Counted from the stretch's first letter, positions 1 through 64,000 are shown. The stretch is DNA of 64,000 nt from Alphaproteobacteria bacterium (GCA_965202905.1 OZ241868.1:2524208-2588207), one strand, 5' to 3'. Notes: generated by a model from the sequence alone, not told the origin. A program made the numbers and translations.

Positions 1-2
1 CG

Positions 3-233
3 ACGACCCTGGGGCGCCGGGACGCCTGCCGTGCGCTGACGACGTTCACCTACCGCCCCCGTTATCGGCGCGGTCTGGGGCAGACGCTGTCGCATTTTCG
101 TATGACGACGGCGCTGGCGAAGCAGACGCCGGTGATCCGGGTGACGCGGCCGTCGGGCCTGTCGCGCATCGAGATGCTGGCGGACCGGATCGAGACGGCG
201 CTGCAAGCGCCGGAGCAGGCGGTGGCGGGCTGA
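3..233 (+). CDS. C-terminal part of an HPr-kinase-like (PadeK/ThcoK-type) lasso-peptide tailoring kinase, 5' truncated by the window edge
   Basis: Manual translation from nt 3: TTLGRRDACRALTTFTYRPRYRRGLGQTLSHFRMTTALAKQTPVIRVTRPSGLSRIEMLADRIETALQAPEQAVAG*. The TYRP..LG....HF.....LA...PV..V.RP pattern resembles the C-terminus of lasso-cluster kinases. It ends 11 nt before the sulfotransferase. The catalytic part lies outside the window. Confidence 0.6.
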   Translation, partial: TTLGRRDACRALTTFTYRPRYRRGLGQTLSHFRMTTALAKQTPVIRVTRPSGLSRIEMLADRIETALQAPEQAVAG

Positions 234-243
234 GGGTCGGGCG

Positions 244-1119
244 GTGTCGATCGTCTGGATCGCGGCCTATCCCAAATCCGGCAGCACGTGGCTGCGGACG
301 ATGTTGACCAACTATCTGCGCCCGGACGACGAGCCGGCTTCGATCAACGACCTGTTGGGCGGCGTGGGCGACAGCAGCCGGGTGATGTTCGACGATATGC
401 TGGGGCCGGTCTCGTCCGACATGACGGAGGACGAGGTGCTGCGCTGTCGCCCGTTGTTCCAGGAGTTGCTGGCCGCGGAGCGTCCCCATCCCACCTTCTA
501 CAAGACGCACGAAGCTTGGCTGCGCGGTCCCGGCGGCGCGCCGGTGTATTCCCGCGCGGCGGCGGCCGGCGCGGTCTATCTGGTGCGCAACCCGCTGGAT
601 GTGGCCGTGTCCTACGCGCACCACCTGAACCAGCCCGTCGATGAGACCATCGGACGGATGGACGATCCCGACAGCTATGAATGGGGCGGCAGGAGCCGGA
701 TCACGCACACCCTGCCGCAGCGCATGCTCACCTGGAGCGGGCAGGTGTCGAGCTGGCTGGACCAGGAAGAGATCCCTCTGCACGTCGTGCGCTACGAGGA
801 CATGCTGGCGGCCACCGTCGACACGCTCGGCGGGATCGTCCGCTTCGCCGGGCTGGATGTCGACGCCGCCCGGCTGGGCCGGGCGGTGGACCACGCGTCG
901 TTCGAGCGGTTGCAGGCGCAGGAGGCGGATTCCGGGTATCGGGAGAAGCCGACGAGCGCGCGGCCCTTCTTCCGCAGCGGGGTTGCGGGCGGCTGGCGCG
1001 AGTCGCTCGGCGAGGATCAGGTGCGGCGTCTGCTGGCTGCGCACGGGTCGGTCATGGAGCGGTTCGACTATCGGCGCGAGGCCGAGTCGTTTCTGTCGAA
1101 CGGCGAGGGCCGCCGATGA
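244..1119 (+). CDS. PAPS-dependent sulfotransferase (Sulfotransfer_1 family)
   Basis: 5'-PSB motif YPKSGSTWLR and 3'-PB motif LVRNPLDVAVSY; VRYEDM and C-terminal FFRSGVAGGW. Its stop overlaps the cyclase start (ATGA). Confidence 0.92.
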   Translation: MSIVWIAAYPKSGSTWLRTMLTNYLRPDDEPASINDLLGGVGDSSRVMFDDMLGPVSSDMTEDEVLRCRPLFQELLAAERPHPTFYKTHEAWLRGPGGAPVYSRAAAAGAVYLVRNPLDVAVSYAHHLNQPVDETIGRMDDPDSYEWGGRSRITHTLPQRMLTWSGQVSSWLDQEEIPLHVVRYEDMLAATVDTLGGIVRFAGLDVDAARLGRAVDHASFERLQAQEADSGYREKPTSARPFFRSGVAGGWRESLGEDQVRRLLAAHGSVMERFDYRREAESFLSNGEGRR

Positions 1120-2909
1120 TCTCGGGCTTTTACGCGCGGCGGGGCGGCGGGGCGGCGGCGGCCTCCCCGGCGGATGCCGGCCAGCTTCGGCCGGACCCGG
1201 CGGTCGGCCTGTCGGGTGCGGAGGGCCTGCGGTCGGAGGACCGTGAGGCCGGGCTGACGGTGGTGGCGGATTGCCGCCTCGACGACCGGGCCGCCCTGGC
1301 GGGCGCGCTCGGCCTGCGCGACGTGGAGTCGCTGTCCGACAGCGCGCTCATCCTGGGGGCGTATGCGCGCTGGGGGCGCGACTGCCCGTCGCATTTGTTC
1401 GGCGACTACGCGTTCGCGGTGTGGGATGCCCGCCGTCGCACCCTGTTTTGCGCCCGTGACCATGTCGGCGCGCGCGCCTTCCACTACGCGCTGACTGCCG
1501 ACCGATTCGTCTTCGGGAGCGCCGTCGGGTCGGTGCTCGCCGCGCCCGGCGTGCCGGACGCGCTGGACGAGGAGGTGGTGGCGGGGCTGCTGTCGCCGAA
1601 GGTCCGGATGCCGGTGGATCGCAGTTGTTTCCGGGCCGTGAAGCGGCTGTCGCCGGGCCATATGCTGGCCGTGGAGCCGGAGTCGTTGCGCATCGAGCGC
1701 TGGTGGCGGCCGGAGGCCGCACCGTCGGTCGCGCCGACCTCGGACGACGACCGTTCGCAGACCTTTCTCGCGCTGTACCGGCAGGCGGTGGGGGACTGCC
1801 TGCGCGGGGCCGAGGCGGGGTCGGTGGGGACGCATTTGAGCGGCGGGCTGGACTCGTCGAGCATCACGGTGCTCGCGGCCGAGGAGTTGCGCCGCCGGGG
1901 GGAGCCGCCGCCGACGGCGTTCGCGTGGCAGCCGGCGCCGCCGTCGGGGACGGCCGGGGAGGATGATGCGAACGCCGACGAGTATCGCCTCGTCGAGGCG
2001 ACGGCGAGCCGGGCGGAGACGCCGTTGGTCTGGTGCGCGCCCACCGGGGCCGATGTGGAGGCGTGGCTGCGCCAGGACGGGGCACGGGAGTGGGGCAGTG
2101 ATACGCTGCTGCACGAGATGTCGGTCCAGCGGGCTGCGGCGGCGCGCGGGGTGCGTCGGATACTCTCGGGCTGGGGTGGCGATGAATGCGCGTCCTACGG
2201 CGGTCGCGGCTATTACCAGGAACTGCTGCTCGGCGGTCGCTTCATCCGGCTGTGGCGGGCGCTTCGCGCGCGCCGGTCTTCTGCGAAGAACGCCCTGTCG
2301 GCGGTCGTTCTGCCCTTGCTGCCGTTCGGGATGGAACTCGCCATCCGTCGCGCTTTGGATTCGGAGCGCACCGCGCCGCCTCCGCAGCGCTCTTTCGCGC
2401 ATCCGGATCTCGCGCGTCGGTTCAAGCTGCGCCCGCCCGACCTCGGGACGAGAGGCGTTCGGCAGAGGCAGTGTAGCCTGATCGGGCTGGGTCATCTGTG
2501 CGAGCGCATGGAAGGTTGGGCGCTGGAGGGGTCGCGTCGCGGCATCGAGTACGGCTACCCGCTATTGGACCGTCGTCTGATGGAGTTCGTCCTGGGGCTG
2601 CCGCCGGAGCAGTTTCATCAGGGGCGCTGGAGCCGCTGGGTGATGCGCCACGCCCTTCGCACGGTGCTGCCGCCGGAGGTGTGCTGGTACACCGACAAGC
2701 GTGATCCGGTGCGTTTCGCGGGTTACCGGGGGAGCGTGATCGAGACGCTGCCGGTGCTCCACCGCGAGTTGGCCGGTCGCGCGGCGGCGCCCTCGCGGGC
2801 GCGCTATGTCGACATGCCGCATTTGCTGACCTGCCTGGAGGATGGCTGGCCGGCCGGGGAACCCTTTGCCCACCGGGCGCTGACGGCGGTGCGGTTTCTC
2901 GACTTCTGA
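1116..2909 (+). CDS. Lasso peptide cyclase (C protein; asparagine synthetase-like)
   Basis: ATG at 1116 overlaps the upstream stop. Motifs GDYAFAVWD, ARDHVGAR, LSGGLDSSSI, SGWGGDE and YPLLDRRLMEF are present. It lacks the catalytic Cys1 of true AsnB (starts MISG). Lasso precursors and a B2 gene lie next to it. Confidence 0.9.
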   Translation: MISGFYARRGGGAAAASPADAGQLRPDPAVGLSGAEGLRSEDREAGLTVVADCRLDDRAALAGALGLRDVESLSDSALILGAYARWGRDCPSHLFGDYAFAVWDARRRTLFCARDHVGARAFHYALTADRFVFGSAVGSVLAAPGVPDALDEEVVAGLLSPKVRMPVDRSCFRAVKRLSPGHMLAVEPESLRIERWWRPEAAPSVAPTSDDDRSQTFLALYRQAVGDCLRGAEAGSVGTHLSGGLDSSSITVLAAEELRRRGEPPPTAFAWQPAPPSGTAGEDDANADEYRLVEATASRAETPLVWCAPTGADVEAWLRQDGAREWGSDTLLHEMSVQRAAAARGVRRILSGWGGDECASYGGRGYYQELLLGGRFIRLWRALRARRSSAKNALSAVVLPLLPFGMELAIRRALDSERTAPPPQRSFAHPDLARRFKLRPPDLGTRGVRQRQCSLIGLGHLCERMEGWALEGSRRGIEYGYPLLDRRLMEFVLGLPPEQFHQGRWSRWVMRHALRTVLPPEVCWYTDKRDPVRFAGYRGSVIETLPVLHRELAGRAAAPSRARYVDMPHLLTCLEDGWPAGEPFAHRALTAVRFLDF

Positions 2910-3069
2910 GGCTTTCCGCCCCTCCACCCCCTCCACCCCTCCATGGGACGTCTGGAATCGAAGTCGTCGGGCGGGCGTTGGGCAGGATGAGACCGTGCGC
3001 CGACCGTGCGCCGGATGCGGATCGTCGAGAAACGAAAGTCGCTTTCGGTCCGGAGCGGCGGACGCTTCG

Positions 3070-3180
3070 CCGCCGCTCCATTCCGGGCCGCCCGGTGTTC
3101 GGGGCGCGGCGCCGCGCCGACGGAAGCAGGCTGCAACGCCACGCCTGACCGGTTGCGGACGGGCGCCGCCCGGTCGGCTG
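3070..3180 (+). pseudogene. Decayed 3' fragment of lasso B2 protease
   Basis: DNA resembles the IPGRLVFGVRRRTDGGGLQYHAW region of the intact B2 gene (about 4235-4345). Confidence 0.7.
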
Positions 3181-3195
3181 TACGGCGAATTCATG

Positions 3196-3224
3196 TTGAC
3201 CGGCAGGCCGCCGGTAAGTACGAT
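3196..3224 (+). promoter_or_regulatory. Sigma70-like promoter upstream of precursor
   Basis: TTGACC-N17-TACGAT about 80 nt upstream of the precursor ATG; the motif recurs before other precursor copies. Confidence 0.65.
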
Positions 3225-3304
3225 CGGCGCGTGTCGAAGGTGGATCGCTCACAGGCGGCCGACGGCGCGACAGCGCCCGACTCTTGAACTCAGGGAGTGA
3301 AAAC

Positions 3305-3477
3305 ATGACCAGCCATCGAAACGCCCTTGTACCCCCCCCCCCCCCCCGCAGGATGAGGCGCGGGAACGCTGGACCCGGCCGATGATCCGCGAACTGGGCC
3401 GCGCCCAGACGACGGAAAGCGGCACTGCCGCTGGTACAGCTGAGAATACCGAATATTTCGACATCGACGCGTCGTAG
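3305..3477 (+). CDS. Lasso precursor A1, core SGTAAGTAENTEYFDIDAS; out of frame at a C16 tract as assembled
   Basis: MTSHRNALV-(C16, 3332-3347)-QDEARERWTRPMIRELGRAQTTE|SGTAAGTAENTEYFDIDAS*. WxxPxI motif, Thr at -2, Ser1, Glu9. In-frame reading needs 3n+2 C. Confidence 0.85.
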
Positions 3478-3571
3478 ACCCGACTCTCGGACATCATGCG
3501 GATCGTCCACAGGCGGCCGACGGCGCGATACGGCGCGACAGAGCCCAACTCTTGAACTCTGGGAGGAGAAC

Positions 3572-3745
3572 ATGACCGACCACCGAAACGCCCTTGTACC
3601 CCCCTCCTCCCCGCAGGATGAGGCGCGGAAACGCTGGACCCGGCCGACGATCTTCGAACTGGGCAACGTCAAGGTGACGGAGGGCGCCACTGCTGCCAGG
3701 GATGTCGAGAGTGGTACTCATTACCCCCTCAGCCAGTCATCGTGA
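3572..3745 (+). CDS. Lasso precursor A2, core GATAARDVESGTHYPLSQSS; intact
   Basis: MTDHRNALVPPSSPQDEARKRWTRPTIFELGNVKVTE|GATAARDVESGTHYPLSQSS*. RBS GGGAGGAG. The C tract is interrupted by T's and stays in frame. Confidence 0.9.
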   Translation: MTDHRNALVPPSSPQDEARKRWTRPTIFELGNVKVTEGATAARDVESGTHYPLSQSS

Positions 3746-3940
3746 CGCACGGCCGCCGCCACTCTGCGGAGAGCGCGGCGCCGGGCTGACGAGGGCATCC
3801 GGGCCGAGGGCGTCGGGGCGCGGCGGCGGCGCCAGGGTTGTGTCGGCATACCGGCCCGGCATACCCGACGAGGCGAAGCCAGTGCGATTGCGGGGAATGC
3901 GTGGTTGCGCGGGGGTGCGGCGCACACGATTGGAGGGTGA

Positions 3941-4399
3941 ATGCGGCGGTTGAGCGCGTTCCTTCGTGCGCCGGCGTCGACCAAGGCGCTGGTCGTGGAG
4001 GCCTTGGTGCTGTTCCTGGCGGCGCGGCTGCTGGTCGCGCATGTGCCCATGCGCCACTGGCGTCGCCGGCTGGAGACCCGTATTCAGGCCGGCGACCCGC
4101 TGCCGGAGGGCGACCCGCGCGGGGACACGGCGCGGCAGGTGGCCCGTGCGGTGCGGGCGGCGGCCCGCAATGCGCCCTTCGCCGCCGTCTGCCTGCCGCA
4201 AGCCATGGCCGCGCAGTGGATGCTTCGCCGCCGCTCCATTCCGGGCCGCCTGGTGTTCGGGGTGCGCCGCCGCACCGACGGAGGCGGGCTGCAATATCAC
4301 GCCTGGCTGATTGTGGACGGGCACTGCCTGGTCGGCGGGGGAGAGATCAAGACCTACGCGCCGCTGCCCCCGATCGACGCGGTCGGAGGCCGCGCTTGA
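3941..4399 (+). CDS. Lasso peptide B2 protein (transglutaminase-like leader peptidase)
   Basis: AVCLPQAMA (catalytic Cys), FGVRR and YHAWL (catalytic His); 152 aa; RBS GGAGG. This is the only intact copy in the window. Confidence 0.92.
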   Translation: MRRLSAFLRAPASTKALVVEALVLFLAARLLVAHVPMRHWRRRLETRIQAGDPLPEGDPRGDTARQVARAVRAAARNAPFAAVCLPQAMAAQWMLRRRSIPGRLVFGVRRRTDGGGLQYHAWLIVDGHCLVGGGEIKTYAPLPPIDAVGGRA

Positions 4400-4517
4400 G
4401 GTCTTGTGCGGTCTGGCTTGCGCGGTCTGGAGTGCCGTGCGAGAGTAGCCGGACTGCGCGATGTGAAGCTGAAGTCGAGACCGAGACCGGAAAGGAGAGT
4501 GGGACAGGAACGACGGC

Positions 4518-4698
4518 GTGAAGAAATCACTCGAGAGCGCCTCCCCCGCGAGGGTATGGCAGCGCGGAGACGACGCGCTGGACCCGGCCGACGATCCGCG
4601 AACCGGGCCGCGTCTGGAGGACGGAAGGCGGCCCCGATCCTTCGGCATCTGAGAACGCTGGTTATTACGACGCCCCGATCTATGACAACAGTAGTTAG
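4518..4698 (+). pseudogene. Lasso precursor A3, core GGPDPSASENAGYYDAPIYDNSS; leader frameshifted or lacking a start
   Basis: RWTRPTIREPGRVWRTE|GGPDPSASENAGYYDAPIYDNSS* has Glu9. The VKK-type leader start (GTG 4518) is in another frame. Confidence 0.75.
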
Positions 4699-4714
4699 GG
4701 GCTCGACGCGACGA

Positions 4715-4955
4715 GTTGGCGTCTGCCTGCCGCAAGCCCCGTCTGCCTGCCGCAAATCAGGGGGGCCGCGCAGTGGATGCTTCCTCGGTCCGGAGACGGG
4801 GCCGCCGCTGCATTCCGGGCCGCGTGGCGTTCGGGGCGCCGCGCGGCGCTGACGGAGGCGGGCTGCAATACCACGCATGGCCGATTGCGGACGGGCGCCG
4901 CCCGGTCGGCGGGGGAGAGATCGAGACCTGCGCGCCGCCGCCCCCCGCCTGACAT
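4715..4955 (+). pseudogene. Decayed B2 3' fragment
   Basis: CLPQA, AAQW and GGGLQYHAWPIADGRRPVGGGEIETCAP remnants in shifting frames. Confidence 0.75.
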
Positions 4956-4970
4956 GGAAACCGGTCGGCC

Positions 4971-5519
4971 TTAAAGGCGGCGCAGAATTCGGGCCAATCG
5001 CGCAAGGGTTCGGAACGCGCCCAGCCATCCCGCACCCGTCGGCCGCGCGCGGCGGACCGCGCCGGGCGCCGGGATCGCCATGCCTTTCCGGGCGGATCGC
5101 CAATCCTTCGGGCGCTGCCATTCACCGGCCCACAACCCCGCTCGTTCGCGCTTCGCCCGGCGTTCGTCGCTGCTGTAGTCCGGGGGGCCATATTCGGCGA
5201 CGGCGAAGCCATTGCGGACAAGCCATTGGCAGGCGTCCTCGCGCTTGCGGCCGTTCGTCAGGATGACGCGGCCGATGGTTCGCCCGTAGCGGTCGGCCCC
5301 TTTCCCGGCGTCTTCGATGTTGATGCGCCATCCCTCACGCTGGCGGCGGCGAAGATACGCGGCGAAGGCTTCCGTTGCAGCTTGCCCGGCGTCGAATTCG
5401 CGGCCCCTTGCGTTGCGCGCCGGCTGGCCGTTTTCGGGCGCATCGATTCCGGCGAGGCGCACCGGGCCGACGCCCGGAATGTCGAGCGTATCGGCGTCTA
5501 TCAAGCGGCCCTGGCTCAC
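4971..5519 (-). CDS. Thermonuclease (SNase-like) family protein
   Basis: DADTL…VRLAGIDAPE…DRYGRTIG…LVRNGFAV…AKRERAGLWAGEWQRPKDWR. Likely start is GTG at 5519. Confidence 0.85.
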   Translation of the reverse strand: MSQGRLIDADTLDIPGVGPVRLAGIDAPENGQPARNARGREFDAGQAATEAFAAYLRRRQREGWRINIEDAGKGADRYGRTIGRVILTNGRKREDACQWLVRNGFAVAEYGPPDYSSDERRAKRERAGLWAGEWQRPKDWRSARKGMAIPAPGAVRRARPTGAGWLGAFRTLARLARILRRL

Positions 5520-5529
5520 AGGGGCGCGC

Positions 5530-5725
5530 CCTGGAGGTACTTCGCGACCGCGTTGCGTTCGGCCTTCGCGCCGGCGGCGTAGTGGGCGACCATGCGGGCC
5601 GTCTTCCACCCGCCGGAAAGCATGGCTTCGGTGGTGGACGCGCCGCGCGCGTTCGGGGCGGTTTTCACGTCGCGCCATTCGAGCGTGGCGGCTTCGGAGC
5701 GTCGGAGCGCGCCTTGTCGTGATCG
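5530..5725 (-). pseudogene. Internally deleted tyrosine recombinase (Cre/XerD-like) remnant
   Basis: GALRRSEAATLEWRDV (box I R..E) is fused directly to GASTTEAMLSGGWKTARMVAHY (box II with catalytic Tyr). Confidence 0.7.
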
Positions 5726-5856
5726 GGCGGGGCGTGATCGGGCGGGGCGTCGAGGCGAGCGAGCGCCCGGCGGCGGGGCGTTCCGCATCGCCGGCGCAAG
5801 CGCTGCGCCCGCCAGCCCGGTCGCCGCTGGCGACGGCGCGGGAACCCGGCTGGGGG

Positions 5857-6129
5857 TCATCGGCTGGTCCCCGTCGGCGCCGTGCGCGCGATCAACGCTT
5901 CGAGCGCCCGCATCGCTTCGGCGTGACGCTGGTCATCGGCGGCGATCCCGGCGGCGATTCCGGCGTCGCGCGCGCTGGCGTTCTGCTGCACCAGCCGCAA
6001 GCCCCAGGCGATCAGGAGGCATTGCGCGATCCCGATGGCGACGCCGCCGACGGTGGCCCATGCGGAGATTTCCCGCCAGCCCAGCGAGGCGGCGTGAAAG
6101 GCCAGCGTGGCGGTTTCGAACCCGGTCAT
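5857..6129 (-). CDS. Small single-TM hypothetical protein, copy 1 (90 aa)
   Basis: MTGFETATLAFHAASLGWREISAWATVGGVAIGIAQCLLIAWGLRLVQQNASARDAG…HAEAMRALEALIARTAPTGTSR; seven paralogous copies in the window. Confidence 0.7.
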   Translation of the reverse strand: MTGFETATLAFHAASLGWREISAWATVGGVAIGIAQCLLIAWGLRLVQQNASARDAGIAAGIAADDQRHAEAMRALEALIARTAPTGTSR

Positions 6130-6195
6130 GGCGGACCTTCTCTGTTCCGATCTGTTCCGATGATGCTCGTTGGCGACGGACGGCGCAATTCGATG

Positions 6196-6224
6196 TTGAC
6201 CGGCGGGCCGCCGGTAAGTACGAT
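6196..6224 (+). promoter_or_regulatory. Sigma70-like precursor promoter
   Basis: TTGACC-N17-TACGAT. Confidence 0.65.
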
Positions 6225-6314
6225 CTGCGTGTGCTGGATGTGGATCGCTCACAGACGGTTGACGGTGCGATACGGCACGACCGAGCCCAACTCTTGATCT
6301 CTGGGAGAGAAGAC

Positions 6315-6489
6315 ATGACCAACCACCGAGACGCCCTTGTACCCCCCCCCCCCCCCCCCGCAGGATGAGGCGCGGACACGTTGGACCCGGCCGATGATCC
6401 GCGAGCTGGGCCGCGTCCAGGTGACGGAAGGCGGCCCCCATTCTGAACTTACTGAGAATGACACATATTTCGACGTCAACGCATCGTGA
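6315..6489 (+). CDS. Lasso precursor A4, core GGPHSELTENDTYFDVNAS; out of frame at a C18 tract
   Basis: MTNHRDALV-(C18, 6342-6359)-QDEARTRWTRPMIRELGRVQVTE|GGPHSELTENDTYFDVNAS*; Glu9. Confidence 0.85.
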
Positions 6490-6759
6490 CGCACGGCCGC
6501 CGTCAGTCTGCGGAGCGCGCGGCGCCGGGCCGGTGACGTGAGCTCCGGAAACGGAGCGTTCGGTCCCCGGGCCGGGCCTGCCTCGCGTTCGCAAGCCGGC
6601 CGCACGGCTTCGTCGACTTGGTCTGGCCCCCTGGTCTGGCCCAAGGCGATGCCGGCCCGGCTCCCGGTCGGCCACGCGATCGACGTTCGCTGCGCTTGAG
6701 AACGTGTCAGCGGACCGTCTTGCCCTCTCGTGGATGAACCGGGGGATGAACCGGGGAGA

Positions 6760-6931
6760 CGGGGCCGCCGCTCCATTTCGGGCCGCTTGGCGTTCGGGGC
6801 GCGGGTGCGGCGACGGTGGGCTGCAATGCCACGCTTGGCCGGTTGCGGACGGGCGCCGCCCGGTCGGCGGGGGAGAGACCGAGACCTGCGCGCCGTTGCC
6901 CCCGCTTGACGCGGCCGGAGATCGCGCATAA
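6760..6931 (+). pseudogene. Decayed B2 3' fragment
   Basis: GGLQCHAWPVADGRRPVGGGETETCAPLPPLDAAGDRA matches the B2 C-terminus. Confidence 0.75.
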
Positions 6932-6998
6932 CATCTTTAGGTCTGGAGTACCGCGCGATAGCAGCGAGACCGGTCGAAGCCAGAAAGGAAACCGAGAC

Positions 6999-7172
6999 AT
7001 GAGCGACGGCGTGAAGAAGACTTTCAAAGATTACCCCCCGCAGGATGAGGCGCCGACGCGCTGGACCCGGCCGATGATCCGCGAACTGAGCCGCGTCCAG
7101 GGGACGGCAAGCGCCCTCGCTAGTGATGTGGTTGAGAATTCCCTATATTACATCCATGCGGACCTGTCATAG
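6999..7172 (+). CDS. Lasso precursor A5, core SALASDVVENSLYYIHADLS; intact
   Basis: MSDGVKKTFKDYPPQDEAPTRWTRPMIRELSRVQGTA|SALASDVVENSLYYIHADLS*; Thr-2, Ser1, Glu9; no long C tract. Confidence 0.9.
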   Translation: MSDGVKKTFKDYPPQDEAPTRWTRPMIRELSRVQGTASALASDVVENSLYYIHADLS

Positions 7173-7174
7173 AG

Positions 7175-7620
7175 CGCGGCGCTGGGCTGACGAAGGCATC
7201 CGGGCCGAGGGCGTCGGGACGCGGCGGCGGTATGCCGGCATACCCGACAAAGCGAATCCGGTGCGGTTGCGGGGATTGCGCGGGCGCGCGGCGCGCGGTT
7301 GATTAGGGCGAATGCGCCGGTCGAGCGCGCTCCCTCGCGCGCCGACATCGACCCCGGCGTCGACCAGGGCGCTGGTCGTGGAGGCCTTGCCGCCGTTCCC
7401 GGTAGCGCGGCTACCGGGCGCGTGCCCATGCGCCGCTGGCGTCGCCGGCTGGAGGTCCGTATTCGCGCCGGCGACCCGCTGCCGGAGGGTGGCCCGCACG
7501 GGCGCGCGGCGCGGCGGCGCGTTGCCGGCGCAAGCGCTGCATCTGCAAGCCCGGTCGCCGCTGGCGACGGCGCAGGTTGGACGGCCCCGACCTCGTCCGG
7601 CGCGGGAACCCGGCTGGCGG
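7175..7620 (+). pseudogene. Decayed copy of the B2 upstream region and 5' half
   Basis: STRALVVEAL…MRRWRRRLEVRIRAGDPLPEG remnants similar to 3780-4200. Confidence 0.7.
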
Positions 7621-7634
7621 TCATCGGCTGGCGG

Positions 7635-7940
7635 TCATCGGTTCGTCCCCGTCGGCGCCGTGCGCGCAATCAACGCTTCGAGCGCCCGCATCGCTTCGGC
7701 GTGGCTGGCGGCGTTCGCCTGCATGGCCTCTGCGTGACGCTGGTCATCGGTGGCGCGTCCGGCGGCGATCCCGGCGTCGCGCGCGCTGGCGTTCTGCTGC
7801 ATCAGCCGCAAGCCCCAGGCGATCAGGAGGCATTGCGCGATCCCGATGGCGACGCCGCCGACGGTGGCCCATGCGGAGATTTCCCGCCAGCCCAGCGAGG
7901 CGGCGTGAAAGGCCAGCGTGGCGGTTTCGAACCCGGTCAT
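7635..7940 (-). CDS. Small single-TM hypothetical protein, copy 2 (101 aa)
   Basis: MTGFETATLAFHAASLGW…DQRHAEAMQANAASHAEAMRALEALIARTAPTGTNR. Confidence 0.7.
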   Translation of the reverse strand: MTGFETATLAFHAASLGWREISAWATVGGVAIGIAQCLLIAWGLRLMQQNASARDAGIAAGRATDDQRHAEAMQANAASHAEAMRALEALIARTAPTGTNR

Positions 7941-8006
7941 GGCGGACCTTCTCTGTTCCGATCTGTTCCGATGATGCTCGTTGGCGACGGACGGCGCAAT
8001 TCGATG

Positions 8007-8035
8007 TTGACCGGCAGGCCGCCGGTAAGTACGAT
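8007..8035 (+). promoter_or_regulatory. Sigma70-like precursor promoter
   Basis: TTGACC-N17-TACGAT. Confidence 0.65.
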
Positions 8036-8125
8036 CTGCGTGTGCTGGATGTGGATCGCTCACAGACGGTTGACGGTGCGATACGGCACGACCGAGCCCA
8101 ACTCTTGATCTCTGGGAGAGAAGAC

Positions 8126-8277
8126 ATGACCAACCACCGAGACGCCCTTGTACCCCCCCCCCCCCCCGCAGGATGAGGCGGACGCGCTGGACCCGACCTG
8201 CGCGAGCTGGGCTGCGTCCAGGTGACGGAAAGCGGCACCCATAATGGCTGAGATGTAACGACAACGACGCATCGTGA
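8126..8277 (+). pseudogene. Lasso precursor A6, degenerate (C15 tract plus several small deletions); core resembles A7
   Basis: MTNHRDALV-(C15)… then GTGACGGAAAGCGGCACCCATAATGG…AACGACAACGACGCATCGTGA, which is the A7 core with deletions. Confidence 0.75.
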
Positions 8278-8539
8278 CGCACGGCCGCCGTCACTCTGCG
8301 GAGAGCGCGGCGCCGGGCCGGTGACGTGAGCTCCGGAAACGGAGCGTTCGGTCTCCGGGCCGGGCCTGCCTCGCGTTCGCAAGCCGGCCGCACGGCTTCG
8401 TCGACTTGGTCTGGCCCCCTGGTCTGGCCCAAGGCGATGCCGGCCCGGCTCCCGGTCGGCCACGCGATCGACGCTCGCTGCGCTTGAGAACGTGTCAGCG
8501 GACCGTCTTGCCCTCTCGTGGATGAACCGGGGGGATGAA

Positions 8540-8719
8540 CCGGGGAGACGGGGCCGCCGCTCCATTTCGGGCCGCTTGGCGTTCGGGCGCGGGTGCGGCG
8601 ACGGTGGGCTGCAATGCCACGCTTGGCCGGTTGCGGACGGGCGCCGCCCGGTCGGCGGGGGAGAGACCGAGACCTGCGCGCCGTTGCCCCCGCTTGACGC
8701 GGCCGGAGATCGCGCATAA
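8540..8719 (+). pseudogene. Decayed B2 3' fragment (duplicate of 6760-6931)
   Basis: Same translated remnant as the ORF-track entries at 6704 and 8492. Confidence 0.75.
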
Positions 8720-8786
8720 CATCTTTAGGTCTGGAGTACCGCGCGATAGCAGCGAGACCGGTCGAAGCCAGAAAGGAAACCGAGAC

Positions 8787-8957
8787 ATGAGCGACGGCGT
8801 GAAGAAGACTTTCAAAGATTACCCCCCGCAGGATGAGGCGCCGACGCGCTGGACCCGACCGACGATTCGCGAGCTGGGCTGCGTCCAGGTGACGGAAAGC
8901 GGCACCCATAATGGTCTTCTTGAGACTGCAACATATAACGACAACGACGCATCGTGA
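8787..8957 (+). CDS. Lasso precursor A7, core SGTHNGLLETATYNDNDAS; intact
   Basis: MSDGVKKTFKDYPPQDEAPTRWTRPTIRELGCVQVTE|SGTHNGLLETATYNDNDAS*; Glu9. Confidence 0.9.
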   Translation: MSDGVKKTFKDYPPQDEAPTRWTRPTIRELGCVQVTESGTHNGLLETATYNDNDAS

Positions 8958-9035
8958 CGCACGGCCGCCGTCACTCTGCGGCGAGGGCGGTTTTCGTGGC
9001 GTCCCGCGCGTCGCTCGATCGACGATAACAGCCAG

Positions 9036-9347
9036 TCACACCCTGTCGTCCCGTTTTCGCGGCCGGATGACGCGCTGGAGAATGGCGCCGAGCGCCGCGC
9101 CGGTGAGGACCGACAGCGCAAGGGCGACCCAGCGCAGACCGGCGGACATCTCGCCGAACGGGACGCCGGTGAGAACGGACAGCGCCACGAACGGCGCCAT
9201 GAAGGCCGTGCCGAGACCGGGCGACGCCTGAAGACCCAGAAACAGCCCGACAAAGGGCGCGAACAGGCCGAAAACGGCCCCCGCGATCAGTCCCGTCCGC
9301 AGGGATCGAAGACCGGTCGGCACGACGAGGCGGCGGGGCCGTTTCAT
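9036..9347 (-). CDS. Small multi-TM hypothetical membrane protein (103 aa), copy 1
   Basis: MKRPRRLVVPTGLRSLRTGLIAGAVFGLFAPFVGLFLG…VALALSVLTGAALGAILQRVIRP; hydrophobic; duplicated at 18434-18745. Confidence 0.65.
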   Translation of the reverse strand: MKRPRRLVVPTGLRSLRTGLIAGAVFGLFAPFVGLFLGLQASPGLGTAFMAPFVALSVLTGVPFGEMSAGLRWVALALSVLTGAALGAILQRVIRPRKRDDRV

Positions 9348-9729
9348 TGGTTTCGCGCCTGCCCTTTCGGTACGCGCCACCCCACACCGTCTTTGCCCGT
9401 GACCCGTTGTTTCTCAACGTCCCTCCAAGGGGGTCCCGATGCGACGACCGGCGAAAGATCTTGCCGACCGATCGCGCATCGCGGCCGTCCTCGACGCCCG
9501 CCTGCATCGTGGCCCGTGGGCGCGCCTTGTCGTGACCGGGCGGGGCGTGATCGGATGTGGCGTGATCGGGCGGGGCGTGATCGGGCGGGGCGTCGAGGCG
9601 AGCGAGCGCCCGGCGGCGGGGCGTTCCGCATCGCCGGCGCAAGCGCTGCATCCGCCAGCCCGGTCGCCGCTGGCGACGGCGCGGGTTGGACGGCCCCGAC
9701 CTCGCCCGGCGCGGGAACCCGGCTGGCGG

Positions 9730-10054
9730 TCATTGGTTCGTCCCCGTCGGCGCCGTGCGCGCGATCAACGCTTCGAGCGCCCGCATCGCTTCGGCGTGGC
9801 TGTCTGCGTGCGCTTGCATGGTTTCGGCGTGCGCCTGCATCGCTTCTGCGTGACGCTGGTCATCGGTGACGCGCCCGGCGGCGATCCCGGCGTCGCGCGC
9901 GCTGGCGTTCTGCTGCATCAGCCGCAAGCCCCAGGCGATCAGGAGGCATTGCGCGATCCCGATGGCGACGCCGCCGACGGTGGCCCATGCGGAGACTTCC
10001 TGCCAGCCCAGCGAGGCGGTGAAAGGCCAGCGTGGCGGTTTCGAACCCGGTCAT
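9730..10054 (-). pseudogene. Small single-TM protein, copy 3, frameshifted
   Basis: A 2-nt deletion near 10017-10020 relative to the other copies; extra HAETMQA heptad. Confidence 0.65.
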
Positions 10055-10330
10055 GGCGGACCCCCTCTGTTCCGATGATGCTCGTTGGCGACGGACGGCG
10101 CAATTCGACATCGACCGACGGCCGCCGGTCAGTACGATCGGCGCGTGTCGAAGGCGGCGGTTGAGGGCGTTCCTTCGCGCGCCGCGGCGTCGACCGAGGC
10201 GCTGGTCGTGGAGGCGCGGTCAGCTATCGCGCGCGCCCATGCGGCGCCGGCTGGAGACCCGTATTCGCGCCGGCGACCCGCGCGGGTTGGACGGCCCCGA
10301 CCTCGCCCGGCGCGGGAACCCGGCTGGCGG

Positions 10331-10636
10331 TCATCGGCTGGTCCCCGTCGGCGCCGTGCGCGCGATCAATGCTTCGAGCGCCCGCATCGCTTCGGCGTGG
10401 TTGGCGGCGTGCGCCTGCATGGCTTCTACATGACGCTGGTCATCGGTGGCGCGCCCGGCGGCGATCCCGGCGTCGCGCGCGCTGGCGTTCTGCTGCATCA
10501 GCCGCAAGCCCCAGGCAATGAGGGCGCATTGCGCGATCCCGATGGCGACGCCGCCGACGGTCGCCCATGCGGAGACTTCCTGCCAGCCCAGCGAGGCGGC
10601 GTGAAAGGCCAGCGTGGCGGTTTCGAACCCGGTCAT
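10331..10636 (-). CDS. Small single-TM hypothetical protein, copy 4
   Basis: MTGFETATLAFHAASLGWQEVSAW…. Confidence 0.7.
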   Translation of the reverse strand: MTGFETATLAFHAASLGWQEVSAWATVGGVAIGIAQCALIAWGLRLMQQNASARDAGIAAGRATDDQRHVEAMQAHAANHAEAMRALEALIARTAPTGTSR

Positions 10637-10682
10637 GGCTCGTTCCGATGATGCTCGTTGGCGACGGACGGCGCAATTCACG

Positions 10683-10711
10683 TTGACCGACGGGCCGCCG
10701 GTAAATACGAT
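10683..10711 (+). promoter_or_regulatory. Sigma70-like precursor promoter
   Basis: TTGACC-N17-TACGAT. Confidence 0.65.
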
Positions 10712-10790
10712 TAGCGCGTGCCGAATGTGGATCGCTCACAGGCGGCCGACGGCATGACAGAACCCAACTCTTGACTCCGGGAGAGACAAC

Positions 10791-10980
10791 ATGCCCAACC
10801 ACCGAGACGCCCTCCGTACCCCCCCCCCCCCAGGATGAGGCGCGGAAACGCTGGACCAGGCCGATCGTCCGCGAATGGGACGGCATGACAGAGACGACGA
10901 GCGATGTCTTCACGTCCAGTAAAGACACTACCGCGGAAGATGAGGGTACATACAGCTATATGAATACCAACGCGTCATGA
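10791..10980 (+). CDS. Lasso precursor A8, core probably SDVFTSSKDTTAEDEGTYSYMNTNAS; +1 frameshift at or near a C13 tract
   Basis: RBS GGGAGAG and ATG at 10791. MPNHRDAL… then QDEARKRWTRPIVREWDGMTETT|SDVFTSSKD…NAS*. Positional alignment gives Ser1/Asp9. Confidence 0.75.
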
Positions 10981-11173
10981 TGTAAGGCGCAATTCGCGAT
11001 CCGCAGGCATGGGGCCAGCCACGGGGGCAGCCACGGCGGCCGGGCAGGTTCCTGGGGGGCGGGCCGCCGGGTTCGATGAGACGGAACCGCCCGAGAGAGC
11101 TCGTCGGGATATGTCGTGGCGCCGCCGCGCCCGCCGGCCGTCCCCCCGCCGGGGCTGTCCCGGCAACGACGCC

Positions 11174-11690
11174 ATGACCTCCGCGCGTTTCGCCGTGGCG
11201 GTTGCGGCCCTTTTTCTGGTCCGCCCGGCGGCGGCCGGGACTCCCTTTTCTGGCCGGCCCGGCGGCGGCCGGGACTGTGGTCGATCTTGAACCCGTGCTC
11301 GTCGTCGACGCCTCACGCAGCATCGACGGCTATATGTACAGCCTGCAAGGCGAGGGTTACGCCCAGGCGCCGACCCGTCCCGAGGCGATCCGCGCGATTG
11401 CTTCGGGCTTGCGGGCTTGGCGCGGCGGGTAGCGGCCGCCTGTGTCGAGCGGTCGGGTCGGGCCGAACAGGCCGACTGGCCATCCTGGTCGACTGAACGG
11501 CGATCGACGGCCCGGCCTCCGCAGCGTCATTCGCCAAAACCCCGCGCCAAAACCCTGATGGGCCTGCCGCGACGCTCTTCCGACGGCGCCGGACCCGGCG
11601 CGGCCATCGACTTCGCCGCCGGGCAGTTCGGCGGCAACGGGTTCGGCGGCGCCCGCCGGGCGATCGACGCCTCCGGCGCCGTCCGCCTCA
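11174..11690 (+). pseudogene. DUF1194 (vWA-like) domain protein, fragmented
   Basis: Signal-like MTSARFAVAVAALFLVRPAAA; VDLEPVLVVDASRSID…LQGEGYAQA; GAAIDFAAGQFGGNGFGGARRAIDASG, spread across frames. Confidence 0.6.
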
Positions 11691-11692
11691 TA

Positions 11693-11821
11693 CCGGTCCT
11701 CCCACCCGGTCCTCCCACCCGGTCCTCCCACCCGGTCCTCCCACCCGGTCCTCCCACCCGGTCCTCCCACCCGGTCCTCCCACCCGGTCCTCCCACCCGG
11801 TCCTCCCACCCGGTCCTCCCA
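11693..11821. repeat. VNTR, 13-bp unit CCGGTCCTCCCAC x about 10
   Basis: Perfect tandem copies read directly from the sequence. Confidence 0.95.
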
Positions 11822-12298
11822 GTGGCGTAACGTGGCGGCGTAACGTGGCGACGGGACGCCCAACGCCTCCGCCGCCTGCTCCTGTATCAACTCCCGGGCC
11901 TGCCGCCTCGAATGAAGCTCCTCGACCTTCATCGCTCGTCGTCCTTGCAAGACCTCTGTTGTGCAAGACCTCCGCCGGCTTCATGGCGCCGCTTCTGCGA
12001 GGCGACGGCGAACCGGACGGATCGCCCGGACGGATCGCATGACGCCGGCGCCGGACATGACGCTCGTCAGCAACTCAGCAACACGGGTTAGCGACGCGCG
12101 CGGCCGCGCGCGTTGACAAGCGCGATCCGCCAACGCATCCTGACCGCAAGGCGACGGCAGGCCTTGGGAGCGGGCCCAATCGATCGCCGGATAACTCGGG
12201 GCAGGATCGCCCGGCGCGGCTGGGCGCGGTGGGGGACAGGAATTGGCGCTGCGCGTTGACGTGGCCGCCCGCGGCGGCGTCCGGACCGCGGCGATGCG

Positions 12299-13354
12299 AT
12301 GAGCGGTATTTCGGAAGGCGCGGTTCGTTGCGCCGTACCGGTGTGCGCCGTACTGGTGTGCGCGGTCCTTGTCGGCGCCGCCTCGCCGGCGATGCCGGCT
12401 TCGGAGACGATCGGTCCGACCAGGGTCTCCGGCGATCCGACCAGGGTCTCCGGGCTGGGCGCCGGTGCGCCCGGATCGGCCCGGGCGGCCGCCGTTTCCT
12501 TCGCGCCCGGGGTCCTGCTGCGCGCCGGGGTCCCGCCGCGCGGCGAAATCCCGGTTCGGGCCCGAACGACCGCGGCGCTGGCCGACGCCTTCGACCGGCA
12601 TGGCTATCGCCTCGACGACGTGCGCCGGTTCGGCGCCGTACCGCGGCTGTTCGTAGCGACCGCGCCGCCGGATCTGTCCGCCGTGGCCCGGGTGGCCGAT
12701 CGCAAGGCGCTGTTCATACGGATCGTTCTGCCGCTGGTGCTCGCGGTCAACGAGACGATCGCCGGAAACCGCGCCCGGATCGAGCGGTTGCGCGCCAGGC
12801 TGGCCGAGCCGCGGCGCCTGACGGTCGAACAGGAGCAATGGCTCGCCGCGATGTTCAGCCGCTACGACGCGCCGATGTTCGACTTCGCCGAGCTGCTGCG
12901 CCGGGTCGACGTCATCGTGCCATCGCTCGCCATCGCCCAGAGCGCGGAGGAAAGCGGCTGGGGCACCTCGCGGTTCGCGCGCAAGGCCAACGCCCTGTTC
13001 GGGCAGCGGATCTTCAAGGGGAGCAACGGGCTCGTCCCGCTCGCGCGGGAGCCCGGCGCGCGCCACCGCGTGCGCGCCTTCGACCATCTGCTGGACAGCG
13101 CGCGGGCCTACGCCGCCAATCTCAACTCGCACCCCGCCTATGCCAGGTTCCGCGCGGTGCGGGCCGGGCTGCGCCGCCGGAACCGCCCGTTCGACGGGCT
13201 GGAACTGGCCAGGACGCTGCGGTTCTATTCCGAACGTCGGGGCGCCTATGTCGCGACCATACGGCGGATCATCCGCATCAATCGGCTGACGGTCTTCGAC
13301 GGCGCCCGTCTGGGCGGGGCGACGCCGGACCTCGCGCACGACTCCGAGGGCTGA
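12299..13354 (+). CDS. Glucosaminidase-domain (Bax-like) protein
   Basis: RKALFIRIVLPLV…SLAIAQSAEESGWGTSRFARKANALFGQR…AYAANLNSHPAYARFR. Confidence 0.85.
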   Translation: MSGISEGAVRCAVPVCAVLVCAVLVGAASPAMPASETIGPTRVSGDPTRVSGLGAGAPGSARAAAVSFAPGVLLRAGVPPRGEIPVRARTTAALADAFDRHGYRLDDVRRFGAVPRLFVATAPPDLSAVARVADRKALFIRIVLPLVLAVNETIAGNRARIERLRARLAEPRRLTVEQEQWLAAMFSRYDAPMFDFAELLRRVDVIVPSLAIAQSAEESGWGTSRFARKANALFGQRIFKGSNGLVPLAREPGARHRVRAFDHLLDSARAYAANLNSHPAYARFRAVRAGLRRRNRPFDGLELARTLRFYSERRGAYVATIRRIIRINRLTVFDGARLGGATPDLAHDSEG

Positions 13355-13365
13355 TCGGATACCGC

Positions 13366-13535
13366 CGGTTCGAACCTTTCGCTTCGAACCGCTGGTTTCG
13401 TGTCGATGGATCGACTCATCGAGACATCGGAATGCGTCATGGTCGCCCGATCGTCATCGGCCAGGGGATTTCAGCCGGGGGATTTCAGCCGGGGGATTTC
13501 AGCCGGGGATTCGAATGTCCCGGTCGATCCGCTAG
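13366..13535 (+). mobile_element. MITE-like intergenic repeat, copy A (with an internal 14-bp triplication)
   Basis: Homologous to 39833-39965 and 59470-59603; ends in CTAG, which is the stop of the convergent gene. Confidence 0.7.
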
Positions 13536-14602
13536 CCGCGCGGCAGGTAGAACTGCATACCGTACCAGCGCCAGCGCCCGTCGCGCGCCGGCATGGTGCA
13601 GTTGATCCGCGCCCGCCCCGGCGACAGCGGCTGGTCCAGCCGCACCTCGATCCGCGCGCCGCCCAGGCGCTCGATGCGCGTCCTGCCCTGGCCCGAGGCG
13701 TAGCACGCCAGGGCGTCGATACGCTCGAGCGCCTTGCCGAACACCGTGAACCCGAAATTCGGCGGATTGGTCCCGGCGTTCAGCAGCGGGTCGAGCGGCG
13801 TGACGTCCGTGACCCGTAGCGGCAGCGCGCCGGCCGCCAGCCGGAACCGGCCGATGTCGCCATGCGCCTCGTTCATCGCGAACCGCGGCAGGAAATGAAA
13901 CCGCGAGCCCCGGTGAAGGACGCCGGAATGCTGGCCGAACGCGGCCGTGAACCCGTGTTCGACGACGATGTCGCGCACCTCCAGCGACATCTCGCCGAAG
14001 GGGTAGGCGAACAGCCTCGGCGTGCGGCCGAGCTCCTCCTCGAAGCGCCGGTTGGACTCGGCGATCTCGCGCGCGTTCTCGCCGCGGCTCGCCAGCGGCA
14101 TGTGGAGGTGCGAGGCGGTCTGGCTGCCGATGGTCACGCCGTCGCCGACGAGGTCGCGGATCTGGTCCCAGCTCATGTAGCCGCGAACCCGGTCGTCTAT
14201 CGGATCGGTGGCGACGAACAGCGTGAACGGCAGCCCCGCCTTGCGCAGCCGCGGCCAGGCCTCGGCGTGGACGGAGAGATAAGCGTCGTCGACGCTGAGA
14301 CCGATCGTGCGGTCCGGCAGCGCGCGGCCGATGCGCAGCGAGGCGAGGATCTCCGGGATCGGCAGCACGTTCAGCCCGCGCTCTTCGATCTCGGCGATAT
14401 GGGCATCGAACTGATCGAGGCGTATATTGGTAGACGGCGTCGCGCCCTCGCCGAAACGGTGATACATCAGAATCACGGCCGAGTCCGCCGCCTCGGCGCC
14501 CGGCGCGCCGGCAAGGCCGATGAGTCCGGTCAAGCCCGCGCCGGCAAGGCCGGCAAGGCCGATGAGTCCGGCTGCCCAGGCCGCGCGCAACGAACGAGTC
14601 AT
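13532..14602 (-). CDS. Polysaccharide deacetylase family protein
   Basis: Signal-like N-terminus; AVILMYHRFGE, LSVDDAYLS, TLFVATD, SQTASHLHM, FAYPFGE. Confidence 0.88.
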   Translation of the reverse strand: MTRSLRAAWAAGLIGLAGLAGAGLTGLIGLAGAPGAEAADSAVILMYHRFGEGATPSTNIRLDQFDAHIAEIEERGLNVLPIPEILASLRIGRALPDRTIGLSVDDAYLSVHAEAWPRLRKAGLPFTLFVATDPIDDRVRGYMSWDQIRDLVGDGVTIGSQTASHLHMPLASRGENAREIAESNRRFEEELGRTPRLFAYPFGEMSLEVRDIVVEHGFTAAFGQHSGVLHRGSRFHFLPRFAMNEAHGDIGRFRLAAGALPLRVTDVTPLDPLLNAGTNPPNFGFTVFGKALERIDALACYASGQGRTRIERLGGARIEVRLDQPLSPGRARINCTMPARDGRWRWYGMQFYLPRG

Positions 14603-14932
14603 GGCAGGGACCTCGATGAGCGGCGTCCCGGCGGCGTCCCGCCGCCGTCCCAGTGACGCCCCGGTGTCCAAAGCCCAGCTGGCGCCGTTTTTAGCGCATG
14701 TCGGAACGGGGCGGCAAGCGGCGACTCGCGCCGTTCGAAGGCCGGAGCGCTCCGCCTTCGGAGCGCCGCCCCGCCGGCCTCGTATGGTCGGTTGGCGCGC
14801 TCATCCGGCGCGGGCCTTTACAGGGCCATTGCAGGGCCTTTACAGGTCCTTTGCAGGGACCGGACCCGCCGCTATGGTTCGGCCGCCCGGGGAAATCGAG
14901 CCTGGGGAAATCGAGCAAGCGGGAGACGGCCG

Positions 14933-15769
14933 GTGGCGGGCGCGCTGTGCGGAAGAGTGGTGTTGATGACCGGGGCCGGCGGCGGCATGGGAAGCGCGAT
15001 GACCCTGGGCCTGATCGGCGAGGGCGCGGATGTGCTGGCGGTCGACATGCGCGAGGACGAACTACGGGCGCTGGCCGGGGAGGCCAGGAAGCGCAACGGA
15101 CCCGGGCGGGTCGAGCCAGCCGTCGCCGACATCGCCGACGCGCCCGCCTGCGAAGCCCTGGTGCGGCGCGCGATCGAGACCCTCGGCGGGCTGCATATGC
15201 TGGTCAACAACGCCGGCGTCGGTATGCAGACCATCCGCGAGACCTACATGAACGAGCCGGTCTCGTTCTGGGAGGCGGACATCGACCGCTGGCAGCGGAT
15301 GATGGACGTGAACTTCAAGGCGCCCTTCATGCTGGCGAAGTTCGCCGCGCCGCACATGACGGCGCAGGGCTGGGGCCGGATCGTCAACGTCACCACCAGC
15401 CTCGACACCATGCACCGGAAGGCCTACACGCCCTACGGCCAGTCCAAGGCCGCGCTGGAGGCCGCGACCGCGACCTGGGCGAAGGACCTCGAAGGGACAG
15501 GGGTGACGGTAAACGCGCTGGTCCCGGGCGGACCGACCGACACCGGCTTCATCCCGGCCGATGCGCCGTTCGACCGCGCCGCCCTGATCCAGCCGGACGT
15601 CATGGTCGCGCCGATCCTGTGGCTCGCCTCCGGGGACTCCGACGGGGTGAGCGATTGCCGGTTCGTCGGCGCCGACTTCGACCCGGCCATCCCGCCCGCC
15701 GCCGCCGTCCGGGCACCCGCCGCCTGGCCCGGCGTCGGCGCAGCCGCGTCCTGGCCCGGGGCACGCTGA
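14933..15769 (+). CDS. SDR family oxidoreductase
   Basis: TGAGGGMG, LVNNAG, YGQSK; GTG start after RBS GGGAGA. Confidence 0.88.
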   Translation: MAGALCGRVVLMTGAGGGMGSAMTLGLIGEGADVLAVDMREDELRALAGEARKRNGPGRVEPAVADIADAPACEALVRRAIETLGGLHMLVNNAGVGMQTIRETYMNEPVSFWEADIDRWQRMMDVNFKAPFMLAKFAAPHMTAQGWGRIVNVTTSLDTMHRKAYTPYGQSKAALEAATATWAKDLEGTGVTVNALVPGGPTDTGFIPADAPFDRAALIQPDVMVAPILWLASGDSDGVSDCRFVGADFDPAIPPAAAVRAPAAWPGVGAAASWPGAR

Positions 15770-15773
15770 GCCG

Positions 15774-16556
<783 letters not shown>

Positions 16557-16569
16557 GGCCATCGCCCCC

Positions 16570-17628
16570 GTGATCGCCCCCGTGATCTCGCCCGTGATCT
16601 CGCCTGAGGCCATCGCCGAGGCCGCTCGCAGTCTCCGCGCGGGCGCGCTGGTCGCCTTCCCCACCGAGACCGTCTACGGCCTCGGCGCCGATGCCGGCAA
16701 CGACCGCGCGGTCGCGCGAGTCTTCGCGGCCAAGGGCCGGCCGCGCTTCAACCCGCTGATCGTCCATGTCCCGGACTTCGCCCGGGCCGCGGCGGTCGTT
16801 GCGTTCGACGACCGCGCGCGCGATCTGGCGGCGCGGTTCTGGCCCGGCCCGCTGTCGCTGGTGCTGCCGCGGCGCGCCGATGCGCCGGTCTCGCCGCTGG
16901 CCGGCGCCGGGCTCGATACCCTGGCGGTGCGCGTGCCGGCGAACGATATCGCGCGCGCTTTGATCGAGGCCGCCGGCGCGCCGGTCGCGGCGCCCAGCGC
17001 CAACCCGGCCGGCGGCGTCAGCCCGACGCGGGCCGGGCATGTCGCGGCCGCGCTGGGGGGTGCGGTCGAGATCATCCTCGATGGCGGGCCCTGCGCGGTC
17101 GGGCTCGAATCGACCGTGATCGATCTCTCGACCGCGCGTCCGGTCCTGTTGCGGCCGGGCGGGGTCGCGCTGGAGGATCTGACCGCCGCGCTCGGACCGA
17201 TCGATCGGGGCGCCGCCACGGATGAAGCGGACGAAGCGGCCTTGCGCTCGCCCGGCCGGCTGGCGAGCCACTATGCGCCGCGCCTGCCGCTCCGGATCGA
17301 CGCGGCGACGGTCCGTCCCGGCGAGGCGCTGCTCTCCTTCGGACCCCACGCTCTGACCGGCTTCGCCGCGGAGCGCAACCTGAGCGTCGCCGGCGACCCG
17401 GTCGAGGCCGCCGCCAACCTGTTCGCGATGCTTCGCGAGCTCGACCGCCCCGAATATTCGGGCATCGTCGCCATGCCGGCGCCCGAGGCCGGGCTCGGAC
17501 GGGCGATCATGGACCGCCTGCGCCGGGCGGCCGCCCCCCGACCGCTTGCCGCGTCCGGCGGGGCGGCGTCGACTCCGAGGCGGTCGACTCCGAGGCGGTC
17601 GACTCCGCCGCGGCGGCCGAGGGCGTGA
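16570..17628 (+). CDS. sua5: L-threonylcarbamoyladenylate synthase (Sua5 type)
   Basis: VAFPTETVYGLGA, AKGRPRFNPLIVH, FWPGPLSLV, AAPSAN, GLESTVID, SPGRLASHYAP. Confidence 0.92.
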   Translation: MIAPVISPVISPEAIAEAARSLRAGALVAFPTETVYGLGADAGNDRAVARVFAAKGRPRFNPLIVHVPDFARAAAVVAFDDRARDLAARFWPGPLSLVLPRRADAPVSPLAGAGLDTLAVRVPANDIARALIEAAGAPVAAPSANPAGGVSPTRAGHVAAALGGAVEIILDGGPCAVGLESTVIDLSTARPVLLRPGGVALEDLTAALGPIDRGAATDEADEAALRSPGRLASHYAPRLPLRIDAATVRPGEALLSFGPHALTGFAAERNLSVAGDPVEAAANLFAMLRELDRPEYSGIVAMPAPEAGLGRAIMDRLRRAAAPRPLAASGGAASTPRRSTPRRSTPPRRPRA

Positions 17629-17964
17629 CCGCCGCGCCGACCGGGGTCGGGCTCGCCGGCGGCGCGGCGCCGATCGCCGCGCGCATGGACGAGGCGGAGT
17701 CGACGAGGCGGAGTCCTGCGCCGACCGCCCGACCGGCCCGCCCTCGCCCCCGCCCTCGATCGTGTCCGCTTCGTGTCGGCGAACCGGTCGCCGCCGTCGT
17801 CGCGACCGGGCTCTGCCGGGCCGGCGACGCCTGCGCGCCGATCGAAATCGGCGCCCGGTGAAGTTCTCGTTGACAGGCGCGCCGCCGGTAAAGATGTTTG
17901 AAGGGTGCCAAACTCGGGCCGCTCGCAGGCGGTCTTGGCCCGAGTGCTCGGTGTAGCGGGATCG

Positions 17965-18065
17965 AAGATCCGGGCGATCCCGGTCGATATCGGCGGCGGG
18001 TTTGGCGTCGAGACGCCGCTCTGCGCCGAGGAGGTCGTGACGGCCTCGGCGGCGCGGCTGGCCGG
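17965..18065 (+). pseudogene. Short fragment of a CoxL/xanthine dehydrogenase Mo-binding subunit
   Basis: IRAIPVDIGGGFGVETPLCAEEVVTASAARL resembles the DIGGGFG motif. Confidence 0.5.
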
Positions 18066-18267
18066 TGGAATGGACGCAAGACCGGATCGAGCGCCGTTCA
18101 TCCCAGGGCGATTCTGGCCCAGGGCGATTCTGGCCCAAGGCGATTCTGGCCCGGCTCCCGGTCGGCCACGCGATCGACGTTCACTGCACGAAGCGTTGCC
18201 GGCTCTATCCAGGGGCAGCCGCGGGGGCCGGGTGGGTTCCTGGCGGCGGGTCGCTGGGTTCGATGAG

Positions 18268-18333
18268 ACGGAAGTCGGCACCGAGGCCAGGGCGGCTGAG
18301 AATGCTGATTACTTCGACGCCACCGCATCGTTG
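18268..18333 (+). pseudogene. Orphan lasso core A9 (VGTEARAAENADYFDATAS), no leader, stop lost
   Basis: ACG GAA | GTC GGC ACC GAG GCC AGG GCG GCT GAG AAT GCT GAT TAC TTC GAC GCC ACC GCA TCG TTG. It parallels the A1 core and is followed by the conserved post-precursor flank. Confidence 0.7.
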
Positions 18334-18349
18334 ACCCGACCCTCAGGCA

Positions 18350-19200
18350 TCATGACGCACGGCCGCCGTCACTCTGCGGCGAGGGCGGTTTTCGTGGCGT
18401 CCCGCGCGTCGCTCGATCGACGATAACAGCCCGTCACACCCTGTCGTCCCGTTTTCGCGGCCGGATGACGCGCTGGAGAATGGCGCCGAGCGCCGCGCCG
18501 GTGAGGACCGACAGCGCAAGGGCGACCCAGCGCAGACCGGCGGACATCTCGCCGAACGGGACGCCGGTGAGAACGGACAGCGCCACGAACGGCGCCATGA
18601 AGGCCGTGCCGAGACCGGGCGACGCCTGAAGACCCAGAAACAGCCCGACAAAGGGCGCGAACAGGCCGAAAACGGCCCCCGCGATCAGTCCCGTCCGCAG
18701 GGATCGAAGACCGGTCGGCACGACGAGGCGGCGGGGCCGTTTCATTGGCTCCCCGCCTGCCCTTTCGGTACGCGCCACCCCACACCGTCTTTGCCCGTGA
18801 CCCGTTGTTTCTCGACGTCCCTCCAAGGGGGTCCCGATGCGACGACCGGCGAAAGATCTTGCCGACCGATCGCGCATCGCGGCCGTCCTCGACGCCCGCC
18901 TGCATCGTGGCCCGTGGGCGCGCCTTGTCGTGACCGGGCGGGGCGTGATCGGATGTGGCGTGATCGGATGGGCGTGATCGGGCGGGGCGTCGAGGCGAGC
19001 GAGCGCCCGGCGGCGGGGCGTTCCGCATCGCCGGCGCAAGCGCTGCATCCGCCAGCCCGGTCGCCGCTGGCGACGGCGCGGGTTGGACGGCCCCGACCTC
19101 GCCCGGCGCGGGAACCCGGCTGGCGGTCATCGGCTGGTCCCCGTCGGCGCCGTGCGCGCGATCAATGCTTCGAGCGCCCGCATCGCTTCGGCGTGGTTGG
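18350..19200. repeat. Dispersed duplication of about 8950-9800
   Basis: Near-identical DNA, including the 103-aa membrane protein gene. Confidence 0.88.
18434..18745 (-). CDS. Small multi-TM hypothetical membrane protein, copy 2
   Basis: Translation identical to 9036-9347. Confidence 0.65.
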   Translation of the reverse strand: MKRPRRLVVPTGLRSLRTGLIAGAVFGLFAPFVGLFLGLQASPGLGTAFMAPFVALSVLTGVPFGEMSAGLRWVALALSVLTGAALGAILQRVIRPRKRDDRV

Positions 19201-19432
19201 CGGCGTGCGCCTGCATGGCTTCTACATGACGCTGGTCATCGGTGGCGCGCCCGGCGGCGATCCCGGCGTCGCGCGCGCTGGCGCTTTGCTGCATCAGGTG
19301 TAAGCCCCAGGCAATGAGGGCGCATTGCGCGATCCCGATGGCGACGACGCCGACAGCGGCCCATGCGGCAATCTGTTGCCAGCCCAGCGAGGCGGCGTGA
19401 AAGGCCAGCGTGGCGGTTTCGAACCCGGTCAT
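19127..19432 (-). CDS. Small single-TM hypothetical protein, copy 5
   Basis: MTGFETATLAFHAASLGWQQIAAWAAVGVVAIG…. Confidence 0.7.
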   Translation of the reverse strand: MTGFETATLAFHAASLGWQQIAAWAAVGVVAIGIAQCALIAWGLHLMQQSASARDAGIAAGRATDDQRHVEAMQAHAANHAEAMRALEALIARTAPTGTSR

Positions 19433-19674
19433 GGCGGACCCCCTCGTTCCGATGATGCTCGTTGGCGACGGACGGCGCAATTCGACATCGACCGACGGGC
19501 CGCCGGTCAGTACGATCGGCGCGCGCCGCGGCGTCGACCGAGGCGCTGGTCGTGGAGGCGCGGCCAGCTATTGCGCGCGCCCATGCGGCGCCGGCTGGAG
19601 ACCCGTATTCGCGCCGGCGACCCGCGCGGGTTGGACGGCCCCGACCTCGCCCGGCGCGGGAACCCGGCTGGCGG

Positions 19675-19980
19675 TCATCGGCTGGTCCCCGTCGGCGCCG
19701 TGCGCGCGATCAACACTTCGAGCGCCCGCATCGCTTCGGCGTGGCTGTCTGCGTGCGCCTGCATCGCTTCTGCGTGGCGCTGGTCATCGGTGACGCGCCC
19801 GGCGGCGATCCCGGCGTCGCGCGCGCTGGCGTTCTGCTGCATCAGCCGCAAGCCCCAGGCGATCAGGAGGCATTGCGCGATCCCGATGGCGACGCCGCCG
19901 ACGGTGGCCCATGCGGAGACTTCCTGCCAGCCCAGCGAGGCGGCGTGAAAGGCCAGCGTGGCGGTTTCGAACCCGGTCAT
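19675..19980 (-). CDS. Small single-TM hypothetical protein, copy 6
   Basis: Paralog lying in a tandem unit of about 550-570 bp. Confidence 0.7.
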   Translation of the reverse strand: MTGFETATLAFHAASLGWQEVSAWATVGGVAIGIAQCLLIAWGLRLMQQNASARDAGIAAGRVTDDQRHAEAMQAHADSHAEAMRALEVLIARTAPTGTSR

Positions 19981-20246
19981 GGCGGACCCCTCTGTTCCGA
20001 TGATGCTCGTTGGCGACGGACGGCGCAATTCGACATCGACCGACGGGCCGCCGGTCAGTACGACCGGCGCGTGTCGAAGGCGGCGGTTGAGGGCGTTCCT
20101 TCGCGCGCCGCGGCGTCGACCGAGGCGCTGGTCGTGGAGGCGCGGCCAGCGCCCATGCGGCGCCGGCTGGAGACCCGTATTCGCGCCGGCGACCCGCGCG
20201 GGTTGGACGGCCCCGACCTCGCCCGGCGCGGGAACCCGGCTGGCGG

Positions 20247-20552
20247 TCATTGGTTCGTCCCCGTCGGCGCCGTGCGCGCGATCAACGCTTCGAGCGCCTG
20301 CATCGCTTCGGCGTGGCTGGCGGCGTGCGCCTGCATGGCTTCGGCGTGGCGCTGGTCATCGGTGGCGCGCCCGGCGGCGATCCCGGCGTCGCGCGCGCTG
20401 GCGCTTTGCTGCATCAGGTGTAAGCCCCAGGCAATCAGGGCGCATTGCGCGATCCCGATGGCGACGCCGCCGACGGTCGCCCATGCGGAGACTTCCTGCC
20501 AGCCCAGCGAGGCGGCGTGAAAGGCCAGCGTGGCGGTTTCAAACCCGGTCAT
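20247..20552 (-). CDS. Small single-TM hypothetical protein, copy 7
   Basis: Paralog in the tandem unit. Confidence 0.7.
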   Translation of the reverse strand: MTGFETATLAFHAASLGWQEVSAWATVGGVAIGIAQCALIAWGLHLMQQSASARDAGIAAGRATDDQRHAEAMQAHAASHAEAMQALEALIARTAPTGTNQ

Positions 20553-20615
20553 GGCGGACCCCCTCGTTCCGATGATGCTCGTTGGCGACAAACGGCGCAA
20601 TTCATGTTGTCCGGC

Positions 20616-21000
20616 GGCAGTGTCTCAGTTTGAAAATCTGCGGCCCCGGCTCGTTGAACCGGGGCCGCGAACCGGAGATCGATCGGAAGCGGTAGACCAG
20701 GCCCGGGCGCGGCGCCGCGGGAGCCTTCGGGCGGCCGTTCACCCCGGGCCCGGCGACCCGCGTAGCCCGCCTTCCGACGCTCTGCTTCACGCACGACGAC
20801 TTCGTGCGCCTCCACGAGACGCTGAGAGGCGCCCCGGCGATGGCGGCGGGCGTATCGGACACGCTGCGGGACACACGCTGCGGGACGGGGAATGGATCGC
20901 CGGGGAATGGATCGCCGGGGAATGGATCGCCGGGGAATGGATCGTCAACTCGATCGACGCGCAGGCGACGAAGCTATTCGATTCAAACCGAGACACTACG
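20616..21000 (+). mobile_element. Internally deleted IS (IS1-like family) remnant retaining both ends
   Basis: Left end GGCAGTGTCTCAGTTTGAAA and right end TTCAAACCGAGACACTAC form an imperfect inverted repeat. Internal DFVRLHETLRGAPAMAAGVSDTL is a transposase C-terminus. It contains GGGGAATGGATCGCC x4. Confidence 0.7.
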
Positions 21001-21119
21001 CCATTTCTTGTTGACAGGCGGGCCGCCGGTAAAGATGATTGGAGGGTGCCGAACATGGCCTGCTCGCAGGCGTTCGGTGGCTTGATTGGATCCAACTCTT
21101 GATCTCTGGGAGAGAAAAC

Positions 21120-21295
21120 ATGACCAACCATCGAGACGCCCTTGTACCCCCCCCCCCCCCCCGCAGGATGAGGCGCGGAAACGCTGGACCCGGCCAACGA
21201 TCTTCGCACTGGGCGATGTCGAGGTGACGGAAGGCGCCACTTCTCCGAATGTCAAGGAGGATAACACCGAATACCCCTCGTCATCATCATCGTAG
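21120..21295 (+). CDS. Lasso precursor A10, core GATSPNVKEDNTEYPSSSSS; out of frame at a C16 tract
   Basis: MTNHRDALV-(C16, 21147-21162)-QDEARKRWTRPTIFALGDVEVTE|GATSPNVKEDNTEYPSSSSS*; promoter-like TTGACA-N17-GATGAT at 21011. Confidence 0.85.
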
Positions 21296-21360
21296 ACCCG
21301 TCTCTCGGACATCGTGACGCACGGCCGCCCTCGATCTACGGGTAGCGCGGCGGCGGGCCG

Positions 21361-21572
21361 GTGAAGCGAAATCCGGAAACGGAAGGTCCGGTCCCCGTAC
21401 CGGTGGATGCTGCGATGGACGCCGCGGCGCTCCGCGACCGGGCGGCGCGGCTTCCCGATCGGCTGTGGGGCATCGAGGACGGCTTCGAGAGCAACCGCTA
21501 TTCCTGCTTCCATCATACCCGGCACATCATCTTCCGGTTCATCCCGGGCAATTTCGATCCGCGGCGTTTCTT
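21361..21572 (+). pseudogene. 5' fragment of a putative Asp/Asn beta-hydroxylase-domain protein
   Basis: DAAALRDRAARLPDRLW…FHHTRHIIFRFIPGN, recalled as the N-terminus of that family. It is truncated by a B2 remnant. Confidence 0.45.
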
Positions 21573-21759
21573 TTGCGGTTGCGGTTCCAGGGATTGCGCG
21601 GGCGCGCGGGTGCGCGGCGCGCATGGTCGGAGGGCGAACGCGGCGGCTGAGCGCGTTCTTTCGTGCGCCGGCGTCGACCCCGGCTTCGCCCGAGGCGCCG
21701 GTCGTGGAGGCCTTGCCGCCGTTCCCGGCGGCGCGGCTGGGGCGGGCTGAATCCAGCCC

Positions 21760-23187
21760 GTGGCGGGCGTGAGCGCGGAGTCCCGGGATCTCATCGAACG
21801 GCTGAGAGGCCTGCTCGGCGCCGCCGCCGTTCTGACCGAACCGGCCGACACGGAACCCTTCCTGATCGACGAGCGCGGCCGGTATCGCGGACGGGCGGCG
21901 GCGGTGGTGCGTCCCGCCGACGCCGAAGCGGTCGCCGCCACCGTAAGGCTGTGCGCCGGGCGCCTCGTCCCGATCGTCCCCCAGGGCGGCAACACCGGGC
22001 TGTGCGGGGCCGCGACGCCGGACGAGAGCGGGCGCGCGATCGTCCTCAGCCTTGCCCGGCTCGACCGGGTTCGCGCGGTCGATCCGGCGAACTACACCGT
22101 CACCGTCGAAGCGGGGGTGATCCTGGCCGACGTGCAGAAGGCCGCGGCCGCGGCCGACCGGCTGTTTCCGCTCAGCCTCGGCGGCGAGGGGACGGCCCGG
22201 ATCGGCGGGACTCTGTCGACCAACGCCGGCGGCGCCGGGGTTCTGCGCTACGGCAACGCGCGGGATCTGGTGCTGGGGCTCGAAGTGGTGCTGCCCGACG
22301 GCCGGATATGGGACGGGCTGTCGACGCTGCGCAAGGACAACACCGGCTATGACCTCAAGCATCTGTTCGTCGGCGCGGAAGGCACGCTCGGCGTCATCAC
22401 CGCGGCGGTCCTGAAGCTGTTCCCGCGGCCGCACGCGCTGGAGACGGCTCTGCTCGCGGTCGAAAACCCCGCGGCGGCCGTCGCGCTGCTCGCCCGCGCG
22501 CGCGCCGCGACGGGCGACCGGACGACGACCTTCGAGCTGATGCTGCGGACGCCGCTCGAGCTGGTCTTCGCCCACATTCCCGGTGCCCGCGATCCGTTCG
22601 AGACGCCCCATCCCTGCTACGCGCTGCTCGAGCTCGCCGCCGGCGCGGCCGATGACGACATCCGCACGCTGACCGAATCCTTCCTCGCCGAGGCAATGGA
22701 GGATGGGCTGGTGCGCGATGCGGTCATCGCCGGGAGCGGTGCCCAGGCGGCCGATTTCCGGAAGCTGCGCGAAACCATCCCCGAGGCGCAGAAACACGCC
22801 GGCGCCTCGATCAAGCACGATGTCTCGGTGCCGGTCTCCCGGGTCGCGGACTTCATGGACGAGGCCTCGCGGCGGGTGTCCGAGCGCGTACCGGGCCTCA
22901 GGGTCTGCGCCTTCGGCCATGTCGGGGACGGCAACATCCATTTCAACCTCAGCCAGCCCGAGGGCGCGGACGGCGCGGCGTTCATGGCCCGGGAGGACGA
23001 GCTCAACGGCATCGTCCACGACATCGTCGTCGCCATGCGCGGCAGCATCAGCGCCGAGCACGGCATCGGCCAGCTCAAGCGCGCCGCCCTCGTCCACTAC
23101 AAGCCCGCGGTCGAACTCGACCTGATGCGCCGCATCAAGGCGAGTCTCGATCCCGACGGCCTGATGAACCCCGGAAAGGTGCTCTGA
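21760..23187 (+). CDS. FAD-binding oxidoreductase (D-2-hydroxyacid dehydrogenase, GlcD-like)
   Basis: VPQGGNTGLCG, IGGTLSTNAGG, LRKDNTGYDLK, FGHVGDGNIH, SAEHGIG, MNPGKVL. Confidence 0.92.
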   Translation: MAGVSAESRDLIERLRGLLGAAAVLTEPADTEPFLIDERGRYRGRAAAVVRPADAEAVAATVRLCAGRLVPIVPQGGNTGLCGAATPDESGRAIVLSLARLDRVRAVDPANYTVTVEAGVILADVQKAAAAADRLFPLSLGGEGTARIGGTLSTNAGGAGVLRYGNARDLVLGLEVVLPDGRIWDGLSTLRKDNTGYDLKHLFVGAEGTLGVITAAVLKLFPRPHALETALLAVENPAAAVALLARARAATGDRTTTFELMLRTPLELVFAHIPGARDPFETPHPCYALLELAAGAADDDIRTLTESFLAEAMEDGLVRDAVIAGSGAQAADFRKLRETIPEAQKHAGASIKHDVSVPVSRVADFMDEASRRVSERVPGLRVCAFGHVGDGNIHFNLSQPEGADGAAFMAREDELNGIVHDIVVAMRGSISAEHGIGQLKRAALVHYKPAVELDLMRRIKASLDPDGLMNPGKVL

Positions 23188-23317
23188 ACCGGCGTCGGCG
23201 CCGCCCTGGCAGCGCCTTGGCGCGCCGGCAGACGCGGTTCGGCCGCCCCGCCGGCCCGGCCCGCCGCGTCTGCCGAAGCGCGTCCGCCGAACCGCGTCTG
23301 CCGAAAGGATCCCGACG

Positions 23318-25159
23318 ATGAGCGATTTCGCAGCCCCCTTGCGCGACATGCAGTTCGTGATCGAGGAGCTCGTCGGGCTCGAAACCGTCAACACGCTGCC
23401 CGGGCTCGACTGGGTGAGCAAGGATCTGGTGCGCGCGGCGCTCGCCGAGGCCGGGCGGTTGGGCGCCGAGGTCCTGGCCCCGCTCAACCGCACGGGCGAC
23501 ATCGAAGGCGCGCGGCTGGAGAACGGCGTCGTGACGACGCCCGCCGGATTCGCCGAAGCCTACCGCATTTTCGTCGAGGGCGGCTGGAACGGCGTGACCG
23601 CCCCGCAGGACCACGGCGGACAGGGGCTGCCCGGGCTGGTGGGCATGGCGGTCGGAGAAATCTGGGATTCGGCGAACCTCGCTTTCTCGCTCTGCCCGAT
23701 GCTGACCCAGTGCGCCGTCGAGGCGCTCAGCATCCACGGCTCGCCCGAGCAGCGGCGGACCTGGCTTCCCAAGCTGGTCAGCGGCGAATGGTCCGGCACG
23801 ATGGTCCTGACCGAGCCGCAGGCCGGCTCCGATGTCGGCGCGCTCAGGACCAGGGCGGCGCGCGAGGGCGACCACTACCGCATCGCCGGCCAGAAGATCT
23901 TCACCACCTGGGGCGACCACGAGATGGTCGAGAACATCGTCCACATGGTGCTCGCCCGGACCGCGGGCGCGCCGGCCGGGGTGAAGGGGATCTCGCTGTT
24001 CATCGTCCCCAAATACCTGGTCGATCCGGACGGCTCGCTCGGGCCGCGCAACGATCTGCGCCCGACCTCGCTGGAGCGCAAGCTCGGCATCCACGCCAGC
24101 CCGACCGCGGCGATGTCCTTCGGCGACGACGAGGGCGCGATCGGCTATCTGGTGGGCGAGGAGAACCGCGGTCTGGAATACATGTTCACCATGATGAACA
24201 ACGCCCGGATCGCGGTCGGGCGCGAAGGCCTGGCGATCGCCGAGCGCGCCTATCAGCAGGCCCGGGCCTACGCCCGCACCCGTATTCAGGGCCGCTCGAT
24301 CGCCGACCCGGCGGCCGGGCCGGTCGCCATCGTCGAGCACCCGGACGTCCGGCGTATGCTGGTGCGGATGAAGGCCGAGATCGAGGCCATGCGGGCGCTC
24401 GCCTATTCGATCGCCGCCGATCTCGATGTCGCGCGCCTTCACGCCGATGCGGCCGAGCGCGCGCGCCGTCGGGCCAGGGTCGACCTCCTGGCGCCGGTGC
24501 TCAAGGCCTGGTGCAGCGACCGGGGCGTGGCGATCGCCTCCGAGGCGGTCCAGGTCCACGGCGGCGCCGGGTTCATCGAGGAGACCGGCGCCGCCCAGCA
24601 CTACCGCGACGCCCGTATCGCCCCGATCTACGAAGGAACCAACGGCATCCAGGCGCTCGATCTCGTGCGCCGCAAGGTGCTGGGCGATGACGGCGCGGCG
24701 GTGCTGGCGCTGATCGACGAGATGCGCGCCCATGCCGGGCGGGAGGGCGCGGCCGAAACCGCGCCGATCCGCCTTGCGCTGGCCGCGGGACTCGATGCGC
24801 TCGAGGAGACCACCCGATGGCTGCTCGAGACCGCGGGATCTGCGGGCGCTGCGGGCGCTGCGGGATCCGAGGCCGCGGGCGCCGTGGGATTCGAGGCCGC
24901 GGCGGCCGCCGCGGCGCCCTATCTCGAAATCCTCGGCACGGTCGCGGGCGGCTGGATGATGGCGCGCGCGGCCGGGCTCGCCGTTGCCGCCGGGGCTGCC
25001 GCCGGGGCGACGGCCGACGGCGACGCGCCGTTCTACCGGACCAAGATTCAGACGGCGCGCTTCTACGCCGAGGTCGTCCTGCCGCGCGCCGCAAGCCTCG
25101 AACGGGCCGCCATCGGCGGCGCCCCGCTACTCGCCGATTTCGACGAGGCATGCCTCTGA
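23318..25159 (+). CDS. Acyl-CoA dehydrogenase (DmdC-like long form)
   Basis: GTMVLTEPQAGSDVG, KIFTTWGDH, EENRGLEYMFTMMNNARI, QVHGGAGFIEETG, IYEGTNGIQA. Confidence 0.92.
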   Translation: MSDFAAPLRDMQFVIEELVGLETVNTLPGLDWVSKDLVRAALAEAGRLGAEVLAPLNRTGDIEGARLENGVVTTPAGFAEAYRIFVEGGWNGVTAPQDHGGQGLPGLVGMAVGEIWDSANLAFSLCPMLTQCAVEALSIHGSPEQRRTWLPKLVSGEWSGTMVLTEPQAGSDVGALRTRAAREGDHYRIAGQKIFTTWGDHEMVENIVHMVLARTAGAPAGVKGISLFIVPKYLVDPDGSLGPRNDLRPTSLERKLGIHASPTAAMSFGDDEGAIGYLVGEENRGLEYMFTMMNNARIAVGREGLAIAERAYQQARAYARTRIQGRSIADPAAGPVAIVEHPDVRRMLVRMKAEIEAMRALAYSIAADLDVARLHADAAERARRRARVDLLAPVLKAWCSDRGVAIASEAVQVHGGAGFIEETGAAQHYRDARIAPIYEGTNGIQALDLVRRKVLGDDGAAVLALIDEMRAHAGREGAAETAPIRLALAAGLDALEETTRWLLETAGSAGAAGAAGSEAAGAVGFEAAAAAAAPYLEILGTVAGGWMMARAAGLAVAAGAAAGATADGDAPFYRTKIQTARFYAEVVLPRAASLERAAIGGAPLLADFDEACL

Positions 25160-25180
25160 GGCGTCTCGCAGCTCCCGCCA

Positions 25181-25230
25181 GACCCCTGCCCGCCGACCCC
25201 TGCCCGCCGACCCCTGCCCGCCGACCCCTG
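25181..25230. repeat. Short tandem repeat GACCCCTGCCCGCC x3.6
   Basis: Read directly from the sequence. Confidence 0.9.
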
Positions 25231-25254
25231 AAAGTCGTCCGGCGACGGGGGGGG

Positions 25255-26013
25255 GTGAGCTGGTTTGAAATTTCCCGCCTACGGCTCGAAGAAGTCCGCC
25301 GCCGACATTCACTAGTGGGGGCTTGAACGTCCAACCCTTCGCCTCGGCTTCCTGCCGTAGACATCATTCTAAATTTCGGATGTTGGACGACAAGCCCGGA
25401 TCGTCCGGATTTTCGATCTCATCTACGGCAACAGCTTGCCGATGTTCGCGGTTTTCTTTGCATGGGCTCAAGGCATAGCCGGAGGCCGCCGAGGGGCGTT
25501 CGGCGAGGGGGCATTCGGCAACGATGTCGATGACGCCATGCCGGTGAAGCCGCACGGCCCGGCCGAATGCGCCGGCATCCGCAAGCGATGGATCGAGGGC
25601 CGGCCCGATCCGGCTCATATCTCGACCAGTTCCATCGAGCGCAGCAACCCGACCCTGCGTATGTCGATCCGGGCGTATGTCGATCCGGGCGTATGTCGAT
25701 CCGGCGGTTCACGCGGCTGGCCAACGCCTTCTCGAAGAAGATCGGGAACCACGCCCACAATGTGGCGCTCCACCTCGGGCGCGACGATTTCCGTCGGCCA
25801 CGCATTGGCAACGCATCGGCAACTCGAGAGCCTCGACGGGATCGGCCCGGCAATGGCCGCCGGCGTTACGGCCCGGCTTTGGAACATCCCCGGCTTTGGG
25901 ACATCCCGGCTTTGGAACATCGGGGGCGTCGTGCGGCTGGTGGACGAAGCGGCGCCGAAGCCGAACCGACCCACCGCCTGTCGCAGCAAGCGGGAAATTT
26001 CAAACCAGCCCAC
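25255..26013 (+). mobile_element. Degenerate IS (IS1-like family) with a perfect 20-bp terminal inverted repeat
   Basis: GCTGGTTTGAAATTTCCCGC (25259-25278) and its reverse complement (25990-26009). Transposase remnants ISTSSIERSNPTLRMSIRRFTRLANAFSKKIGNHAH…PAMAAGVTARLW. Confidence 0.8.
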
Positions 26014-26285
26014 TACCCGGCGGCGAGCCGGCTGTAAGGGCATGGGCCGGATGTGTGCGCCGGACATGTGCGGCGTGCGTGCGGCGCTGGTGGATCGACC
26101 GAGACATTTGACCCCCCCGGCCGATCGTGGAGGGCCGAAAGTCTTTGCGAATCCGGGCTCGGACGGGCCGTGAACCGGCCGTAAACGGGGATTTTCGGGG
26201 CGTTTCAGGGGGCGTTCAGGGGCGGTAGATCCGGGCCGGGCCGTTTGGAGGGGTCGTTTCGGCGGTGAAGATCGAACCGTGCGGA

Positions 26286-26740
26286 TCAGCCGTCGGCGGC
26301 GTCTTCGCCTTCGTCCTCGTCGCAGGCGTCGAGGACATCGGCGAACTCGGCCGCGAACTGGTCGCGGGACACCCGCCGATCGACCGATCGCCCATCGGCC
26401 GGAAATTCCTGACCCGACAGGAGGCCGGGCACGCGCTCGGGCGTGATCGGCAGTTCGATCCCGTCGATGTCGAGCGCATCGGCGACGGCGCCGACGATGG
26501 CCGCAGGCGCCCCGATCGCGCCTCTCTCGCCCATGCCCTTGCAGACGCCCTCGGCCAGCGGCGAGGGCGGCTCCCGATGGACGATCTCGAGGTCGGTCCC
26601 TGCGAAGGCGGCGGGGATCATGTAGTCGGCGAACGGGCCGGTTCGGAGCTGCGCATCGTCGTCGCAGGCATCGTCGTCGCAGGCATCGTCGTCATAGAGG
26701 ATCTGCTCCAGCAGCGCCGCGCCGACACCTTGCGCGACCG
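26286..26740 (-). pseudogene. C-terminal fragment of a CoxL/xanthine dehydrogenase Mo-binding subunit
   Basis: AQGVGAALLEQILYD…DYMIPAA…KGMGERGAIGAPAAIVGAVADAL…LPITPERV. Confidence 0.75.
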
Positions 26741-26980
26741 TAGTTCCGCCGGGCCGGTATCGAAGCCGACCGCGGCGAGCCGGACTCATCCGCCCTGCCA
26801 ACCACGCGCACCGCGCCCCCGCGCAATCCCCGGAACCGCAACCGCACCGGATTCGCCTTGGGGTATGCCAAGCCGGTATGCCGACATATCCCCGCGCCCC
26901 GACGCCCTCGACCCGGACACCCTCTTCAGCCCGGCGCCGTCACTCTCCGCAGAGCGACGGCGGCCGTGCGTCATGATGTC

Positions 26981-27169
26981 TTAGGAGGAGGCGAAGGGGC
27001 CGAGGCCGGAGCCAAGCACATAATAACCTGAACTCTCTTCTGCCCCAGGATCAAGGCCGCCTGCCGTCCCCTGGACGCGGCCCAGCTCGCGGATCATCGG
27101 CCGGGTCCAGCGCGTCGGCGCCTCATCCTGCGGGGGGGGGGGTACAAGGGCATCTCGATGGTCGGGCAC
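26981..27169 (-). CDS. Lasso precursor A11, core GGLDPGAEESSGYYVLGSGLGPFASS; in frame (tract of 11)
   Basis: MPDHRDALVPPPPQDEAPTRWTRPMIRELGRVQGTA|GGLDPGAEESSGYYVLGSGLGPFASS*; G11 at 27132-27142 on the + strand. Confidence 0.9.
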   Translation of the reverse strand: MPDHRDALVPPPPQDEAPTRWTRPMIRELGRVQGTAGGLDPGAEESSGYYVLGSGLGPFASS

Positions 27170-27210
27170 GTTTTCTCTCCCAGAAGTCAGAAATTAGCTT
27201 CACCCTGTCG

Positions 27211-27239
27211 ATCGTATTCACCGGCGGCCCGCCTGTCAA
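27211..27239 (-). promoter_or_regulatory. Sigma70-like precursor promoter (minus strand)
   Basis: TTGACA-N17-TACGAT on the reverse strand. Confidence 0.7.
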
Positions 27240-27518
27240 CGAGAACTTCACCGGGCATCGCTAACGAGCGTCGCCAACGAGCTTCGTGTCCGGCGCCGGC
27301 GCCATGCGATCATGGCTTGCGGCAGGCAGACGGGGCTTGCGGCAGGCAGACGGCGGCGAGGAGCGCATTGCGGGCCGCCGCGGCGCCGCACGCGCCGCCT
27401 GCCGCGCGACATCGTCGATATGGCGCCCGCGCCCGGGTCGATATGGCGCCCGCGCCCGGGTCGATATGACGCCCGCGCCCGGACGGGAACGGAACGCGCT
27501 CGTCGAGCGGGTCGATGC

Positions 27519-29011
27519 TCATGCCGGCTCCACGTCTGCCGGCTCCACGTCGTAGCCGTCCATCAGGCCGTCGACGATGTCGTCGAGTCCGTCCCAGTCG
27601 CAGGCGAGAAAGCTGTAGAGGTTCATGATGAAGCCGGGGCCGGCGTAGAATTTTCGTACTGGGAATGCCGGCCGGCGAACTCGGAGCCCAGCAGGTCCCA
27701 GGCGAGCCGCAGCAGCTTCATGCGGTCCTTGGCCGTCCGGTCGGGCGCCGACCAGTAGGTCTCGAATTTCTCCGCCAGCTCCGGGTCGGCCAATACCGAG
27801 GAATCGGCGGGCATCTGGAACACCCCGCCGCCCATCAGCTCGCGCACCCGATCGCAGATCTCCGAATGGTTCGTCGCGCACCAGTGGAGCGCGGCGTACA
27901 TGTAGCGCCGGTTGACGGTCACATAGCCCGATCCCGGCGCCATCTCCTCGCAGTCCAGAAGCTGGCCCCGGATCAGCCCTTCGAGCGCGGCGAGCTTTGC
28001 GGCGAGCTCGCCCAACAGGCCCTGAACCGCGGGGATGGAGGCGGCGTCGTTCATATGCGCGATGCGGTTCGCCACCGCGACGATCAGCTTGAGCTTCTCC
28101 AGGAAGCGGACATTGGCCTGGTGGTTGGCGAGCGAATGGCCCGGCGTCAGCGTATAGATCGCCCGCGTCATCTCGACGTCGTCGTGCAGGAAGACATTCT
28201 CCCACGGCACCCGGACATCCTCGAACAGGACGGCCGCATCGGTCTCGTCGTAGCGCCAGGACAGCGGCATGTCGAACTCGCTGGTCGCGAACCTCTCGTA
28301 GGGCTTGCGGACCCAGATCGACACGCCGGGCGTCCCCATCGGCGCCGCGCAGGTGATCGCCTCCTTCTCATGGCCCGGCGCGACGGGCTGCAGATTGCCG
28401 ACCCAGGTCGCATGGCAGAAGACCGCCGAGGTGCCGATCATCTTCAGGCCGTTGAGCGTCACCCCGGCGTCGTCCTCGGCGGTGACCCGCAGCGTCGGCG
28501 CCGGGCGGAGGGCGTCGTTCCGGGCGGCGTCGGCGGACGCCTGCGGCCGGCGCGCGGCCTGCGGGTTGGTCACCGTGTGGGCGAGGAAAAGATCCTCGCG
28601 CCGCGCCTTCCTGTAATAGGCGGTCAGGTTCGCGCCGGCGCCGGGCCGCAGGCTCTCGAACAGGTCCGGCCGGGTGGCGAGCCCGGCGAGATAGCTCGGG
28701 AAATTGTCGGGCGAACGGCCGAGCAGGCCGTAGGACCACGAGGCGATGCGGCGATGGACCTCGTAGCGGCGCTCGAGATCCGCCCGCGAGCGCGGCATCA
28801 GCCAATAGGCCGAATACTCGTCGCCGTCCTCTTCGCACACCATCAGGTCGCGCTGGTCCGGCGCGCGCTTCCGGTCGTAGATCTCCGCGAACGACCGCGC
28901 CGCGTTGCGGAAGGCCGGATGCGCGGCGACATCGGCGACCCGCTCGCGCCCGACATAGACGCAACGGCCGTCGCGCAGGCTCTCCAGATAGTCCTCACCG
29001 CTCAGCAGCAT
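27519..29011 (-). CDS. 4-hydroxyphenylacetate 3-monooxygenase large-subunit (HpaB) family; 1-nt frameshift near the C-terminus
   Basis: MLLSGEDYLESLRDGRCVYVG…HPAFRNAARS…GRSPD…RLAWDLLGSEFAGRHSQYE. The continuation KFYAGPGF is in another frame because an A-run at 27651-27654 is one base short. Confidence 0.85.
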
Positions 29012-29085
29012 CCCTGCGACCCCACGAGAACGAGAACGCGAAGCGCGAGCATAGGGCGAAGGCCCCGGCGCTGCTACTCTCGCCC

Positions 29086-29254
29086 GCCAACGGCGAGGGC
29101 CAACGGCGAGGGCCAACGGCGAGGGCCAACGGCGAGGGCCAACGGCGAGGGCCAACGGCGAGGGCCAACGGCGAGGGCCAACGGCGAGGGCCAACGGCGA
29201 GGGCCAACGGCGAGGGCCAACGGCGAGGGCCAACGGCGAGGGCCAACGGCGAGG
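29086..29254. repeat. VNTR, 13-bp unit GCCAACGGCGAGG x13
   Basis: Perfect tandem copies between divergent genes. Confidence 0.97.
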
Positions 29255-29264
29255 GAATGACGGC

Positions 29265-30626
29265 ATGACCGAAGAACCGACCGGAGCGCTCGCGCGCTTC
29301 GCCGCAACGCTCGACTGCGGGGCGATCCCGCCCGCCGCGCGCGAGGCCTGCAAGACGCTGCTGCTCGACGCGCTGGCCTGCGCGCTCGCCGGGCGCCGGG
29401 GCGAGGAGACCGGCCAGATCGGGGCGATGGCCGCCGCTCTCGGCGCCTCGCGCGAGGCGAGCGTGATCGGCGGCGAGGCGCTCTCGCTCGCCGGCGCGGT
29501 GCTGCACAACGGCTACCTGATCACCGCGGCGACGATGTGCGACGTTCACCGCGAGACGCTCTGCCACATCACCCCGGAGATCGTCCCCCCGGCGCTGGCC
29601 GTCGCCGAGCGCGACGGCGCCCCGGGCCGGGCGCTGCTGGCAGCGATTGCGGCCGGATGCGAGGTGGCGACCCGCGTCGGAATCGGCCTCGACTACCCCG
29701 CCTTCCGGGCCAAAGGCTGGCACGCGCCGGGCGTGATCGGGCCGTTCGGCGCGGCGGCCGCGGTGGGCGGGCTGCGGGGCCTCGACGCCTCCGCCATGGC
29801 CAGGGCCTTCGGTCTGGCCGGCAGCCAGTCCGCCGGGACGTTCGCGGCCTGGGGAACGCCCACCGTGAAGTTCCATCAGTGCCGCGCCGCCCTGTCGGGC
29901 CTGATGGCCGCGCTGCTGGCCGAACAGGGGTTCGCGGCGACCGAGGCGTTCCTGACCGCGCCCGACGGCGGGCTCTACGCCGCCTATGCCGAAGGCGGCC
30001 GGCCGGAAGACGCCGCGGCCGGCCTCGGCGCGCGCTGGGAGCTCGAGCGGATCGCCCTGCGGCTATGGCCGGCCGCGGCCGCCTTGCAGGATGTGCTGAC
30101 CGCACTCGCCGCGCTGGAGCCGGTCGCGGTCGACGATATCGAGCAGGTCCGCATCGCGCTCTCCCGCACGCCGTTCGAAATGCATGGCGGGTTCGCGACC
30201 TATGCGGCCAGGTTCGAGGCGCTGCTGTCGGCCCATTACGTCGCCGCGGTCTATCTGCGCGACCGGACCCTCACGCTCGATCAGTTCGAGCCGGCCTGCT
30301 ACGACGACCCGGCGCTGCGCCGCTTCGCCGCCGGGAAGGTCGTCGTCGCCCACGACCCCGCGCTCGCCGGCGGCCAGGCCGCGGTGACGCTCGCCATGAC
30401 GGACGGGCGCGCGCTTTCGGCGCGGTGCGATCACCCGCTGGGCAGCCCCGAAAACCCGCTCCCGCGCGCCCGGATCGAGGACAAGTTCCGCCTCTACGCC
30501 GCGCCGCGCCTCGGCCCCGAGCGCGCCGAGGCCGCGATCGCCGCGATCGAGGGCCTCGAAGACCTTCCCTCGGCCGCGACTCTGATGGAGCTCCTGCGCC
30601 CGCAGCGCGAAGCGCCCGGCCGATGA
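29265..30626 (+). CDS. MmgE/PrpD family protein
   Basis: LLLDALACALAG, DVHRETLCH, GWHAPGVIGPFGAA, GLAGSQSAG, HPLGSPENPL. Confidence 0.88.
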   Translation: MTEEPTGALARFAATLDCGAIPPAAREACKTLLLDALACALAGRRGEETGQIGAMAAALGASREASVIGGEALSLAGAVLHNGYLITAATMCDVHRETLCHITPEIVPPALAVAERDGAPGRALLAAIAAGCEVATRVGIGLDYPAFRAKGWHAPGVIGPFGAAAAVGGLRGLDASAMARAFGLAGSQSAGTFAAWGTPTVKFHQCRAALSGLMAALLAEQGFAATEAFLTAPDGGLYAAYAEGGRPEDAAAGLGARWELERIALRLWPAAAALQDVLTALAALEPVAVDDIEQVRIALSRTPFEMHGGFATYAARFEALLSAHYVAAVYLRDRTLTLDQFEPACYDDPALRRFAAGKVVVAHDPALAGGQAAVTLAMTDGRALSARCDHPLGSPENPLPRARIEDKFRLYAAPRLGPERAEAAIAAIEGLEDLPSAATLMELLRPQREAPGR

Positions 30627-30738
30627 TGCGCGTCATGGTCTCTTCGGCGTCGGCCAAACGGCCCGGATTTACCGCCCCTTCCGCCTTCTTCCCGGCTTCT
30701 TCCGGATTCACGAAGACTTTGGTGATACTCTCGCCGGC

Positions 30739-31890
30739 ATGGCCATGCGCAGACGTCATGCCGAGATCGCCGGGGCGGGATTTGCCGGCCTCGTCGCCGG
30801 CATCGCGCTGTCCCAGCGCGGCTGGTCGGTGCGCATCCATGAGCGCGCCGGGGCGCTGCGGGCGTTCGGCGCCGGGATCTTCATCTGGGAGAACGGGCTG
30901 CGGGTGCTCAAGGCGGTCGGCGGCTATGACGAAATCCTCGCCAACGCGCACGAGAGCGGCATCTACGAGACCCGCGAACGCCGGACGGTGCTCGAGCGGA
31001 AGTCGTTCTCCGCGGGCACCAACGACCGCATGCTGACCATGACGCGCCAGACGCTCTATTCGGCAATTCTGGCCGCCGCCGGGCGCGAGGGGATCGAGAT
31101 CCGCACCGGCTCCGAGGCGATCGGCGCCGAGGCCGACGGCGTGCTGATGACCGCGGACGGCGGCCGGTTTGCCGCGGATCTCATCGTCGGCGCCGACGGC
31201 ATTCATTCCCGCGTCCGCGACTCCCTGAGGTTGCAGAAGGAACGTCACAAGGCCGGGCTCGGGCTGTTGCGGGTGCTGGCGCCGCGCTGCACGGACGAGC
31301 TGGGCGAGGGGCCCTGGGATCGGGTGATCGACATCTTCAACCTGCCCAACCGCTCGCTTCGGATCCTTTACGTTCCGTGCAACCGAGAGGAGGTGTATCT
31401 GGGGATGATGGCGCCGGCCGACGATCCGGAGGCGACCGCCGTGCCGGTGCGGTCCGACATCTGGGCGCCGGCCTTCCCCGAGCTCGAGCCGGTGATCCGC
31501 AACGCCGCGGCGGACGGCCGCTACGACGCCTACGAAACCGGCAAGCTGACGCGCTGGGCCGCCGGCCGGGTCGCGATCGTGGGCGATTCGGCCCATGCCA
31601 TGGCGCCCTCCCTCGGCCAGGGCGCGGGGATCGCGATGGCCAACGCCCTGGCGCTCGCCGTGGCGCTGGAGGAGACCCCCGATATCGCCGCCGCGCTCGC
31701 CCGTTGGGAGACCCGCGAGCGCCCGATGACCGAGTACACGCAGGACCGGTCGGCCAAGGTCGCCCGCGACCGACTGCGCAACGGCGGCCGGATCTGGTCG
31801 GAGGACTCGATCGCGCCCGCCCGCTCGATCCCCACCGGCACCGCGCACCTGCCGCGCGTCCTGGACGGACCGGCGCACGTCCAGGCGTGA
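30739..31890 (+). CDS. FAD-dependent monooxygenase resembling 2-methyl-3-hydroxypyridine-5-carboxylate oxygenase (MHPCO)
   Basis: HAEIAGAGFAGL, LRAFGAGIFIWENGLRVL, ADLIVGADG, RILYVPCNREEVYLGMMAPADDP, GDSAHAMAPSLGQGAG; closely parallels the recalled MHPCO sequence. Confidence 0.75.
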   Translation: MAMRRRHAEIAGAGFAGLVAGIALSQRGWSVRIHERAGALRAFGAGIFIWENGLRVLKAVGGYDEILANAHESGIYETRERRTVLERKSFSAGTNDRMLTMTRQTLYSAILAAAGREGIEIRTGSEAIGAEADGVLMTADGGRFAADLIVGADGIHSRVRDSLRLQKERHKAGLGLLRVLAPRCTDELGEGPWDRVIDIFNLPNRSLRILYVPCNREEVYLGMMAPADDPEATAVPVRSDIWAPAFPELEPVIRNAAADGRYDAYETGKLTRWAAGRVAIVGDSAHAMAPSLGQGAGIAMANALALAVALEETPDIAAALARWETRERPMTEYTQDRSAKVARDRLRNGGRIWSEDSIAPARSIPTGTAHLPRVLDGPAHVQA

Positions 31891-31928
31891 AGCCGTACCC
31901 GCGCGGTCACGGACTTCTCCTTGCCTGC

Positions 31929-32699
31929 TCAGACCGACCGGTAGCCGCCGTCGGCCATCACGATCCCGCCGGTGACGTAGCCGGAGAGATCCGAGGCCAG
32001 GAAGACGGCCGGGCCGACGATGTCTTCCGGCTTGCCGGTCCGCCGCAGCGGGGTGTGGTCGAGGAAGATGTCGATCAGCTCGGGATGGTCGGCGCGCGCC
32101 CGGGCGTTGAGCGGGGTCTCGATCAGGCCCGGCCCGATGGCGTTGACCCGCACCCCGTCTTTGCCGAGCTCGGCCGCCAGCGCGCGGGTGAACCCCAGCA
32201 CGCCGTGCTTGGAGGTGGTGTAGGCCAGCGAGTTCGGCGTGCGCACGTGGACGAAAGACTGGATGGAGCCGATATTGATCACCCGGCCGCGCGTGGCGCG
32301 GAGCTGGTCGAGGAAGGCGTGGGTGACGTTGAACATGCCGTTGAGGTTGACCGACATGATCTCGTCCCACTCCCGGGTCACGGCCTGCCGGTCGCCCGTG
32401 AACGGGGTCCTGCGGTTGATCCCGGCGTTGTTCACCAGGATCGTGATCTCGCCGATGGTCTCGGCGACCTGCCGCGCCACATCGCCGCACATCGCGCGGT
32501 CGCCGACATCGAGCGCGATGCAGTGGGCGCGGTGGCCGGCGTCCTCGATCTCCTGCCGGACGGCGCCCGCGGCCCCGGCATTCGCATCGAGGATCACGAT
32601 CTCCGCGCCGTGCCCGGCATAGCCCGCGGCGATGGCGCGTCCGATCCCCGATCCGCCGCCGGTGACTACCGCGCGATGCCCCTCCAGCAATCCGCCCAT
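31929..32699 (-). CDS. SDR family oxidoreductase
   Basis: TGGGSGIG, VNNAG, YTTSK, VNAIGPG. Confidence 0.9.
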   Translation of the reverse strand: MGGLLEGHRAVVTGGGSGIGRAIAAGYAGHGAEIVILDANAGAAGAVRQEIEDAGHRAHCIALDVGDRAMCGDVARQVAETIGEITILVNNAGINRRTPFTGDRQAVTREWDEIMSVNLNGMFNVTHAFLDQLRATRGRVINIGSIQSFVHVRTPNSLAYTTSKHGVLGFTRALAAELGKDGVRVNAIGPGLIETPLNARARADHPELIDIFLDHTPLRRTGKPEDIVGPAVFLASDLSGYVTGGIVMADGGYRSV

Positions 32700-32794
32700 C
32701 CCGTCCTCCTGTTCGCTGACCGGCCCGGTCGGAGACTACCGCTACCGGGCGGGGCGCGGAAGCGTGCGGGACGACGGGAGAGCGCCGCCGGGCC

Positions 32795-33010
32795 TCAGCC
32801 GGGCATCAGCGTGTCGACCTCCTCGTCGGCGGGAAAGCGGCCGGTGGCAAGCTTGGAGAACGCAAGCTCGCCGTCGCGGACGATCTCGAACGCGCCGTGC
32901 GCGCCCGGGGCGATCTCCGCCTCGGCGCCTCTGGTCCGCAGCCGGTCCCTCACACGGAGGGCGCGGGGCTTGTAGTTTCAGGCCACGCAGTATTCGATCC
33001 GGAACTTCAT
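32795..33010 (-). CDS. Rdx (SelW/SelT/SelH-like) selenoprotein, CxxU, with in-frame UGA; absent from the ORF track
   Basis: MKFRIEYCVA-U(TGA, 32978-32980)-NYKPRALRVRDRL…GAFEIVRDGELAFSKLATGRFPADEEV; 71 aa with the typical Rdx C-terminal motif. Confidence 0.9.
32947..32961 (-). promoter_or_regulatory. Candidate bacterial SECIS upper stem-loop
   Basis: CCCTC-CGTGT-GAGGG hairpin starting 16 nt after the UGA, with G/U in the loop. Confidence 0.55.
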
Positions 33011-33040
33011 GTCTGTCCCCATTTCTGTCCCCGTGGCGGT

Positions 33041-34090
33041 TCAGGCAAAGGCCGGCATCACCTCGCCGGCGAAACGGCTCATCATCTGCGGGTAGGACTG
33101 AATGCCGGCGAGCAGAATGTACTCGATGCCGCCATTGCCGAGTTGGCGGATGCGCTCGACGATCTCGTCCGGCGTGCCGATCAGGGCGCCGCGCTCGGCG
33201 GCCTTGCGCAGGTCGGGGTCGGACGCCATCGACGAGACATAGCTGCCGTCCGCGGTCCGCGCGAGCCGGTTCATCCGTTCCAGCGCGTCGATCCGCCTGG
33301 CGATCGCGTCGTCGCGCTCGTCCTCGCTGTCGATGATGTCGACCGCGCGGGCCAGCGCGACCGTCATCGGATCGAAGACCCTGCCGGCGGCCTCGACCGC
33401 GTCGCGATAGATATGGAAGCGCTCCAGCGCCACCTCGAAGGTCGCGAACTGGTCGAGCAGCAGCGAATAGCCGTCCCCGGCCGCCTTGCGCAGCGAGTCC
33501 GGGCGGCCGGCCGCGAGCCATAGCGGCGGGTGCGGCCGCTGCACCGGCGACGGCTCGACGACAATGTCCTCGAAATCCCAGCGCTCCGAGTGCCAGGAGA
33601 ACCGTTCCTCGGCGACGAAGGCCTTGCGGATCAGCCCCATCGACTCCTCGAATCGCTCGCCCGCCTCCTCCAGGGGCACACAGAAGCCGTGGAACTCGTT
33701 CGGCCGGTAGCCCTTGCCGACGCCGAAATCCAGCCGCCCGTTCGACAGCAGATCGACGGTCGCGGCCTGTTCGGCGAGCAGAACCGGGTTGTGCCAGGGC
33801 ACCACGATCACCGCCGTGCCGAGCCGGATCGTCGAGGTCTTGGCGGCCAGATAGGTCAGCAGGTTGAGCGAGGCCGATACCTGGGCCGCCCCGGTGAAAT
33901 GATGCTCGACCAGGAAGATCGAGTGATAGCCCATGGACTCGGCAGACTGGATCGCGGCGACGAACTCGTCATAGGCGTGGCTGTCGTCGGAGACCGCCAT
34001 CTTGTAGCGATCTGCCGCGCCGGCCCAACGCGAGGCCGCATCCGCGCTCTGGCCCCGGGCGGTGGCGCCGCCGAACATCCCGAACTTCAT
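33041..34090 (-). CDS. LLM-class flavin-dependent oxidoreductase
   Basis: FLVEHHF, TIRLGTAV, SNGRLDFGVGKGY, PHPPLWLA. Confidence 0.9.
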   Translation of the reverse strand: MKFGMFGGATARGQSADAASRWAGAADRYKMAVSDDSHAYDEFVAAIQSAESMGYHSIFLVEHHFTGAAQVSASLNLLTYLAAKTSTIRLGTAVIVVPWHNPVLLAEQAATVDLLSNGRLDFGVGKGYRPNEFHGFCVPLEEAGERFEESMGLIRKAFVAEERFSWHSERWDFEDIVVEPSPVQRPHPPLWLAAGRPDSLRKAAGDGYSLLLDQFATFEVALERFHIYRDAVEAAGRVFDPMTVALARAVDIIDSEDERDDAIARRIDALERMNRLARTADGSYVSSMASDPDLRKAAERGALIGTPDEIVERIRQLGNGGIEYILLAGIQSYPQMMSRFAGEVMPAFA

Positions 34091-34240
34091 GAACGCATCC
34101 TCTTCAAGGCGCCTTGTCCGTCTCCGGTTCGCATCCGGCCCAGCCTGGCGGGCATCGCCGCGCGCGGCAAGTCAAACCGTGGGCGAGAAAGCCGCGGATA
34201 TGCGATAGTCGCCCGATCCGCAATATCAGGAGGCCTCAGG

Positions 34241-34750
34241 ATGCTGCCCATGCCGATTGCCGATCTGAACGCGATTGCCGAGGACCTCGCCGCAACCGGC
34301 CAACGGGTGCGCGTCCTGTGGCAGCGGCCCGACACGCTGGCCTTCGTTGCGCGCGGCCGGGAGTATCGCAGCGAGTTCCACATCAACCCGTCCGACGAGG
34401 TGATGTACATGATCCGCGGCGAGATGAACCTCCATTTCCGCACGCCCGAGGGCAAGGAGGACGTCTCGGTGCTCAAGGAAGGTTCGGCGATCTACACCGC
34501 ATCCGGCGTGCCCCATTCGCCGCGCTTCCCTCCCGACGCCTTCCTGCTGGTCATGGAGCGCCAGCGCATGCCGGGCGAGGTGGACCTGTTTCAGTGGTTC
34601 TGCCCCGAATGCGACGAACTCCTGCACGAGATCGACTTCGTGGTCGAGGACTACACCCTCGACCCGGTCTCCAAGGCCTACGCCCGGTTCTTCGAGTCCG
34701 AGGAAGCGCGGCGCTGCACGGCCTGCGGCAACGTGACGCCCGCGCCCTGA
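34241..34750 (+). CDS. 3-hydroxyanthranilate 3,4-dioxygenase-like cupin
   Basis: RSEFHINPSDE…VPHSPR…MERQR…WFCPEC…CTACG (Fe ligands plus a rubredoxin-like Cys4); RBS AGGAGG. Confidence 0.8.
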   Translation: MLPMPIADLNAIAEDLAATGQRVRVLWQRPDTLAFVARGREYRSEFHINPSDEVMYMIRGEMNLHFRTPEGKEDVSVLKEGSAIYTASGVPHSPRFPPDAFLLVMERQRMPGEVDLFQWFCPECDELLHEIDFVVEDYTLDPVSKAYARFFESEEARRCTACGNVTPAP

Positions 34751-34777
34751 GCGGGAAGACAAAGAGGAGGACGCCCG

Positions 34778-35185
34778 ATGGCGCCCAAAGAGATCATCAC
34801 CTCGGCCAGCGCGCCGACCACCGGATTCTCCGATAAGGCGACGCCCTCGCCGCTCGCCCAGGCGATCCGTTTCGGCAACATGCTGTTCGTCTCCGGCCAG
34901 GGCGCGCTCGACCCCGAGACCCGCACGGTGATCGACGGCGACATCGAGGCGCAGACCCGCCAGACGCTCGCCAATCTGGAGAGCGTCCTGAAGACCGCCG
35001 GCGCGACGATGGCCAATGTGGTCAACATGCGGGTGTGCCTGCGCGACACCGCGGATTTTCCGCGGTTCAACGCGGCGTTCACGCACTACATGGCCGGCGA
35101 GAAGGTCACCCGGACCTGCATCGGCGGTACGCCGCACCGCGCCGGCGTCAATGTCGAGATAGACTGCGTGGCGATGTTCGACTGA
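34778..35185 (+). CDS. RidA/YjgF family protein (possible 2-aminomuconate deaminase)
   Basis: LFVSGQGALDP, QTRQTLANL, RTCIG, VEIDCVA. Confidence 0.88.
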   Translation: MAPKEIITSASAPTTGFSDKATPSPLAQAIRFGNMLFVSGQGALDPETRTVIDGDIEAQTRQTLANLESVLKTAGATMANVVNMRVCLRDTADFPRFNAAFTHYMAGEKVTRTCIGGTPHRAGVNVEIDCVAMFD

Positions 35186-35327
35186 GCCTGGGCCGCAGCC
35201 GACCGATCGAAGGCCGCGTCCGCCCGGAGAACCGCCGCTATCGCCGCTCGGGACAGCAACGAAGCGCGGCGATTCCCGTCCGGGCCCGTGTCTCGTCTCA
35301 CGCGCGCTGCCGGGAGCGCATCGGCCG

Positions 35328-36353
35328 TCACCTCGCCACCCACTTGTCGCCCGGCTGGAAGGCGACGGGGATTTCGCGCCCGACCTCGCGATAATACCGT
35401 TCGGCGCCCGGATGCAGCTTGCCGGGCACGACCTCGAGCGCGGCGTCGAGGTTGATGACCTTCTTCATCCAGGGCGCGGCGGCGTGGACCTCCTCGATGT
35501 GCTCCCAGAACGCCTTGGTCATGACGTAAACCTTCTCCGCCGGCATGCTCGCCCGGACGCTCAGCCCGACCAGAGCGCCCAGCGTCGGTGCCGGCCGGTC
35601 GTTGACCTGGTTCGGTCCGTAGGCATCGGCCGGGATCTGCCGCCTGGTGCGGCCCGGTGTCCGCAAGAGCTTGCCCTGCCTGGAGAGATCGACTTCGAGC
35701 AGACGGATCTTGTTCTGCAATGCGATCTGCTGGATTGCCGGGCTTGGCGGATTAGCCGGAACCACCAGAAGGTCGAACTTCTTGTCCTGGAAGGCCTGGA
35801 TGGCGGCCGACCAGCTCATGTTGACCTTCTTGTAGTCCTTGCCGTCCTTGTAGCCCGCCTGGCTGTCGATCATCGTCCGGACGATCCGCGTCGCGGCGCC
35901 GCCGGGCGGGCCGATGAAGACGTTACGGCCCTTGATGTCGGCGATCTTCCTGATGCCCGAGCTGGCGTAGGTGACGTAGGTGTAGGGACCCAACTCGTAG
36001 GTGAAGATGTGCGCGACCTTCTTCACCAGTTCGGGGCCGTTCTTGACCTTCCTGAAAGGGCCGGCCTGTTTGTGCATCAGCATCACGCCGATCGGCGAAC
36101 CCATGAAGAAGTCCATCTTGCCCTGCGCCGTGAGCAGCATGTGACGCATGCCGGTCCCGGTCGCGGAGATCTGGATCCTGGTGTCGGGCACATACTTGTT
36201 CACCACGTTGGCGAAGGCTGTGTTGATGGTGAACGGCGACATGCCGGGCGCCAGGCTTCCCAGCTTGTAGAACTCCACGGCGCCGGCTTGCCCCGCCGAC
36301 AGCGCGACGGCCGCCGCGGCGACCAGGATCGTCTTCCGGTTCTGCGTGGTCAT
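35328..36353 (-). CDS. TAXI family TRAP solute-binding protein
   Basis: Signal peptide; FIGPPGGA; LHPGAERYYRE. Confidence 0.88.
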   Translation of the reverse strand: MTTQNRKTILVAAAAVALSAGQAGAVEFYKLGSLAPGMSPFTINTAFANVVNKYVPDTRIQISATGTGMRHMLLTAQGKMDFFMGSPIGVMLMHKQAGPFRKVKNGPELVKKVAHIFTYELGPYTYVTYASSGIRKIADIKGRNVFIGPPGGAATRIVRTMIDSQAGYKDGKDYKKVNMSWSAAIQAFQDKKFDLLVVPANPPSPAIQQIALQNKIRLLEVDLSRQGKLLRTPGRTRRQIPADAYGPNQVNDRPAPTLGALVGLSVRASMPAEKVYVMTKAFWEHIEEVHAAAPWMKKVINLDAALEVVPGKLHPGAERYYREVGREIPVAFQPGDKWVAR

Positions 36354-36411
36354 GGTCCTCTCCTCCCCAGTGTCAGTCGCTGTGTCGGTCCCGGTTCGAC
36401 GAAACGGGCCC

Positions 36412-38307
36412 TCATGCGTCCGCCCGCCGACCCTCGGCCGGCGACCGGCGGAAGCGGTCGATGCCGTAGAGCGCGACACAGGCCGCGAAACCGCCGATCT
36501 CCAGAGTCGGATCCGGCAACAATATTACAATTCCCGCCGCAAGGCGCGCGATCCGCAAGGCGTTCGCGATACGCCCGCGCGTGTCATAGCCGGCAAAGCC
36601 CGTGGCGATCATCCAGACCGCCGCCAACAGCCTGACGATGACCCAGACGAAGGCGCCGGGCTCGAAGCTCTCGACGAGCAGAAGCGACGGGTTGAAGGCG
36701 AAGACGAACGGGATCAGAAAGCCCACGAGCGAGATCCTGAGCGACTGCATCGCGGTCTCCAGCGGGCGCGAGCCGGCGATCGGCGCCGCGGCATAGGCAG
36801 CCAGCGCGACCGGCGGGGTGACCGAGGAAAGCACGCCGAAATAGAGCACGAACATGTGCACCGTCAGGACCGAAAGGCCGAGCTTGACGATCGCCGGCCC
36901 CATGATCAAGACGATGATCAGATAGGCCGGCAGGGTCGGCAGGCCCATGCCGAGGATCAGCGAGCCCACCATTACCAGCAGCAGGGCCAGGAACAGGCTG
37001 CCGTCGCCGACCGACTCCAGGAGCGAGGCGAATCCGATCGCCACGCCGGTCTCGTTGACGACGCCCAGGATGATTCCGATCGTGCCGACGGCGACCATGA
37101 TGCGCGCGGCCTGATAGCCGCCCGAGGCAAGCGGCTTCAGGAGGCGCTGCGGCCGGCGGCGGATGTCGCCGTCCATCGCCAGGCCGACCGCGATCGCGGC
37201 GATCAGGGCGACGAAGCCGGCCATCGCCGGCGACCGGCCGACGATGAGCACGGCCATCAACGCGACGATCGGCAGGACGAAGCGCAGCGACTGCACCCAG
37301 TCCGCGCGCGTAAGGGACTCGCGCTCCTCCTTCGCGATCGGCTCGATGCCGAGCCGGACCGCCTCGGTATAGACCTGGGCGAAGATGCCGAGATACTTGA
37401 AGATTGCCGGCAGCAGCGCGGCCGCGCAGATCGTCAGATATGGCGTGCCGGTGAGTTCGGCCATCAGGAAGGCGGCCGCGGCCATCACCGGCGGCGTAAC
37501 CTGGCCGCCGCTCGAGGCCGCCGCCTCGACCGCGCCGGCGAAGGCGGGCGAAAAGCCGCGCTTCCTGATCATCGGGATGGTGAAGACCCCGGTGCCGACC
37601 ACATTGGCCATCACGCTGCCCGACATGGTGCCGAACAGGGCGCTGGCGACGATGGCGGCATGGGCAGGGCCGCCCCGGATCGCGGCCGTCGCGGTCATCG
37701 ACACCCGGAGCAGGATCGCGCCGGCGCCGGTCTCTTCCAGCATGGCGCCGAAGACGACGAAAATCAGCACCACGCCCGCGACGATCCCCGTCGGGCGCCC
37801 GAAGACGCCATCGAAGCTGTGCCAGGTGGTGCGGATGATCTCCACCAGATCGATGCCGGCGTGCTGCAGGAACCAGGGCAGCGACTGGCCGAGGAGCGCG
37901 TAGCCGAGGAACAGAATCGCGACCAGCGCAAGCGGCGGCCCGAAGGTGCGCCGCGTCAGCTCCAGCGTCACCAGGAGGCCGAAATAGCCGGTCGCGATGT
38001 CGATGGTCTCGAACTCGAAGACGCCGTCCCACAGGCGCTCGCTGGTGATCAGGAACCAGTAGATGACGAACAGGAACCCGAACAACAGGGTGGCGTCGAC
38101 CGCCCAGAGCAGCGCCTTCGCGGGACGCGGCGCGCCGGGGTAGCGCAGCGCCAGGGGCTCGCTCAACAGCACGATCACCACGCCGAAGCCGATCGCCGCG
38201 GTGCGCACGGTGTTCTCGTCGACCAGCGCGATCCCGGCGACGTAGCAAATCAGGGCGGCGAAGATAAAGGACAACGCGCGCGCCGCGCCCGACGATACCG
38301 TCGTCAT
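36412..38307 (-). CDS. TRAP fused 4TM/12TM permease (TAXI type)
   Basis: ASSGGQVTPPVMAAAAF, LGMGLPTLPAY, SSVTPPVALAAYAAA. Confidence 0.9.
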   Translation of the reverse strand: MTTVSSGAARALSFIFAALICYVAGIALVDENTVRTAAIGFGVVIVLLSEPLALRYPGAPRPAKALLWAVDATLLFGFLFVIYWFLITSERLWDGVFEFETIDIATGYFGLLVTLELTRRTFGPPLALVAILFLGYALLGQSLPWFLQHAGIDLVEIIRTTWHSFDGVFGRPTGIVAGVVLIFVVFGAMLEETGAGAILLRVSMTATAAIRGGPAHAAIVASALFGTMSGSVMANVVGTGVFTIPMIRKRGFSPAFAGAVEAAASSGGQVTPPVMAAAAFLMAELTGTPYLTICAAALLPAIFKYLGIFAQVYTEAVRLGIEPIAKEERESLTRADWVQSLRFVLPIVALMAVLIVGRSPAMAGFVALIAAIAVGLAMDGDIRRRPQRLLKPLASGGYQAARIMVAVGTIGIILGVVNETGVAIGFASLLESVGDGSLFLALLLVMVGSLILGMGLPTLPAYLIIVLIMGPAIVKLGLSVLTVHMFVLYFGVLSSVTPPVALAAYAAAPIAGSRPLETAMQSLRISLVGFLIPFVFAFNPSLLLVESFEPGAFVWVIVRLLAAVWMIATGFAGYDTRGRIANALRIARLAAGIVILLPDPTLEIGGFAACVALYGIDRFRRSPAEGRRADA

Positions 38308-38510
38308 CGACTCCACCCGGACGCTCTCCCCGGTCCGCCACGCCGCCGCCGGCCATTTGCCGGGCCGACTCGTTCGGATCAAGGATGGCGGCCGGTGAGC
38401 CGGCTGTCATCCGCAATCTCGCACCGCAATCCCGCCATTAAACGGGTCGGCCGGCCGCATCATTCTGCAGCCTCGCAACGCAGTGAGCCGGGCGGGCGGC
38501 ATGAGCTGCA

Positions 38511-38650
38511 CCACGGACTTTCCGCGGTTCAACGCGGCGTTCACGCACTACATGGCCGGCGAGAAGGCCACCCGAACCTGCATCGGCGGCGCGCCGCCCC
38601 GCGCCGGCATCAATGTCGAGATCGACTGCGTGGCGATGTTCGACTGAGCC
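38511..38650 (+). repeat. Duplicated 3' end of the ridA gene (copy of about 35051-35190)
   Basis: …TTCCGCGGTTCAACGCGGCGTTCACGCACTACATGGCCGGCGAGAAG…GCGATGTTCGACTGAGCC occurs in both places. Confidence 0.92.
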
Positions 38651-38734
38651 TCGGAGGCCGCCACGGACATGGTCTTGAGACGTTATACTTCATGTTGCCC
38701 GCCGGCCGGTGAGTAGAATGAGCGCGCGCGCCGG

Positions 38735-38870
38735 GAACGGGGCGACATGACGGAGACGGACGCCTCGCCAGTAACCAAATCGCCGGGCGCAGAAACTGAG
38801 AGATGGCTACATCGCTCCTTTGACGTCACAACGATGTAAGGCGCAATTCGCGATTCGCAGGCTTGGGATA
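38735..38870 (+). pseudogene. Possible A8-type precursor remnant
   Basis: RERGDMTETDASPVTKSPGAETERWLHRSFDVTTM*, followed by TGTAAGGCGCAATTCGCGAT, the same flank as after A8 (about 10980-11000). No WTRP motif. Confidence 0.4.
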
Positions 38871-38899
38871 GAGACGGCGGCGGACCGGCCGGGCCTCGA

Positions 38900-39823
38900 T
38901 CACCGCCGGTCCTCGCGGACGTAAGGAAGGCCCAGCGCGCCCGGGGCGTCGGAGCGCGACCGGCGCAGCCCGGCATAGACCAGCACGGCCAGGGTCGCGA
39001 GAAACGGTGTCATCTGCAGGAAATACTGCGGCACCGGCCAGCCGGCGGCAAAGATGCGGGGGATCAGCGCCTCGATCCCGCCGAACAGCAGCGCGCCGAA
39101 GACGGCGCGGCCGGGCATCCAGCGCGCGAAGATCACCAGGGCGATCGCGATCCAGCCGCGCCCGTGGGTCATCTCGTTGACCCAGATCTTGGCCGCCGCC
39201 AGTGCGAGATAGCCGCCCGCCATGCCGCACAGGGCGCCGCCCGCGGTGACCGCGCAGAACCGGTAGAGATCGACCCCGATGCCGGCGGCATCGGCGGCCT
39301 GCGGGTTCTCGCCTACCGCGCGCAGATTGAGCCCGATCCTGGTGCGGAACAGGAACCACCAGACGCCGGCGACGATCGGGATCGTGAGGTAGACCATCGC
39401 ATCCTGGGCGAAGACGATTTTGCCGAGGAAGGGGATGTCGGAAAGGACGCCGAGGTCGAGCTTCCGAAAGCCGGCGATCGCCTTGTCGTTCCACCTCAGC
39501 CCGATGAGGCCGGTGAGCCCGACGCCGAAGAAGACGATGGTGATGCCGGTCACCACCTGATCGGCCCGCAGCACGACGACCAGGAAGGCGAACAGGGCGG
39601 CGACGATGACGCCGGCCACCCCTGAGGCGATCATGCCAATCGGCGTCGACTGGCCGAGTTCGACATAAGCCGCGACGCCGGTCAGCGCGCCGCACAGCAT
39701 CAGGCCTTCGGCGCCGAGATTGATGACGCCCGCGCGCTCGTTGATGATCAGGCCCAGCGTGGCCAGGATCAGCGGCGTTGCGAAGACCGGGGTAAAGGCG
39801 AGCCAGTTGGCGATGAACTCCAT
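38900..39823 (-). CDS. ABC transporter permease (BMP/nucleoside type)
   Basis: ERAGVINLGAEG, LRAVGENP, GRGWIAIALVIFARW. Confidence 0.9.
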   Translation of the reverse strand: MEFIANWLAFTPVFATPLILATLGLIINERAGVINLGAEGLMLCGALTGVAAYVELGQSTPIGMIASGVAGVIVAALFAFLVVVLRADQVVTGITIVFFGVGLTGLIGLRWNDKAIAGFRKLDLGVLSDIPFLGKIVFAQDAMVYLTIPIVAGVWWFLFRTRIGLNLRAVGENPQAADAAGIGVDLYRFCAVTAGGALCGMAGGYLALAAAKIWVNEMTHGRGWIAIALVIFARWMPGRAVFGALLFGGIEALIPRIFAAGWPVPQYFLQMTPFLATLAVLVYAGLRRSRSDAPGALGLPYVREDRR

Positions 39824-39832
39824 GGCCGGTCC

Positions 39833-39965
39833 CTAGTGGATCAACCGAGACATTTAAATCCCCCGGCCGATGATGATCTGGCGACCAGAACGCATTCAAA
39901 TATCTCGATAAGTCGATCCATCAACATAAAACCAGTGGTTCGAAGCGAAAGATTCGAACCACTAG
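39833..39965 (-). mobile_element. MITE-like repeat, copy B, CTAG at both ends
   Basis: Reverse-complement homolog of 59470-59603. Confidence 0.75.
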
Positions 39966-41048
39966 CGCACCCAGCGCACCCGGTAACGCACCAGGAAGTC
40001 CGAGGCCGCGACGCACATCACGATGATCGCCTGGATCAGCGAGACCAGGGCCTGGGGCAGGCTGTAGAACACTTTCACGCTTTGCCCGGCCGCGTAGAGC
40101 CCGCCGATCAGGAAAGCCACCACGAGGACCGCCGCCGGGTTGTTGCGGGCGAGGAAGGCGATCATGATGCCCGAAAAGCCGTAGCCGGCGGCCATCGTTC
40201 CGGTCAGCCGGTGCTCCTGGGCGGTGGCCATGACGAACCCGGCCGCGCCCGAGAGCATCCCCGACAGCCCGACCGCGCCCAGGACGGTGAGCGCCACCGG
40301 AATGCCGGCGGCCAAGGCCATCGTCGGGTTGTTGCCGACGAAGCGCATGTAGACGCCAAGCCGGCTCCTTTCCATCACCCACCAGATAAGCGCGACCGTA
40401 ACCAGGCTGAAGACCAGCCCGAGATGAACCTTCTCCCAGCCGATCAGGGCCAGCCGCTCGGCCGCATCGAAGGGCTCGGAGTGGGGGAAGCGCTCGCGCC
40501 GGTCCTGCCAGGCGCCGTAGACTTGGTTGAGAACGAACAGATAGGCGACGTAGTTCAGGAGCAGGGTCGAGATGACCTCGTTGACGCCGAGCCTGATCTT
40601 CAAGAGCGCCGGCGGGAGGATCCAGACGAAGCCGCCGACCAGCGAGAGGATCAGCATCAACCCGATGCGGATCGACGGCGGGCCGATGTCGAAGATCGCG
40701 ATCATCGTCGCCCCGATCGCGCCGAAGAAGAACTGACCCTCGATGCCGATATTCCAGAAATTCACCCGAAACGCGATCGCCGCGCTGAGCCCGACCAGGA
40801 TCAGCGGGCTGCATTCGATCAGGACGCTCGACAGGCCCAGCTTGTCGAAGAACGTCAGCACGACGAACTCTTTGAAGATGTTGGCCGGCTCGACGCCGGC
40901 GGCCACCAGGATCGCCACCGAGATGCCGAGCCCGACCGCCAGCGACAGCGCGATGAAGCCGGCATGTTTGACGCGCCCGATCGACTGGCGCACATCGAGG
41001 CTCAGCCGGCCGAAATGGCGGCGCGCGGGCCGGGCGGGCAGGGCCAGA

Positions 41049-41056
<8 letters not shown>
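39962..41056 (-). CDS. ABC transporter permease (BMP/nucleoside type)
   Basis: FWNIGIEGQ, NEVISTLLLNY, GYGFSGIMIAFLARNNP. Confidence 0.9.
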
Positions 41057-42545
<1,489 letters not shown>

Positions 42546-42635
42546 CGGTGAGGCTCCATCGAGCGGCGCCGAGGGACCCGGCCCGGCCGAAAGCGGCCCG
42601 GCCGGGCGCGGTCGGACGTCTTCCGGGTGGGCGGC

Positions 42636-43718
42636 TCAGAGCTGGCCGATGACGCCCTTGACCAGGTACTTCATGCCCCACAGCTCGCCGTCGCCCGGCG
42701 TCTCGCCGGCGGGGATGACGATCTTGCCCGCATTGTCCCGGATCGGGCCGGTGTAGACGTGCCAGCCGTCGATGATTTTCCGGCGGGCGGCCATGACCTT
42801 GTCGACCACCGCCTTGGGCACGACCTCGTTGCAGCAGGCGATGTCGGCGCCGCCGTGCTTGAGGCCGACGAACTCGCCATGCGGCTTGGTCTTCCAGGCG
42901 CCGCCGGAGATCTCCTTGTAGAGCGGGACCAGGAAGCGGTCCCACACCCAGACCGAGGAGCACAGCGTCGCCTTGGGCGCGAATTCCCGCATGTCGCGGT
43001 GATGGCCGGTGCCCCAGACGCCCTTCTCCTGGGCCGCAACCTGGACGGCGGGCGTGTCGACATGCTGGCCGATCACGTCGATGCCGCGCTCGATCAGCGC
43101 CAGCGCGGTCGCCCGCTCCTTGACCGGATCGTACCACGAGCCGGTGTAGACCACGTTGACGGTCGCCTTGGGATTGACCGCCTGAGCGCCCAGCGCATAG
43201 GCGTTGACCGTCCAGGTCACCAGCCCCAGCGGATGGGCGGCGACGAAGCCGAGCTTGTTGGTCCTGGTCATCGCACCGGCGACCATCCCGCACAAATACT
43301 GGCTCTCGTAGGTCCGGCCGTAATAGGACTGCAGGTTAACCCCGTTGGTGGTGCCGGCCGGGTTGACGAAGGCGACCTCGGGATACTCCTTGGCAAGCTC
43401 CTTGAAGGTGTCGGAATAGCCGAATGCCGAGCCGTTGATGATGTTGAAGCCGCGGCGGATGAAGCGTTCGACCACCGGGCGGATGGCCGAGGACTTCTCC
43501 GGCACCTTCTCGGCAAACGGGATCTTCCAGCCGAGCTTGCCCTCGACCCGGATGCGGGCCTCGTCGATCGCCTGGGTCCAGCCGCCGTCGTTCTTGACGT
43601 TGAAATAGACGAAGGCGACCTTGGGCTCGCCCTTGAGCTTGAAGGCTGCATCGGCCGCGCCCGCCGCGCCCAGCGCCAGCGCCGCGGCAGCGCCGACCAG
43701 AACTGTTCTGAACATCAT
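42636..43718 (-). CDS. BMP family ABC substrate-binding protein
   Basis: DGGWTQA, SYYGRTYESQYLCG, GSWYDP, QHVDTP. Confidence 0.9.
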   Translation of the reverse strand: MMFRTVLVGAAAALALGAAGAADAAFKLKGEPKVAFVYFNVKNDGGWTQAIDEARIRVEGKLGWKIPFAEKVPEKSSAIRPVVERFIRRGFNIINGSAFGYSDTFKELAKEYPEVAFVNPAGTTNGVNLQSYYGRTYESQYLCGMVAGAMTRTNKLGFVAAHPLGLVTWTVNAYALGAQAVNPKATVNVVYTGSWYDPVKERATALALIERGIDVIGQHVDTPAVQVAAQEKGVWGTGHHRDMREFAPKATLCSSVWVWDRFLVPLYKEISGGAWKTKPHGEFVGLKHGGADIACCNEVVPKAVVDKVMAARRKIIDGWHVYTGPIRDNAGKIVIPAGETPGDGELWGMKYLVKGVIGQL

Positions 43719-43925
43719 ATCCCGCTCTCCCCTGCGTGGAGGGTCGTCATGGAGCCTCGACCCGTATTCGCTTTGCCGACACCGTGTTCGGACCGGGGAC
43801 CGTAAGAAACGATCGGACGGCTGTCAAACTACGGCCCGGCAGGTCGCGCCGTTGTCGCGGTGGCGACAATTCGCGACAATGCGGGCTGGGCGCCGCGGCC
43901 GGGCGCGGATCGGGAGGATGGGCGC

Positions 43926-45116
43926 ATGAAGCGGAGCGAAGAGCGAATTCTCACCACCCATGTCGGGAGTCTCATTCGCCCGCAGGAGATCAAGGACCAC
44001 CTGATCGCCAGGCACAAGGGCGGATACGACGAGGCCGCGCATCGCCGCAGCCTGACCGGGACCGTCGCCGAAGTGGTGCGCCGGCAGGCGGAGGCGGGGA
44101 TCGACGTCGTCAGCGACGGCGAGTTCGGCAAGGGGATAAGCTGGGCGCAGTACATGCTCGAACGGCTCAGCGGCTTCGAGCGCCGGCTGCTCGACGAGGA
44201 CGCGACCGATCCCCAGCAGGCCGGCGCCGACCGCGGGCGCTTCCCGGAATTCTACCGGGAGATGGACGAGGCCGACGGGCGGGACGGGCGCGGCGACGGC
44301 GGCGCGGTCAAGGCCGAATCGGTCTGCGTCGGGCCGATCGCCTATACCGGCCAGGCCGAGTTGCAGCGCGATATCGACAACCTGAAGGCGGCAATGGAGG
44401 CGGTCGAGGTCGAAGAGGGCTTCCTGCCGGTCGCCGCCCCCGCCAGCTCCATTCCGGACCGGCGCAACGAGTACTACGCGACCGACGAGGAGTGCGTGTT
44501 CGCGCTGGCCGAAGCGATGCGCACCGAGTACCGGACCATCGCCGAGGCCGGGCTGCTGGTACAGATCGACGACGCGCGCGCGGCCGTCACCTTCGACCGG
44601 ATGGTCCCACCGGCGAGCAAGGAGGAGTTCCTGTCCTGGCTCGAGATGCACATGGCGGCGCTGAACCACGCGATCGAAGGCATTCCGGCCGAGCGTATCC
44701 GCTATCACGTCTGCTGGGGAAGCTGGCCCGGCCCGCATACCACCGACGTGCCGCTGAAGGACATTCTCGACCTCGTGCTTTCGGTCAATGCCGGAGCGTA
44801 TGTCATCGAAGGCGCCAACCCGCGCCACGAGCACGAATGGCGGGTCTGGCAGGACGCGAAGCTGCCCGACGGCAAGCTGCTGATCCCGGGCGTCATCAGC
44901 CACGCCACCAACATCGTCGAGCATCCCGAGCTGGTCGCCGAGCGCATCGTCCGCCTGGCCAGGCTGGTCGGGCGCGAGACCGTCATCGGCGGCACCGACT
45001 GCGGCTTCGCCCAGGGTCCGTTCCACCGCCGGGTCCACCCGACCGTCATGTGGGCGAAGCTGGAAGCGCTCGTCGAGGGTGCCCGGCTGGCGAGCCGGGA
45101 GCTCTGGAAGCGGTAA
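43926..45116 (+). CDS. Cobalamin-independent methionine synthase II family protein
   Basis: ILTTHVGSL, DVVSDGEFGK, HVCWG, IEGANPRHEHEW, GTDCGF. Confidence 0.9.
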   Translation: MKRSEERILTTHVGSLIRPQEIKDHLIARHKGGYDEAAHRRSLTGTVAEVVRRQAEAGIDVVSDGEFGKGISWAQYMLERLSGFERRLLDEDATDPQQAGADRGRFPEFYREMDEADGRDGRGDGGAVKAESVCVGPIAYTGQAELQRDIDNLKAAMEAVEVEEGFLPVAAPASSIPDRRNEYYATDEECVFALAEAMRTEYRTIAEAGLLVQIDDARAAVTFDRMVPPASKEEFLSWLEMHMAALNHAIEGIPAERIRYHVCWGSWPGPHTTDVPLKDILDLVLSVNAGAYVIEGANPRHEHEWRVWQDAKLPDGKLLIPGVISHATNIVEHPELVAERIVRLARLVGRETVIGGTDCGFAQGPFHRRVHPTVMWAKLEALVEGARLASRELWKR

Positions 45117-45120
45117 CGGT

Positions 45121-45942
45121 TCAGCCCGCTTCGGCCCCCGCGTCTTCCTCGCCGCCTTCTTCGCCGCCCATTGCGGCGGCGATGGCGCGGTGGCGGTCGG
45201 CGAGCCAGCCGGGGTCGGCGCGGTCTTCCGGGCGGACGGCGACCTCGATGGCGACCTTGGCCGGCGCGGCAAGCACCAGGACGCGGTCGGCCATCTCCAG
45301 CGCGTCATCGATCCGATGGGTGATCAGGACGCAGGTCTTGCCGAGCCGGCGCACCAGCTCCGTAAAGTCCGCGCGCAGGGTCTTCGACGTGACGTGGTCG
45401 AGTTGGCTGAAGCTTTCGTCCAGCAGCACCAGCGCCGGGTCGACGCACAACGCGCGGGCGAGCGAGACCCGCTGGCGCATACCGCCGGACAGTTCGTAGG
45501 GGTATTTGCGGACGTTCTCTTCGCCCGTGATCTTGACGTTCGCCAGCCAGTCGATCGCCTGCTTGCGCTGGAATTGCCGGTCGCGGCCCAGGATCTCCAG
45601 CCCCAGGGCGACATTCTCCCACGCTGTGCGCCAGGGCAGCAGGCGGTCGGTCTGGAAGCTGACCGCGAGCTTGCCGCGCAGTTCGCGGAACTGGTTGTAG
45701 GGGTCCAGCCCCTCGACCCGGACAGCGCCGCGGGTCGGCTCCATGACCCCCATGACCATATGCAGTGCCGTCGATTTGCCGGCACCGGTGCGGCCCAGGA
45801 GCGCCACGATCTCGCCCTCCATCACTCTGAAGGACAGGTCGAGGACGGCCGCGTGCGCGCCGAAATACTTGTCGACGCGATCGAGCTCGATAATCGCGCG
45901 GCCGTTCGCTCCGCTCACCGGACAGTCACCTCCGGGCGCCAT
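45121..45942 (-). CDS. ABC ATP-binding protein (nitrate/sulfonate type)
   Basis: GRTGAGKS, LSGGMRQR, LLDE. Confidence 0.9.
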   Translation of the reverse strand: MAPGGDCPVSGANGRAIIELDRVDKYFGAHAAVLDLSFRVMEGEIVALLGRTGAGKSTALHMVMGVMEPTRGAVRVEGLDPYNQFRELRGKLAVSFQTDRLLPWRTAWENVALGLEILGRDRQFQRKQAIDWLANVKITGEENVRKYPYELSGGMRQRVSLARALCVDPALVLLDESFSQLDHVTSKTLRADFTELVRRLGKTCVLITHRIDDALEMADRVLVLAAPAKVAIEVAVRPEDRADPGWLADRHRAIAAAMGGEEGGEEDAGAEAG

Positions 45943-46742
45943 TTGAGCAGCCGCTTCTCGGCCCAGGCAACGATCGCCTGGACGCCGAGATTGACGACCA
46001 CCAGCAGGATGGTCCAGCCGATGACGGCCTGCATGTTGAGCTCGTCCTGGGCAAGCCCCATCCGCGCGCCCATGCCGGTATTGACGCTGACGAGTTCGGC
46101 GAAGGCCGTCATCCGCGCCGCGTAACCGATGATCGACTTGGTGGTCATCAGGATGTAGGGCACGACATGCGGCAGGATCAGGAGCCGGAAGACCTGCCAG
46201 CGGGTTGGCCGGAAGGTCTCCACCGCTTCGACCAGATCGGTCGACAGCGCCTTGATGCCGTCATAGACGTTGAGCGCGTAGAACGGGATCAGGATCACGC
46301 CGAGGATGAAGAAGACGCGCTCCTCGGTGCCCCTGAACCAGAAGATCGCGAACAGCATCCACGACAGCGCCGGCACGCCGGTGAAGATGACGATGATCGC
46401 CTTGAGATAGGGTTCGGCCGGGCGCGACATGCCCATGATCGCGCCGATCACCGAGCCCGCCACCAGCGAGAACGCGACCGCGAGGATCAGCCGCAGGATG
46501 GTCGTGACGATGTGGATGTAATCGTTGGCGAGGATGTTGAGGATCTCCTCGCCGGTCAGCAGCGCGGACGGCATGATGTAGACTGGAGCGGCCCAGCTCC
46601 AGGCCTCCATCCCGAAGACGATCGCCGCGATCACCACGACGGAGGCGATCAGGTCGCGCCGGAAATAGTTACGCCCGCCGGCGCCGGCGGGCATCTCCGG
46701 TCCGGCGGCGCTTTCGCCGGCACGGTCGATCCGGGTGCTCAT
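45915..46742 (-). CDS. ABC permease (nitrate/sulfonate type)
   Basis: Multi-TM protein with AELVSVNTGMG. Confidence 0.85.
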   Translation of the reverse strand: MSTRIDRAGESAAGPEMPAGAGGRNYFRRDLIASVVVIAAIVFGMEAWSWAAPVYIMPSALLTGEEILNILANDYIHIVTTILRLILAVAFSLVAGSVIGAIMGMSRPAEPYLKAIIVIFTGVPALSWMLFAIFWFRGTEERVFFILGVILIPFYALNVYDGIKALSTDLVEAVETFRPTRWQVFRLLILPHVVPYILMTTKSIIGYAARMTAFAELVSVNTGMGARMGLAQDELNMQAVIGWTILLVVVNLGVQAIVAWAEKRLLKWRPEVTVR

Positions 46743-46829
46743 ACCCCGGGCCACGCCGGGCGCCGCGGCCCGGCCGCGGCGCATCTCCTGGGTGAGGTCG
46801 GCGAAGTCGGTTTCAGGCCGGCCCGCGCC

Positions 46830-47831
46830 TCAGACGGCAAAATAGGACTCCGGCACCGTCGCTGGCAGCGCGCCCGCCTTGCGCATGATCTCGCCGGCGA
46901 ACCGGATGTCCTCGCGGTTCTTCTCGACCGCCATCGAGCGCATCTTGAACTGCATGCGGCCGGAGTCCATCGCGGTCTTGAGCACCGCGGGCTTGATCTT
47001 GACCGTCGGTCCCAGCGCCTGGAAGTCGGCCGGGTTGGCCATGATCCAGTCGAAGCAGTCGGCATAGACCTTGACCACCTGGGCGAGGGTGTCCGCCGGC
47101 GCGTCGCCCAGGGCCTTGCGGTTGACGCCAATGCAGAAATAGGGCTGATCGCGCCCGGTGTGACTGCGGTAGAACTCGTTGACGTTGAGGAACACCTTGG
47201 AGCCCGGGATCTTGTGCAACCCGGTCGACAGCGCGTGCTCCCAGACGATCGCCGCATCGGCGCGCCTGGCGGCGACGATACTGATCGTCGCCGGCGGGTT
47301 GGGCGCGTTCTGGATGCGCACGTCGTTGTCGAAGTCGATTTCGCCGAAAACCTTGGCCCAGGTCTTGGCCATCTTGAAGGTGCCCGAGGCCTGCATCGCG
47401 GCGACGGTCTTGCCCTTGAGATCTTCCAGCGAGCCGGGTCCGTCGTTGCGCGCGAAGATGCCGGCCAGCGTGCCGGTCGAGACGACGCCGATGATCTGCA
47501 CCGGCGCGCCCTTCATGTGCATCTTGGCAAACGAATCCCAGGTGCCCACGCCGATCTGGAAATTGCCCTTCAGGAAATCGGCGTAGTAGGTGCCGAGCCG
47601 GTTGTAGACCCGGAAGGAATCGAACTTCAGGCCGTGCTTCTCGTCGAACTTGTTCTTGAACAGCACCTGGTTCTGCAGGTTCGACCAGCCGCCGGCGAGC
47701 GTCGCAGTCGTCAGAGTCGGGGGCGACGCGCCGAAGGAAAGGTTGGGCGCGGCAATCAGGCCGGCGCCGAGCGCCAGACCGGTCGTGCCGGCACCTTCGA
47801 GAAAACTCCTGCGTGTAACGGTCGTGCTCAT
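46830..47831 (-). CDS. ABC substrate-binding protein with a Tat signal
   Basis: MSTTVTRRSFLEGAG; LEDLKGKTVA. Confidence 0.82.
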   Translation of the reverse strand: MSTTVTRRSFLEGAGTTGLALGAGLIAAPNLSFGASPPTLTTATLAGGWSNLQNQVLFKNKFDEKHGLKFDSFRVYNRLGTYYADFLKGNFQIGVGTWDSFAKMHMKGAPVQIIGVVSTGTLAGIFARNDGPGSLEDLKGKTVAAMQASGTFKMAKTWAKVFGEIDFDNDVRIQNAPNPPATISIVAARRADAAIVWEHALSTGLHKIPGSKVFLNVNEFYRSHTGRDQPYFCIGVNRKALGDAPADTLAQVVKVYADCFDWIMANPADFQALGPTVKIKPAVLKTAMDSGRMQFKMRSMAVEKNREDIRFAGEIMRKAGALPATVPESYFAV

Positions 47832-47945
47832 CGCGGTTCTCCCTTCGCCATCCGCCGCGCTGGCGGATTTTGACTTGAGACCATCTTCGGGAACAATATC
47901 GGCGCTGTCCACACCGCGGATCCCGAGGGCGAGCCGGTCGCGCCG

Positions 47946-48950
47946 ATGCAGAACGTCTGGATCCACTACCTCAACCGCGCCGATGTCGAGGCGTTGGCGC
48001 TGAGCGATGAGGAGATCGTCGCCGCGGTCGAAGGCGCGCTTGCGGCCCAGGGAGAGGGCCGCACGGTCGTCGAGCCGCGGGTACACTTGGTGCCCGAGTC
48101 CTCCGACAAGGGCCATTTCAACATCCTGCGCGGCTATATCGCGCCGCTCGGCGTCGCCGGCGTCAAGGTGGTCGGCGACTTCGTCGACAACTGGCGCTGC
48201 GCCCTGCCGTCGGAAATGGCGATCCTCAACCTGTTCGATCCCGCGACCGGCATGCCGCGGGCGTTGATCGATGCGACCGCGATCACCGGTATGCGCACCG
48301 GGGCGATGACGGCGATCGGCGCCCGCCATCTCGCGCGAAAGGACAGCAAGGTCCTGGGCCATATCGGGGCGCGCGGCACCGCCTACTGGAACGTCCGGCT
48401 GCTCGATCACCTGTTCGACTTCGACGAGATTCGCGTCCACTCGCGCCGGCCCGAGAGCCGGGAGGCGTTCGGCGAACGGCTGCACCGCGATCTCGGCAAG
48501 CCGATCCGTGTGGTCGATGACTGGCGCGGTTGTCTGGAGGGCGCGGACATCCTGGTCGAGGCCTCGCGGCTTCCCGCGCCCGCGCCGCTGTTCAAGACCG
48601 AATGGGTCAAGCCCGGCGCGCTGGTGGTGCCCTACGGGACCATGAGCGCGGTCGAGACCACCCTGACCGACGTGATGGACAAGATCGTGGTCGACGACTG
48701 GGGCCAGTGCCGCCCGGGCCTGCCGTTCGGCGCGCTGCGGCGGCATGTCGACGAGGGCAGGCTGACCGAGGAGACGCTCCACGCCGAGCTCGGCGAGATC
48801 GTCGCCGGCGCGAGACCCGGGCGCGAGGCCGACGGGGAGACGATCCTGTTCTGGCACCGCGGGCTGAGCCTTTCCGACATCGCGCTCGGCGTGAAGATGT
48901 TGGAGAAAGCCGCCGCGCTCGGCCTCGGCCAACGGCTGCGCTACGCCTGA
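47946..48950 (+). CDS. Ornithine cyclodeaminase/mu-crystallin family protein
   Basis: AGVKVVGDF, ITGMRTGA, GHIGARGTA, HAELGEIVAG. Confidence 0.9.
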   Translation: MQNVWIHYLNRADVEALALSDEEIVAAVEGALAAQGEGRTVVEPRVHLVPESSDKGHFNILRGYIAPLGVAGVKVVGDFVDNWRCALPSEMAILNLFDPATGMPRALIDATAITGMRTGAMTAIGARHLARKDSKVLGHIGARGTAYWNVRLLDHLFDFDEIRVHSRRPESREAFGERLHRDLGKPIRVVDDWRGCLEGADILVEASRLPAPAPLFKTEWVKPGALVVPYGTMSAVETTLTDVMDKIVVDDWGQCRPGLPFGALRRHVDEGRLTEETLHAELGEIVAGARPGREADGETILFWHRGLSLSDIALGVKMLEKAAALGLGQRLRYA

Positions 48951-48992
48951 CCAGATCGCCGGGAGGCCGTCCTGACCATCGCCTGCTCGCGC

Positions 48993-49781
48993 ATGTACAA
49001 TGTCGTACCGGAGGCCCGCGCGGCCTGGCGGCGCATCTTCGAATGGGCCGCCGGACGCGCCGGCGTGGCGCTCGAAGTGATCGAGTATCCCGCGCCCGCG
49101 CCGCTCGACGCGCTGTGGGCGCGCGAGGACATGGGCTGTGTGTTGATGTGCGGCTGGCCTTATGCGATGGCCGGGCCTCGACCGCTGCTAATCGCGACCG
49201 CGGCGCCCTCACCGCCGCGCTACGGCGGCGAGCCGGTCTATTTCACGGATTTCGTGGTGCGCGCCGACAGCGGCTACCGCAGCCTTTCGGACACGTTCGG
49301 CGGGCGGCTCGCCTGGACCGTCGAGAACTCTCATTCGGGTTACAACGCGCTGCGCCATCACCTGCTGTCCTACCGGACGGAGGATCGGCGGGATTTCTAC
49401 GGCGAGACGGTGGGCCCGCTTGTCTCGCCCATTCGGGCGCTGCGGAGCGTGATCGACGGCGCGGCGGACGTCGCCCCGCTGGACAGCCTGTGCCACGATC
49501 TCCTGAAGTGCCACGCGCCGGAGCGGGTGGCCGGGCTCAGAACAATCGAGACGACCGGTCCCGCGCCCTTCCCGCCGCTGGTCGCGAGCCCGGGGACGGA
49601 TTCCGGCGACTGCGAACGGCTGCGGCAGGCGCTGCGATCGGCCCACGAAGACCGGGCGTTGCGTCCCGCGCTGGACGATGCGCTGATCGAGCGATTCGTC
49701 GCCGCAGCGCCGACTCTGTACGACGTTACAGTGAGCCGTGCGGAGACGGCGATCGCCGCCGGCTATCCGCGGCCCGGCTGA
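48993..49781 (+). CDS. PhnD/SsuA-like substrate-binding protein
   Basis: YFTDFVVRADS, SHSGYNAL, DVAPLDS. Confidence 0.75.
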   Translation: MYNVVPEARAAWRRIFEWAAGRAGVALEVIEYPAPAPLDALWAREDMGCVLMCGWPYAMAGPRPLLIATAAPSPPRYGGEPVYFTDFVVRADSGYRSLSDTFGGRLAWTVENSHSGYNALRHHLLSYRTEDRRDFYGETVGPLVSPIRALRSVIDGAADVAPLDSLCHDLLKCHAPERVAGLRTIETTGPAPFPPLVASPGTDSGDCERLRQALRSAHEDRALRPALDDALIERFVAAAPTLYDVTVSRAETAIAAGYPRPG

Positions 49782-49885
49782 GGGCCTTTACCCTGGCGGC
49801 TTGGGGTTTCCGAGCAGCACCGGGACCGGCGCACTCACCGCCGGGTGGACATGAACCGCGCGGCGCGCCGCCCGCCCGTCAGGAT

Positions 49886-51037
49886 TCAGCGCGGCTCGAG
49901 CCGCCAGATCGGCTCGCCGTTCTCGTCCAGCAGCAGATAGAGGTGGCCGTCCGGGCCGCTCCGCACGTCGCGGATGCGGTTGCCGAAATCGGTCAGCAGG
50001 CGCTCCTCGGCGACGACGCGCACGCCGTCCAGCGTCAAGCGGACCAGGAGTTGGCCGCGCAGCGCGCCGATGAACAGGTTCCCGCGCCAGCGCGGGAACC
50101 TGTTGCCGTCATAGAAGGCAAGGCCCGAGGGCGCGATCGAGGGCGCCCAATAGGTCTTTGGCTGGGCCATGTCCGGGCGCGCCGTCTCCGTGGCGATGAT
50201 CGAGCCGCTGTAGTTCCGGCCGTAGGTGATCACCGGCCAGCCATAGTTGACGCCGCGCTCGATGACGTTGACCTCATCGCCCCCGAGCGGGCCGTGCTCG
50301 TGCGACCAGATGCGTCCGGTGACCCGGTCGATGGCGAGGCCCTGCGGGTTGCGGTGCCCCCAGGACCAGATCTCCGGCCGGGCGTCGGGCTTGCCGACGA
50401 AGGGGTTATCGGCGGGAACGCTGCCGTCCTCGTTCAGACGCAGCACCGAACCGGCGTGGCGGCCGAGGTCCTGGGCGTCCGAGCGACGCCCGCGGTCGCC
50501 GATGGTGAGATAGAGCTTGCCGTCGGCGCCGAAGACCATGCGCGAGCCGAAATGCTGGCCGGCGTCGGTGCCCGGCCGTGCGGTGAAGATGGTCTCGAAC
50601 CCTTCGATGCCGCGCGCGCCCAGCCGGCCCCGGCTGACCGCGGTGTTGACCCCCTCGCCCACCGGCCAGGCGTGGGTGAGATAGACCAGCCGGTTCTCGG
50701 CGAATCCCGGGTGCAGGACGACATCGAGCAGCCCGCCCTGGCCGTAGGAGCGGATCGGCGGCAGGCCTTGCAACGCGCGTGAGACCTTGCCGTCGCGCCC
50801 GACCGTGCGCAAATTGCCGTCCTTCTCGGTGACCAGCATCCGGCCGTCGGGCAGGAAAGCGAGGCCCCAGGGCTGATCGAGCGGCTCGGAGACCGGCACC
50901 AGGGCGAAGGCGTGCCGTTGCGAGCGGTAGTCGACGGCCTCGGCCGCGTGCGGCAGCGCAAGGGCGCCGAGCGCGGCGGCGGCGATCAGCGCGCGCATCG
51001 CACCGGCCGGCCGGACAGGCTCAATCCAATCCATCAC
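49886..51037 (-). CDS. PQQ-dependent sugar dehydrogenase (YliI/Asd-like)
   Basis: PWGLAFLPDG, GQGGLLDV, HFGSR, GHRNPQG, EHGPLGGDE, NYGWP, RIRDV. Confidence 0.92.
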   Translation of the reverse strand: MMDWIEPVRPAGAMRALIAAAALGALALPHAAEAVDYRSQRHAFALVPVSEPLDQPWGLAFLPDGRMLVTEKDGNLRTVGRDGKVSRALQGLPPIRSYGQGGLLDVVLHPGFAENRLVYLTHAWPVGEGVNTAVSRGRLGARGIEGFETIFTARPGTDAGQHFGSRMVFGADGKLYLTIGDRGRRSDAQDLGRHAGSVLRLNEDGSVPADNPFVGKPDARPEIWSWGHRNPQGLAIDRVTGRIWSHEHGPLGGDEVNVIERGVNYGWPVITYGRNYSGSIIATETARPDMAQPKTYWAPSIAPSGLAFYDGNRFPRWRGNLFIGALRGQLLVRLTLDGVRVVAEERLLTDFGNRIRDVRSGPDGHLYLLLDENGEPIWRLEPR

Positions 51038-52857
51038 ATGCCGGGACTAAGCACTTGGCCCGCCGCGCCTGCCGCCGCCGCGCGGGCGTGCTGCTGGGCG
51101 CGAACCTTCTCGACCGCCCCGGCGCCGGTCTCGGTGGCGGTGAAGATATCGAGCGCGTCGAGTTCGTCGTCGACCGGCGGGCTCAGCGCCAGATCGGTGT
51201 ATGCGAGGCGGTCGGGGTCGCGCTCGACCCGCTTGCGTGCGCGCCGGAACCGCCAAGCGAGCGCCGCCAGGCGCGCATGCTTGGAGACGATCTCCCACGC
51301 ATAGTGGCCGTAGAAGACGACCGGGCTCTCGATCGGCATTCCGTAGCGCCGGTCCTTACGGTATTTCCGCCGGAACAGCCCGCCCTGCAGCGGATGGATC
51401 CCTTCGATGGACTGGCAGCCGTAGAACCAGAGCGCCAGGCGCATGATCCGGCGCGGGCGCATGTTGCTGACGACCGCACGGCGCATCAGGGTCTCGAGAT
51501 GCTCGACGGTGTAGTAAGCCTCCCAGGCCCGATGATAGAGCGCCTGGAACTCCTGGCGCGTCATCAGCGGGTGGTCGGTGCAGACATGCTCGGTGTCGTA
51601 GTTGTTCATGTCCGGGTCCATCGCAACGCCCTTGTCGTAGAGCGCGCGGTGGTCGGCCGAACCCGGCAGCGGCGTCAGGCAGAAGAACTCCAGGAGGTCG
51701 AGCGGCAGTTCGCGCTTGATGATCTCGATGTCGCGCAGCACGCGCGCCGGCGTGTCGGCCGGGAAGCCCACGATGTAGCCGCACACAGTCAGCGCGCCGA
51801 TCGACTTCCAGTCCTGCAGCATCTTGCGATACTCGGTGATCCGGTTCTGACGCTTCTGGGCCGCCATCAGGTTGTCCGGATTGATGTTCTCCAGCCCGAT
51901 AAAGACCCGGTTGACGCCGGCGCGGCCGGCCTTCTCGACAAAGTCGGGGATGAGGTGGCACAGCGTATCGACCTGGATGATCAGCTTGAGCCTGATCCCC
52001 TCACCCTCGCGCAAGGCGATGATGCGGTCGAAGATCGCCTCCCAGTTGCGGTTGCGCGCGAAGTTGTCGTCGGTGATGAAGAACGAGCGGATGCCCTGGG
52101 CGTGGTGCTCGCGCACGATGTGCTCGATGTCATCGGCGGTGCGGTAGCGCGACTTGCGGCCCTGCACGTTGATGATGGTGCAGAAGCTACACTGGAACGG
52201 GCATCCGCGGCCCGAATCGAAGCTGGCGCGCCCGCCGACCGTCCGCTTCACCGTGCCTGCGGGCAGGATCGGCGTGGCCACGCCCTCCAGGTTCGGCAGA
52301 TCGGCGAGGAAGTCGTAGAGCTCCCGCAGCTCGCCGCGATAGGCGTCCCTCAGCACCTGATCGAAGCGGCCTTCGGCCTCGCCGCTAAAGATCGAGATGC
52401 CGAGCGACCAAGCCTCGCGGATGTCGTCGGGCGCCTCCGGCAGCATCGCCAGGCACCCGCTGGGATGGAAGCCGCCGAGGCAGACCTGGATTCCGGCCGC
52501 GCGCAGCGGCCGGGCGATGTCGACAGCGCGCGGAAACTGATTCGACTGCACGCCGACCAGCGCCACCATGCCCTTGCCGCCGCCGTCGGCGATGGCGCGC
52601 GCGATCCGTGCGGGCCTGATCCGCGCGTTGGTCTCATCGAGCGTGACGATCTCGATGTCGACATGCTCACCGAGAACCCGACGCGCCCGGCAGTCCAGCG
52701 CGATACCGTTGAGCGCCGCCAGCGTGTTCGAAGGGATCTCCGAGCGCGCCCATTGGATGACGTAGCCGTCGTCGTCGTAGTGCGACGGCTTGATGAAATA
52801 CAGCCGAAAGACCTCGGATCGATCCCGGCCGCTAGGTGTCTTTTTGAGGTTTTGCAC
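51034..52857 (-). CDS. B12-binding radical SAM protein
   Basis: CxxxCxxC (GCPFQCSFC); N-terminal cobalamin-binding region (LVGVQSNQ, GGFH); FFITDDN. Confidence 0.88.
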   Translation of the reverse strand: MQNLKKTPSGRDRSEVFRLYFIKPSHYDDDGYVIQWARSEIPSNTLAALNGIALDCRARRVLGEHVDIEIVTLDETNARIRPARIARAIADGGGKGMVALVGVQSNQFPRAVDIARPLRAAGIQVCLGGFHPSGCLAMLPEAPDDIREAWSLGISIFSGEAEGRFDQVLRDAYRGELRELYDFLADLPNLEGVATPILPAGTVKRTVGGRASFDSGRGCPFQCSFCTIINVQGRKSRYRTADDIEHIVREHHAQGIRSFFITDDNFARNRNWEAIFDRIIALREGEGIRLKLIIQVDTLCHLIPDFVEKAGRAGVNRVFIGLENINPDNLMAAQKRQNRITEYRKMLQDWKSIGALTVCGYIVGFPADTPARVLRDIEIIKRELPLDLLEFFCLTPLPGSADHRALYDKGVAMDPDMNNYDTEHVCTDHPLMTRQEFQALYHRAWEAYYTVEHLETLMRRAVVSNMRPRRIMRLALWFYGCQSIEGIHPLQGGLFRRKYRKDRRYGMPIESPVVFYGHYAWEIVSKHARLAALAWRFRRARKRVERDPDRLAYTDLALSPPVDDELDALDIFTATETGAGAVEKVRAQQHARAAAAGAAGQVLSPGM

Positions 52858-53046
52858 TCTGTCGTCCTGGCTGGGCAGCCTAACAGGGACGCGCGCCCCG
52901 CAACCCGGACAATCTGGCGGGGCCGTTTCGGTACATTACCGGCCCTCCGACCGCGCGGAAAGACTGAGAAATGCTATTTCTAATCGTCGATCTCGACAAG
53001 CCGGGCCGCAATGACTTGCGATTGGCCAACGGGCCTCACCTGGACA

Positions 53047-53454
53047 TTAGCAGGCCTTGTCGGCATCCCAGTGCATGGCTTCGATCTTGTGCCCGTCGGG
53101 ATCGCGCACGAAGCAGCCGTAATAGGCATCGTTGTAGATCGGCCGGTAGCCGGGGGCGCCGTCATCGGGCGCCCCGGCCGCGAGCGCGGCGCGGTGGAAT
53201 TCATCGACCGCTTCCTTCGAGCCGGCGCGAAAGCAGAAATGCGCCCCGTTGGCGACCGTCGCACGATTGCAGTCGATCGGCGTCTGGACCCAGAACTCGG
53301 GCAACGCCTTGCCGTAGGCGACAGCCTCGCCGTGCTCCATGATGCGGCGGCAGCCGAGCGCGCCCAGCACGGAGTCGTAGAATGCGCAGGCGCGCGCGAA
53401 GTCATTGGTCCCGATCGAGACATGGGACATGATGCCGGGATTGTCCTCGCTCAT
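53047..53454 (-). CDS. VOC (glyoxalase) family protein
   Basis: MSHVSIG, FYDSVLGALG, YYGCFVRDPDGHKIEA. Confidence 0.9.
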   Translation of the reverse strand: MSEDNPGIMSHVSIGTNDFARACAFYDSVLGALGCRRIMEHGEAVAYGKALPEFWVQTPIDCNRATVANGAHFCFRAGSKEAVDEFHRAALAAGAPDDGAPGYRPIYNDAYYGCFVRDPDGHKIEAMHWDADKAC

Positions 53455-53524
53455 TCCTTCCCCCTGGCGACGGTCTCGGGCATGGCAGGCAAACAATAGC
53501 GCCAAACCGGGGAGATCTGTAGCC

Positions 53525-54303
53525 ATGCCCATGATCGACGCCAACGGCGAGAGGCTGCATTACGTCAAGGAGGGCGCCGGGCCGGCAGTTCTGCTGATCC
53601 ACTCCATGGGCGCCGATGTCCGCATGTGGCGCGATCAGATCGCGGCGCTGTCCGACCGCTACACCTGCATCGTCTTCGACTGCCGCGGCCATGGTGGGTC
53701 GAGCTACAACGCGCGCTTCGCGGTCGCCGATGTCGCCGCCGACCTAGATCCGGGCTGGGCGGCCTCGGCATCGCATCCTGCCACGTCATCGGGCTCGCCA
53801 TGGGCGGGCCCGTCGCGCTCTCATTCGCCGCCCGGTGGCCGGATGCAGTCCGCTCGATCGTCATCGCCGACGGGTTCGTCGACATGCGCGAGGCGGGCGG
53901 CGCGCGGATCCCCGACTGGTCGAAGACCGTCCGCGCGACCCCGATGGCCGAGTTCGGCGAGATCTACGCCGATATGCGGCTGCTGCCGTGCGCTTCGCAG
54001 ACCGCACGCCGCGCGCTTGCCGATGCGATCTCCAAAGTCTCGCCGCAAGCCTATATCGACGTGATGAAGGCGATCTTCGAGGTCGAGTTCATCGTCGAAC
54101 TCTCGAAGATCCGCGCCCCGGCCCTGGTGATCTGGGGCGCCGAAGACGATGTCACCCCGCTGCCCCATTCGCGGCAGATCGCGGACGGCATTCCGGGGGC
54201 GCGGCTGGAGACCGTCCCGGGCGCCGCCCACATCGCCAACCTCGACCGGCCGGAGACGTTCAACTGCTTGCTCGCGGGCTTCCTCGACGCTCAGCCGGGA
54301 TAG
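53525..54303 (+). pseudogene. Alpha/beta hydrolase (enol-lactonase-like), frameshifted
   Basis: N-terminal half (LLIHSMG, DCRGHGGS) and C-terminal half (GLAMGG, IWGAEDD, AAHIAN) are in different frames; the break is at about 53745-53760. Confidence 0.8.
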
Positions 54304-54315
54304 GCGAGGCCGGCC

Positions 54316-55220
54316 CTACGCAACCTGCTCAGCAGCGATTCGCTGGGCCAGCAACTTGCGGCCCTGGATGGCGGCGTGATCGACATTGATGTCGATCAGC
54401 ACCGTGTCGCCCATGGTGTCCAGGCTCTTCTGCTGGGCGGCGATCGCCGCGACGTCTTGTTTGAGCGCCTTGGTGAACATCGCGCGCAGCTCCCCGGTGA
54501 AGGGCTCGTCGTTCCGCCGGAAGTTGCGCGCGTGATGCCAGAAATAGTGGGTTGAGGTCGCCGACTCCGGGGTGAGCGTGTGGTTCGAGTAAATCTCCGC
54601 ACCTCGACTGCGGTTGCCCTCGCGCGCGCCGGAGCCGGCGATCGCGCTGCCCGCGTCGATCACGATGTGGCACGGCGGGGTGTAAGCAATGTTCTGCCAG
54701 CGGTCGACATTGGCGGCGGCGCCCAGCGTGTCGGCGTGCAGGAACTGCATGTGCGACAGATCGACGAGATTGTCGACCAGCAGCCGGTAGTCGCCCGCGA
54801 CATGGTAGATGTCGCCGTAAGATGTCCACCCGGGGTCGTCGTTCCAGCGATAGTCGGGGATGAGGGCGGGCTCGGCCAGTTCCGGGGCGCCCATCCAGAT
54901 CCAGGCTCAGCGCCAGCGCTCGACGACCGGATAGGCGCGCACGCCGGCACCGGGCGGGATCGCGGTCTGGCCGGGCGTCGCGATGCAGTTTCCGTCGAAG
55001 TCGAATTCCAGGCCGTGGTAGCCGCATTGCAGGCTGGCTTCGAGCAGCCGTCCCTGGGACAGCGGCAGCGAGCGGCGGCAGCACCGGTCCTCCAGGGCGA
55101 GGCCCGGCCGTCGGCCGCCCGGAACAGCACCACCGGTTCGTCCAGGATCGTCCGCGCGACAAAGCCGTCGGCGAGCTCGCGATCCCAGGCGGCCACATAC
55201 CAGCAGTTGCGCATGAACAT
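54316..55220 (-). pseudogene. VanA-like Rieske oxygenase alpha subunit, frameshifted and internally deleted
   Basis: RNCWYVA, ALEDRCCRR (Rieske His lost), CGYHGLEF and DNLVDLSH are split across three frames. Confidence 0.82.
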
Positions 55221-55365
55221 CGCGTAAACCTCCCCGAGTCTCCGAGCGGCCAGAGGCTCCCGCGTCCGACCGACGATATGGAGACCGGGCCGCGCCCCGG
55301 CCGTTCATCGAATCTAAATCCCAACCCCGACAGGTTTTCAACCGATTCTGACAACAGACCGGCCC

Positions 55366-57124
55366 GTGTCACGGTCCCCCCGGGACTTCACGGCCGCGGC
55401 GCTGAGCCCGCTGGCCGGCGCGCCGCCGTCGTTGCTATCCTGCCCTCCGGATGAGGCCCGACGGACAAGGGGGCAGGCAAGGACGGCCGAAGGCTCGGGA
55501 CGCTACGACTACATGATCATCGGCGCCGGCTCCGCCGGCTGTGTGCTGGCCAACCGGCTGAGCGCCGGCGGCGCGCGCGTGCTGGTGCTGGAAGCCGGCG
55601 GGCCCGACAAGAGCTGGCTGATCCATGTCCCGCTCGGCGTCGGCAAGGTCTGGCGCGCGCCCGACTTCAACTGGTCCTACACCTCCGATCCGGAGCCGAA
55701 TCTCGATGGGAGGGAGGTGTTCCACCCGCGCGGAAGGGTGTTGGGCGGGTCGTCCTCGATCAACATGATGGCCTATGTCCGCGGTCACCGCGGCGACTAC
55801 GAGCGCTGGCACCAGAAGGGGCTCGACGGCTGGTCCTATGCCGACCTACTGCCCTATTTCCGCCGCGCCGAGATCTTTGAAGACCCGTCTGAAGACCCGT
55901 CGAACCCCTATCACGGCAGCGATGGCCCGCTCACCATCGAGACCAGCAGGATCGACGATCCGCTGATCGACATCTTTCTCGAAGCCGCGGTCTCGGCAGG
56001 CTACGGACTCACCGCGGACTATAACGGCGCCACGCAGGAGGGGTTCGCCCGGCTGCAGAGCAATATCCGCAACGGCAAGCGGTGCAGCGCCGCGGTGGCC
56101 TATCTCCATCCCGCGGTCGCCGCCGGATGGGTGCGGGTGGAGACCGGCGCGCTGGCCACCGGCCTGGTGCTCGAAAGCGACCGGGCCGCCGGCGTGCGCT
56201 ACACGAAGGACGGGCGCAGCCGGACGGCGCTCGCCGGAACGGACGTGATCCTCTCGGGCGGGGCGATCAACTCGCCGCAACTCCTGATGCTCTCGGGCGT
56301 CGGCCCGGCTGAGCATCTGGCCGAGCACGGCATCGGCGCCGCGCTCGACCGCCCCGGAGTGGGCGCGAACCTGCAGGATCACCCTTCGATCGGCCTCGAG
56401 TACAACTACGCCGTCCCCTCGACCTTCCACCGGAAGCTCCGGTTCGACCGGCTGGCGTTCAACATGGTCCGGGCGCATTCGTTCGGCGCCGGCCCGGCGT
56501 CGCGCGCGCCGTCCTCGGCGACCGCCTTCGTGCGCAGCCGGCCGGAGATCGAACTGCCCGACATCCAGCTCTTCTTCCGGCCGGTCTCCTACAACGCGCG
56601 AATGGTTTCCGGTCCTGCGGCCGCCGTCGCCGGAGACCTTCACCTTCCGGGCCTGCCATCTTCGTCCCGAAAGCCGCGGCGCGATCCGGCTGCGCTCCGC
56701 CGATCCGGCGGCAAAGGTCCGCATCCGCAACGATTTTCTCGCGACCGAGACCGACCGACGCGCCCTGCGCGATGCATTCAGGCTGATCCGCACGCTCGTC
56801 TCACAGCCGGCGTTCGATAGCTGGCGAGGCCCGGAAAGCCTGCCCGGCACCGAAATCGAGACCGACGATCAGGTCGATGCCTTCGTGCGCCGGACCCTCG
56901 GCACGGTCTACCACCCGATCGGCACCTGCCGAATGGGGAACGACCCGGATTCGATCGTCGATCTGGACTTCCGGGTGCGAGGCATCGACGGCCTGCGGGT
57001 GGTCGATGCCTCGGTGATGCCCGACCTCGTCGGCGGCAACATCAACGCGGTGGTGATCATGATCGCCGAGAAGGCGGCCGACGCCATCCTCGGCAACCCG
57101 CCGCTTCCCCGGGCGGAGATCTGA
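55366..57124 (+). pseudogene. GMC (choline dehydrogenase-like) oxidoreductase with a frameshift at about 56600
   Basis: IGAGSAGCVLA, RGRVLGGSSSIN, GANLQDH, and YHPIGTC/RVVDASVMP in a second frame. Confidence 0.85.
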
Positions 57125-57217
57125 GCCGGCCGCCGTTCCGCGCGACCGGTCGCGCCGCCCCCGAGGCGCAGCCTGACCGGCGCGCCCCGGGTGAGAAAGA
57201 CGGGCCGCGCGGGGGTC

Positions 57218-58267
57218 CTATTTCATCATCTTCATCTTGTCGGCGGCGGCCATCCGCGTCTTTTCCGCCGCGGCCTTGATGATCTCGTACATCTCGCGGA
57301 TCTCCGGATTGGTCGCCAGGTACCGATCGCCCAGCGGCTTGGCGCGGCGGAAGAACTCCCTGCGGTCGGCCTCGGACAGATCGATCACCGTGCCGCCTTC
57401 CTTGGTCCACTGCTCCTCCCAATGCCGGGTGATCTCGATCGCCACTTCGGCCGTCTTGTCGCTGAGATTCCGGCTCTCCTCCCAGACCGCGTCGCGCAGG
57501 TCGGCCGGCAGCTTGTTGAGGAACTGGACATTGGTGAACGCGCCGACCGGTATGTAGCCGCCCTTGGTCCTGGTCAGATATTTGGCGACGGTGAAGAACT
57601 TCGACGGCCCCATGACGATGACCGCGCTGCGCGCGCCGTCGACGACCCGGCGCTGGATCGAGGGGATGACCTGGGAGTAGGGGATCGGCACCCCGGCGGC
57701 GCCGAAGACTTTCATCAGCTCGATCTCGATCTTTGTGGCGAGCACCCGGAGTTTCTTGCCCTGAAGGTCCTCCAGCGAGCGAATCGGCTCGCGCGAGGCG
57801 ATCGCGGCCTCGCCGGCGGCCCACATATAGGTCGCGACGAACCCGGCCTTTTCGCCCAGCCGACTGAATTTGTCGAACACGTTGGGATGGTTCATCGTCA
57901 GATGCTGATGCCAGTGCGAATCGAACATCCCCGGCGCGTCGGGCGCGGCGAAGGCCGGATTGACGCCCTGGAAGAAGCCGGGCGGGGTGTAGAACATCTC
58001 CTGGGTGCCGAGCTGCAGCCCTTCGAGCTGGCGGGGAATGGTGCCAAGCTGGGCGGCCGGGAAGATGCTGACCTTGATGCGGCCGTCGGTCCTCTTCTCC
58101 AGCGCCTCCTTCAGCCACTTCGAGGACACGTGGTTGGAATCGTTGATCGTCACGAACCCGATCTTGAGTTCGTAAGTCTTGGCCGACGCGGCCGCGGCGG
58201 CGGCGCAGGCCATCGCGCATACGGCGACAAGCGAAGCACCCATACCCAGGCGTCTGTCTCTCGACAT
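57218..58267 (-). CDS. dctP: TRAP substrate-binding protein DctP
   Basis: Signal peptide; FPAAQLG; GKKLRV. Confidence 0.85.
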   Translation of the reverse strand: MSRDRRLGMGASLVAVCAMACAAAAAASAKTYELKIGFVTINDSNHVSSKWLKEALEKRTDGRIKVSIFPAAQLGTIPRQLEGLQLGTQEMFYTPPGFFQGVNPAFAAPDAPGMFDSHWHQHLTMNHPNVFDKFSRLGEKAGFVATYMWAAGEAAIASREPIRSLEDLQGKKLRVLATKIEIELMKVFGAAGVPIPYSQVIPSIQRRVVDGARSAVIVMGPSKFFTVAKYLTRTKGGYIPVGAFTNVQFLNKLPADLRDAVWEESRNLSDKTAEVAIEITRHWEEQWTKEGGTVIDLSEADRREFFRRAKPLGDRYLATNPEIREMYEIIKAAAEKTRMAAADKMKMMK

Positions 58268-58429
58268 CGTGCTGCCTCCTTTGTGAGCCGATTCGGATGA
58301 CCGGCCGGACATCAGCCTAATAACGAATCCGGCCCGCGATCAATGGGCGGATGGCGCGCCCGCTTAACCCGGTGGATCCGCTGCGCTAGAGATGGGGCCT
58401 GGGATAGCCTCAACGGACGGGACCGGATC

Positions 58430-59473
58430 ATGAAAGTCGGGCTTTTTGACCACTTGGAACGGGCGGACGACCGGCCACTCGCAACTCAGTTCGACGAACG
58501 GCTGGAGTTCGCGGCCGCCGCCGACCGGGCGGGGCTCTACTGCCTGCACGTGGCCGAGCATCACTCCTCGCCGCTCAACATGGCGCCGGCGCCGGGCGTC
58601 TACCTCGCCGCAGTGGCCCGCGTAACCCAGCGCATCCGGCTCGGCCCGCTGGTCTATCTGCTCACGCTCTACACGCCGCTGAAGCTGGCCGAGGAGATCT
58701 GCATGCTCGACCACATGAGCCGCGGCCGGCTCGAAATCGGGGTGGGACGCGGCGTCTCGCCGTTCGAGCTCAACTACCACCACGTCGATCACGGCGAGTC
58801 GCGGGAGATCTTCTTCGATGCCTACGCCTGTTTGAAGGCGGCGCTCGGCGGAGACACGTTCAGCCATCACGGCGCGCATTTCGACTACAAAGACGTGCCG
58901 ATGCCGCTGCGCCCTTTGCAGACGCCCCATCCGCCGTTCTGGTACGGCTCGTCCAACACCATCGGGGCGACCTGGGCCGGCGAGCACGGGCTGCACTTCG
59001 TCGCCAACGGCCCGATCTCGCTCGCCAAGCCCAATATCGAGGCCTTCCGCACCGCGCTTGCGGCACGCGGCGGCGCGGCCCAGCCTAAGGCTGCGTTTCC
59101 CGACGGCGCCGCAATCGGCATGCTGCGCCACATCGTGGTGGCCGAGACCGATGAAGAGGCGCGCCGGATCGCCAAGCCCGCCATGGACCACCACGCCGGA
59201 AGCCTGCACTGGCTGCGCCGGCTGCACAAAGCCGACTCGCTGACCGGCCGCCTCAACATGCCCCACGGCGAGACCTTCGAGCAGTGGGAGGAGGCCCGGA
59301 TGGTCATCGCCGGCTCACCGGAGACTGTGCTCGCCGAGATGAATGCCCAGATCGCCGAGACCGGCGTCAACTACCTTGTGGCCTACCTCTTCTTCGGCAC
59401 AATGGCTTTGTCCGATGCGCTGCGCTCGCTTACCCTGTTCAGCGAGGAGGTGATGCCCGGGCTCGGCGCCTAG
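58430..59473 (+). CDS. LLM-class flavin-dependent oxidoreductase
   Basis: HVAEHH, IRLGPLV, GRLEIGVGRG, PHPPFWYG. Confidence 0.9.
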   Translation: MKVGLFDHLERADDRPLATQFDERLEFAAAADRAGLYCLHVAEHHSSPLNMAPAPGVYLAAVARVTQRIRLGPLVYLLTLYTPLKLAEEICMLDHMSRGRLEIGVGRGVSPFELNYHHVDHGESREIFFDAYACLKAALGGDTFSHHGAHFDYKDVPMPLRPLQTPHPPFWYGSSNTIGATWAGEHGLHFVANGPISLAKPNIEAFRTALAARGGAAQPKAAFPDGAAIGMLRHIVVAETDEEARRIAKPAMDHHAGSLHWLRRLHKADSLTGRLNMPHGETFEQWEEARMVIAGSPETVLAEMNAQIAETGVNYLVAYLFFGTMALSDALRSLTLFSEEVMPGLGA

Positions 59474-59603
59474 CGGTTCGAATCTTTCGCTTCGAACCAC
59501 TGGTTTTCATGTTGATGGATAAACTTATCGAGACATTTGAATGCGTTATGGTCGCCCGATCATCATCAGCCGGGGGATTCAAAGGTCTCGGTTGATCCTC
59601 TAG
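59470..59603 (+). mobile_element. MITE-like repeat, copy C, CTAG at both ends
   Basis: CTAG-CGGTTCGAATCTTTCGCTTCGAACC…GGTTGATCCT-CTAG. Confidence 0.75.
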
Positions 59604-59695
59604 GGGCACGGGTCTTGCCTCGCCCCGGACGGGGGAACATGGTTGAGGCATCGACGTTGGAGCATCAACGCAAACGGGTCACAGGGAGGTTATCG

Positions 59696-60688
59696 ATGAA
59701 ACGGTTCGGAATGGCCGCCGCGGCGGCGGCGCTGGGGCTTCAGGCGACGGCGGTCGCGGCACAGGAGCTCAGATTCGCGAGCTTCGTGCCGCCGCAATAC
59801 GTCCTGCACAAACCGATCTTCCTCAAGCTGGCCGACGACCTCGCCGAGGCGACGGGCGGGAAGCTCACGATCAAGGTCTATGCGGCAGGCGCCTTGGGCA
59901 AGGGGCCGGTCGAGCAGTACCAGCGCGCGGTCCGGCGGATCGCCGACATCTCCTACGGGCTGCCGGGCTACACGTCCTCGCTGTTTCCCAAGACGCTGCT
60001 GATCGAGCTGCCGGGCGTCGCCCGGGGGCATCAGGACGCGACACGCAAGATCTGGAAGGTGATGGACGGGCACCTGCGGGCGGAGTTCAAGCGGACGGTG
60101 CCGCTTGCGGTCTTCGTCACGCCGCCGGCCGTCTTCATGATGCGCGACAAGCCGGTGCGCACCCTGGCCGACCTCAACGGGCTCAAGATCCGCGTCGCCT
60201 CCAGGTCCGCAGCCGCGGTGATTTCCGCCTACGGTGCGACGCCGGTGCAGATGCCGGCAACCAAGGTCTACACCTCGATGAGCACGGGCGTGGTCGACGG
60301 CGCGCTGATGGGTTCGGATTCGCTGCTGATCTTCAAGCTTATCGAGCCCGCGAAATACGTCACCACCGGGCTTCCGGAAATGCCGACGACGATCTTCATG
60401 GTGATGAACGAGGCGGCCTATGACGAGCTTGGCGCGGACGAGCGGAAGGCGCTCGACGGGCTGACCGGTCTCGACATCAGCTTGCGCTCCGCGCAGGGCC
60501 TGGCGAAGTTCGGCCAGATCGCTCTTGCGAAGTTCGCTAAGATCCCGGACAAGACCATCGTCGAGCTGTCGCCCGCAGCGCGCGCGGCGTTCGATGCCCG
60601 GGCGCAGGCCGCGGTCGCCGGTGTCTTGAAGGAACTCGACGGACGCGGATTGCCGGCGAGCCGGGTCGTCGATGCGATGAAGAACTGA
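59696..60688 (+). CDS. dctP: TRAP substrate-binding protein DctP
   Basis: Signal peptide; YGLPGYTSSLFP; DLNGLKIRV. Confidence 0.88.
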   Translation: MKRFGMAAAAAALGLQATAVAAQELRFASFVPPQYVLHKPIFLKLADDLAEATGGKLTIKVYAAGALGKGPVEQYQRAVRRIADISYGLPGYTSSLFPKTLLIELPGVARGHQDATRKIWKVMDGHLRAEFKRTVPLAVFVTPPAVFMMRDKPVRTLADLNGLKIRVASRSAAAVISAYGATPVQMPATKVYTSMSTGVVDGALMGSDSLLIFKLIEPAKYVTTGLPEMPTTIFMVMNEAAYDELGADERKALDGLTGLDISLRSAQGLAKFGQIALAKFAKIPDKTIVELSPAARAAFDARAQAAVAGVLKELDGRGLPASRVVDAMKN

Positions 60689-60716
60689 CCGACGCGACCA
60701 GGGCGGGGCGGCGCGG

Positions 60717-61223
60717 ATGAGGCCCCTCGATGGGCTGTGTACCGCCCTTGGTGTCCTGTCCGGCCTGATTCTGCTCGGCCTGATCGGGCTGACCTTCGCC
60801 GACGTGGTGATGCGCTACGTCTTTTCGGCCCCGATCCTGGGCGCCAAGGACCTGCTGCAGATGGGCATGGTCCTGGTTTTCGCGTTCGCCCTGCCGCTGA
60901 CCTGGCGGACGGGCGGGCACATCGTGGTCGATCTGATCCCGGACTATCCGATCCGCGGGCTGACGGTCGCGCGCGATGTCGCGGTTCGGCTGATCGGGCT
61001 GTTCGTGTTCGCGCTGCTAGCCTGGCAGGCTTGGCTACGCGCCGACGATGCGGCGCTGTTCAACGAGGCCACCAACATGATCGAGGCGCCGTTTCGGCCT
61101 TTCTTCCAGGCGCTCGCTCTGGCGGCGGCGATCCACACCCTGGTTCTTTGCGTCGAGACCACCCGGCTGATGACGGGCCGGTCGGTGGCGCTCACCCTCG
61201 CCTGGTTGCGGCCGGCCGAGTAG
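60717..61223 (+). CDS. dctQ: TRAP small permease DctQ
   Basis: Four TM segments; DVVMRY; GGHIVVD. Confidence 0.85.
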   Translation: MRPLDGLCTALGVLSGLILLGLIGLTFADVVMRYVFSAPILGAKDLLQMGMVLVFAFALPLTWRTGGHIVVDLIPDYPIRGLTVARDVAVRLIGLFVFALLAWQAWLRADDAALFNEATNMIEAPFRPFFQALALAAAIHTLVLCVETTRLMTGRSVALTLAWLRPAE

Positions 61224-61226
61224 ACG

Positions 61227-62567
61227 ATGGACCCCACTCTCCTCGGCATCCTGGGATTCGTTCTGATCCTTGCCCTGATGAGTCAGCGGGTGCCGGTCGC
61301 TCTGGCGATGATCATCACAGGCTTCGCCGGCCTGGTCGCGATCAACTCCTGGCCGGCGGCGGTCGCGACCCTGGTGACGGAGACCTGGAGCACGGCGATC
61401 TTCTACGAGCTCACCGTGATCCCGTTCTTCGTGCTCATGGGTAACGTCGCCTCGATGTGCGGCATGAGCCGGGACCTCTACAATGCCGCCAACGCCTGGG
61501 TCGGCTGGATGCGCGGCGGGCTCGCGCACTCGACCGTGCTCGGCTGCACCGGGTTCGCGGCGCTGTCGGGCTCCTCGGTCGCCTCGGCGCTCACCATCGG
61601 CCGGGTTGCGATGCCGGAGATGCGCCGCTTCGGCTACGATCGAAGGCTGGCTGCCGGCGCGGTCGCGGCCGGGGGCACGCTCGGGATTCTGATCCCGCCG
61701 TCCACCGGGTTCGTGATCTACGCCATCCTGACCGAGGAATCGATCGGCCGGCTGTTCCTGGCCGGCGTCGTCCCCGGCATCATCCTGGCCGGCTTCTTCC
61801 TGCTCACGATCTTCGTCCAGACCGCGCTCCGGCCGGAACTCGGCCCGGCGGCGCGGCGCTACGACTGGCGCGAGAAGCGCGCTGCGCTGCTGCGCGGCTT
61901 CTCGATCATCTTCGTCGTCGCGGTCTCGATCGGCGGGATCTACGGCGGGGTGTTCACGCCGGTGGAAGCCGCCGCCGTCGGCGCAGTTCTGGCGATGGGG
62001 TTCGCCGCGATCCGGCGCAGCTTCACGCCGGCGCTCGTCGCCGATGCGCTGCTGAAGACCGTTTCCACCACGGTGATGATCTATTGCATCATCATCGGGG
62101 CGGCGATCTTCTCGCCGTTCCTGGCGCTCACCCAGATCCCGGAGAACCTCGCCGGCGCGCTGAAGGGGTTCGACTTCGGCCCGGTGACGCTGCTGGTGAT
62201 CGTGCTCGCGACCTTCATCGCGCTCGGCACCTTCCTCGACGGGTTCGCGATGATGGTGCTGATCCTGCCGATCGTCCTGCCGATCATAGAGCAGTCGCAG
62301 ATCCCGGCCTTCCTCGGGCTCGACCCCGATTCCGGCGACCTTCGAATCTGGTTCGGCGTGGTCATGGTGGTGATCCTGGAGATGGCGCTGATCAGCCCGC
62401 CCGTCGGCATGAACGTCTTCGTGGTCAAGGGCGTGGCCCGCGACGTCTCGATGCGCGACATCTATGTCGGCATCCTGCCCTTCTGGGCGGCGATGATGGC
62501 CTGTTTGGCGCTCCTGGTCGCCTTCCCCGATCTCTCGCTGATCCTGCCCAACACGATGCTGGACTGA
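61227..62567 (+). CDS. dctM: TRAP large permease DctM
   Basis: GTLGILIPPS, LISPPVGMNVFVV. Confidence 0.92.
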   Translation: MDPTLLGILGFVLILALMSQRVPVALAMIITGFAGLVAINSWPAAVATLVTETWSTAIFYELTVIPFFVLMGNVASMCGMSRDLYNAANAWVGWMRGGLAHSTVLGCTGFAALSGSSVASALTIGRVAMPEMRRFGYDRRLAAGAVAAGGTLGILIPPSTGFVIYAILTEESIGRLFLAGVVPGIILAGFFLLTIFVQTALRPELGPAARRYDWREKRAALLRGFSIIFVVAVSIGGIYGGVFTPVEAAAVGAVLAMGFAAIRRSFTPALVADALLKTVSTTVMIYCIIIGAAIFSPFLALTQIPENLAGALKGFDFGPVTLLVIVLATFIALGTFLDGFAMMVLILPIVLPIIEQSQIPAFLGLDPDSGDLRIWFGVVMVVILEMALISPPVGMNVFVVKGVARDVSMRDIYVGILPFWAAMMACLALLVAFPDLSLILPNTMLD

Positions 62568-62569
62568 GT

Positions 62570-64000
62570 CGGATCCGGCGACCGCCCGCCAGATGCGCTC
62601 CGGCGTCAGCGGCATGGCGATGTCGGTGACGTCGTGCCCGGACAGGGCATCGAGCTTGGCCGCGACCAGCGCCGCGGGTGCGCCGATGGCGCCGGACTCG
62701 CCGCAGCCATTGGTGCCCATCGGGTTGTGGGGACAGGGCTGGGATTCGTCGACCTCCGAACGGAAGGACGGCAGGTCGTCGGCCCGCGGGATCGCGTAGT
62801 CCATCAAGGAGCCCGACAAGAGCTGGCCGCTGGCGGGATCGTAGACCACGTCCTCCATCATCGCCTGGCCGATGCCCTGGGCGAGTCCGCCATGGACCTG
62901 GCCCTCGACGATCATCGGGTTGATCACCGTGCCGACATCATCGACCACACAGTAGCCGGCGATCGCCATGGCCCCGGTATCGGGGTCTCTCTCGATTTCG
63001 GCGACATGGGCGCCGTTGGAAAAGGCGAAATTCCGAGGGTCGTAGAACGCGGTTTCGGTCGGGCCGGGCTCCAGGCTCTCGTGCGGGTAGTCATGAGGGA
63101 CGTGCGCGCGCTCGGCCACCGCGGCGAACGACACGGAACGGTCGGTGCCGGCGATGGTGAACGCGCCGTCGGCGAACGCGATGTCGCCTTCGGCGACCTC
63201 CAGCTTATAGGCGACGATGCGCCTGGATTTCTCGATCACCTTGTCAGCGGCGTTGCACAGCGCCGAGCCGCCCACCGCGAGCGCGAGCCGAACGTGCCGG
63301 CGCCGAACTGGACGACCGCGGTGTCTCCCTCGACGATCTCGATCCTGTCCAGCCCGAGCCTGAACCGGTCGGACAGGATCTGGGCGAAGGTGGTCGCGTG
63401 GCCTTGGCCGTGGTTATGCGTGCCGGGCAGCGCGCGCAGATTGCCCTGGCGGTCGACGCGGAGTTCGGCGGATTCGAACATCGCGAGCCGTCCGCCGAAG
63501 GTGCCCAGCAGGCGCGAGGGCGCAACGCCTGAAGACTCGACGTAGTTGGCAATGCCGATGCCGCGCAGCCGGCCGTTCGCTTCGGCCCGGCGCCGGGCCG
63601 AAGCCGTCATAGTCCGAGGCCGCCAGCGCGCGGGCCATGATGCGCGGGAAGTCGCCGCAGTCACAGGTCGGCCCGATCGGCGTCGCGTAAGGCATGACCG
63701 AGGCCGGGATCGGGTTGCGGCGGCGGATTTCCGTCCGCTCGAGCCCGGTCGCCGCCGCGGCCTTGTCCGCCAGGCGCTCCAGCACGTAGCCGGCTTCCGG
63801 CCAGCCGGCGCCGCGGTAGGCATCGGTCGGCGTCGTGTTGGTGAAGACCCCGGTGACCGGACGTGGATCGTCGGGGTCTTGTAGACACCCGCCAGCAGGG
63901 CCGTGTAGATCGCGCTCGGGATGCCCGCGCCGACGGTCGAGTTGCAGGCGCCGAGATCGGCGTGGGTGAGAACGCGCAAACCGAGAAAGGCGCCGACCGC
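62570..64000 (-). pseudogene. CoxL/xanthine dehydrogenase Mo-binding subunit, 3' part, with multiple frameshifts
   Basis: FTNTTPTDAYRGAG, HNHGQGHATT, DDVGTVINPMIVEGQVHGG and GCGESGAIGAPAA are spread over several frames; no clean stop. Confidence 0.85.

Follow-up and report, generated by a model that had tools for sequence, protein, structure and literature searches.

S, as we call the small gene that recurs seven times on the minus strand of the window (the whole 64,000-nucleotide stretch analysed here; copies W1 to W7 in the table), is a real protein-coding gene and belongs to an undescribed, dispersed, multi-copy family that is linked to mobile DNA in sponge-symbiont bacteria. Probably, a gene of this mobile-DNA family was joined once to a lasso promoter, was thereafter copied together with the lasso repeats and is kept by selection, with no lasso-specific role. 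A sequence-only reading of this DNA had proposed the seven copies, and we find them where it placed them, as minus-strand ORFs of 90-108 aa that each carry a Shine-Dalgarno sequence (GAGGGGG/AGAAGG) about 6 nt 5' of the ATG. Their length indeed varies, not by strict heptads as had been suggested but through 33-nt and 21-nt units (HAEAMQAxAAx / HAETMQA), and every length variant is in frame. One copy, W3, had been described as frameshifted and the other six as open. The frameshift is present in the window, but public contigs give an intact ORF: two extra bases (GC) follow position 10018 in DNA contigs of runs X1 and X6 and in RNA contigs of runs X10 and X11, and with them W3 encodes a 108-aa protein identical to public protein P0004. 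The frameshift is thus an assembly error or a strain difference, and, since it is seen in none of the public DNA or RNA contigs, all seven window copies are probably intact.

Features of the window that bear on S (positions counted from the first letter of the window)
Feature	Position	Strand	Remarks
Promoter copies without S	3196-3224, 21011-21039, 27211-27239 (minus strand)		
Lasso B2 protease (PF13471)	3941-4399	+	only intact one in genome
Staphylococcal-nuclease homologue (PF00565)	4971-5521	-	87% DNA identity to nuclease gene of X1 tRNA-Lys islet; mobile-islet remnant downstream of W1
Tyrosine recombinase C-terminal fragment (..GGWKTARMVAHYAAGAKAERNAVAKYL)	5516-5698	-	directly downstream of W1; 85% identical to Y1-adjacent fragment
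S copy W1	5857-6129	-	90 aa, one 11-aa unit shorter
S 5' flank shared by W1-W6 (46-66 nt), with Shine-Dalgarno	6130-6195	-	
Lasso precursor promoter TTGACC-17-TACGAT	6196-6224	+	back to back with W1
Lasso precursor (WTRPMIRELGRVQVTE|GGPHSELTE...)	6337-6489	+	downstream of W1; highly represented in sponge metatranscriptomes
Decayed B2 stubs	7235-7562, 10150-10281, 19529-19625, 20076-20197, 21580-21739		
S copy W2	7635-7940	-	101 aa; convergent with B2 N-terminal stub
Intact promoter copies beside S	8007-8035, 10683-10711		
Islet membrane protein M (114 aa, no Pfam match)	9036-9380	-	downstream of W3
S copy W3	9730-10054	-	frameshifted in window
Degenerate promoter copies (TCGACC) beside S	10111-10138, 19488-19516, 20036-20064		
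S copy W4	10331-10636	-	101 aa
Inserted 4.2-kb block (M, W5-W7, degenerate promoters, one precursor, B2 stub)	17567-21739		between Sua5-like gene and FAD-oxidase gene
Second M copy	~18434-18778		downstream of W5; third M copy in X1 islet
S copy W5	19127-19432	-	101 aa
S copy W6	19675-19980	-	101 aa
S copy W7	20247-20552	-	101 aa; upstream promoter reduced to TTGTCC remnant

What identifies S as a gene? By our own arithmetic, a random 101-codon frame at 70% GC stays open in about 14% of cases, so that an open frame alone is weak evidence of selection; the real evidence is the dN/dS ratio (omega) of about 0.4 together with conservation across phyla. S is under moderate purifying selection (omega about 0.4, p about 0.001): counts of unique variants among intact copies give an omega of 0.36-0.44 (binomial p = 7e-5 to 1e-3), and pairwise dN/dS is mostly 0.2-0.5. 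Codon-position counts taken alone are weakly skewed (15:20:28, p = 0.13), which counts against selection. The dN/dS comparison that had been proposed for the copies therefore gave values well below 1 and, as S also travels with the module, upholds the view that the ORFs are real genes in a repeated unit; selection had been rightly suspected, albeit from openness, which says little at this GC content. S is transcribed at a low level, with a depth of 3-11 for S copies versus 10-680 for precursors in unstranded assembled RNA contigs that may contain DNA; W4 is undetected in them.

The S protein (75-200 aa, median 113) is predicted to be an N-out/C-in single-pass anchor, with an acidic N-terminus outside, one transmembrane helix and a long cytoplasmic alpha-helix, the charged helix making up more than half of each protein. 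In this helix, (R/Q)H-x-E-x-M units recur a variable number of times before a nearly invariant terminal motif, RHAEAM-RALEALI(A/E)RTAP. AlphaFold2 models residues 3-94 as a single helix (pLDDT 83). Among 116 family members, the N-terminal flank averages 0.9 K+R versus 2.5 D+E, and the 15 residues past the transmembrane helix average 3.7 K+R; we infer both the topology and oligomerisation as a coiled coil.

The family comprises 633 clusters at 50% identity with E <= 1e-3 (284 with E <= 1e-10) and includes 36 word-indexed homologues, and the same architecture is conserved across phyla down to 30-45% identity. No significant match was found in Pfam, NCBIfam, PHROGs, PADLOC or PDB sequences. The MAGs that carry S are labelled Alpha- and Gammaproteobacteria, Pseudomonadales and Binatia. 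S is found in 10 of 61 relatives, in 3 of the 401 genomes of the class and in neither of two congeners, a patchy distribution; across ten genomes searched, there are 1-27 matches per genome, with 7-27 in eight and 2 and 1 in the remaining two. Tandem arrays occur, rearrange rapidly and differ in copy number between strains.

Judging from the genes around it, the native setting of the family is mobile DNA. In a conserved module, a ribbon-helix-helix (RHH) gene and S diverge from each other and a Cre-like tyrosine recombinase comes next; two foreign loci (L003 and L004) have the order RHH, S, Cre-like integrase, S, the second of them being a circular contig of 12.9 kb that includes a Mob_Pre gene. 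Two further loci (L028 and L029) are small Rep/MobA plasmids, and in L005 S adjoins a transposase fragment and an integrase. In the source genome, copy X1 lies in a 3.5-kb islet whose ends are 46-nt direct repeats of the tRNA-Lys 3' end, and its RHH protein is 51-67% identical to those of L003 and L004; copy Y1 directly follows an integrase fragment that passes the Pfam Phage_integrase cut-off. Thus both its location (att-bounded islet, plasmids, recombinase, mobilisation and replication neighbours) and its patchy distribution with presence/absence polymorphism at a site are those of mobile-element cargo. Many foreign copies stand singly between housekeeping genes and have no mobile-element gene in their vicinity; for these an ordinary patchy cellular gene fits as well as an element relic. 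No intact integrase adjoins any S copy of the source genome, so that current mobility is at most putative.

Of the 16 S copies of the source genome, 14 belong to lasso-repeat loci, and 12 are back to back with a precursor promoter. The sequence-only reading had placed each window copy 50-70 nt from the back of such a promoter. This holds for six copies, in which 46-66 nt separate the ATG from the -35 box and which have one junction in common with the other lasso-linked copies, but not for W7, which retains only the TTGTCC remnant. A WTRP leader follows downstream in three of seven (W1, W2 and W4; frameshifted at W2), whereas W3, W5 and W6 face a TCGACC promoter and then a decayed B2 stub, with no precursor. 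In the shared 5' flank, of which the islet copy X1 has only the last 20 nt, we read a weak candidate S promoter on the minus strand (TTGCGC-17-CATCAT, 7 of 12 consensus positions). Genome-wide, 17 of 29 promoter cores lack S, and X1 and Y1 lack the promoter, indicating that two independent repeat families were joined once. The earlier idea of a selfish mini-module that carries the promoter hence survives in the mobile-element ancestry of S, not in an obligate pairing.

How might S have come to lie behind a lasso promoter? We envision its arrival in the source genome with integrative islets, as at the tRNA-Lys islet (X1) and at the integrase fragment followed by S (Y1). One islet copy would then have been joined, a single time, to a lasso precursor promoter, with 46-66 nt between its ATG and the -35 box; the promoter would have taken the place normally held by the RHH gene. 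W1 is a candidate founder of this junction, because an integrase tail and a nuclease gene still lie downstream of it and the lasso promoter upstream. The chimeric block (S, promoter, precursor and B2 stub) may subsequently have multiplied through segmental or tandem duplication and through ectopic recombination between the many lasso repeat modules, giving rise to the seven copies of the window and to about 14 at three lasso-repeat loci. The 4.2-kb block with W5-W7 is absent from four relatives (G001, G002, G005 and G006), in which the Sua5-like and FAD-oxidase genes are directly adjacent; its ends carry no long direct repeats, just GGGGCGG microhomology, which counts against this explanation.

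Is S instead a lasso accessory? A dedicated helper function, or any specific role in lasso biosynthesis, is not supported. Assignment by domain (PqqD/RRE, transglutaminase-like PF13471, Asn_synthase, ABC_membrane with ABC_tran, prolyl-oligopeptidase-type isopeptidase) fails, since Pfam and NCBIfam scans of S gave noise only; as positive controls, the B2 protein of the window returned PF13471 and its cyclase PF00733. Assignment by conserved co-occurrence fails as well: no B2 or precursor relative lies beside S in the approximately 50 foreign loci fetched, the gene tables of L001-L005 and L022-L029 contain neither PF13471 nor PF05402, and PF13471 is absent from the S-carrying genomes G006 (32 S matches), G040 (16), G019 and G011, while in G013 it resides on a different contig from S. 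These findings speak against the immunity, anchor or export role that the sequence-only reading had considered, and the scatter it had asked about is what we see: outside the source genome, S occurs on plasmids, next to integrases and among housekeeping genes, with no lasso link in the fetched loci. A secondary, genome-specific co-option is possible, given that most source-genome copies lie in lasso-repeat loci and are promoter-paired; S would then be a self-tolerance membrane factor or a tether of the maturation machinery, co-regulated by the back-to-back promoter. The fixed distance of the 12 pairings, an omega below 1, ORFs that stay open next to decaying B2 stubs and the lack of an ABC exporter in the window (as given by the sequence-only reading) would fit this. 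Yet in the window four of the seven copies have a degenerate promoter opposite them and no precursor, 17 promoters work without S, precursor transcription far exceeds that of S, with W4 undetected, the family is common in genomes without lasso B2, and S predates the fusion, Y1 differing at dS ~0.8 and standing beside an integrase fragment. We consider such co-option improbable. More improbable still, the ORFs of the source genome could be decaying relics without present function, kept open by recent duplication and the rarity of stops at 70% GC. About six of 16 genomic copies are truncated, frameshifted or interrupted by a stop, Z1 has an omega above 1 versus W1 and W2, no consensus promoter was found for S and its RNA signal is low or absent; this is opposed by the purifying selection among intact copies, their exclusively in-frame indels, the conserved Shine-Dalgarno and ATG, the absence of the W3 frameshift from reads and the cross-phylum conservation.

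Alternatively, S might be a recombination substrate, with Cre-like recombinases crossing over at a core inside the gene that encodes the end of the transmembrane segment (GxxxIxWxGIRAM). S copies would then be recombinase footprints or cassettes, and the same activity would have dispersed S, built its arrays and stitched it to lasso modules. The L003 integrase indeed lies between two S genes that are identical over a 59-nt core and again at the 3' end, as far as the next ATG, but differ in their 5' parts, although this may equally stem from gene conversion or recent duplication. Truncated copies Y2 and Y3 begin at residue 40, inside the equivalent core, integrase fragments lie downstream of W1 and upstream of Y1, most genomes searched carry S at many unrelated sites, and the ends of conserved genes (recA, rpoC, pal, recJ) are occupied by copies, as they are by integrative elements. 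However, the X1 islet ends in tRNA-Lys repeats rather than in S, a recombinase is missing from the surroundings of most arrays and single copies, no inverted-repeat lox-like site was found, and purifying selection argues that the protein itself matters. We regard this reading as unlikely. Scarcely less doubtful is the broader notion of a new kind of self-propagating small gene, a coding cassette of ~300 nt whose transmembrane-coding core doubles as a Cre-like crossover site. If true, it would explain the spread over at least three phyla, the 7-27 scattered matches in most carriers and the strain-level turnover of tandem arrays, and such a cassette could weld to, and help shuffle, unrelated repeat modules, for example lasso precursor cassettes.

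A mobile-DNA gene secondarily joined to lasso repeats remains our preferred reading, and S can be set against several known systems. Lasso accessory proteins (McjD-type ABC exporter/immunity, isopeptidase, B1/RRE) resemble it solely in that S lies near precursor promoters, in the source genome only; S lacks their domains, and its family is found mostly in genomes and loci without lasso genes. Type I toxins (Hok, TisB, Fst type) are hydrophobic peptides of ~20-60 aa with an overlapping antisense RNA antitoxin, and the length and charged helix of S exclude it from this class. Rz-like i-spanins are N-in/C-out, with a periplasmic coiled coil, an embedded or adjacent o-spanin lipoprotein gene and a lysis cassette. 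Like these and FtsB/FtsL-type bitopic proteins, S combines an N-terminal transmembrane helix with a long helical rod that is probably oligomeric; its charge distribution, however, places the rod in the cytoplasm, the opposite of their topology, and it has neither an o-spanin or division partner gene nor significant similarity. We reject an i-spanin identity on the C-in orientation predicted by the positive-inside rule, the best Rz-like PHROG match (E = 0.012, non-significant and in one family member only) and the lack of lysis genes nearby. SilE and PcoE, which are secreted to the periplasm, carry HxxM/MxxH motifs; S likewise repeats His and Met (HxxxM) on one alpha-helix face in a variable number of units, but it lacks a signal peptide and neighbouring metal-resistance genes, and its predicted location is the cytoplasm.

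Integron cassettes carry an attC site at their 3' end and are served by an IntI integrase with attI. S resembles them in its small same-orientation arrays, its link to a tyrosine recombinase and its strain-variable copy number, but its arrays are paralogues of one gene, mostly without an adjacent integrase, and the S-adjacent recombinase is, in our reading of its C-terminal motifs, Cre-like rather than IntI. Sie2009 of lactococcal phages and Ltp of TP-J34 exemplify superinfection-exclusion or moron genes, which temperate elements carry in their lysogeny or integration module. S has no sequence similarity to them (nothing significant in PHROGs), has a predicted N-out/C-in topology with the coiled coil in the cytoplasm, reaches up to 27 matches per genome in the ten genomes searched, forms tandem arrays and is not known to confer exclusion. 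As a tentative guess, S might benefit its carrier element, for instance through exclusion, defence or maintenance, its C-terminal motif drawing a conserved cytoplasmic partner to the membrane. Like Sie2009 and Ltp, S is a small membrane-anchored protein, its gene lies between the DNA-binding regulator and integrase genes of an integrative element, and it is patchy and moves with mobile DNA.

The seven copies of the small single-transmembrane protein gene in the window (S; copies W1 to W7) belong to an unannotated gene family of mobile-element ancestry that hitchhikes in a lasso repeat array. The sequence-only reading located these copies soundly: a six-frame translation of the window yields seven occurrences of MTGFETAT...RALEALIARTAP, all of them on the minus strand, a repeat search groups the seven as one family, and a purine-rich Shine-Dalgarno sequence precedes the ATG of each. 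The frameshift in W3 is unlikely to exist in the population. Contigs of two DNA runs (run handles X1 and X6) and two RNA runs (X10 and X11) carry two extra bases (GC) behind position 10018, as well as a 1-nt difference in the 5' flank at 10068, and W3 with the extra GC encodes a 108-aa protein that is present in a public collection (P0004). The missing GC thus probably stems from an error in long-read assembly or from strain polymorphism.

Coordinates of S copies, M copies and the DNA blocks that carry them (window positions except for the X1 islet)
Feature	Position	Strand	Size	Remarks
W1	5857-6129	minus	90 aa	
W2	7635-7940	minus	101 aa	
W3	9730-10054	minus		frameshifted in window
W4	10331-10636	minus	101 aa	
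W5	19127-19432	minus	101 aa	
W6	19675-19980	minus	101 aa	
W7	20247-20552	minus	101 aa	
M	9036-9380	minus	114 aa	multi-helix membrane protein, no Pfam match
M	~18434-18778	minus	114 aa	multi-helix membrane protein, no Pfam match
Insertion block	17567-21739		4.2 kb	holds M and W5-W7; absent from relatives G001, G002, G005 and G006
X1 islet (L036)	G000:C1:1119124-1122696		3.5 kb	own genome, outside window; ends are 46-nt direct repeats, tRNA-Lys 3' end

Given that open frames come cheaply at the window's G+C content of about 70%, substitution patterns were tested. Among nine intact genomic S copies, dN/dS is mostly 0.2-0.5 by pairwise Nei-Gojobori estimation, and 0.23-0.31 against Y1, the most distant copy (dS about 0.8), which lies elsewhere in the genome. 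With every variant counted a single time relative to the majority codon, omega is 0.36-0.44 (binomial p 7e-5 to 1e-3). Every length difference between intact copies is in frame; the skew in raw codon-position counts is weak. Selection on the copies, which had been supposed from their open frames, is thus borne out, and the ratio of about 1 that had been named as speaking against it was not observed. In contigs from four sponge or marine metatranscriptomes, S copies are covered at depths of 3-11 in some runs and precursors at 10-680, these depths being taken from unstranded assembled contigs that possibly include DNA. W4 and the islet copy X1 have no coverage in these RNA contigs, in which the X1 islet is matched by tRNA pieces from other organisms only and the organism's coverage is low.

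Is S part of a lasso peptide pathway? The sequence-only reading had suggested a cognate immunity, anchor or export accessory. Relatives of the lasso protease B2 (PF13471) or of the precursor were found in none of the foreign S loci fetched. PF13471 is absent from four S-carrying genomes (G006 with 32 S matches, G040 with 16, G019 and G011), and in G013 PF13471 and the S copies are on separate contigs. Outside this genome, in the loci and genomes covered, homologues are therefore without a lasso link, the very outcome that had been said to count against an accessory role, and that role is not supported. One S array found in two samples (L024 and L025) adjoins an Asn_synthase-like gene and an ABC exporter and was considered as a lasso cluster; this was rejected, since its neighbours are capsule and glycosyltransferase genes, with no B2 and no leader-like peptide, and from the translations, judged by eye, we read it as a polysaccharide locus.

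The proposed pairing of S with the lasso precursor promoter holds in part. An upstream alignment of the seven copies together with a motif search places the promoter core, TTGACC-17-TACGAT, at a distance of 46-66 nt from the ATG of S in W1-W6, and the junction between the two is identical in all six. The -35 element is, however, degenerate in W3, W5 and W6 (TCGACC), where decayed N-terminal stubs of B2 follow and no precursor, and in W7 just TTGTCC remains, with divergent sequence beyond. The precursor leader motif WTRP lies downstream in W1, W2 and W4 only. The precursor gene downstream of W2 (8100-8260) is frameshifted after WTRP, and the near-identical sister block downstream of W1 is intact. 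Genome-wide, the core occurs 29 times, back to back with S in 12 cases and without it in 17. Hence the alternative of a selfish mini-module carrying the promoter fits the mobile-element ancestry of S but not the majority of the promoter copies. Precursor-like matches (about 75 by tblastn) are dispersed over the 3.87-Mb chromosome. Only one intact B2 is present in the whole genome, and both congeners are without any. A 15-nt tandem repeat of about four copies (GEWIA or GNGSP, depending on the frame) lies at about 20880-20950, just upstream of an S-less promoter at 21011. A consensus sigma-70 scan of the minus strand found no promoter for S itself; inspection by eye yields just a weak candidate, TTGCGC-17-CATCAT.

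When 1.84 billion representative proteins were searched with a profile, 633 clusters, defined at 50% identity, passed E <= 1e-3 and 284 passed E <= 1e-10. Pfam, NCBIfam, PHROGs, PADLOC and PDB sequences contain nothing that matches S significantly, the last three yielding coiled-coil noise only, and a full-text literature search found no paper on the C-terminal motif of S. The architecture of S recurs in homologues at 30-55% identity. They begin with an acidic, MTEFE-type stretch, after which some have ATLAFQ repeats; next come a single transmembrane helix with G-I-R-A-M at its end, the (R/Q)HxExM units, which number from one to seven or more, and a nearly invariant HAEAMRALEALI(A/E)RTAP motif. 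Longer matches appear to be read-through gene calls, known fused domains being absent by eye. AlphaFold2 models S as one 92-residue helix (residues 3-94, pLDDT 83). Averaged over 116 family members, the N-terminal flank has 0.9 K+R against 2.5 D+E, and the 15 residues past the transmembrane helix have 3.7 K+R; by the positive-inside rule, S is therefore predicted to be N-out/C-in with its repeat helix in the cytoplasm.

The family is patchily distributed, being present in 10 of 61 relatives, in neither congener and in 3 of 401 genomes drawn evenly from the class. Among ten carrier genomes, eight have 7-27 matches, one has two and one has a single match, spread over the chromosome. S-bearing records of the genome collection are MAGs labelled Alpha- and Gammaproteobacteria, Pseudomonadales and Candidatus Binatia. 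Where a source is visible, the family comes from sponge or marine invertebrate metagenomes, and runs containing the window are likewise labelled sponge or marine metagenomes. In foreign loci L003 and L004, the latter a 12.9-kb circular contig with Mob_Pre, a ribbon-helix-helix (RHH) gene 51-67% identical to that of the X1 islet is divergent from S, and a Cre-like integrase gene begins 15 nt after S and is followed by a second S. L004 also holds three tandem RHH copies and integrase fragments. In Binatia, S is carried on small Rep/MobA plasmids ahead of a CoiA_N gene, and in other foreign loci a MazE-like or AAA_18 gene follows it. Tandem arrays comprise 4-8 paralogues with unequal repeat numbers; between L024 and L025 (8001-10200), one organism's array differs in member number and lengths, which shows that it turns over fast through unequal recombination. 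Single copies occur directly behind recA, behind rpoC or a MarR gene, in the recJ/rplU and pal/cpoB gaps and beside secA. In a metagenome contig, a tandem array directly precedes rpoB (L001:8001-9967), and in G006 one directly follows rpoC (L030:7345-11921). Such neighbourhoods may reflect chance or insertion beside conserved genes.

How might the locus have been built? The genome holds about 16 S copies at four loci. Copy X1, near which lasso parts are absent, sits in an islet with the order tRNA-Lys, RHH (divergent from S), S, M, a GIY-YIG-like ORF and a staphylococcal-nuclease homologue; an intact integrase is absent from this islet. Y1, by far the most divergent copy, lies directly 3' of a tyrosine-recombinase C-terminal fragment that clears the Pfam cut-off. 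X1 and Y1, which lack the lasso promoter, are thus the copies embedded in element remnants, and all others share one junction to the promoter. Pieces of an X1-type islet also occur in the window: downstream of W1, a nuclease gene and the tail of an integrase, and downstream of W3 and of W5, M; each of the three genomic M copies lies a few hundred bases 3' of an S copy (W3, W5 and X1).

X1 shares with the other copies just 20 nt upstream of the ATG, so that promoter plus precursor sit where the native module has its RHH gene, whose position they would have taken. Because the integrase tail and nuclease are still downstream of W1, this copy is a plausible founder of the chimera, from which the block would have spread along with the lasso repeat modules. 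Spread units in the window are near-identical 1.8-kb blocks (repeat search) and, at W5-W7, tandem units of 550-570 nt consisting of S, degenerate promoter and B2 stub. The insertion block is clean in comparison with the four relatives lacking it, whose Sua5-like and FAD-oxidase genes directly adjoin each other; its ends show 7-nt microhomology only and no long terminal repeats. The insertion extends the C-terminus of the Sua5-like ORF. N-terminal B2 stubs break off around residue 54-66 (82 by protein comparison) and C-terminal stubs start at residue 82-96; the idea that S, promoter and precursor had integrated into B2 and duplicated an att core was considered and dropped, there being no overlapping DNA repeat. 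A further tandem repeat, at about 11640-11800 on the minus strand, encodes GWEDRVGGPGGRT three to four times within a 197-aa ORF (11357-11950).

What might S do? From its architecture, S would be a cytoplasmic coiled coil that is tethered to the membrane and adjustable in length, and the conservation of the C-terminal motif suggests that it may bind something conserved. Tentatively, S might be an accessory serving the element, for example in exclusion, defence or maintenance, because it is sited between small regulator and integrase genes, travels on plasmids, is patchily distributed, and forms arrays with varying repeat number. Alternatively, the S coding core might be a crossover site of Cre-like recombinases, a reading that we consider improbable even next to this tentative one. 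It draws on L003 (8001-9665), where the S genes on either side of the integrase are identical over a 59-nt core and at their 3' ends and differ at their 5' ends. A 59-nt identical core is likewise shared by the integrase-flanking S genes of L004 (1754-3397), and in both loci identity at the 3' end continues across the spacer as far as the next start codon.

For the multi-precursor lasso locus, a corollary is that S can be dropped as a candidate membrane immunity or anchor protein and that reconstitution of the pathway need not include it. The locus itself can be interpreted as an assembly of mobile-islet remnants and of lasso promoter, precursor and B2-stub modules that were recombined and amplified. 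Beyond this locus, S is a reasonable target in the search for new element-borne membrane functions or for a new recombinase-target relationship: set against the databases, its 633 clusters constitute a new family that is multi-copy, array-forming and tied to mobile DNA.
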